In this document: positions 1 through 32,030 of the stretch, piece by piece
Numbering within the stretch: the stretch's first letter is position 1
Layout of the letters: each line of letters opens with the position of its first letter
IMG/VR virus record: IMGVR_UViG_3300044450_000032
Coordinates: 1-32,030 of that record
DNA from: a virus
Taxonomy: Duplodnaviria > Caudoviricetes
Length of the DNA stretch: 32,030 nucleotides
Direction: 5' to 3' (one strand)
Made by a program: the position numbers and the translations under genes
The notes under the pieces: generated by a model
What the model was told of the DNA's origin: nothing
Database searches by the model: none
The model's input: the letters and a program-made list of their open reading frames with translations, nothing else

Positions 1-45
1 CTTCTGGTGTCATAATAACTGTGTGTGTTATAAAATTATACAAAA

Positions 46-77
46 ATTTAAGGCGGGTTTTAAAACCCGCCTTAAAT
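46..77 (-). terminator. Intrinsic terminator after the endolysin gene
   Basis: Perfect 32-bp palindrome ATTTAAGGCGGGTTTT/AAAACCCGCCTTAAAT followed by a T run on the minus strand. Confidence 0.8.
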
Positions 78-148
78 CATACTTTACACAGTATTTTGGA
101 TACTACCTAAAAATTGGACGAATGCCATCGTTACCAAAACCTTTGGAT

Positions 149-544
149 TTACTTACTTCTTTTATCCCACCTCTTACGCTCGCCGCGAATATCATAATGA
201 ACAAACGAGTCATACAACCCTAAACCACCCTCTAACATGTCGCCTGAGCTTATAAGCTTCTCAACCGTATTGTAAAGCTCTACCGTAGACATTCCTTTCA
301 CAACAATATCCGCAGCCTTTCCTTTTACGTGCTGAGAGTTTGGAACACCTCCGACCCTTGCGTTATGTTCAGGCGATCTATACGCGCTATTTATCTTTAT
401 TGGGTTTTTAAGATGATTCCTTAAGAACTGTAATTGATTTGCCAGCTTTACAATATTCTCAAAGACTTCCTGCGGCATTGGTGCGCCGTCCTTGCTTTGG
501 AATTCTTTTAGTTTAAAGTTTTCTGTTAGTTTCATATTAGTCAA
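149..544 (-). CDS. Endolysin, peptidase M15 (Zn D-Ala-D-Ala peptidase-like) family
   Basis: Motifs SAYRSPEHN, SQHVKGKAADI (SxHxxGxAxD) and FVHYD; lies downstream of the holin. Confidence 0.9.
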   Translation of the reverse strand: MTNMKLTENFKLKEFQSKDGAPMPQEVFENIVKLANQLQFLRNHLKNPIKINSAYRSPEHNARVGGVPNSQHVKGKAADIVVKGMSTVELYNTVEKLISSGDMLEGGLGLYDSFVHYDIRGERKRWDKRSK

Positions 545-1028
545 TAATTTCTTGTGATTCTCCGATAAAGTGTAGACTTATAGGTAATATTCCTATCCAT
601 TCAGCTATTAATAGGCTCCAAAAGTCAAAAGCAAAGTGTAGTATCATGGCCAAGACTATAAATGCGCCTGCGATTATCTTGTAAATACGCTGCTTTGTAG
701 AGCTGTAAACAATCATAACCACTACACTGCCGATAAAAAACACTGTAGCAGCTCCGTAGTGTAGAATTACCTCATGATTGTGTTTGGTGGTTCCAACTAG
801 TAAAAGAGCAATTCCTAACACTACGTTATACCATTTCTTTTTAATAAATCCGCTATACATGAATATTGTTGCCGCAATGGAAAGTAGTGCAGCATACAAC
901 AAATTCCCTTCGCTATATGCGTAATCCGATATACTGTCGCGCCATTCTCCCGTGTAGATGTAGAGTATCAAGGGTATCAGTACTAAGAATCCAGCGAACC
1001 ATGTTTGTAAATTTCTGAATCGTTTCAT
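537..1028 (-). CDS. Multi-pass membrane protein (DUF998-like) in the lysis module
   Basis: About 6 hydrophobic segments and an SISDY motif; overlaps both neighbours. Confidence 0.6.
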   Translation of the reverse strand: MKRFRNLQTWFAGFLVLIPLILYIYTGEWRDSISDYAYSEGNLLYAALLSIAATIFMYSGFIKKKWYNVVLGIALLLVGTTKHNHEVILHYGAATVFFIGSVVVMIVYSSTKQRIYKIIAGAFIVLAMILHFAFDFWSLLIAEWIGILPISLHFIGESQEIID

Positions 1029-1525
1029 TTCTCATCGTCTTGTTTTTCAACTTTGCATCCGTTCTTTTCCTCTATTTTGTTTATGTAGAAATTTATTTTG
1101 CTTTTCATCCAGTCGCGTATTTTTTTTATAATCAAGCTAACAGCATCTATTTTTTCTACTTCTTCTTTATTACGTATTGCATAGACATTTCCTAATATTG
1201 AGTAAGCTTCTGATATAATCATGACAATCATTACTATATTTACCGCTGCTGTGAAATCGACAGGTATTTTTAAACCTACTGCCGCCAATGTCATAGGTAT
1301 TAATATGAATATAAACTTTGTGGAAATGCCCCACCAAAAGATTGATAGCTTAACCTTGTATTTTAATCTATAAGCTTTTATAGCTCCTAAAAAAGAATCC
1401 ACAAGCATTAAGATTATTAATAGTAATGTTGTTTCTAAGTCAATTCCCAGGTAAGCAAAAACAGGATACACGATCACTTTTAAAAATTCATTAAATTTTT
1501 CTTCCATCGTGCTATTATGTTTCAT
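1025..1525 (-). CDS. Phage holin (holin 4-1-like)
   Basis: 3-4 TM segments, D-x-x-x-G motif (LVDSFLGAIK), ISEAYSILGN motif and charged C-terminus. Confidence 0.8.
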   Translation of the reverse strand: MKHNSTMEEKFNEFLKVIVYPVFAYLGIDLETTLLLIILMLVDSFLGAIKAYRLKYKVKLSIFWWGISTKFIFILIPMTLAAVGLKIPVDFTAAVNIVMIVMIISEAYSILGNVYAIRNKEEVEKIDAVSLIIKKIRDWMKSKINFYINKIEEKNGCKVEKQDDEK

Positions 1526-1560
1526 TTCTCATGCAATACTTCTTTAGGGGATTAATAACA

Positions 1561-2013
1561 TTATTTCTTATTAGATTTAGTTCTGCGATATATGTAAACT
1601 AACCATGTAAAATCAAGTATTAACGTAGTGGTTAAATCCAAAGAGAAACCACTCACGTCACTAACCGAAAGAATACTCCAGATTATTGTGCTTGCAATAA
1701 ATCCGTAAAAGGCTGTTAACGTAAATTCACAGAATTTGTATTTATTTAAAAACCACGCGAATGATGATATAACTAAAATATCGTAAGTGATAACTTTTAA
1801 AATTTCATAAATCGTGTAGGTTGTTGGGTATTGTATTTGTAAATCTTCGCAACCTGTAATTATCGGGTCGAATAGACTCGGAAAAAACAGGTTTAAGTTT
1901 TGCGTGAGAGAAATTAAAATAAAAAGCGCGCCCATTGAGTAAATAATTACTCTTTGAGCGTATACGCTTTCCATGATTTTTAATGGATATTTTAAATACT
2001 CTTTATAAGTCAT
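1561..2013 (-). CDS. Hypothetical membrane protein (about 4 TM)
   Basis: 150-aa ORF with hydrophobic segments and a basic C-terminal tail. Confidence 0.6.
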   Translation of the reverse strand: MTYKEYLKYPLKIMESVYAQRVIIYSMGALFILISLTQNLNLFFPSLFDPIITGCEDLQIQYPTTYTIYEILKVITYDILVISSFAWFLNKYKFCEFTLTAFYGFIASTIIWSILSVSDVSGFSLDLTTTLILDFTWLVYIYRRTKSNKK

Positions 2014-2156
2014 TACTCTAGTTTTTTAGGGCATGTAACGGTGTTGGTTGGATTGGGTGAAAACTCTTTTCCTGCCAACTCTTGATCATATACATCTTTA
2101 AAAAAAGTTAACATTTCATGTACTTCTATTAGCATTTGTTCTTGTTCTTGTGTCAT
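2013..2156 (-). CDS. Small hypothetical protein (47 aa, MTQEQEQMLIEVHEMLTFFKDVYDQELAGKEFSPNPTNTVTCPKKLE), not in the ORF track
   Basis: Manual translation; fills the gap exactly and has a TAATG overlap with the next gene. Confidence 0.65.
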   Translation of the reverse strand: MTQEQEQMLIEVHEMLTFFKDVYDQELAGKEFSPNPTNTVTCPKKLE

Positions 2157-2157
2157 T

Positions 2158-4050
2158 TTATATATGTTTGTTAATGTTAAGTTTTACGTAATATCTGTTA
2201 TTAGATTTAAAGATCTCGCCGACTTTCGTTATGAAATTTGCTTCACTTCCTAGTCTTTGAAAATACATTTTAGAAAGCCAAGAAGAATAACCTGTATATG
2301 AGCCTGAATTTGCATTAACTGCTAAACCAGCGTTTAATGTTGAATTGTAAAAATCATTAACGCCGTAACTAGATGTTCTTAACGCAATTGTTATACCTGT
2401 TTTCGCTGCGTCTGTCGAAGGAACTCCAGCACTTCCCGCGGGAACGTATGCACGCCCCTTAGCAATCATTATGTAGTCTTTTTTATTCCCTATAATTGGA
2501 TTATTAGTGACTGACTCATAATCTTCAAGGTTTACGCTGAATCGTGGTGTATAAAACTCTTCAAATTGCCTCCTAAAGCCGTTTGAAGAATAAGTTAAAA
2601 ATGGAAACATAGCGGAGTAAAACCACCCTAACCGAGCCGGTACTAAAAATTTCATTTCGTACCTAACATTGATTAGTTCGTTATTAAAATCATGAAATTG
2701 TGTTACGTTAGCTATATCTACCTTATTTTCGTATTCTCCATAAAAATCTACTATATTTTGCTTGATGGAAATTAACTTTCCATAATACAAAGTGTCTTGT
2801 ACTATATTAGTTTTTATACCGTCAATAAAGAATTCTATAGGCGAGCTTAAAAACTCGTTTTTGTGCATATTCCCACCAATATCTTCAATAGCTCCGTTAT
2901 TGACACTCGCTTGATATGCATACTCTAATTCGCTACCCTCTTTTTGAATTAAAAACTCGTCAATAGAAAATGAGGTTTTTGCGACTCTAAGCCAATCAAT
3001 ACTACCGTCTGAAACAGTTCCACCTGAGTGTGATGGTGTTACTTCTCCTGTTATTCCTGAATTTTGTGCTACATATATTGCGCCGTTCACACCTATCATT
3101 TCATCATATTGCTGAACCGTAACACCTTGTTTGTGTTTAATAGGTTTGACAAGCGGGTCTCCTGGCTTTACTTCATCCGTAATAATTTCTAATGCATTAA
3201 ACCAAGTTTGATTACCTGTTTGGTTTGTTGTACCTGTGTTGGTTATTACTATAGTATGCTCAACATTATTGCTAAGGGCTTCAATAAATTGCTTTTGTTT
3301 GTAGTTATTGTTTACTGCGTCATAAGTGTCTACGTTTACAGGTGTTCCACCGTCTATTGTAACAGACATAATTCCGCCGTTGTTGCGTCCTACGTAGTAT
3401 AAATAAAGATCACCCTTAAATTTTGCCGTGAATGTTATAGTTTCACCTTGTGTTACAGTTGTTGCAACTCGATGTCCTATGTAAGGGGTTGAATCATTAC
3501 TATTATAAATACTCCAGCCACTAGTTATTGTTGTTGCATCGTTTATTGTTAGATAGCTATTCAATTTATAAACTCTTTGTTTTACAAGTTTATACGGTGT
3601 TTCTTCAATACCTCCAATAACCGCGCCGCTGTTTTTCATAGTTACTTCTAACCAGTCGTTAGAACCTAAGTGTTTATTAATAACGATCTCACTACTTGAT
3701 TTCTCTAGTGAACAACCAAGAACACCTGTAGAGCCTGTTTTTGAAACTTCTATTTCATGCTCGTTTGAAAGTTGATGACCCTGTAACACTCCACCATTTA
3801 CTAAAGAACTACTAGTAAATAATATAGGGAGTAAAGCAGCTTGCAATAAAGCAACACTAGCGTAAGTACTTCCGTTTACTGTAAATTCCGTGTATAATCT
3901 TGGTGTTCCCTCTGTTAGGTCAATAGCAGCATTTCCGTAAGTGTTTATGATTTGAACTTTGTTTCCTTTTACCAAGGGAGCGAAGTTTTTAAAATACGGA
4001 ATACCATTGTATGTAAAAGTCGTCGCATTAACATTGTTTATCGTTACCAT
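2158..4050 (-). CDS. Tail fibre/receptor-binding or decoration protein with carbohydrate-binding-like domains
   Basis: Beta-rich. Contains a beta-sandwich (GIMSVTIDGG...EHTIVITNTG) and a CBM5/12-like motif (YVAQNSGITGEVTPSHSGGTVSDGSIDW). Located between head-completion and lysis genes. Confidence 0.65.
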   Translation of the reverse strand: MVTINNVNATTFTYNGIPYFKNFAPLVKGNKVQIINTYGNAAIDLTEGTPRLYTEFTVNGSTYASVALLQAALLPILFTSSSLVNGGVLQGHQLSNEHEIEVSKTGSTGVLGCSLEKSSSEIVINKHLGSNDWLEVTMKNSGAVIGGIEETPYKLVKQRVYKLNSYLTINDATTITSGWSIYNSNDSTPYIGHRVATTVTQGETITFTAKFKGDLYLYYVGRNNGGIMSVTIDGGTPVNVDTYDAVNNNYKQKQFIEALSNNVEHTIVITNTGTTNQTGNQTWFNALEIITDEVKPGDPLVKPIKHKQGVTVQQYDEMIGVNGAIYVAQNSGITGEVTPSHSGGTVSDGSIDWLRVAKTSFSIDEFLIQKEGSELEYAYQASVNNGAIEDIGGNMHKNEFLSSPIEFFIDGIKTNIVQDTLYYGKLISIKQNIVDFYGEYENKVDIANVTQFHDFNNELINVRYEMKFLVPARLGWFYSAMFPFLTYSSNGFRRQFEEFYTPRFSVNLEDYESVTNNPIIGNKKDYIMIAKGRAYVPAGSAGVPSTDAAKTGITIALRTSSYGVNDFYNSTLNAGLAVNANSGSYTGYSSWLSKMYFQRLGSEANFITKVGEIFKSNNRYYVKLNINKHI

Positions 4051-4571
4051 GATTTAGAGATTTTAGAAATTTTAAACGTATTCTTTCTTCTTGTGCAATT
4101 TTTAAATAGCTCCACTTCGGTGCGTATTAAAAAGTCTTGAACATTAAGCCAGTAATTGTATGCAGTGTTTTTATTTAGAGTATTGAGCTGTTTTTTTGTG
4201 TTTATTGACAGGGTTTGACTATGTGGGTTATCTAACTTTATCGTAGCGCCAAAAGGATTATCTATAACATCACCCTCCATTATCCATCGAGCATAGATAT
4301 AATTTGCCAAAACCACTCTTAAACCATAATTTGAATATGTGATATTTTGATACGTGTAAGTACTACCGTTTAACAGATCATCGTAAGTTGTTTCGTTAGC
4401 AGCTACTTTAGCTAAAATATCATTGTATAAGCGATCTCCTAAAAGCGGTCTTAAATCAATAAATTGTGAATCAAGTATTATTTGATTTAGTTTTTCATTG
4501 TTGTTGCTATTAGATAGTTGCTTGTACTGCTGTATCTGCGCTCTCGTTATTAGTTTTGTTGTTGTTGACAT
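4044..4571 (-). CDS. Head-tail connector/adaptor-like protein
   Basis: Follows the portal; QFIDLRPLLG...YDDLLNG pattern resembles Bacteroidota phage head-completion proteins. Confidence 0.6.
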   Translation of the reverse strand: MSTTTKLITRAQIQQYKQLSNSNNNEKLNQIILDSQFIDLRPLLGDRLYNDILAKVAANETTYDDLLNGSTYTYQNITYSNYGLRVVLANYIYARWIMEGDVIDNPFGATIKLDNPHSQTLSINTKKQLNTLNKNTAYNYWLNVQDFLIRTEVELFKNCTRRKNTFKISKISKSW

Positions 4572-5772
4572 CGATTAAAGGAATTACATTTACTTCTTTC
4601 TCTACTCCTACATGTTTTAAGACTTTGTTTAAAATCTTTACAAACCTGTTTCTTTCCTTTTCTGTGTTTTCCCAATAGGTTTTTTTTGCTTCTCGAAGTG
4701 CTTCTCCGCTATTTCCAAATAGTGAGCTATCAGGCGACTTTACAAGAGCTACAGGAATGTTGCAAAAAGCCATCAAAATATTTTTAGAAACGCTGTTTTC
4801 TGTGAATTCAAACATTTTATCATCGATCTTACTTTCGATTTGCTTGATTAATATAGCGTCCTCGAATTTGTCACCGTCAGATTCTAATTCTATAAGCATT
4901 GCGCCGCCTGCTTGATCCGCTCCGATGAAAGATTGTATTGTTTCTTTTGTTTGATCTGCTTCACTTCTTTGCCTTTGATAATGTCTGTAGTCTTGACTTG
5001 ATATAATTTCCTCGGTTGGATTTGAATACGATTCGTCATAATCCGAATCAACCAAAGGTTTAGTAATTACCAATGTTTTTCCAAAAAAACCATTTCTCAA
5101 AAGTTGGTTTTTGTAAACAGACGCTTGTGCTTCGCTGTCACAGTCATTCATAACTGTATCAATTCGTGAAAGTGGGTAATAGTATTTCTTATCGTAGTTT
5201 ATATATAAGATTTGCCCTTTATATTTTTTGATTCCGCCAGCTTTTTTTATTTGAGCTTCAACTACTTCTTGTATTGGATTGAAAACATCATAAACAGAGA
5301 CTTCTTTTTCTGTTATTTTTGGCTGCAACCAATCATCGCAAAGTAAAATCTTACCGTTATACTTTTTACTGTCCTTTTTCCCTACTCTTGACGTCTCAAA
5401 CGGTACTATTTTTGGGTTAGTTGGCACATACTTAATGCTCCCCGTACTTGTAGACTCTACTTTGTAGTTAAAATGTATTGTTACCCCTCTATTAACAACT
5501 AAGGATTCATCCAGTTCCTCAGCAAATTCAATAAGTTCTTGTTGCGAATCTTGATTTACTATTAAATCGTCATTTTCTCCAAAGCCTTTGCCTATTAAAT
5601 ACTGTTGCATTAATCCAGCGGACATCTTAGCGGTTACAGAATTGTTTACTAAACGATCTGTTCGCTCTGTATACCCATTGTCTACGCCGTTTTTGTAGAT
5701 TTCTAGTTTTTTGTCCCACTTTATAAGGCGTTTTGCAATGTCAAACAAATATGTTTGCATTCTTGCCTTCAT
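4510..5772 (-). CDS. Portal protein
   Basis: 420 aa in the head module, with YYYPLS, NGFF and a C-terminal ILMAFCNIPVAL..FGNSG portal-like motif. Confidence 0.75.
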   Translation of the reverse strand: MKARMQTYLFDIAKRLIKWDKKLEIYKNGVDNGYTERTDRLVNNSVTAKMSAGLMQQYLIGKGFGENDDLIVNQDSQQELIEFAEELDESLVVNRGVTIHFNYKVESTSTGSIKYVPTNPKIVPFETSRVGKKDSKKYNGKILLCDDWLQPKITEKEVSVYDVFNPIQEVVEAQIKKAGGIKKYKGQILYINYDKKYYYPLSRIDTVMNDCDSEAQASVYKNQLLRNGFFGKTLVITKPLVDSDYDESYSNPTEEIISSQDYRHYQRQRSEADQTKETIQSFIGADQAGGAMLIELESDGDKFEDAILIKQIESKIDDKMFEFTENSVSKNILMAFCNIPVALVKSPDSSLFGNSGEALREAKKTYWENTEKERNRFVKILNKVLKHVGVEKEVNVIPLIDVNNNKTNNESADTAVQATI

Positions 5773-6317
5773 TAACTTTCAAGTTTTTCTAAAAATACTT
5801 TTACAGAAGTTGCTTTTATGTTTGGATATTTTTCACGAAGTTCTTTCAAACTAAGCTCAGAGTCTTTTTTTTCAGAAACATTTTTATTATCGCTGCTACC
5901 TGTATTTTCTTTTTCTAAAATATCTTTTACCTGCAAACCTTTTGGATAAATATCAAAAAGAAACTCTATAGCTTCATCTCCTTTATGGACAGCGTATCTT
6001 TTGATCAATATTTCGGCGTATTGATTGGTTAAATTTGCATTTGTAACATGTATTTTGCTTCCAAACTGCAACTGCAACCCTTCTCTTTTTTTATGTAGTC
6101 TATAATCTGTCTCGTTTTCCATGACTTGAAATTTTTCTTTGTACTCTTTTAGATAGTTTGCTATACAATTATTACAGCTTGGATTTACTTTTTTTTGAAA
6201 AGATTTTGTGTAGTCTTGAAGAAATACTTCTAAATACTTAACACCGTCAGCGGTTACCCCACTGACGATATTTTCTGTATCCATTTCTAACCAATTAAGC
6301 TTGTACGAATTTTGCAT
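5772..6317 (-). CDS. Hypothetical virion-associated protein (CxxC motif; short C-terminal helix-extension-helix-like segment); real start probably 6284
   Basis: ORF track; TAATG overlap with the portal gene. Confidence 0.6.
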   Translation of the reverse strand: MQNSYKLNWLEMDTENIVSGVTADGVKYLEVFLQDYTKSFQKKVNPSCNNCIANYLKEYKEKFQVMENETDYRLHKKREGLQLQFGSKIHVTNANLTNQYAEILIKRYAVHKGDEAIEFLFDIYPKGLQVKDILEKENTGSSDNKNVSEKKDSELSLKELREKYPNIKATSVKVFLEKLES

Positions 6318-6882
6318 CGTATGCTGTCTTAGTTGTTGCGTAATCTGTCTCTAATACTGTACTTGGTAAATATATTTCTTCGTAACCGTCTGCACTCGCA
6401 AGAGAGAATTGTAAAACACCATCATTTTCATTAGTGTTATGTACCTCTGTTGTAAGTTCCATGCCTGAGTCTAAACCATAGACTAAGAAAGCTTCTGCGT
6501 TGTTTGCGCCCTTCCATTTTCTTTCAACCATTACTGCGTATTTCCCACCTTTAGCCATCTCGTTTAATTGAGCTTTGTTAGCTGCGCTAGCATTAAAAAC
6601 AACACCATTAAATGTATGCTTTCGCTTGTCATTTGAAAACTCTTTTTTAACAAGTTCCGACATAGCAACATTAACTTGCTTTACACCTTGTAATAAATAA
6701 CCTGTTTTCCCTGTTTTTAGTTGGAAATTGGTTACTATATCAGGGTTTGTTCCGTCTCTTGTTATTGCGGTGTAGTCTATATCTAGAGTATTAAACAGTA
6801 ATACATTTGACTCAATACCTCCTATCGGTGCATTCGCGCAATCAAACAGCATATCTGCTGTAATCAATCCTTCACATGCCAT
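6295..6882 (-). CDS. Major tail (tube) protein
   Basis: MAC...DC...GGIE N-terminus and YGLDSGMEL motif; follows the capsid gene. Confidence 0.65.
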   Translation of the reverse strand: MACEGLITADMLFDCANAPIGGIESNVLLFNTLDIDYTAITRDGTNPDIVTNFQLKTGKTGYLLQGVKQVNVAMSELVKKEFSNDKRKHTFNGVVFNASAANKAQLNEMAKGGKYAVMVERKWKGANNAEAFLVYGLDSGMELTTEVHNTNENDGVLQFSLASADGYEEIYLPSTVLETDYATTKTAYDAKFVQA

Positions 6883-6903
6883 ATCTGTTAATTTTAAAGG
6901 TTA

Positions 6904-7980
6904 TTAGTATGCGAAAACCGCTAAGTATTTTTCCATAAATTTAGCATCGATAGAATAAACTCCATCAATATAATTCTTTCCAGAAACCTTATCATAAAAA
7001 GCATCTAACTCACCCCAATCACCCTCTGAAAGTGTTCCAATTGGTAAGTTTAAGGGTGTTGATAAAACTGCTCTATGCGGTAAATTGTATTTTGTTCCGT
7101 TATCCTCGTACTCTTTAATATTTCTATCCCAAATTTGCATTTTTACAACTTCAACACCTCGGTAGGTTAATCTGTCTTTTCCGTTTTCGTTGATGAGAGT
7201 ATTTCCAGCTCCTTGATTCTGCTTATCTTCTAAATCATTAATATAGCCATCGTAAAGCGTTCTCGTTACATAAAATTTCTTATTAGGACTATCTAACAAT
7301 CTACTATCAGCTTTATTATACATTGATTTTAAAGTGTTGATAGATTCATTAGCCGCTAATTCTTGTGCTGTATAACTTGCTCCGTCATTTTTAGCAATAT
7401 CTACATGGAGTGCATCTCCCGAAGGTATAGCTGCAAACATCTGCTTAAACAATCCATCAAAAGTGTTAAAGTATTCTTTGTCTGTTCCGTTTTTTAAAAC
7501 TCCTGAATTAGCTACTGTGTCAGCGGCTATATCAGAGAACCATGCTTTTCTAAGTAAGGCAACCTTAAAACCTTCCATTACTTTACCTACTAAAAAGTTC
7601 CCTGTAGTAGAATTAGACCCTTCAATAACATTCATGAAATCAGGGTTCATTCTAGCCATTTGATTAACTAGTTTATCTTGTGCGTTTACATCTGTAGAAC
7701 AATGTGGTAATCTAAAATCTTCATATACAGGAGTCCAAAATTTATTAGACATTGTAACTCCGCTAATTTCATTTTTAACACAATTAGCCTTTACTTTTTT
7801 ACCCATTAAACCAATACTCCCAGCAAAAACAATCTGTTCATTATGTTTTATACCTTCTTGAATATCATGGATATTATTTAATTCTGGATCGCCATAAGTT
7901 AATTCGTGAATTACTTCCGACCAATCATCTACCTCCGTTGCATTAAATGTAAATGCACCATTATTTATTGCGCTTGCCAT
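6904..7980 (-). CDS. Major capsid protein
   Basis: 358 aa directly after the protease/scaffold gene; FNTFDGLFKQ motif typical of HK97-fold capsid proteins. Confidence 0.8.
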   Translation of the reverse strand: MASAINNGAFTFNATEVDDWSEVIHELTYGDPELNNIHDIQEGIKHNEQIVFAGSIGLMGKKVKANCVKNEISGVTMSNKFWTPVYEDFRLPHCSTDVNAQDKLVNQMARMNPDFMNVIEGSNSTTGNFLVGKVMEGFKVALLRKAWFSDIAADTVANSGVLKNGTDKEYFNTFDGLFKQMFAAIPSGDALHVDIAKNDGASYTAQELAANESINTLKSMYNKADSRLLDSPNKKFYVTRTLYDGYINDLEDKQNQGAGNTLINENGKDRLTYRGVEVVKMQIWDRNIKEYEDNGTKYNLPHRAVLSTPLNLPIGTLSEGDWGELDAFYDKVSGKNYIDGVYSIDAKFMEKYLAVFAY

Positions 7981-9161
7981 TATCTTCTATTTTTTCTTGC
8001 TTCAATTAATCTTTGTTTTGCTTTTTTAGCTTCACTTTCTACTTGTTGCGACGGAACAACCTCTTGTCTATTAGTCACAGGTTGAAAACTAAACTTTGTC
8101 CTTAGTTCAGCTTGAAACTTTTCAAACTGACCTTTAACATTTGTAATCTCTTGTTTTAAAGTTTGGTTTTCCTTTTGCGCTGTAGCTAGCTGTGTTTTAG
8201 CCGCTTCTTCGTTGGTTTTAGAAATGTTCAACTGCTCTTTAATGTCAGCAATTATCTTGTTCATTTCTTCCTGCGTCATTGTTTCTTCTGCTGCTGGCTC
8301 TCTAATTTCTGTTAGAACTCCATTATCAAAAACAAACGTGTTTCCGCTTGGCATAACATATTCGCCTTGCGCTGGTGAACCATCCACCAAACCTCTAGTT
8401 TCTAATGGGATTGGCTGACCTTCTTCCACATCAGGGAAATCAATCATTGTTTCACCGTCTGCGGTTGTTTCTGTCACATTCGTAGGTGTCTGCTTTTCTG
8501 TTTTAAAAAGGTTCGTAATCCCTTCTAACTTTGATTCAAGCCAACTCTTATCCTCAGAAGACATCTTCAATTCATTTGTTGTACTCATCTTATCATTAAT
8601 ATTAGTGTTTGTGTTTTTTTGAAAGTATGCTACAGGCTGCATCGCTTCGCTCTTGTAGTTTGCGAATCCTAGATTGTAAGCCTGCTCATATGTTAGTGTG
8701 GTTTCCTCTCGAAGCAAAGGAAGTATCGCTTCGTTTGTTAGGTTGGTAGCTTCTGTGTATTGCTTAAGCAGTTGTTTTTGGTACTCTGCTATTTCGTTGG
8801 CATATTCCATGATTTGTTCAGAATCTCCTAGAACACCACCTTGTGGTAAATGAATAAAAAAGTCTGTCCCCTCTTTAAGCTCTCTTTTTTCTCCTATCAG
8901 AAACAAAAGCGTGCCCATAGACGCAACCATACCAAAACCAAAAGTATTGATAGGCTTTCCAATAGATAATAAGTATTCTTTGATTTTGTTGCCCTCGTCA
9001 ATAGAGCCACCACAAGTATTAATATTTAATTTAAAACTTGTAGCGTTTGGATATTTTTGGACTTGCTCAATAACATCAAGCAATACAACACCTTCAACTT
9101 TGTTTCCAGCACCATCTTCGTACTGCCCAATATCTCCAACAATAAATATATTTGCTTGCAT
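7980..9161 (-). CDS. ClpP-like prohead protease fused to a C-terminal coiled-coil scaffold (start revised to MQANIF at 9161)
   Basis: INTCGGS, GMVASMG (catalytic Ser) and FIHLP (His); C-terminal heptad-rich region. Confidence 0.85.
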   Translation of the reverse strand: MQANIFIVGDIGQYEDGAGNKVEGVVLLDVIEQVQKYPNATSFKLNINTCGGSIDEGNKIKEYLLSIGKPINTFGFGMVASMGTLLFLIGEKRELKEGTDFFIHLPQGGVLGDSEQIMEYANEIAEYQKQLLKQYTEATNLTNEAILPLLREETTLTYEQAYNLGFANYKSEAMQPVAYFQKNTNTNINDKMSTTNELKMSSEDKSWLESKLEGITNLFKTEKQTPTNVTETTADGETMIDFPDVEEGQPIPLETRGLVDGSPAQGEYVMPSGNTFVFDNGVLTEIREPAAEETMTQEEMNKIIADIKEQLNISKTNEEAAKTQLATAQKENQTLKQEITNVKGQFEKFQAELRTKFSFQPVTNRQEVVPSQQVESEAKKAKQRLIEARKNRR

Positions 9162-9164
9162 ACT

Positions 9165-9172
9165 CAAAAGTA
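9165..9172 (-). promoter_or_regulatory. Bacteroidota sigma-70 -7 element TACTTTTG for the head operon
   Basis: Exact TAnnTTTG match ending 3 nt before the ATG at 9161. Confidence 0.6.
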
Positions 9173-9191
9173 TGCACATATAGTGTAATTT

Positions 9192-9440
9192 CTACGACAT
9201 TTGTTTGACGCTTGTGTTTTCTTCCATAAATTCGACAATACGTTGTACTTTTCTTAAACTTATGTCGTGTTTAGTAGATATTATTTTTTTTGAAGAAGCT
9301 TCGTTATTGGTTTGTAGTTCGTCTAAATATTCCTCGTAGTATGTTTTGTAATCTAGGATTGTCATAGGAATAACTCTTGCTTGTATTAATGTTAGCAGGT
9401 TTCTTCCCAAACTTTGTATTATTTCGTAACGTTTCGCCAT
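9192..9440 (-). CDS. Small HTH-like protein, possible late-gene regulator
   Basis: C-terminal ISTKHDISLRKVQRIV resembles an HTH; directly upstream of the putative head promoter. Confidence 0.55.
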   Translation of the reverse strand: MAKRYEIIQSLGRNLLTLIQARVIPMTILDYKTYYEEYLDELQTNNEASSKKIISTKHDISLRKVQRIVEFMEENTSVKQMS

Positions 9441-9673
9441 TTCTTACATATATCATTCTTCGTTCTTACCTTGGCTGAAAGAGGACAACCACCGCAATCA
9501 TCACAGTATCGTCCTTGTATTTCTGTTAACCTATCATTTATAAACGCGGTTAAAATCCCTTTTTTATTATGTTCGCAAATTGCGCATATTTTAGAGCGTT
9601 GTTCCGCGATCTTTTCTGTTACTTCTGATTTATCAATAAAGTTTTTCCAACCACTTAAAATATCTTTTATCAT
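9419..9673 (-). CDS. Cys-rich putative zinc-binding protein
   Basis: CAIC...CDDCGGCP...C pattern. Confidence 0.65.
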   Translation of the reverse strand: MIKDILSGWKNFIDKSEVTEKIAEQRSKICAICEHNKKGILTAFINDRLTEIQGRYCDDCGGCPLSAKVRTKNDICKKWRNVTK

Positions 9674-9674
9674 T

Positions 9675-12374
9675 CTATCCTAAATTTGCACCTTCTACTA
9701 CTCTTGTGTAACTTTCTTGTCCTGTATTTATATCTTCTACAGTTACTACAGGATTCGGCATGTTAGAAATAGTTCTTTGTACTATTTCCTGCACTTCGTC
9801 GGCTGTTAATCCTTTGTTGTTGTGTGTCGTATAATTGTTGGTAGTATTTCTTTGTGATGGCATAATCAAAGCCCCGTTGTCTGTTCCAAGTCCTGAGCTT
9901 TGCGCTGCGAAATTTCCGAAACCTGAAAACCCGTTTAATTCACTTAAAACGCTTTTATATTTTTTTTTGTCTACTACTGCAATACCTTCGCCCTTTTCAG
10001 CTTCAAAAGCGCTTCCGTCTTCTCCGTAAAACTTTGTTCCGCCTTGCGAATGAGGTTTCCCGCCAATCTCTACAAAACCACCTTTAGCCATTTTCTTTTT
10101 TGAAGCTAGTGCGCCTATACCTTTAATCGCTGCGCCTGCTAAAATTTTACCTATTGCCGCCTTGCTATTTGCTGCCATTGCTGCGTTTTGTCCCAATGCT
10201 ACAGGTATAGCTTTTAAGTTAAACGGCGGACCGAGTGCAACGGCTTTTGCTAGGTTTTGCGCTTGGCTAGATGCGGTATTAATTGCTACAAGTCCAGCCT
10301 GTACTCCTGCATCCAAAGCAATTGCGGCAAGCTGCGCCGCTAAACTGTCACCAAGTAACCCTGTTAATATTCCTGTTAATTGACTGGCTATGTTTGCGGC
10401 TCTATCCGCATTCTTTTGCCTTTCTGCGATCTCTTTTTCACTTAGTGCAGTATATGAGTCTAAAAATTGTTGCTGCGCGTTTATGCGTATTTCATTTATT
10501 GCAAACTCCCTTTCCTCTGTAAGAAGTTTCAAAAGCTCTGTTTTTTCAGTTTCCGTAAGATTTAATTGTTCTAATTCTCGCACGTGGTTTTCAAAATCCT
10601 GTTCAATTTTTAACCTTGCTTTTTCGTCGCGGTCAGCTTCGTCTCTTAGTGCGTTTTGCTGTAATAATTCACGCTTCTTTTCTTCAAAACCTTTTGTTCT
10701 TTCTTCTTCTGCCGCTGCGTCGTCAATTTGTTTTTGTATCAAATCATTCTGAATGCGCCGCGTTTCGGTGTCGTACTCGGTTTGGCTTATGAGTTTATTT
10801 CTAAGTTTTTCGTCTAAGATATTTTGTTCAATCTTTGCAAACTCTCTTTGTTTTTCTAAGGTATCTTTTTCAAATCTTCGGTTCTCTTTTTCTTTTTCAA
10901 AAGCTTGCTGCAACCCGTTTATTTTTTCCTGTGCTATTTTCTTGGCACGATTAATTGCGTCGGTTTCTGCCTGCTTGTTGATAGCATTTAGTTTGTTAAC
11001 TTGCGTGGTTTGAAGTTCTAAGCCTTGCGTGCTTTTTTCCAACCTTTGCGCCTGTAATTCTGCGAGTTCTTTTTCATCTTTTCGAGAAGTATCGTTTTTA
11101 GAATTGTCTAACGTTTTTTGCTCTATTTTTAAATCCAGAATTTTTTGTTCAGCCTTTACGAGTTCTTTCGACGCGTCTATTGAATTAATAGTTGCCTTTC
11201 TTCTTTCTTCAACACTTTTTGTTGTATCCTCTGCGATCTTGTTTTGCTCTTTGATAATATTGTTAAGCTTTGCACGCCTTACAATCAAGTCGTTTTCAGC
11301 TTTTTCAATCTCAATTCCAAGTGCAACGATTCTTTGTTGTGCTTCTGCTGCTGCATTTATATCTTTGCTTGCGTTTTTCCATGTGTCGGACACTTCTTTA
11401 TTTCGCTTTGCTATTCGTTCAGACGCTTTCGCGGATTCTTCCAAACGTTTGTTTATTCGCGCTTGTATTTCTTCGGCTTCTTTATTGTCAAATGTTATTC
11501 TATTCCATGCGACGCGTATACGGTCAATGCCGTTTAATATTCCGTTTTTAATCTTTGTGAATCGATCTCCTAAAGAACCAAAAACCGAAGTAGCTATTTT
11601 TTGCACCACTCCTATAATTCCCTCAAATGCTCCTTTTATCGGCGCTAAAGCCGTATTTACTTTGTCTATACCTTTTTGAGTAGATGCAAAAGCGCCGACA
11701 AGCGCGCCGATGGCAATAACAATTGCGCCAATACCTGTATTAATTAATGCTAACCTAAAAGTTTTTAAAGCTTTTGAAAACTTTCCCGTAGATTTAGCAC
11801 CTGCATCCATTGCGCTTTGTTTAATTATGAGAGCCGCACCTACTTTTTTTAATTGTTCGATCAACGATGCTATTTGAGGATTTAAAAACCTCACAGCTTC
11901 TTCGTAATTACCTATGTTTAACTTTTGCTTTAAAAGATTGTCTGCGTTTTCTTTTATAACATCATTGTTTTCGTTAATCTTTTTATTAAGTTCCTTTATT
12001 TGCTTCTTGCCTTCCTTGGTTGAAATGTTAGTTTGATTTCTTAATTTTATTAAAAGCGCATTTTGCGCGCGCGCTTCTTCTATGCTTTTCGCTTCTTGCT
12101 TCAAAGCTTCGTTTAGTAGCTCCTCATTTGCTGCCAAATCTGCGACCGCCTGTGTGTTATCTGAGATTGCTTTTACGTTGTTATTATATGCCTTGGATAA
12201 ATTTTTTATGTCTGCTTGCAATTTGACATACCCTTTGCTAGAAGTGTCGCCTGACTTCTTTAAATCGCTTTGAGCCTTCTTAGCATCATCTAGTGCTTTT
12301 TTTAAATCAGAAGTGTTTTTCAATAGCGCTTCCACGTCTACATCAATTTCCGCAATAACTATCTTCTCTGCCAT
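9675..12374 (-). CDS. Tail tape measure protein
   Basis: 899 aa, long coiled coils, NIGNY motif, Ala/Gly hydrophobic segments and a C-terminal GGKPHSQGG..EAEKGE motif. Confidence 0.85.
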   Translation of the reverse strand: MAEKIVIAEIDVDVEALLKNTSDLKKALDDAKKAQSDLKKSGDTSSKGYVKLQADIKNLSKAYNNNVKAISDNTQAVADLAANEELLNEALKQEAKSIEEARAQNALLIKLRNQTNISTKEGKKQIKELNKKINENNDVIKENADNLLKQKLNIGNYEEAVRFLNPQIASLIEQLKKVGAALIIKQSAMDAGAKSTGKFSKALKTFRLALINTGIGAIVIAIGALVGAFASTQKGIDKVNTALAPIKGAFEGIIGVVQKIATSVFGSLGDRFTKIKNGILNGIDRIRVAWNRITFDNKEAEEIQARINKRLEESAKASERIAKRNKEVSDTWKNASKDINAAAEAQQRIVALGIEIEKAENDLIVRRAKLNNIIKEQNKIAEDTTKSVEERRKATINSIDASKELVKAEQKILDLKIEQKTLDNSKNDTSRKDEKELAELQAQRLEKSTQGLELQTTQVNKLNAINKQAETDAINRAKKIAQEKINGLQQAFEKEKENRRFEKDTLEKQREFAKIEQNILDEKLRNKLISQTEYDTETRRIQNDLIQKQIDDAAAEEERTKGFEEKKRELLQQNALRDEADRDEKARLKIEQDFENHVRELEQLNLTETEKTELLKLLTEEREFAINEIRINAQQQFLDSYTALSEKEIAERQKNADRAANIASQLTGILTGLLGDSLAAQLAAIALDAGVQAGLVAINTASSQAQNLAKAVALGPPFNLKAIPVALGQNAAMAANSKAAIGKILAGAAIKGIGALASKKKMAKGGFVEIGGKPHSQGGTKFYGEDGSAFEAEKGEGIAVVDKKKYKSVLSELNGFSGFGNFAAQSSGLGTDNGALIMPSQRNTTNNYTTHNNKGLTADEVQEIVQRTISNMPNPVVTVEDINTGQESYTRVVEGANLG

Positions 12375-12387
12375 TTATCATATTTAA

Positions 12388-13704
12388 TTATGGTACATCG
12401 TTAACAATATCGGCAGAAGTCATGGCGTTCATAACGAAAACACAATTAGCTTCTGTTCCGCTATCTTGTAAATTAGGGTATGTATCACCATCGCCCATTC
12501 TCCACCTATGTGACGGCTGATCTGTTAATGTCATAGTGTCAAAAACATTTCCGCTATTATAAATATCTGAAACATTTGAACTTTGATCGTTGTCCCAAAT
12601 ATTAAATTCATCTACATTTGCCCCTCTCATGTGTGAACCAGAAGCAAACCTGCCGATACGCCAATTTTGACCAACAATAGAACCACTATAACCAAAATTA
12701 GAATTAGAATTACTTGTAGTTTGTACGCTGCCATTTATATAAATTGAAAACCTTGAATAATAATTACTAAGACTTCCAGAACTTGCGCCAGTTGTGCCGC
12801 CATCATAAGTGATAATAATATGCTGCCAAGTATTTGGTGTAATTGACCCTGCTGATGTTGTTAACTGTATATAATTGTTATTGCTGCCGTATCTAAATCT
12901 TAATCTTTTTTGACCGCTTGAACTAGTTTGTCTAAGTTCTATAAATCCATTATTAGTAACATCATTGTTTCCAAAATAAAAAATAGTTTGCCCTTGATTA
13001 TCTGTACTTCCTTTGTACCAAAATGCCACAGTCCATGCGTCACCACTTCCTGAACCGTTTGAGTTTCTTCCTAATGCATGCTCAACTTGTGCCGCATTAG
13101 CTCCTAGCCAATCTTGATTGCTAAATCTAACGCTTCTTGTATTTGAAAAAGGCGGCGTTGAGACTGTCAATACGATTGTTTCAGAATCTTCACCATTATA
13201 ATTTATTGCTTTTACTGGTATATTGTAAGTCCCTACTGCTAAAGAAGAACCGCCTATTATTTTTCTAATGTTACCCTCTACAGTTGTCACACCTGATACA
13301 TTTGAAAAATCCCACTCATACCCAACTCCATAATCCGCAGTTAACTCATAATTAATTGATGCGCCTTGTACGCTACTTATTGTTAAACTGCTAGTAATTA
13401 CAGGTAATTCATCTGTAGTTGTACCTGTACTTTGAAATACTGAATTTAATTCGTTAATAACATCGTTTGCCGTACCCGCGTTTCCTTTGTTTATTGATAT
13501 TTGCTGATATGTCACACCATCTTTATTTACAAAATTAACATGGTTTTTACCTGTAACTATATCAATATTCTTAGATAAATCATGTATTCCTACTTTGCTA
13601 TTTTGAGGTATAGCTTGCAAACTATTAATAAATTGCGCTCCGTTTGCATCTTCTATAAAAATAGAATTTGCGGGAATGTCTTTATATATTTTTATATCAC
13701 TCAT
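12388..13704 (-). CDS. Structural/receptor-binding protein with an Ig-like domain and a LamG (concanavalin A-like) domain
   Basis: PVITSSLTI...YNIPVKAINYNG (Ig-like); WTVAFW, WQHIIITYDG, IYINGS, VDEFNIWD (LamG). Confidence 0.8.
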   Translation of the reverse strand: MSDIKIYKDIPANSIFIEDANGAQFINSLQAIPQNSKVGIHDLSKNIDIVTGKNHVNFVNKDGVTYQQISINKGNAGTANDVINELNSVFQSTGTTTDELPVITSSLTISSVQGASINYELTADYGVGYEWDFSNVSGVTTVEGNIRKIIGGSSLAVGTYNIPVKAINYNGEDSETIVLTVSTPPFSNTRSVRFSNQDWLGANAAQVEHALGRNSNGSGSGDAWTVAFWYKGSTDNQGQTIFYFGNNDVTNNGFIELRQTSSSGQKRLRFRYGSNNNYIQLTTSAGSITPNTWQHIIITYDGGTTGASSGSLSNYYSRFSIYINGSVQTTSNSNSNFGYSGSIVGQNWRIGRFASGSHMRGANVDEFNIWDNDQSSNVSDIYNSGNVFDTMTLTDQPSHRWRMGDGDTYPNLQDSGTEANCVFVMNAMTSADIVNDVP

Positions 13705-13705
13705 T

Positions 13706-14455
13706 TTATCTTAGTTTAATGCTTATGTAACTTCCTGCGTTTGTAAGTGTTCCGTTTGTAGATAGTTTTATTTGTAATTTTCCAACACCGCCCTGCGTGT
13801 TTGTATCTCCCATGTAAATAGCAAATATCAGTACTCTTTGATAATCTATACCGCTTCCATTATCTAGCCTTTCGCTCCAAAACAATAAAGGATATTCTCC
13901 CGCACCTTGACCAAGTAAATACCTAACTTCAAGTAAAGCGTTGTTAGTAGAAGGGTTTACTTTAAAATCGTTACGTATAATTAACTCACTTCCTAAAGTT
14001 AATTCACTAAAATCTAAATACCCTGTACTTGTATCTAATACATCATTAACATTATCAGGTTTATATAATGAATTACTAAATGCTCCTAAACCATTATTAG
14101 GCACATCAGTCCAAGTGTTTGCAATTAAAGAAATTGGCCCTGTAGTATCGTTATAATCAATAAATCCCGTTTTTAAAGCAGTCGTTTGCCCTGCTGTATT
14201 AAAACCTGTATTTTGATCTATCCAGTTATCAAAGTTAGTTTGATTTGCAAAAGGAGAATCATTTGAATCTACAAAATCAGACCAGTTTAAATTATTATAA
14301 TTTGTATTTTTTCCTTGATACATTATATCATAAGTTTGGTCGTTTTCTAAAGTTTTAACTATTTCAATTTTACTAGCAGCTCTTTTAAATACTGCGGAAT
14401 TATCTATACTCATATAGAAATAATTCCCTTTTATTTCAATTTTAAATGTAGCCAT
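13706..14455 (-). CDS. Putative tail/decoration structural protein
   Basis: Beta-rich 249-aa ORF in the tail module. Confidence 0.55.
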   Translation of the reverse strand: MATFKIEIKGNYFYMSIDNSAVFKRAASKIEIVKTLENDQTYDIMYQGKNTNYNNLNWSDFVDSNDSPFANQTNFDNWIDQNTGFNTAGQTTALKTGFIDYNDTTGPISLIANTWTDVPNNGLGAFSNSLYKPDNVNDVLDTSTGYLDFSELTLGSELIIRNDFKVNPSTNNALLEVRYLLGQGAGEYPLLFWSERLDNGSGIDYQRVLIFAIYMGDTNTQGGVGKLQIKLSTNGTLTNAGSYISIKLR

Positions 14456-14462
14456 TTTTAAA

Positions 14463-14732
14463 TTATATTACTGTTACTGTTATCGTATTTCCGTTCATTT
14501 CCTTACGGGAAAGCTTATCATTAAGTTTCACACTAAAATAATGATTGCCTGTTGTGGTCAATGTGTATTCATTTTCATAACTCGCCGCTACATTATTGAT
14601 CTTAAAAACATAATCACTATTATAGACTCTCTTTTGAAATATCTTAAAAGCAACACCAGAAGAAACAGTAATACTTTGTTTCATGAGTCCAAAATGGATA
14701 AAAGGCGGTTTTTGTATTTCTTCTATAATCAT
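14463..14732 (-). CDS. Hypothetical tail-module protein
   Basis: 89-aa ORF with ATGA overlap. Confidence 0.55.
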   Translation of the reverse strand: MIIEEIQKPPFIHFGLMKQSITVSSGVAFKIFQKRVYNSDYVFKINNVAASYENEYTLTTTGNHYFSVKLNDKLSRKEMNGNTITVTVI

Positions 14733-16846
14733 ATTGTGTAAGTGTTACTATATAAATCTTCCGTGTTATGTTTAAATCTTACCTTGTCGCCTGAATTCAA
14801 TACCAAATTCTTTGGACTAATTACTGTCACGCCGCCACTATTCCAAGTAATGCCGTTGTCTGAACTTATTTGCAAAATAGCCGTATTAGGTTCGTAGTCA
14901 TTTACAACAAAGGTTAGCTCATTGTTTATAGGATTGTAATTTGTGATCACTATAAATGAGTTTGTAGGTTGAACAACTGAACTATATTTTACTCTTATTA
15001 GTTCTACTTTATAGACTCCTTTCGATACATAGTTAGGTATTTTGTTGATTATGTAGTAATTAGACAACTGTTTTATAAAAACTAATCGCTTAAAGTCTAT
15101 ATTGTTTACTAGATTATCATCAAGTCTTATGTTAGCCTCTATTAGTTTTGTCTCGTTGAGTATTCCATACATTTGCATGTAATAATCTTGGACTATATCT
15201 TGAAACGGCAATCTCGTGTAGCGCTCTCTTGGATAGCCTGTAAAGCTTTGCGATTCTGTCAAAGATTCACTACCTATAAACCCACTTTGTGTTATGTCTT
15301 CTGATCGAAGAAAATAATATCTTTTGTCTAACGACTTATATTTAATGTTGATATTGCTAGTACCTTCGTTTGCTTCTTTTTGCCAAAGCGGATACACATT
15401 ATATAAACTATCGTATATTTCGTTTTTTTCTTTGTTAGGTGAATAAATATTCGATTTAATAACATCAACATTATCAGGTAGATTTACATTGTTAATCAAT
15501 AATTTTCCATCGTTAAAATCACTCTCTTGATCATTGTACTTGTACTTTAGATTGTTTTGCTGCCCGTAATTCGAGTAAATGTATTTTTCGTTTACTTGCC
15601 CTGTGTATCTGTCTGACCAATCATAGTAATTAGTGTTTTGAAGTCTTTGTCCTAATGTGAGGAAATCAATGTTGTTTGTATATTTATCTTTAAAAGGCGT
15701 TAGATTAAATCGCCAAAGAATCTCATTAAGGAAATCTTTTACTTTAAAGTCAATCAAGGCGTTTTCAAAATCTATTATTTCTCCGTCAAGCTTGTAAATC
15801 TTTATTTCAAAATCATTAGAAAAGTTTATTGATGAAATTGTATCATTATTAAATAGCGGATAGCTTGCGAACCACCTTACAGTTTGCCCTTGTTGCAATG
15901 ACAAATCACCGTTTGGGTTTTGTCCAGGAGCGGTATTAATCCTAAGTAAAACATTTGCGGGTTGATTTGCAGATATAAGTCCTGGGGCTATTTCAATATC
16001 AACGGTTATACTACCGATCATTTCAAATCTATATGTCCCGTCTTGATCTACTAAATATGTGTTGTTTCCAGCAAGAAATGTGCCTAGTGTTGGAGACGGG
16101 TTAATATGATTTAAATAATATCTGTATATGCTTCCGTCAAGTTCTCTGTCGGGCGCGCTAGAAAAGTTTGTATTTTGATATATTAACTGCGGAGCTATTG
16201 CAGAATTGTTTACACCTTTTGGAAAAGTCATCCATAGATTTGTAAATTCTTCTATTTGGAATACTGCGCCCGTATAAGTAAATCCAAAAAAAGAAAAAAC
16301 ACGATCCCACAACCACTTAACATTTACACACGGCACAAGATAATCTATGTTTAAAATTTGATTCCCACTATCAAAAAAGAACACTTTTCCATTATAATCT
16401 GCTACTATGTAACGGTACGGACTTGATGCGCTCCAACTCGCCACGACAGAAGCGGTATTTTTTGTGTGATTCAAATCACTTACGCCAATATCTGTCAAAA
16501 CTTTATTGTCAATAGCTTTGTAAAAATCAATAGCACCATCATATATCGTTAAATTATAATACTTGTTTGTATTCTCTACCACTCCCCATCCGTTGAATAT
16601 TTCACATTCTCCCGTGTGGTTATAAAGAAAGATTCCGTTGCGCTCGTATGGAATTGTAGAAACGCTTGCGCCGTCTCCTAAATTATTGAAAGCTAATTTG
16701 TTTTTTTTGGTTTTTGGAAGTTTTACTTTTTGAGAAAAGTTAGCCTGTCGGTTATCGAGTCTCCCGATGTCGTTTACTTGCTTTGTTCTCGCTATAACAA
16801 AGTTTTTTGGTAAGTCTAATTCTATATCATTTATAAATAGTCTCAA
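14729..16846 (-). CDS. Tail tip/baseplate hub-like protein
   Basis: MRLFINDIELDL...QVNDIG..NFSQKVKLPKT N-terminus, YYDWSDR and GQQNNLKY motifs typical of Bacteroidota siphovirus tail proteins. Confidence 0.7.
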   Translation of the reverse strand: MRLFINDIELDLPKNFVIARTKQVNDIGRLDNRQANFSQKVKLPKTKKNKLAFNNLGDGASVSTIPYERNGIFLYNHTGECEIFNGWGVVENTNKYYNLTIYDGAIDFYKAIDNKVLTDIGVSDLNHTKNTASVVASWSASSPYRYIVADYNGKVFFFDSGNQILNIDYLVPCVNVKWLWDRVFSFFGFTYTGAVFQIEEFTNLWMTFPKGVNNSAIAPQLIYQNTNFSSAPDRELDGSIYRYYLNHINPSPTLGTFLAGNNTYLVDQDGTYRFEMIGSITVDIEIAPGLISANQPANVLLRINTAPGQNPNGDLSLQQGQTVRWFASYPLFNNDTISSINFSNDFEIKIYKLDGEIIDFENALIDFKVKDFLNEILWRFNLTPFKDKYTNNIDFLTLGQRLQNTNYYDWSDRYTGQVNEKYIYSNYGQQNNLKYKYNDQESDFNDGKLLINNVNLPDNVDVIKSNIYSPNKEKNEIYDSLYNVYPLWQKEANEGTSNINIKYKSLDKRYYFLRSEDITQSGFIGSESLTESQSFTGYPRERYTRLPFQDIVQDYYMQMYGILNETKLIEANIRLDDNLVNNIDFKRLVFIKQLSNYYIINKIPNYVSKGVYKVELIRVKYSSVVQPTNSFIVITNYNPINNELTFVVNDYEPNTAILQISSDNGITWNSGGVTVISPKNLVLNSGDKVRFKHNTEDLYSNTYTI

Positions 16847-16871
16847 AACCTATTTTATTTCTCATTATCTA

Positions 16872-18014
16872 TTATAATCTTATTGTGTAATCCTCAGGCA
16901 TTGTAAATTCTATAAAAAACTCATAATTCTGCTCTCTTGGATTTTGAACGGTTTCCCTTCCGTTGTTTACTTGAATCTCAATCCAGTTATTAAAACTGTT
17001 TCTTGCAAATTGCGCGCCTGCGAAATAATAAACTTTAGGAGAATCTAAGACACCTTGTAATATATCAATGTCATCTTGTGTTAAATGGTCTGCTAATGCT
17101 CTATGAGAGTCCGCAGAAGTTTTGCCTAATGATCTAAATTGACTAACAGTACTATCTAAGTTTTCAAAATCGTTATTGATCACTCCTATATTTCGAGTGT
17201 TTTTATCAATTTGTTCTTGTTTGTTGAAAAGCCAGTAGTTATAGCCTCCGTATTGATTAAGCCATTTTATATATACGCCGCAATCACTAGAGTGTTTCCA
17301 TAGTTCAACAAACACATTATCAATAAAATCTAGTTTATTGTAACCTGTTGCAAGTGGTAAGTAATCTTCCAAAGTTACGTTTGTATCTCCGTCGCTTATG
17401 AATATTCTGTTAATCCCGTAAGGTGTTGAAATACTGGGGGATGTAACACCGTTAGTAAGATTTGTTATTTGTTGGGGATTTATAATTGTAGGTATATCGC
17501 GACTCAAGCATAAATCAAACGGGTATCCTTCCCAATATCTCATGTGATAAGTATTTGCTGTATCTTTTTTTAATGGAGATAACACAAACATCGAATTCAC
17601 CGAAACGGTTCTACCGCGCTTATATTGTTTCAATTGCTCAGCACCTAGAATAATATAAGGCGTCACGTTTGTAGTTTCTGTAGTATCGTCGGCAAATGTA
17701 ATCGTGAAGGTGAATTGCTGATTTAAGTAAACACGTCCCCAATCAAAAACAAAAGTATTAACATCTGTTTCATCTATTGTTGTTGGGTCTACGGTATCGG
17801 CGTAGTTTCTTAGTAGTGGTGAAATGTACTCTTTTAGATTTCCCCAAAAATCACCATTTGGAAGCGGGTACAATCTAAGGGTTGCTAGGACTCCGATTGT
17901 AATATCGCAGAAAGAAGCCTGCTGTGTGTTGTCACTTGAAAATTCAACTATTCGATTTTCTTCCGAAAATATAAACCTATCTGTTGGTATTGGTGTTGTA
18001 AATGTTATCGCCAT
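16872..18014 (-). CDS. Tail protein (distal-tail-like)
   Basis: YIKWLNQYGGYNYWLF and SPKVY motifs; precedes the hub gene; ATG at 18014 (GTG at 18017). Confidence 0.65.
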   Translation of the reverse strand: MAITFTTPIPTDRFIFSEENRIVEFSSDNTQQASFCDITIGVLATLRLYPLPNGDFWGNLKEYISPLLRNYADTVDPTTIDETDVNTFVFDWGRVYLNQQFTFTITFADDTTETTNVTPYIILGAEQLKQYKRGRTVSVNSMFVLSPLKKDTANTYHMRYWEGYPFDLCLSRDIPTIINPQQITNLTNGVTSPSISTPYGINRIFISDGDTNVTLEDYLPLATGYNKLDFIDNVFVELWKHSSDCGVYIKWLNQYGGYNYWLFNKQEQIDKNTRNIGVINNDFENLDSTVSQFRSLGKTSADSHRALADHLTQDDIDILQGVLDSPKVYYFAGAQFARNSFNNWIEIQVNNGRETVQNPREQNYEFFIEFTMPEDYTIRL

Positions 18015-18053
18015 CACTTATCATTTTATCTTCTTCTTTGGCTCTATGTATAA

Positions 18054-18131
18054 TTATGCTTTTTTCTTCTTGGTGGCTTTAGATTTGCTCTTACTGTCAC
18101 TATCCTTTTTCTTGTATTTTTTCTTTGCCAT
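18054..18131 (-). CDS. Lys-rich micro-protein MAKKKYKKKDSDSKSKSKATKKKKA (possible upstream start at 18158)
   Basis: Manual translation; 13 of 25 residues are Lys. Confidence 0.4.
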   Translation of the reverse strand: MAKKKYKKKDSDSKSKSKATKKKKA

Positions 18132-18249
18132 TGTCAAATAATTTATAGTTTCCTTCATAAAAATATTTCCTTTCTAAATCTAACGAAACCCTCATAACTT
18201 CTATTTCTTTCATTGCTTCAAACATTGGGTTGTATTCATACTTTATCAT
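18100..18249 (-). CDS. Small hypothetical protein (49 aa, MIKYEYNPMFEAMKE...)
   Basis: Manual translation; ATGA overlap with the upstream stop codon. Confidence 0.5.
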   Translation of the reverse strand: MIKYEYNPMFEAMKEIEVMRVSLDLERKYFYEGNYKLFDNGKEKIQEKG

Positions 18250-18710
18250 ACCGCAAAACTTTCTTTAATATTCTCTATAAACAACTCTGAATGAGTTACC
18301 GCTAACTCTGCGCCTACCTTATCAATTATATCTTGTATTCTTTTCGGTGTTACTACATCGCTGATCAAATCAACACCGCCGTAACCTTCTCTATCCCATC
18401 CCTCGCGCTGTATTTTTTTAGCAATTGCAAACGCTAGACTAGTAATAGAAATATTTCTCTCTACTTGCGCGAAAATGTTTTTGTCTTTTATCCATTGTTC
18501 GATTGCGCTTACTGGCGGCATTCCTCCTGCGCCTCTTCCAGTTTCTAATTGTTGCGAGTAATCTAATCCGATCAACTTTACGTTAAAAGGATTGTCTTGA
18601 ACCACTTCCAAAGAATTCGCCCAGTCTCCACTTGCGCGCATTCCTTTCTGATCGTATGCGGCAATCAAATCTTTTTTAATGTTTTCAAATTCTTTTAATA
18701 GTGTATTCAT
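18246..18710 (-). CDS. Tail completion/neck protein (HK97 gp10-like)
   Basis: ASGDWANSL, ETGRGAGGMPP..IEQWIK and AFAIAKKIQREG motifs. Confidence 0.6.
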   Translation of the reverse strand: MNTLLKEFENIKKDLIAAYDQKGMRASGDWANSLEVVQDNPFNVKLIGLDYSQQLETGRGAGGMPPVSAIEQWIKDKNIFAQVERNISITSLAFAIAKKIQREGWDREGYGGVDLISDVVTPKRIQDIIDKVGAELAVTHSELFIENIKESFAV

Positions 18711-18711
18711 G

Positions 18712-18834
18712 TTATACTGTAAGTCTAGTGCCTGAACTTGTTTTTTTACATCTTAATAAACCACGTAGTTTTTTTGGTACATATATTTTTCCTGCCGTTA
18801 ATCTATTTGATAATAAAATAGCTTCTATTTTCAT
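18712..18834 (-). CDS. Small basic hypothetical protein (40 aa)
   Basis: Manual translation MKIEAILLSNRLTAGKIYVPKKLRG...; ATGA overlap. Confidence 0.5.
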   Translation of the reverse strand: MKIEAILLSNRLTAGKIYVPKKLRGLLRCKKTSSGTRLTV

Positions 18835-19001
18835 TTTAATAAATCTTTAATTTTCTGATCTTGCATTTCTTCCTGAATCCTTGCGCATTCAGCGTAATCT
18901 TCTCTTTTCAAAGCTTCGGTTAATTGATCTTCTAAAGATTTAACTTCCTTTCCCATCAATTTAAATGTTATCCTATTTTTGAATGGTCGGTTTTTGCTCA
19001 T
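18831..19001 (-). CDS. UVR (UvrB/UvrC)-motif micro-protein, 56 aa
   Basis: LEDQLTEALKREDYAECARIQEEM matches the UVR coiled-coil consensus (EDYExAAxxRD). Confidence 0.7.
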   Translation of the reverse strand: MSKNRPFKNRITFKLMGKEVKSLEDQLTEALKREDYAECARIQEEMQDQKIKDLLK

Positions 19002-19149
19002 GTTTATTTGATTGTATATGTCTAAATTTTATTTTACCTCCATCAATAATTATAGCAACACCATTACCTTTCTTTATATAGTCGCTTAATTGTTTTTCAA
19101 TATTGTGTAATTCATCATGTTTTATATATGCCCCACTATAATCAATCAT
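18973..19149 (-). CDS. Small hypothetical protein (58 aa, MIDYSGAYIKHDELH...)
   Basis: Manual translation; overlaps both neighbours. Confidence 0.5.
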   Translation of the reverse strand: MIDYSGAYIKHDELHNIEKQLSDYIKKGNGVAIIIDGGKIKFRHIQSNKHEQKPTIQK

Positions 19150-19336
19150 TTTTATCTCTTTTAAAATCCAAATATTCCTGTCTTATAGCTATCAATGTCG
19201 GAGACCACAAAAAGAACCATACAGAAAACTCTAAATACCAACCCTTGATCAATGCATCTATAAACATGATGAATCCAAAAACACATCCTCCACACATTAC
19301 TAAAGCAAAAATCCAAATCAATAAAATCATTTTCAC
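19142..19336 (-). CDS. Small 2-TM membrane protein
   Basis: Hydrophobic 64-aa ORF. Confidence 0.55.
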   Translation of the reverse strand: MKMILLIWIFALVMCGGCVFGFIMFIDALIKGWYLEFSVWFFLWSPTLIAIRQEYLDFKRDKND

Positions 19337-19434
19337 AAGTCCATTTCCTAATAAAGATAGGTGGTATTTGAAGAAATTAGAGTAATCTTATTTTTCAACT
19401 TCGTGTTCTAATATGTTATAGATGAAATCCATTA

Positions 19435-19662
19435 CTATAATAATGTAAAATTACTTTTAAAATATCCCACGCCTATATGATCGCTTTTTAATACTGAACC
19501 ATCTGGGCGCACTACTACTAAATTTCCGTTTTCAACTTCCCGCATGTAATCTTTAGCGGCTACATCTAAGTTGAAATAATCTTTATGCACAAAGAATTTA
19601 TATTCTTCAACGTTTCCGTTTATCAAACAATCTCTGTTTTCTGTCTCTGCTCCGTTATACAT
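19435..19662 (-). CDS. Hypothetical protein
   Basis: 75-aa ORF in operon spacing. Confidence 0.55.
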   Translation of the reverse strand: MYNGAETENRDCLINGNVEEYKFFVHKDYFNLDVAAKDYMREVENGNLVVVRPDGSVLKSDHIGVGYFKSNFTLL

Positions 19663-19665
19663 AAT

Positions 19666-20124
19666 CTAATTTTCAAGAACTCTTATTTTATAATTACAAA
19701 ACAATCCTGTAAAATTCCCATTGAATAGATTGTAAACGTCGATGTTGTCGTGAGTCAATATCTCGTAACCATCACATGCGGCAAATTGTTGTTCCATCGC
19801 TTTAAATATTGGAAGCAATGGCTTTATTTTGGTTTTGTATTTTGAGTCTGTTATTGTTGAATTATTTTCGTTGTAGATGTTACTTGAATAATCATCATGA
19901 TAAGCTAGTACATATCTACCTGTAAATGTTTGATATTTTCTTGATAATCCTGTATCGCCCATTTCAGAGTTTCGTTTCACACTTTCCACAAGTAAATAAA
20001 TTTTATTCGGCGAATCATTATCAACTGCCTGAACTAAATTGTGAACATTCCTTGTGCCGTAGGTATAAAAGAAATCTTGTTCCGCCGCATAACTCTCAAA
20101 TATTTCTACTATATCTGTTGCCAT
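19666..20124 (-). CDS. Putative tail terminator/completion protein
   Basis: 152 aa, alpha/beta composition, near the gp10-like gene. Confidence 0.45.
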   Translation of the reverse strand: MATDIVEIFESYAAEQDFFYTYGTRNVHNLVQAVDNDSPNKIYLLVESVKRNSEMGDTGLSRKYQTFTGRYVLAYHDDYSSNIYNENNSTITDSKYKTKIKPLLPIFKAMEQQFAACDGYEILTHDNIDVYNLFNGNFTGLFCNYKIRVLEN

Positions 20125-20210
20125 TTTATAACTTATTTTCTTTTTGTGTCGAAATTAGGCTACGCTAATATCGGAATAATAATTTTAATAATCGTTTATT
20201 TTCTATGAAA

Positions 20211-20753
20211 TCACTTATTTCCATACTTCAATTTATTAAATTCTTTGTTTGCTCTGTTTAAGCTTTTGTTGTAAGCCATGTAAAATAAAATATCATTGTA
20301 CCTTTGCTTTCCATTCTCAAAGGGTCTACCACCGTATATCTTAGAATATGCATCAATCAAAGATATTGACGAGTAGTTATTTAAAGAATCTCCTACAGCC
20401 GCTTTCCACAGCTCCGAATCCTCATCATACGACTGTAAGAGTTTGATTTCTAGTTGTTTTAAAGATGCGAAAGATTCATATAAAAACCTCTTTGTTTGGA
20501 AGTAATTTACGATCGGAAGTTGCCAAAAAAATATTTCGTCACATTGATACGCCGTGGTGAAAATTTCTTTGATTTCTTCTATTGTTCTTGACTTCGATAG
20601 TAAGCTTTCAATCCTTCGTACATCATTGTAGCTAAGCTTGTTTTGATCAAACGGAAACTTAAAAGCGTCCTTTGCTTTTACAGCTCCTAAAAGCATGTTG
20701 TAAGGAAGTTTGTTCTTTAGTTTTATGTACTTGGCTACAGTTATGTTTTTCAT
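20211..20753 (-). CDS. Hypothetical protein, possible tail assembly chaperone
   Basis: 180 aa directly after TerL; helical. Confidence 0.45.
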   Translation of the reverse strand: MKNITVAKYIKLKNKLPYNMLLGAVKAKDAFKFPFDQNKLSYNDVRRIESLLSKSRTIEEIKEIFTTAYQCDEIFFWQLPIVNYFQTKRFLYESFASLKQLEIKLLQSYDEDSELWKAAVGDSLNNYSSISLIDAYSKIYGGRPFENGKQRYNDILFYMAYNKSLNRANKEFNKLKYGNK

Positions 20754-20755
20754 GT

Positions 20756-21982
20756 TTAAACTCTTATTCTAATACTTGATTTTTTCTTTGGCTTTAAGGT
20801 CTCCATTTCATGATAACGAATCCCGTCTATAGCATGGTTAAAATCATCTATTGGGACGTTTAACTTTTGGTTGGTTCGCTTGTCTTTCTTCCATGTGTAT
20901 TTAGTAAGTTCATTGATAATATTTTTTGATCTACGTGTTACCCAATATTCCTGCTCTTGCATTATCTGAATACCGTAGTTGACGCTATCTTTTCCTTTTG
21001 AAGCGCCAATCGCACGAACTCCATAGTTTTTAATTTCTGCAATACTTTTGGGCTCAGCGCTATCAAAGTAAACAGGAAGTTTGTCAGGTATTTGCTTTGC
21101 TATCTGTTTGTTGCTTAATCCTTTTTGATACACAAGTTCGTCTAATATCCTAACATTGTTATACTTGTAAATATCTGTTATAGCTGTAGGGTCGTTAGTG
21201 TACCCAAAGTCTCCACCTCTCCCGATCTTTCTTGCTGCTTTGGGTACATTGTCAACAATTTTCCAATTATTAAATATTACACCTTCTAGTGACCCGATTA
21301 AACCTAGACCGTAAACACGCCACTTATTTGCCCAGTACGAGTTCTTTATATTGCTATCTTCAAATAGTTCATCAAGCGGTAAGTCAGAATTATAAAAACC
21401 TCTTTGTTTGTAGTCTAGTATAGATTTTATCTCACTTTTACTTAAGTATTCATTATCTAAGTATGTTAAAGTTAAACAGTTGTTTTCTGTTATGTAATCA
21501 TCTCCCCAAAACAAGGAATCAGGATTGTAATCTATTATTGTTAAATCTGCTCTTGATATAAAATGAACCGCTGTATCTATATCCATTTTATCCGCTTCAT
21601 TGATGTATAAAATATCCCTTCTGAATCCTTTCCCTAAATCAGTCACATCTGCACCTAAAAAATCCAAATAACTGCCGTTAAAATATTCGTGCTTGCTTTC
21701 TGATCGATTAAATTCCCTTTCTTTAAGAACTCCCCAGTCCTTTGCTACTTTTTTGTAATCTCTAATTACAGTCCTTTTCATTTTGGAGAGTTCAGAAGAA
21801 AGTATAGATGCTTCTTTTTCAGTTGATAACAAAGATTGTATTATCAATTCTATAATAGATATAGTTTTGGAAGCACCTTGACCGCCACGGATAACAAAAA
21901 CGTCTTCATGCGGATTATTCATAATCAAGTCTTTAATCTTGAAATATGCTTTGGTGTATTTATATTTATTTTCTGTTTCCAA
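20756..21982 (-). CDS. terL: Terminase large subunit (PBSX/Terminase_3 type)
   Basis: Walker A GGQGASKT, Walker B ILYINEA, DYNP, and nuclease motifs DFGYTNDPTA, DSAEPK, NHAIDGIRY. Confidence 0.95.
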   Translation of the reverse strand: METENKYKYTKAYFKIKDLIMNNPHEDVFVIRGGQGASKTISIIELIIQSLLSTEKEASILSSELSKMKRTVIRDYKKVAKDWGVLKEREFNRSESKHEYFNGSYLDFLGADVTDLGKGFRRDILYINEADKMDIDTAVHFISRADLTIIDYNPDSLFWGDDYITENNCLTLTYLDNEYLSKSEIKSILDYKQRGFYNSDLPLDELFEDSNIKNSYWANKWRVYGLGLIGSLEGVIFNNWKIVDNVPKAARKIGRGGDFGYTNDPTAITDIYKYNNVRILDELVYQKGLSNKQIAKQIPDKLPVYFDSAEPKSIAEIKNYGVRAIGASKGKDSVNYGIQIMQEQEYWVTRRSKNIINELTKYTWKKDKRTNQKLNVPIDDFNHAIDGIRYHEMETLKPKKKSSIRIRV

Positions 21983-22442
21983 TATCAGGTAAATTCGGGA
22001 TATTTATTCCACCTTCGTGTTTTACTTCTTTCTTTTCGGTTAGTCCGTTTAGGCGCTGTGTTATGCTTGGGTTGTAAATTCCGCACATTCCCCCCTCTAT
22101 TTGATCTTGTCTTATTTCATTCTTTATACGCGAACAGATACCCCTATATTCTTCATAACGTCCTTCTGTGTTTTCAAAATAATGATGTACATCACTTTCT
22201 GTTTCATAAGCGTAATTATAGAAACCCACCAATGTTAGTGGTTTTTGAGACGGCAACTTAACTATTGAATTTAGAGATTGCTCTATAGTTTCTTTTGATA
22301 CATTAGATAGGTCTTTAGGAAGAATAGTGTTACCACGTTTTTGTTCTACAATGTATATAGGATTGCTTTTTAATTCTTCTCTATAACTACAAAATAGTTG
22401 CCACATCTTATCAGGTGTTTCTATGTACTTTCTTTTACCCAT
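21966..22442 (-). CDS. terS: Terminase small subunit (P22 gp3-like DNA-packaging protein)
   Basis: IETPDKMW..F..Y, KPLTLVGF and QIEGGM.GIYNPSITQRLNGL motifs; overlaps terL. Confidence 0.85.
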   Translation of the reverse strand: MGKRKYIETPDKMWQLFCSYREELKSNPIYIVEQKRGNTILPKDLSNVSKETIEQSLNSIVKLPSQKPLTLVGFYNYAYETESDVHHYFENTEGRYEEYRGICSRIKNEIRQDQIEGGMCGIYNPSITQRLNGLTEKKEVKHEGGINIPNLPDIGNRK

Positions 22443-22446
22443 AACC

Positions 22447-22632
22447 TTAAATTTTATCTCCGTATAAATTATATCCTAGTTTACAAAGCTTGTCAAGATG
22501 ATTGTAGTATATCTGCATTCCTATGACAAAGCTTATTCTTTTTCTTAACCATCATCCAAACTCACATAGTAATTTGTGATACCACCACTTTAGAGGTTTT
22601 TCTTTTGGTTTGTTTGCTTTGCTCCATGCCAT
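22447..22632 (-). pseudogene. 61-codon small gene interrupted by an in-frame TGA at 22552-22554
   Basis: MAWSKANKPKEKPLKWWYHKLLCEFG*WLRKRISFVIGMQIYYNHLDKLCKLGYNLYGDKI fills the gap between its neighbours exactly. Confidence 0.55.
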
Positions 22633-22634
22633 AA

Positions 22635-22826
22635 TCAATCGTTTTTAATTAGTACATGAGCAAAACTTGATAACCCACCATTTCTAAATAACACTGTTAC
22701 AAGAGCATTGTTAGCCACGGTCTTGTTATTAGTCCTCCATGCTTTTTTTATATTTGTTGTCCAAAGCAATTCCTTTGTGATATATTGTATTGGCTCTGAG
22801 CCTGTTTTTACTATGTATTGTGCCAT
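22635..22826 (-). CDS. Hypothetical protein
   Basis: 63-aa ORF, operon spacing. Confidence 0.55.
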   Translation of the reverse strand: MAQYIVKTGSEPIQYITKELLWTTNIKKAWRTNNKTVANNALVTVLFRNGGLSSFAHVLIKND

Positions 22827-22830
22827 AACA

Positions 22831-23121
22831 TTAATTTATTTCTAATTTTTCATTCGTCATCACTTCATAAAGCTCTTTAAATCTTTCCATTGTGTTAAAA
22901 TAGAAATGAGTTTCTGCAAAGTTTTTTTGTTTTATATGCCATCCTGAGTATGATGTTTTAAACTTCTTTCCTTCCTTTAGCGATTCTAAGTAAGAGTTAG
23001 TTCGGTATGTGTTTCTTTTTTCAGGCGCGACTATTAGCTTTAGTCTTTGCAGATTCTTATCTGTTAGATCATCCTGCTTGTCTTTAAAGAACCCTAGTTT
23101 TATAAAATCATCGTACGTCAT
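22831..23121 (-). CDS. Hypothetical protein
   Basis: 96-aa ORF, operon spacing. Confidence 0.6.
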   Translation of the reverse strand: MTYDDFIKLGFFKDKQDDLTDKNLQRLKLIVAPEKRNTYRTNSYLESLKEGKKFKTSYSGWHIKQKNFAETHFYFNTMERFKELYEVMTNEKLEIN

Positions 23122-23125
23122 TCTT

Positions 23126-23308
23126 TCAGTTTTTCTTTATTCTCCATACTCCGACTAACTTGCTTCCAAACCCTACTCCTAGATTGTTTATAAAGCTTTG
23201 TGAAACACTTCTGTTAAGAATATAATTTAGTTCGTGATTAGCTACTACAACTACACAATTATCATTTTTGGAAAAATGGTCGTTTATTATTTTATATCCT
23301 GCTTTCAT
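23126..23308 (-). CDS. Hypothetical protein
   Basis: 60-aa ORF, ATGA overlap. Confidence 0.55.
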   Translation of the reverse strand: MKAGYKIINDHFSKNDNCVVVVANHELNYILNRSVSQSFINNLGVGFGSKLVGVWRIKKN

Positions 23309-23469
23309 TCCTTTACATTATCAATTCCTATTGTAAAACCCAACCAGGACAATCTAACGCTTTCAAATCTCCAGTTCTCATAAAAATGCATGCTTAGTGA
23401 TGGTATGATCTCTATTGATCTCCCAAATACTGTATGTTTTTTATAATCGTTAAAGAGGTATAGTTTCAT
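23305..23469 (-). CDS. Small hypothetical protein (54 aa, MKLYLFNDYKKHTVFGRSIEIIPSLS...)
   Basis: Manual translation; ATGA overlaps at both ends. Confidence 0.6.
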   Translation of the reverse strand: MKLYLFNDYKKHTVFGRSIEIIPSLSMHFYENWRFESVRLSWLGFTIGIDNVKE

Positions 23470-23702
23470 TCTGTCATTGAATTTATAATACCTGGATTCT
23501 GTAATACATAGTCTTTTCCTTCTTGCTCTGCTTTTTCAGCGTCTTTGATTCTCTGTACTATTGCATTTGAAATCATTGCCCCGTTGCTTTCAGGATGATT
23601 CTTTGCGTAATATTCTAATGCCCAAAACATCACATCTTCGGTTCTTTCGTGGTGTCCTTGTTCTATGAGTTCATCTGTTAGTATTTTTGTTGCTGTTGTC
23701 AT
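23466..23702 (-). CDS. Hypothetical protein (likely start MTTATK at 23702)
   Basis: ORF track 23466-23741; the internal ATG avoids overlap with the upstream gene. Confidence 0.6.
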   Translation of the reverse strand: MTTATKILTDELIEQGHHERTEDVMFWALEYYAKNHPESNGAMISNAIVQRIKDAEKAEQEGKDYVLQNPGIINSMTE

Positions 23703-23728
23703 AATCTTATAAATGATCTTTACTTGTT

Positions 23729-24574
23729 TTAATTTTTGCAATATTCATCAAGTTTTAAATCTGCTTTTACAAACTCGTCTTCTTTTGCTTCTGGAAGCTC
23801 AGATATAACAGTCTTCAAAAATGTCAAAGCGTTTTTGTCTCTATTTGCAAAATATTTAATTGACTTTTCTTTAATCCATACATTGTAAAAGTGATCTCTA
23901 AAATCAGCTAGTAATGAATTTGGATATAGCTTTACTTTAGGTATTTTGCGTCCATCTGGATAAGTATGTGTATATGTTGGAAAATCGTTAGGTTCTAAGT
24001 TTTTAACTTTTCTAACCCAATTAGCAAACATTCTTCCTTGCGAAATATCTGGAACTAACTTATCTGGCAATTCGTATCCTTTATCTTCTAAAGGCGCAAT
24101 AAGATTATAAACTATCTCATTAAATATTGAAAAATGCGTTGGTGGTATTTCTGATCTATTTATCAAATATCTTTGTAAATGATAAGGAAGATTGTTTTTA
24201 TTTGGAATCTTTCCTTGCATCCACTCAAAAACCCATTTGGATATTTTTACAGCAAACAAAGGTGATGCCCATTGACCTAAATTAATTGCTACCTGAGGAT
24301 GAACCCAAGTTCCTTGAAATTTAGGTTTTCCACCTCTAATCACCTGTATTAACTCCGTTGCGGGAATTCCCGTTTCGGAATTTAGAGCTCGTAAAAACTC
24401 TTTTGTAGTCGCCAGTCTTGTATAATCATTAAGTTTTTTCCCTGAAACACTACACAATGCTGTTGCGTTAATGTATCCGTCAGTAGCTCGTTGCTCCACT
24501 ACATTCGCGTTTATTTCGCGATCGATTAAAATTAATTCTTGTTGTCTTTCCATATTTTTTACTTGTTTTTTCAT
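23729..24574 (-). CDS. bstA: KilA-N domain fused to a BstA-like C-terminal domain; putative prophage abortive-infection protein
   Basis: KilA-N motifs DGYINAT and QGTWVHPQVA..LGQWASP. C-terminal IPPTHFSIFNEI...VPDISQG...YTHTYPD...LYP...LADFR...KY matches BstA motifs recalled from memory (IP.GYFS.F.EI, VPDISVG, HIYP, IYP..ALG.FR). Alternative start at 24553. Confidence 0.72.
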   Translation of the reverse strand: MKKQVKNMERQQELILIDREINANVVEQRATDGYINATALCSVSGKKLNDYTRLATTKEFLRALNSETGIPATELIQVIRGGKPKFQGTWVHPQVAINLGQWASPLFAVKISKWVFEWMQGKIPNKNNLPYHLQRYLINRSEIPPTHFSIFNEIVYNLIAPLEDKGYELPDKLVPDISQGRMFANWVRKVKNLEPNDFPTYTHTYPDGRKIPKVKLYPNSLLADFRDHFYNVWIKEKSIKYFANRDKNALTFLKTVISELPEAKEDEFVKADLKLDEYCKN

Positions 24575-24576
24575 GG

Positions 24577-24685
24577 AGAGACATTTCTATTTTACTGCTA
24601 TCCTAAGAATTGGATTAGCTTAAAAATAGAAATACCTCTATTAGGGAACTAAATTTTTACACTTAGTTCCTGCTAATAGAGGTAT
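24577..24685 (-). promoter_or_regulatory. Structured 5' leader with two mutually exclusive hairpins
   Basis: HP-A 24632-24685 (13+8 bp). HP-B pairs 24577-24593 with 24623-24639 (17 bp, 2 G-U pairs valid only on the minus-strand RNA). They share 24632-24639. Confidence 0.7.
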
Positions 24686-24688
24686 GCT

Positions 24689-24696
24689 GCAATATA
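24689..24696 (-). promoter_or_regulatory. Putative Bacteroidota -7 promoter element TATATTGC for the BstA-like gene
   Basis: Variant of TAnnTTTG with an upstream TTG; the predicted start site falls at the base of HP-A. Confidence 0.5.
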
Positions 24697-24727
24697 CGAA
24701 ATTATTTTCAATTTTTTACTAATAATT

Positions 24728-24955
24728 CTATCTAATTACACATTCAGGTTCGCTGTTCCAGCAAGCCCCGTAAGGGTTTGTTTTTATATCTACCCTTGGG
24801 TCACAAGTTTCTTCACATGATGTATTGGAAGGTGGTGCTGTGTGACATTGTATCATATCAGTATGATACGGGTCTATGTGGTCGTCATTTCCACCGTGTA
24901 GCTTTGCAATACTTACTTTTTTTAGTTTTAGATTTTTGAGTAATCTTGTTTTCAT
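24728..24955 (-). CDS. Class I lanthipeptide-like RiPP precursor (Bacteroidota-type leader, GG cleavage site)
   Basis: Leader MKTRLLKNLKLKKVSIAKLHGG (LxLKKxxIxxL...GG) followed by a 53-aa core with 5 Cys and 8 Ser/Thr. Confidence 0.7.
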   Translation of the reverse strand: MKTRLLKNLKLKKVSIAKLHGGNDDHIDPYHTDMIQCHTAPPSNTSCEETCDPRVDIKTNPYGACWNSEPECVIR

Positions 24956-25024
24956 TGTTTATTTATTTGTATCGACATTTTAAAAATGGTAGGCTGTCGA
25001 TTTAACCTATTGTTTTACATTTCA

Positions 25025-25858
25025 TTAGAAGTTATAATTTTGAACTTCGTGCGGTAGAAAGTTGTTATCTAATTCAAATAAAAATTCCTCGAATGGATAA
25101 CCTCGCGTGTACTCAGGCGTTACTCTTACTTGATTGTTATCTTTAGTAACAAACGCCACTGTTTCAGCTTTTTTTAGAATAGCACTACCAAGATGCCCTG
25201 TAGGTTTATCGCTTCCGTGGTTTCTGTGTAGTACTGTGCATAAGTGCCCTTGTGACTTTGAAGTCCATTTCATCATGCCTTGTACGATCTTGTTAGATAA
25301 ATCCAAATCATTTACGCTACTTAAAATATCTGCAGCGCCGTCAACTGCAACTAGCCCTATATTATTCCTGTATTCACTTTCCATAAAAAGCCACTCTATA
25401 AACTGAAATCGTATTCTAGGGTCTTCTTCTCTGAGTGAAAAAGGTTTATATAGATCGTAATTTGCGCCGACCATTTCGCAAGACCTTCTTGCAACTCTTT
25501 GTGTATGAAATAGTGATTGCTCTGTATCAACATCTAGGATATATTTATCCTTGGTGTCGTGTCCTTTCATGTTAGGAAAGTAGTTTTGCGCCTGTCCTCC
25601 AATGTATCCAGCTACCAAAGCAGATTTTAAAAAGGTTTTCATTGACTTAGATGCTCCGACTAGGCAAGAAAAATTTCCGTATGTTCCAAATGGTATAGGA
25701 TATGAACGCCCTTTGTACTCATAGCTTCCAATGCTTAACGCTATAGGTTCGCGCTCTATAACTTCATCGAGACTAACTAAACGTTTATCATGGATTTTCT
25801 GAAAGTCAATAAGTAAATCGTTGTCTGCTTTGGTTTTTATTTTTACTTTTTCAATCAT
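25025..25858 (-). CDS. AAA_25/RecA-fold replicative helicase-like ATPase
   Basis: GNFSCLVGASKSMKT (Walker A variant), DTEQ, VAVDG (Walker B), VLH and GHLGS motifs. Confidence 0.8.
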   Translation of the reverse strand: MIEKVKIKTKADNDLLIDFQKIHDKRLVSLDEVIEREPIALSIGSYEYKGRSYPIPFGTYGNFSCLVGASKSMKTFLKSALVAGYIGGQAQNYFPNMKGHDTKDKYILDVDTEQSLFHTQRVARRSCEMVGANYDLYKPFSLREEDPRIRFQFIEWLFMESEYRNNIGLVAVDGAADILSSVNDLDLSNKIVQGMMKWTSKSQGHLCTVLHRNHGSDKPTGHLGSAILKKAETVAFVTKDNNQVRVTPEYTRGYPFEEFLFELDNNFLPHEVQNYNF

Positions 25859-26348
25859 TGAATTTGTTAATTATGTGAGTTATTGAACTAACTAAGAAAT
25901 ACTCTACTGTTTTTTCGTCCCACTCATCTTTTAAAACTTCTACGTAATTTGAGTGTATCGAGTCAACTTCTTTTTTTCGCTGCACATCTGTTTTTAAAAC
26001 AGGGTGTTTCATTTCTACGCCGTTCTTTTTAAGCTTTTCAAAAAATGATTGCTCGTTTAGCTCTTTGGTTAATAGTTGGACGTGTTGAGAAAAAGGGATT
26101 TCCATAGCTTCCAAAATCCAGCGAGTAGCGTTTTTATCAGTAAACTTTACACCTTGAACTTTCACGGTTCTGCGCATCACCTCTACGAATAACCTTGCAA
26201 ACAAATCGTTTTGCTGAACTAAGTTCTTATTTGAATCGTTAATATGATCGATGATTGAATTAATAGCTTCTATATCGTTCTCGTTCGCTTTCCATCTTCC
26301 CTCATTCATTCGCCATTGAATGCGCTGTATTGCCTTGTCTACTTTCAT
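25851..26348 (-). CDS. Hypothetical replication-module protein
   Basis: 165-aa ORF overlapping both neighbours. Confidence 0.6.
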   Translation of the reverse strand: MKVDKAIQRIQWRMNEGRWKANENDIEAINSIIDHINDSNKNLVQQNDLFARLFVEVMRRTVKVQGVKFTDKNATRWILEAMEIPFSQHVQLLTKELNEQSFFEKLKKNGVEMKHPVLKTDVQRKKEVDSIHSNYVEVLKDEWDEKTVEYFLVSSITHIINKFND

Positions 26349-27106
26349 AGTCCTGTTTTTCTTTGGTTTTTATAATCGGTTAGTTTTCCTTGCGCTTCCT
26401 GTACATTCATCCAATTCAGGAAATGTCTTTTGTAATCTGAGAGTTTACTATATGGCTTTTCTTGAAGGATTAAGTGATTGTTGAATAATTCTAGTATTTT
26501 AGAAAGTGAACCTTTGCGTAATTTGTAGTTTAAGTAGAAGGTTTCTCGAAACATAGCGTGTTCGTTATTGGAAATTTCTTTAACAAAACCAACTAAAACA
26601 TCTTTGATGTTGTTTTCTTTACTTTCCTTTACTTTACTTTGTGTACTTTCTTCGTGGTTTACTGTACTTTCTTCGATAGTAAGTGTACTTTCTTCATTGT
26701 TTACTACTTCTTTTGCAGAAATCAAGTCGTAATCAGCACAAACTTTCTTCACGCTTCTATTTGCTTTAGTAGAGACAGATTGCCAAAACTCTTGAATGTT
26801 CTTAGTTGTTAAAATATTCTCACTATTACGCAGTTCTTTATTAAATAGACCCACATTGCAGCAATAATCAACTATTTCATTAACAAGATTCTCTTTTAGG
26901 TTTAAAATGTCGGACACATCAAACGCAGTATCTTCATCCCACGACAAGAAATATCCTTTGTCTCTATAAATTTCTGTTATTAAGTATGAGTAAACTAGAT
27001 AACCTTTAGCACCGAAGACACGCAAAAACTTTCTGATTTTTCTGTTTTGGAAAATATCAGTTTGAATAGTATAGTACTCTAATCCTTGTTTTTTTGGTCT
27101 TGCCAT
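26345..27106 (-). CDS. Phage replication initiator (DUF4373/Lin1244-like N-terminal winged helix)
   Basis: MARPKKQGLEYY..D...KI...FG.KG..VY..L..EIY...GY, GLF, ILT..IQ motifs; repeat-containing linker. Confidence 0.8.
   Translation of the reverse strand: MARPKKQGLEYYTIQTDIFQNRKIRKFLRVFGAKGYLVYSYLITEIYRDKGYFLSWDEDTAFDVSDILNLKENLVNEIVDYCCNVGLFNKELRNSENILTTKNIQEFWQSVSTKANRSVKKVCADYDLISAKEVVNNEESTLTIEESTVNHEESTQSKVKESKENNIKDVLVGFVKEISNNEHAMFRETFYLNYKLRKGSLSKILELFNNHLILQEKPYSKLSDYKRHFLNWMNVQEAQGKLTDYKNQRKTGL
26618..26712. repeat. Iteron-like repeats in the initiator gene (putative phage origin)
   Basis: TGTACTTTCTTC at 26642, 26663 and 26684 (21-bp period), with an adjacent AT-rich CTTTA run. Confidence 0.7.
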
Positions 27107-27122
27107 TAATAGGTTTTTATTG

Positions 27123-27332
27123 TTATGCAGCTTTACGCGGCGTTCTTATTTTGAAGCTTCTATAAGTGATGGGTTTTTGCAACATCACATCTAAGAAATT
27201 AATAGCGCAAACAAACGTTTTTAGCACCCTTTCAATTTCTTTCGCGTCCTTACATTTGTTTTCCTTGGCGCGTAAATATGAATCGTTGATACCTTCTAAG
27301 TGTTCCTGTAGGACTTCTTGGGGAGTTTTCAT
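27123..27332 (-). CDS. Hypothetical protein
   Basis: 69-aa ORF with ATGA overlap. Confidence 0.55.
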   Translation of the reverse strand: MKTPQEVLQEHLEGINDSYLRAKENKCKDAKEIERVLKTFVCAINFLDVMLQKPITYRSFKIRTPRKAA

Positions 27333-27766
27333 ATAGCTACTTTTTCAAGGTTCTTAATTTTAGTTTCTAGCTTTGCGATCTCTTTGGTCATTACCTCCTG
27401 AGAGTATTCACAAAGCGGGTGCAATATTTGATCTTGAATAAGAGCGTCTTTTTTATCCCTGAGTTCTACGAACTTCTTATTTACTAAATCGATTCTTTCC
27501 TCGTCTGTAGTGACTGTATAGGTGATTGTTTTGTTGTTGCTTTTTGTTGAATCTTTAAAGCCTACTTCTTTAATTAGAAAGCATCTCTTTAATTCTGTAA
27601 ATCTTCCACTTATACTAGAATCATCGACATTAAGATACTTAGCTATGTCCTGAGTAGAAGCGACACCGAATATCTTTATAGCTTCGTAAACCTTCCCTCT
27701 TTTTTTTGGTAGGTTTTCGAGTATTGCTAAATATGTAGCGTTTCTGTTTGCGATACTTGTTTCCAT
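27329..27766 (-). CDS. Winged-helix DNA-binding protein
   Basis: STQDIAKYLNV...SISGRFTELK...LI HTH pattern. Confidence 0.7.
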   Translation of the reverse strand: METSIANRNATYLAILENLPKKRGKVYEAIKIFGVASTQDIAKYLNVDDSSISGRFTELKRCFLIKEVGFKDSTKSNNKTITYTVTTDEERIDLVNKKFVELRDKKDALIQDQILHPLCEYSQEVMTKEIAKLETKIKNLEKVAI

Positions 27767-27791
27767 TGTGTTGTTGTTTTATTAATTTTGA

Positions 27792-28196
27792 TTAAAACGG
27801 AAGGTCATTGTCGTCGTCTTTACTTGTTACGGTTTCAGGTTGGTTTACTGTAGTATTACTAGACTTTCTCGTTTTTAAAAATTCAAAGTCATTAACATCT
27901 ATGTTAGCAGATCTTATCTTTTGACCGTCCTTTTCGTAATCGCTGTACGTTAGCTTTCCTGAAACTCTGATTTTATCGCCTTTAGAAACCCATTTTTCAA
28001 TGATTTCCGCAGGTTTGTTTCTGAATACCAAGTTGTGCCACTCAGTAGTTTCTACTTTTTCGCCTGTGTTTTTATTTTTGTAGCTGTCGTTTGTTGCTAA
28101 AGTTATTCGACCTATACAGCCGCCACCTTCAAAGTAATGCATCTGTATTTCGCTACCTGTGTGACCTATGAGGTGTACTTGATTAAGATTTCCCAT
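27792..28196 (-). CDS. ssb: Single-stranded DNA-binding protein
   Basis: LNQVHLIG, LATN, TEWHNLV, KGD motifs and the C-terminal DDDNDLPF tail. Confidence 0.95.
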   Translation of the reverse strand: MGNLNQVHLIGHTGSEIQMHYFEGGGCIGRITLATNDSYKNKNTGEKVETTEWHNLVFRNKPAEIIEKWVSKGDKIRVSGKLTYSDYEKDGQKIRSANIDVNDFEFLKTRKSSNTTVNQPETVTSKDDDNDLPF

Positions 28197-28791
28197 TATT
28201 CAATTCTTTTAATTTATTCCTATAATATTTTCTAATTTCAATTAACGCTTGGCGATTCCATTTAAAATCTGTCCGTTTGTCTTTTTCTGCTAGTTTCACA
28301 AGTAGAGCATAACTCCCTTTTCCGATTCGCTCAGGTAGTCTTAAATGATAAGCAGACTCGTTACCTTCTCTGTAGTTGTTGCATTGTGGGCATTGTCCGT
28401 TTATATTTCGCTCGTCAAATTTTATTGTACTGAATAATTGAGCTTTAAAAAGATGCCCTGCTTCAAATTTATCGTGCCAAGGAGAGCCGCAACTTATACA
28501 AGGTTTTCCCTTATCTCTTTCACGTATGTACTGGTGACAAACTTTTTTAACTGATTCAATAAGAGTTGAAAGACTTTTATTTGACTTGTGATTTTGTGTT
28601 GCTTTCTCTAAATCTCTGCGAGGTTTTGAAGCTTTTAATGTCGCTCTTTGTATTCTAGTTTTCCCTGCTTCTGTATTCAATAAAAAATCTCTGTAGCATC
28701 CGCACTCTATACCTAAACCAAGCTTTCTTTGTGGTTGTTCGGTTCTACAACCTAAGCCGTAAGTTTCTTTATGAGTTCCGATGCATTTCAT
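28183..28791 (-). CDS. ninG: NinG/Rap-like recombination endonuclease
   Basis: YIRERD..KPCISCG, AGH, FDERNINGQC..CN..EGN motifs. Confidence 0.9.
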   Translation of the reverse strand: MKCIGTHKETYGLGCRTEQPQRKLGLGIECGCYRDFLLNTEAGKTRIQRATLKASKPRRDLEKATQNHKSNKSLSTLIESVKKVCHQYIRERDKGKPCISCGSPWHDKFEAGHLFKAQLFSTIKFDERNINGQCPQCNNYREGNESAYHLRLPERIGKGSYALLVKLAEKDKRTDFKWNRQALIEIRKYYRNKLKELNNGKS

Positions 28792-28794
28792 ATT

Positions 28795-29730
28795 CTAACT
28801 AGCGTATTTTTGTAACATTAAAGCGTTTCCGCCGATTCCTTCTAGTACTTCATTCATGTATTGACGTGCAAGTTTCACCATGGCTTTTAATTGCTGGTTT
28901 CGCTTTTCACAGTAATTATGTTTGAAAATTTTTATACGTATTTCTTCGGGAATTTCTCTAAACTTTCCTTCAAACCATTTCAAGTATATTGACGGCGAAT
29001 TGTCACAGTATTGTTTTAGTGCTTTTTCCGTGAATATTAAATTACAGATTGTTTCAACCACTAAATCAACTTTTTCAGGTCGTACGCTTCCGTCACTTCT
29101 AAGAATGCTTTGATTCCAATCTAAACGGCGCAATTCATCGTCTATAAGTTTCTCAGGTGTATCAACTAAGCAGTAGATTAACTCGGAGCGCTTAAGGCTC
29201 CATAAGTCCATATACACGTCTAGTTGCCATTCATAATCCTTATTTGGAATTTCAGTAGCGCGTAATGGAAATGTTTTCCAACTCCACGAAGATTTAATGT
29301 CTCGAATTTTGTAGTGCGCAATATCTGCTTCGCCTGAAAAGAAATCGTTTGTTTTACGCTTCTTGTTTTTGATCACAAGAGCATTCTTATAATTAGAATA
29401 TAGCGTTAGGCTTTTTTCTTCTGCGGCTAATCCTTTTTCGATGTACTTAGAGTTTATTTTTTCGCTTCTACTTGTTAGCTGTTCAAATACTAATCCCTCT
29501 AAAAATATCTTCGCAGTATCTGTAAGTTTTAGTTTTTTGTTATTTCGCTGATCGTACAAACACCCCCATGTAGACAATTGTTTTTCTGTCAATGGTCTTC
29601 CTTCACCTTTTCTTCTTGCGTCGAAATCTTGAAATGTTTTTTCTTGCTTATCAGTTAAAGGCTTTGGAAGTCCTTTCATGATTTTACCAATGGAATGCGC
29701 GCGAAACAAATAGTTGCTGAAATCTTTCAT
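28795..29730 (-). CDS. YqaJ-like/lambda-exonuclease PD-(D/E)xK nuclease
   Basis: KG..EE, SGEADI, DIKSSW and YEWQL..YM motifs; paired with RecT. Confidence 0.8.
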   Translation of the reverse strand: MKDFSNYLFRAHSIGKIMKGLPKPLTDKQEKTFQDFDARRKGEGRPLTEKQLSTWGCLYDQRNNKKLKLTDTAKIFLEGLVFEQLTSRSEKINSKYIEKGLAAEEKSLTLYSNYKNALVIKNKKRKTNDFFSGEADIAHYKIRDIKSSWSWKTFPLRATEIPNKDYEWQLDVYMDLWSLKRSELIYCLVDTPEKLIDDELRRLDWNQSILRSDGSVRPEKVDLVVETICNLIFTEKALKQYCDNSPSIYLKWFEGKFREIPEEIRIKIFKHNYCEKRNQQLKAMVKLARQYMNEVLEGIGGNALMLQKYAS

Positions 29731-29732
29731 AG

Positions 29733-30626
29733 TTATTCGTTTAATGCGTTTTCATGAATGATTTGATTTTCGCGCTCTGTTAGCTCTTTTTCAAACCTTA
29801 CTTTCAATTCATCACTTAGCTTTGTTTTTACTTTATCGAGTTCGTCTATTGTTTTAGCGGCTTCAATAAATTTTAAAATACGTGCAGTTTCTTCCTGCTC
29901 GCTTTCGGCTTCTACATCGATAGTGTTTTGATTGTCGATGTAGTCATATTGCCCTTCTTTAGTTTGCACGCTTTGATCAGCAAGCTGCGCTGTCTCCATT
30001 TGAATGCTCATGATTCCCCATTTAGAAATCATGTTTTTTAAAACAGTTTTCATTGCCATAGCGTCAAATTGGTCTTTATCATTCCAAGGTGAATGAGAAG
30101 AATTAAAAGCCTTAGAATATTTCTTAGCGTGTGCAATAACTTCTTCTTTGCTCCAATACGTCATTTTTTCCATTCCGTTATTAAGCTTGAAATAAGAAGC
30201 ATAACCAACTATTTCACCTGTACCAACTTCATCAAAGTTTGCAATCAATTCTTCTGTTAATCTGTTGAAAGATTTAAATTGATTTTGATAAACCTGTACT
30301 ACATTGATACGCGAGTATTGACCTGTGCGCAATGCTAATTGTACAAAACCTTTATAACCCATTTGAAACTGGGCGTTACCTTTATACGGAACAATCCAGG
30401 CGAATCCTAAATTAGGATTAATAGGTAGGTCTAAGCTTGCCGCCGTTGCCGCTGCATTTAATACCGTTTCAGGTGATGCAGTTTTTAGTAATTTGTTTCC
30501 GTTTACTACTTGTAATACTGAGGAAATAAAACCCTGTGCTTTATCTCCTAAAATCTTTTCAAAACGTTCCTGTATGGATTTTTGAGCGAATAAATTCTTT
30601 GTTGTTAATTGTTGATTTTGACTCAT
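29733..30626 (-). CDS. recT: RecT-family single-strand annealing protein
   Basis: LGFAWIVPY..AQFQMGYKGFVQLALRTGQY and W...FDAMAMKTV motifs. Confidence 0.92.
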   Translation of the reverse strand: MSQNQQLTTKNLFAQKSIQERFEKILGDKAQGFISSVLQVVNGNKLLKTASPETVLNAAATAASLDLPINPNLGFAWIVPYKGNAQFQMGYKGFVQLALRTGQYSRINVVQVYQNQFKSFNRLTEELIANFDEVGTGEIVGYASYFKLNNGMEKMTYWSKEEVIAHAKKYSKAFNSSHSPWNDKDQFDAMAMKTVLKNMISKWGIMSIQMETAQLADQSVQTKEGQYDYIDNQNTIDVEAESEQEETARILKFIEAAKTIDELDKVKTKLSDELKVRFEKELTERENQIIHENALNE

Positions 30627-30642
30627 GATTGATTTTTTAAAA

Positions 30643-30687
30643 GCACACTACAACATTTTTATACCTCTATTAGCTGTTGTAGTGCGC
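30643..30687 (-). promoter_or_regulatory. 13-bp stem-loop upstream of recT whose loop carries the 14-nt bstA-leader antisense
   Basis: GCGCACUACAACA/UGUUGUAGUGUGC stem (G-U pair on the minus strand), 19-nt loop, followed by UUUU. Confidence 0.7.
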
Positions 30688-30695
30688 GAGGTTTT

Positions 30696-30785
30696 TTATT
30701 TAATAATTACGTGTTTATATAGTACTCCGATGCAAAAGCCAGCTACTAGCGCGCTTGATACTGCGATTGTCGTTACAATGTCCAT
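30696..30785 (-). CDS. 29-aa single-TM peptide MDIVTTIAVSSALVAGFCIGVLYKHVIIK
   Basis: Manual translation; TAATG overlap with the upstream gene. Confidence 0.6.
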   Translation of the reverse strand: MDIVTTIAVSSALVAGFCIGVLYKHVIIK

Positions 30786-31003
30786 TATCTTAGAATTATG
30801 ATTCCGTGTCCGTTTTCTTGGAACACTATATTATTCTCTTCCAAAAAGCTTAATACAGCTTCTGTTTTTTCTTGTGCGTTTATCAATTTGTTGAAATTGT
30901 TAATTGACACTTTTATAACCTTGGGTGTTATTCCTACGATTAAATGTTCGTTTTCGTTGTGTAATATTTTTTGAATATTGTCTATGATTTCTATGTCTGT
31001 CAT
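30785..31003 (-). CDS. Hypothetical protein
   Basis: 72-aa ORF. Confidence 0.55.
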   Translation of the reverse strand: MTDIEIIDNIQKILHNENEHLIVGITPKVIKVSINNFNKLINAQEKTEAVLSFLEENNIVFQENGHGIIILR

Positions 31004-31028
31004 TTTTCTTTGTTTTTAGGTTAATAAA

Positions 31029-31366
31029 GCGGGTAGCTATTGCCCTGAACCACCCGCGTGCAATATTTAGTTTCGAGGGGATTTCTTTTTTACTTTTTAA
31101 TTGGAAGCGGTGGGCGGCGGTTTTTGAGTGTCTAGATCAAAACTTTCAGTATGAGAGCCGCCCTTTTGCTTCCTTCCATGAACTAAACTCAAATTCTTTT
31201 TAAAAAACAGGGAGCCAGCTTTCGCGCCTTTTTTTGACTCCCTGAAATCAACCATAAATAATTAACCATGTTCTTTCATCGAAAGCGACAGACGGCAAAA
31301 ACAACTAAATTTTCCCTACCTTATGAATTATGGATAACCGCCTGCGCTTTCTTACCATGAACTAAA
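31029..31366 (-). ncRNA. Putative structured RNA array: two units of [UUUAGUUCAUGG motif, 71-nt hairpin, terminator-like hairpin]
   Basis: Four GC-rich stems (31029-31057, 31103-31173, 31208-31244, 31281-31351) in a 370-bp gene-free gap; G-U pairs favour the minus strand. Confidence 0.6.
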
Positions 31367-31374
31367 TCAAAAAG

Positions 31375-31704
31375 CTATTTGCCAAATAATTCTTCTTTGA
31401 AGCGGTCTAAATCATATTGTCTAATTAATCTATGACCGCCTGCCTGATCTTGTGTTGCTTTTAATTTTATTATTTTTCCGTTTACAGTTACACCTTTATC
31501 GATGTAGCTTATTACGGTGTTCCTTCCTTTTCCTAGCTGTTGCTCTGCATCTTTGGTAGAAATGAGTATTTTTTTTGATGCTTCTTCATTTGCTATCTGC
31601 ACACCTTTTTCAATTCCTTTTAACACACTCTGATCAATGATTGACTCTAGTGCATCTATCGGAATTATGTAATTCCCTCCTACTTTTATGATGTCTGTTG
31701 GCAT
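31375..31704 (-). CDS. Excisionase-like HTH (HTH_17/MerR-like) DNA-binding protein
   Basis: LISTKDAEQQLG.GRNTV..YI..G...LKA.....HRLI...DLDRF. Confidence 0.7.
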   Translation of the reverse strand: MPTDIIKVGGNYIIPIDALESIIDQSVLKGIEKGVQIANEEASKKILISTKDAEQQLGKGRNTVISYIDKGVTVNGKIIKLKATQDQAGGHRLIRQYDLDRFKEELFGK

Positions 31705-31710
31705 AGTTTT

Positions 31711-32004
31711 TTAGTTTAATTGCGCTTTCTTATTCATCAAATCAGGTAAAAGTGTTTTTTCTGTAAATTCACCTACGTTTCGAGCTAGTAAGCCGATTTG
31801 ATCACCATGATATGCGCCTTTTGTAACATTTAGAATTAATCGCAATTCTTCTTCTCCATGTATATCACATAGTTGAATTAATTCGTCTATTTTGTTTTGT
31901 ATCAGTTGATTCATGATTGATTTTTTTATTGCGGCAACTTCGCCTTCACCCTCCCACAGATGATTAACTTTGCTTTCTACTTGTTTTAATAAAAAAGATT
32001 TCAT
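31711..32004 (-). CDS. Hypothetical early protein
   Basis: 97-aa ORF. Confidence 0.6.
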   Translation of the reverse strand: MKSFLLKQVESKVNHLWEGEGEVAAIKKSIMNQLIQNKIDELIQLCDIHGEEELRLILNVTKGAYHGDQIGLLARNVGEFTEKTLLPDLMNKKAQLN

Positions 32005-32030
32005 AAAGCTTAGTTGATGGTTTGTTGCCG

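Follow-up and report, generated by a model that had tools for sequence, protein, structure and literature searches.

A loop-displayed RNA complementary to the first bases of a two-state leader: a candidate RNA-RNA switch ahead of the late genes of a marine phage

Gene content of the locus

The DNA analysed here, referred to throughout as the window, is a stretch of 32,030 nt from a marine phage whose record is 84% complete. The immunity region is missing from the window. On the minus strand, the early recombination gene recT (29733..30626; PF03837, E 1e-43; phrog_148) is the first gene after a hairpin (30643..30687, minus strand), here termed the trigger hairpin, in which a 13-bp stem (30675-30687 with 30643-30655) presents a 19-nt loop (30656-30674). 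The fold has a z score of -4.69 (0 of 200 shuffles), and a homologous hairpin occurs in L134, a related phage with 72-78% DNA identity to the window. The loop holds a 14-mer (30661-30674, minus strand) that ends 34 nt from the recT ATG; within the window, no promoter was identified for the loop RNA.

About 6 kb downstream of this loop lies a leader that begins with a second hairpin, HP-A, and the 14-mer recurs exactly at 24672-24685 on the plus strand, so that the loop is base complementary to the 5' arm of the leader. A preliminary description of this DNA had reported this exact complementarity and placed the start of the 14-mer at the first base of the loop upstream of recT, and both statements hold. 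It had also counted three copies of the 14-mer; two are exact partners, but the third (24632-24645, minus strand) matches at only 13 of 14 positions. A copy with two mismatches at 2120-2133 was rejected, as it lies unstructured (z 0.34) inside a 47-aa ORF. A 14-mer complement by itself is not rare, since seven pairs of this kind, among them two that overlap, are spaced by more than 150 nt in the window. What is rare is the context: across fetched loci totalling 3.77 Mb there were 468 raw trios of hairpin and complement, 27 of which cleared the loop filter, and a U tract of at least 9 accompanied these in the window and L134 alone.

The leader occupies a conserved slot whose upstream edge is an AAA-type replication gene (25025..25858, minus strand; 86% identity in L134, syntenic in L316, a third phage). 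Between this gene and terS, and not behind a repressor, is a gene of the BstA family (23729..24553, minus strand) with a KilA-N and a BstA C-terminal domain. Its description as BstA-like is borne out by matches to PF04383 (E 1e-24), phrog_6287 (E 1e-63, residues 8-254) and the PADLOC BstA model (E 1e-22, residues 103-242), and its identity to the BstA of Salmonella prophage BTP1 is 31.7%, over residues 133-245 only. The gene likely starts at ATG 24553 rather than with the longer reading from ATG 24574 proposed before, as the predicted protein P0001 has 274 aa and close homologues begin at the matching residue. A 12-nt direct repeat precedes bstA (24558..24569, minus strand) and recurs at its stop codon (23719..23730, minus strand), whereas none of 820 control pairs of gene-upstream regions shared 12 nt; the two copies may be an insertion scar. 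No terminator-like site was found after the bstA stop.

Downstream extends the operon that the leader would gate (149..23702, minus strand; PHROG and Pfam assignments), which comprises small ORFs, terS (21966-22442), terL (20756-21982), and head, tail, holin and endolysin genes. HP-A is the only strong terminator-like hairpin from the replication genes to the far end of the late region, and from HP-A to position 1925 there are just four weak terminator-like matches (-8.5 to -9.8 kcal/mol), all within ORFs. Searches for the Q, ArpU and RinA families (48 proteins against PHROGs, 28 against Pfam, 11 against NCBIfam) gave nothing above the cut-off in this 84% complete record, in which several small ORFs have no assignment. 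A winged-helix protein (27329..27766, minus strand) is encoded in the window and in L134; its HTH matches are weak and below the cut-off, and it has winged-helix look-alikes in the Atlas. An Atlas search with a 165-aa protein gave no usable match.

The leader and its alternative folds

Transcription of the leader is predicted to start at 24684-24685 (minus strand), as judged from the position of a putative -12..-5 promoter box, TATATTGC (24689..24696, minus strand). The box is of the flavobacterial SM5 type, TAnnTTGY, the motif and its position being as given in PMC9723704. This box is the sole one of its type on the minus strand across 24690-25060 and above 30680, and it keeps the same register in the window, L134 and L316, those of the latter two being imperfect. 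The usual distance from an upstream TTG to such a box is 19-21 nt, and in the window it is 12 nt. A sigma-70 scan of the window stayed at chance level, the sigma-70 model being ill-suited to this host.

HP-A (24632..24685, minus strand; fold z -8.72) is a terminator-like hairpin of 23 bp that begins at the predicted +1, with an outer stem (24673-24685 with 24632-24644), a 2-nt bulge and an inner stem (24661-24670 with 24645-24654); its 5' arm (24672-24685) is the target of the loop. It is followed by a U-rich tract, visible in the sequence (24622..24634, minus strand), which in the window is interrupted and weaker than that of L134 or L316. No terminator-like site on the phage strand is stronger than HP-A in any of the three phages, and compensatory changes in the three support the structure of HP-A. 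The strand preference of the leader is clear in L134 and L316 and nil in the window (-53.7 vs -53.6).

A second leader helix, HP-B (24577..24639, minus strand), contains an inner hairpin with an 8-nt loop and has 9 bp when HP-A is formed but 16-17 bp when the 5' arm of HP-A is captured. Folded without that arm it has 17 bp and ends 2 nt short of ATG 24574, in agreement with the preliminary description; its z score is -4.24, and the two-state pattern recurs in L316. A third helix, HP-C (24543..24583, minus strand), had been missed. It is predicted to cover both candidate start codons with 5+6 bp and is not seen in the L316 fold. Capture of the arm is predicted to cost HP-C its lower 5 bp, which are taken by HP-B, and the predicted energy for opening ATG 24553 falls from 9.6 to 2.7 kcal/mol (from 7.5-9.6 to 2.7-3.1 across four 3' ends at 37 C, and similarly at 20 C), whereas ATG 24574 is predicted to stay closed either way (16.9 vs 15.2 kcal/mol). 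By an additive estimate the captured state is favoured over the free state by net energies of -5.8 and -5.1 kcal/mol. RNAcofold, the check proposed for the loop against the leader, predicts no binding to the fully folded leader, and capture must therefore be co-transcriptional, within about 45-50 nt. The leader lacks a linear toehold of the kind used by small transcription activating RNAs (STARs).

Co-variation in related phages

In a blind scan, the window, L134 and L316 each showed the promoter box, a U tract and a hairpin at +1, in the slot they share. Upstream of 71 terL loci (337 kb) this combination matched once, in the closest relative; nine of 80 loci were left out of the count for their short upstream DNA, and these nine were included in an RNA model search of 2.27 Mb, which found no fourth member of the leader family. 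In the consensus structure, 12 of 33 pairs are changed on both sides, compared with 0 of 500 shuffles and at most 4 in slid controls, a statistic that rests on three sequences from which the structure was itself derived and in which the inner stem of L316 is misregistered. Differences between the arms are G.U wobbles, four per leader. The leader of L316, with its arm at L316 5685-5697, keeps the structure with a different sequence and sits before terS; bstA is absent from the 22-kb L316 record. Conversely, the leader model matched at none of 13 other bstA loci.

The evidence for the pairing itself comes from L134, whose loop core departs from the window's by a single substitution and the loss of one base, both of which are mirrored in the 5' arm of L134. 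Its loop matches the complement of its own 5' arm over 12 nt but the 3' arm over only 5 unbroken nt, because the 3' arm retains a G as a U.G wobble; in the window the figures are 14 and 13 nt. In both phages the match reaches into the bulged bases of HP-A. The cognate duplexes have energies of -22.3 and -17.0 kcal/mol, against -9.7 and -13.2 kcal/mol for the cross pairs. Moreover, the stems that present the two loops differ in sequence and are both paired, that is, the stem has been rebuilt and the loop kept. Loop and leader thus co-vary, as the preliminary description would have it, in the one relative in which both ends are present.

The pair was found in only two phages, the window and L134; the recT end of L316 and the gene downstream of the L134 leader both lie off their contigs. 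It is missing at 18 of 19 recT loci, a set that left out L267-L269 as near copies of L266, and at two of two further recT loci. Given this distribution and the lack of a fourth leader, the clade appears narrow.

Proposed mechanism and alternative readings

These observations support an RNA-RNA switch between the loop-displayed RNA and the first bases of the two-state leader, as judged from sequence. The pairing at the heart of the switch proposed in the preliminary description is thereby upheld, but its sign looks reversed and it has no tie to BstA: the pair likely turns the late genes on rather than off. We lean, if only slightly, towards a reading in which an early RNA, as a natural STAR-like substitute for Q, opens the late operon by capturing the 5' arm while it is being made and preventing termination, and in which bstA was inserted later behind this gate. 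The direct basis of this reading is the sequences, their complementarity, the mirrored changes, and the conserved slot and structure, from which we infer the start site, termination, the RNA-RNA contact and its sign, and the restriction of loop synthesis to the lytic phase.

A constitutive promoter would start transcription at the first base of HP-A, and HP-A with its U tract would halt it after about 55-60 bases, keeping the late operon closed. The loop of the early recT transcript, presumably made in the lytic phase only, would pair with the still free 5' end while the leader is being transcribed, keeping HP-A from closing; as HP-A and the U tract are terminator-like, this should permit read-through. 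In the read-through RNA the freed 3' arm would pair downstream as HP-B; in the window phage this is predicted to take away the lower HP-C stem, exposing the start of bstA at 24553. Read as a late arrival behind a gate already in place, bstA would be made in the lytic phase and not in the lysogen. A replication inhibitor made late is hard to account for, unless the phage is immune to BstA.

Unlikely, though the strongest of the alternatives, is a genuine pairing that takes effect after transcription or in reverse: it may open translation of the first cistron only, the 5' arm set free in late RNA may pair with the recT loop and damp the early operon, or loop and arm may meet in cis, both on a single read-through transcript of 6 kb. 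Although conserved, HP-B can form only past the termination point, HP-C offers a switch at ATG 24553, loop and leader share one strand on which the sole strong terminator-like site between them is the leader's own hairpin, and activation by refolding has a precedent in IsrK (PMC4825925). Co-transcriptional capture better fits the three phages, in which the target lies at the predicted +1 and HP-A is immediately followed by a U tract; HP-C is not in the L316 fold, and the 14-mer ends 34 nt ahead of the recT ATG. If the pairing only tunes translation, it would be a variant of antisense control, and still an RNA family absent from Rfam. Control of termination ahead of recT, an alternative raised in the preliminary description, is rejected as the conserved role of the trigger hairpin, since the U tract that follows this hairpin is lacking in L134.

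The repeats might instead be DNA sites, an operator or an element like aba, bound by a protein of the phage, for example the winged-helix one (27329-27766), with the hairpins as by-products or antiterminated by protein. Repressors often bind at +1..+14, where the 14-mer lies, and the winged-helix gene is found in both phages with the pair. The element known as aba is DNA-based, spanning about 63 bp across the bstA start codon with terminal direct repeats, and it works in cis, as previously noted, but also in trans from a high-copy plasmid, according to PMC8585504. The 14-mer is not palindromic, however, the pairing runs beyond it into unrelated stems, the arms differ by G.U wobbles, and L316 has the same structure in a different sequence; unlike aba, the copies are found 80-130 nt away from the start of bstA in two cases and 6 kb away in one, all outside the 63-bp span around the start, although sequence does not identify aba elements, which are cognate. 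We consider DNA sites improbable. Slightly more improbable still is that a short duplication or gene conversion left the loop copy behind, with HP-A an ordinary attenuator or terminator opened by other means; the pair is known from two phages only, the phage encodes a RecT annealase and the window has seven chance 14-mer complements, but the mirrored changes follow the 5' arm and not the 3' arm of the same orientation, and the loop was kept while its flanking stem was rebuilt. Least probable of all is the earlier model of bstA expressed in the lysogen for self-immunity and shut off at induction by the loop RNA through HP-B, for although a BstA-like gene stands directly behind the leader, HP-B ends 2 nt before ATG 24574 and BstA prophages require self-immunity, HP-A is terminator-like, ATG 24574 is predicted closed in both states and ATG 24553 to open on capture (9.6 vs 2.7 kcal/mol), the leader occurs without bstA (L316) and bstA without the leader (13 of 13 loci), and a constitutive transcript, with no terminator-like site after bstA, would enter terS and terL.

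Relation to known systems

Late-gene control in Bacteroidota phages is poorly described. The gate proposed here resembles the lambdoid pR'-tR'-Q arrangement, in which, as PMC7547250 sets out, an always-on late promoter with a promoter-proximal stop lies between replication and late genes and is opened by a product of the early operon. A promoter-proximal terminator ahead of the late genes is likewise predicted in our three phages; here, however, searches detected no Q-family protein, the role of opener is proposed for an RNA loop that base-pairs, and the promoter is of flavobacterial type. STARs, described in PMC5648800 and PMC9980294, are trans-acting RNAs that bind the 5' half of a nascent terminator and turn transcription on. 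The corresponding complementarity covers 14/14 and 12/12 bases in the two phages. Unlike these engineered RNAs, which in addition contact a linear stretch before the hairpin (PMC5648800), the phage pair has no such region, HP-A and the target starting at the predicted +1; it further differs in that the trigger sits in a loop of an mRNA leader and that a second helix, HP-B, comes after HP-A.

Searches of Rfam gave no match for the leader or loop RNA, T-box included, and neither the window nor L134 nor L316 gave one to C4 or CI at E <= 1. In T-box leaders, a natural case of terminator read-through, the trigger is uncharged tRNA, and the CI RNA of phage P4 holds its complement in a loop and acts in trans, repressing and maintaining lysogeny. 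According to PMC5320573, the C4 RNA of P1 and P7 also carries its complement in loops, acts in trans on a distant phage transcript and owes its specificity to a few bases, but it represses and maintains lysogeny, whereas the sign predicted here is activating. Natural RNA-dependent read-through is also described for conAn, which differs in using an RNA in cis and a protein (PMC8191782). IsrK of Gifsy-1 shares a prophage leader with a terminator and alternative folds, activation by an RNA in trans and late control; it differs in that a short form acts on its own long form, translationally and through the AntQ protein (PMC4825925). The bstA gene of BTP1 encodes the same two domains; as described in PMC8585504, it lies behind cI, is constitutive and has its own terminator, and immunity is conferred by the 63-bp DNA element, whereas here bstA lies between replication and terminase genes, behind a hairpin gate and with no terminator-like site after it.

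No natural case of a phage late terminator opened by a base-pairing RNA emerged from a literature search, outside of which most subscription papers fell. It is conceivable, with doubt holding a narrow edge, that in a clade of Flavobacteriaceae phages a natural transcription-activating RNA replaces Q through phage-specific loop-arm codes, and that a gate which has captured bstA arms BstA in response to any phage RNA with a matching loop. Should the favoured reading hold, the gate would be a natural counterpart of the synthetic STARs and a protein-free early-to-late timer, would put a BstA gene to use outside lysogen defence, and would offer two RNAs of less than 150 nt, in two nearly orthogonal pairs, as parts for flavobacterial genetics.

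Wider searches and further relatives

An exact 14-mer scan of viral contigs (14 of 64 parts) returned 119 stretches, of which the 80 listed had one match each and are read as chance. The HP-A arm pattern (34 of 64 parts) gave 120 loci and the pattern of promoter and arm 34 loci, the sole real one in each case being L206, which is on the same contig as L134. A leader BLAST against phages and plasmids gave short chance matches only, a GTDB scan with BstA gave one unusable match of 19 aa, and the whole records of 11 more distant phages (G003-G008, L277, Arctus_1, GDF21, 11b and Harreka_1) held no gate with a loop partner. A metagenome scan with RecT gave seven loci, none closer than 76%; two were folded and had no loop-arm pair, one was too short upstream, and four were duplicates or distant. 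Contigs of sequencing runs X6 and X8 carry a loop of the L134 type. One 24-kb contig of X8 joins positions 23309 and 25043, with a short side of 22 nt and no piece 80% alike to bstA, at most a weak hint.

Complementarity and co-variation of loop and leader

The loop and the leader are real and conserved, and they probably constitute an RNA switch. The hairpin before recT (30643-30687, minus strand) displays a 14-mer (30661-30674) that is the exact complement of the 5' arm (24672-24685) of HP-A, the first hairpin of the leader (24632-24685, minus strand), which also comprises a U tract (24622-24634) and a further hairpin, HP-B (24577-24639). The coordinates assigned to loop, arm and hairpins in the preliminary description all check out, and the loop 14-mer recurs in the HP-A 3' arm with 13 of its 14 bases identical. 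Complements of 14 bases are not in themselves rare, seven pairs occurring within the window; what is rare is the placement, as the 14-mer begins at base 1 of a 19-nt loop and its target comprises the first bases of a 23-bp hairpin.

A RecT search returned four viral loci. In the related locus L134 (RecT 89% identical, DNA 72-78%) the contig end carries the same leader, and the hairpin before recT presents a similar loop on a stem that differs. In the core of this loop one base is substituted and one is missing, and both changes are mirrored in L134's own 5' arm. Its 3' arm also lacks that base, yet it retains a G opposite U; as a result, the loop agrees with the complement of the 5' arm for 12 nt and with the 3' arm for no more than 5 nt in a row. 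In the window and L134 the loop-arm match extends into bases bulged in HP-A, where HP-A pairing itself imposes no constraint, and cognate duplexes are stronger than cross pairs by 4-13 kcal/mol. The co-variation proposed earlier as a check is seen in the mirrored L134 changes, and at the sequence level it provides a single independent comparison rather than a signal from across a family; no loop-arm pair was found at 18 other recT loci or two from a recT metagenome scan (all 73% identity or less). The more distant phage L135 (RecT 73%) has a hairpin directly before recT (about 5730-5770), with no complementary partner found in its own locus or by the gate scan.

Relationship of the leader to bstA

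The closest of 80 loci from a terL search, L316 (85%), is syntenic with the window through replication and late genes, and bstA is absent from its 22-kb record. A leader of largely different sequence occupies the same slot, with promoter box, long hairpin, U tract and HP-B, and was the one match in a blind scan for the leader pattern through 337 kb of DNA that precedes 71 terL genes. Among the three leaders (window, L134, L316) 12 of 33 pairs are changed on both sides, against 0 of 500 shuffles, a covariation statistic built on three sequences only. Conversely, a leader model search found no leader at any of 13 other bstA loci, which comprise only a few distinct sequences, and HP-A was not seen at the 11 of these that were folded; among bstA loci with neighbours listed, three place the gene downstream of lysis genes. 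The leader is therefore not specific to bstA, and the original view of it as a self-immunity device, in which the RNA turns bstA off, was likely wrong in scope. A 12-nt direct repeat flanking the window's bstA (0 of 820 control pairs) suggests that the gene was inserted behind an older gate. In the inner hairpin of HP-B (window 24604-24611) the loop has 8 nt, with A first and UCU inside, in all three phages; a protein or tertiary contact is possible.

Proposed sign and mechanism of the probable switch

The leader box TATATTGC is an instance of the SM5 motif TAnnTTGY, which in Flavobacterium psychrophilum spans -12 to -5 (PMC9723704), and this register places the predicted +1 at HP-A base 1 or 2 in all three phages. 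In each of them HP-A outranks every other terminator-like site on the phage strand; the U tract that follows it is unbroken in L134 and L316 and interrupted in the window. Between HP-A and position 1925 there are just four weak terminator-like matches, inside ORFs, so read-through would extend transcription across the terminase and structural genes and most of the lysis-proximal ones. Once the 5' arm is captured, all that remains is an inner stem of 8-10 bp, which ends about 10 nt ahead of the U tract.

Homologues of the BstA-like protein begin at the residue corresponding to ATG 24553. HP-C, a helix over both candidate starts (24543-24583, minus strand), covers this ATG in the free state and is predicted to lose its lower stem to HP-B upon capture; the predicted opening energy falls from 9.6 to 2.7 kcal/mol, stably over 3' ends and temperature, and ATG 24574 is predicted closed before and after. 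As modelled, the termination and start-codon layers agree and point to a default OFF state turned ON with the loop, the opposite of the sign first proposed, which is likely wrong.

From the features directly observed (the sequences, their complementarity, the mirrored changes, and the conserved slot and folds) one may build a mechanism whereby transcription would start at the leader promoter and terminate at HP-A, and a loop supplied only in the lytic phase would capture the 5' arm co-transcriptionally. Since the fully folded leader has no predicted binding to the loop, capture must occur before the transcript grows beyond 45-50 nt. A closed loop could be threaded by a target at the free 5' end, and this may account for its position at +1. 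The sequence above 30680 yielded no promoter for the loop RNA, which fits a lytic promoter beyond the contig edge; its transcript would have to pass a terminator-like hairpin near 31210-31242. This hairpin lies in a structured early intergenic region (31000-31380, minus strand; several hairpins, z -2.57) with another hairpin near 31030-31060; these are possible early control elements. As to why a replication inhibitor should be the first late gene, one may guess that it serves in timing, excludes co-infecting phages or is armed by the RNA of a phage with a matching loop.

The proposed switch would work like lambda pR'-tR' (PMC7547250), with RNA replacing the late antiterminator Q, and in like manner to synthetic small transcription activating RNAs (PMC5648800, PMC9980294). 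No Rfam match places it with C4 antisense RNA (PMC5320573) and no Q match with Q systems; nor is it the BstA-aba system (PMC8585504), although the window protein is still a BstA-family member. A literature search of titles and abstract openings found no natural example of such an RNA switch.

The phage and other elements

As a virus record the window is linear and 84% complete, with 34% GC, and its minus strand carries all the long genes: recT, exonuclease, ninG, ssb, replication genes, the BstA-like gene, terminase, head, tail and lysis genes; the repressor region lies outside it. The named phages nearest by RecT (69-70% identity) have Flavobacteriales hosts and two carry an integrase, which makes it likely that the window comes from a temperate phage of flavobacteria.

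A 75-aa ORF (24728-24955, minus strand), with a Lys/Leu-rich leader, GG motif and Cys-rich tail, resembles a RiPP (lanthipeptide-type) precursor; it had no match in Pfam, NCBIfam, PHROG or PADLOC, and no modifying enzyme was found in the window. In L134 its slot is occupied by a different gene (180 aa), which precedes the leader and has directly ahead of it an Rfam DUF805b RNA (7249-7284, score above gathering). L134 also carries, upstream of recT, an element that resembles a tRNA interrupted by a long insert at its centre (1191-1338; Rfam tRNA 32 bits, missed by ARAGORN). The window (18018-18246) and L316 (about 10345-10575), elsewhere about 75% alike, share a near-identical stretch of ~230 nt (2 differences by eye) containing a short Lys-rich ORF and a promoter-like motif. 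Directly ahead of terS, a reading frame (about 22446-22632, minus strand) with an in-frame TGA midway, judged by eye, is possibly a decayed small gene.
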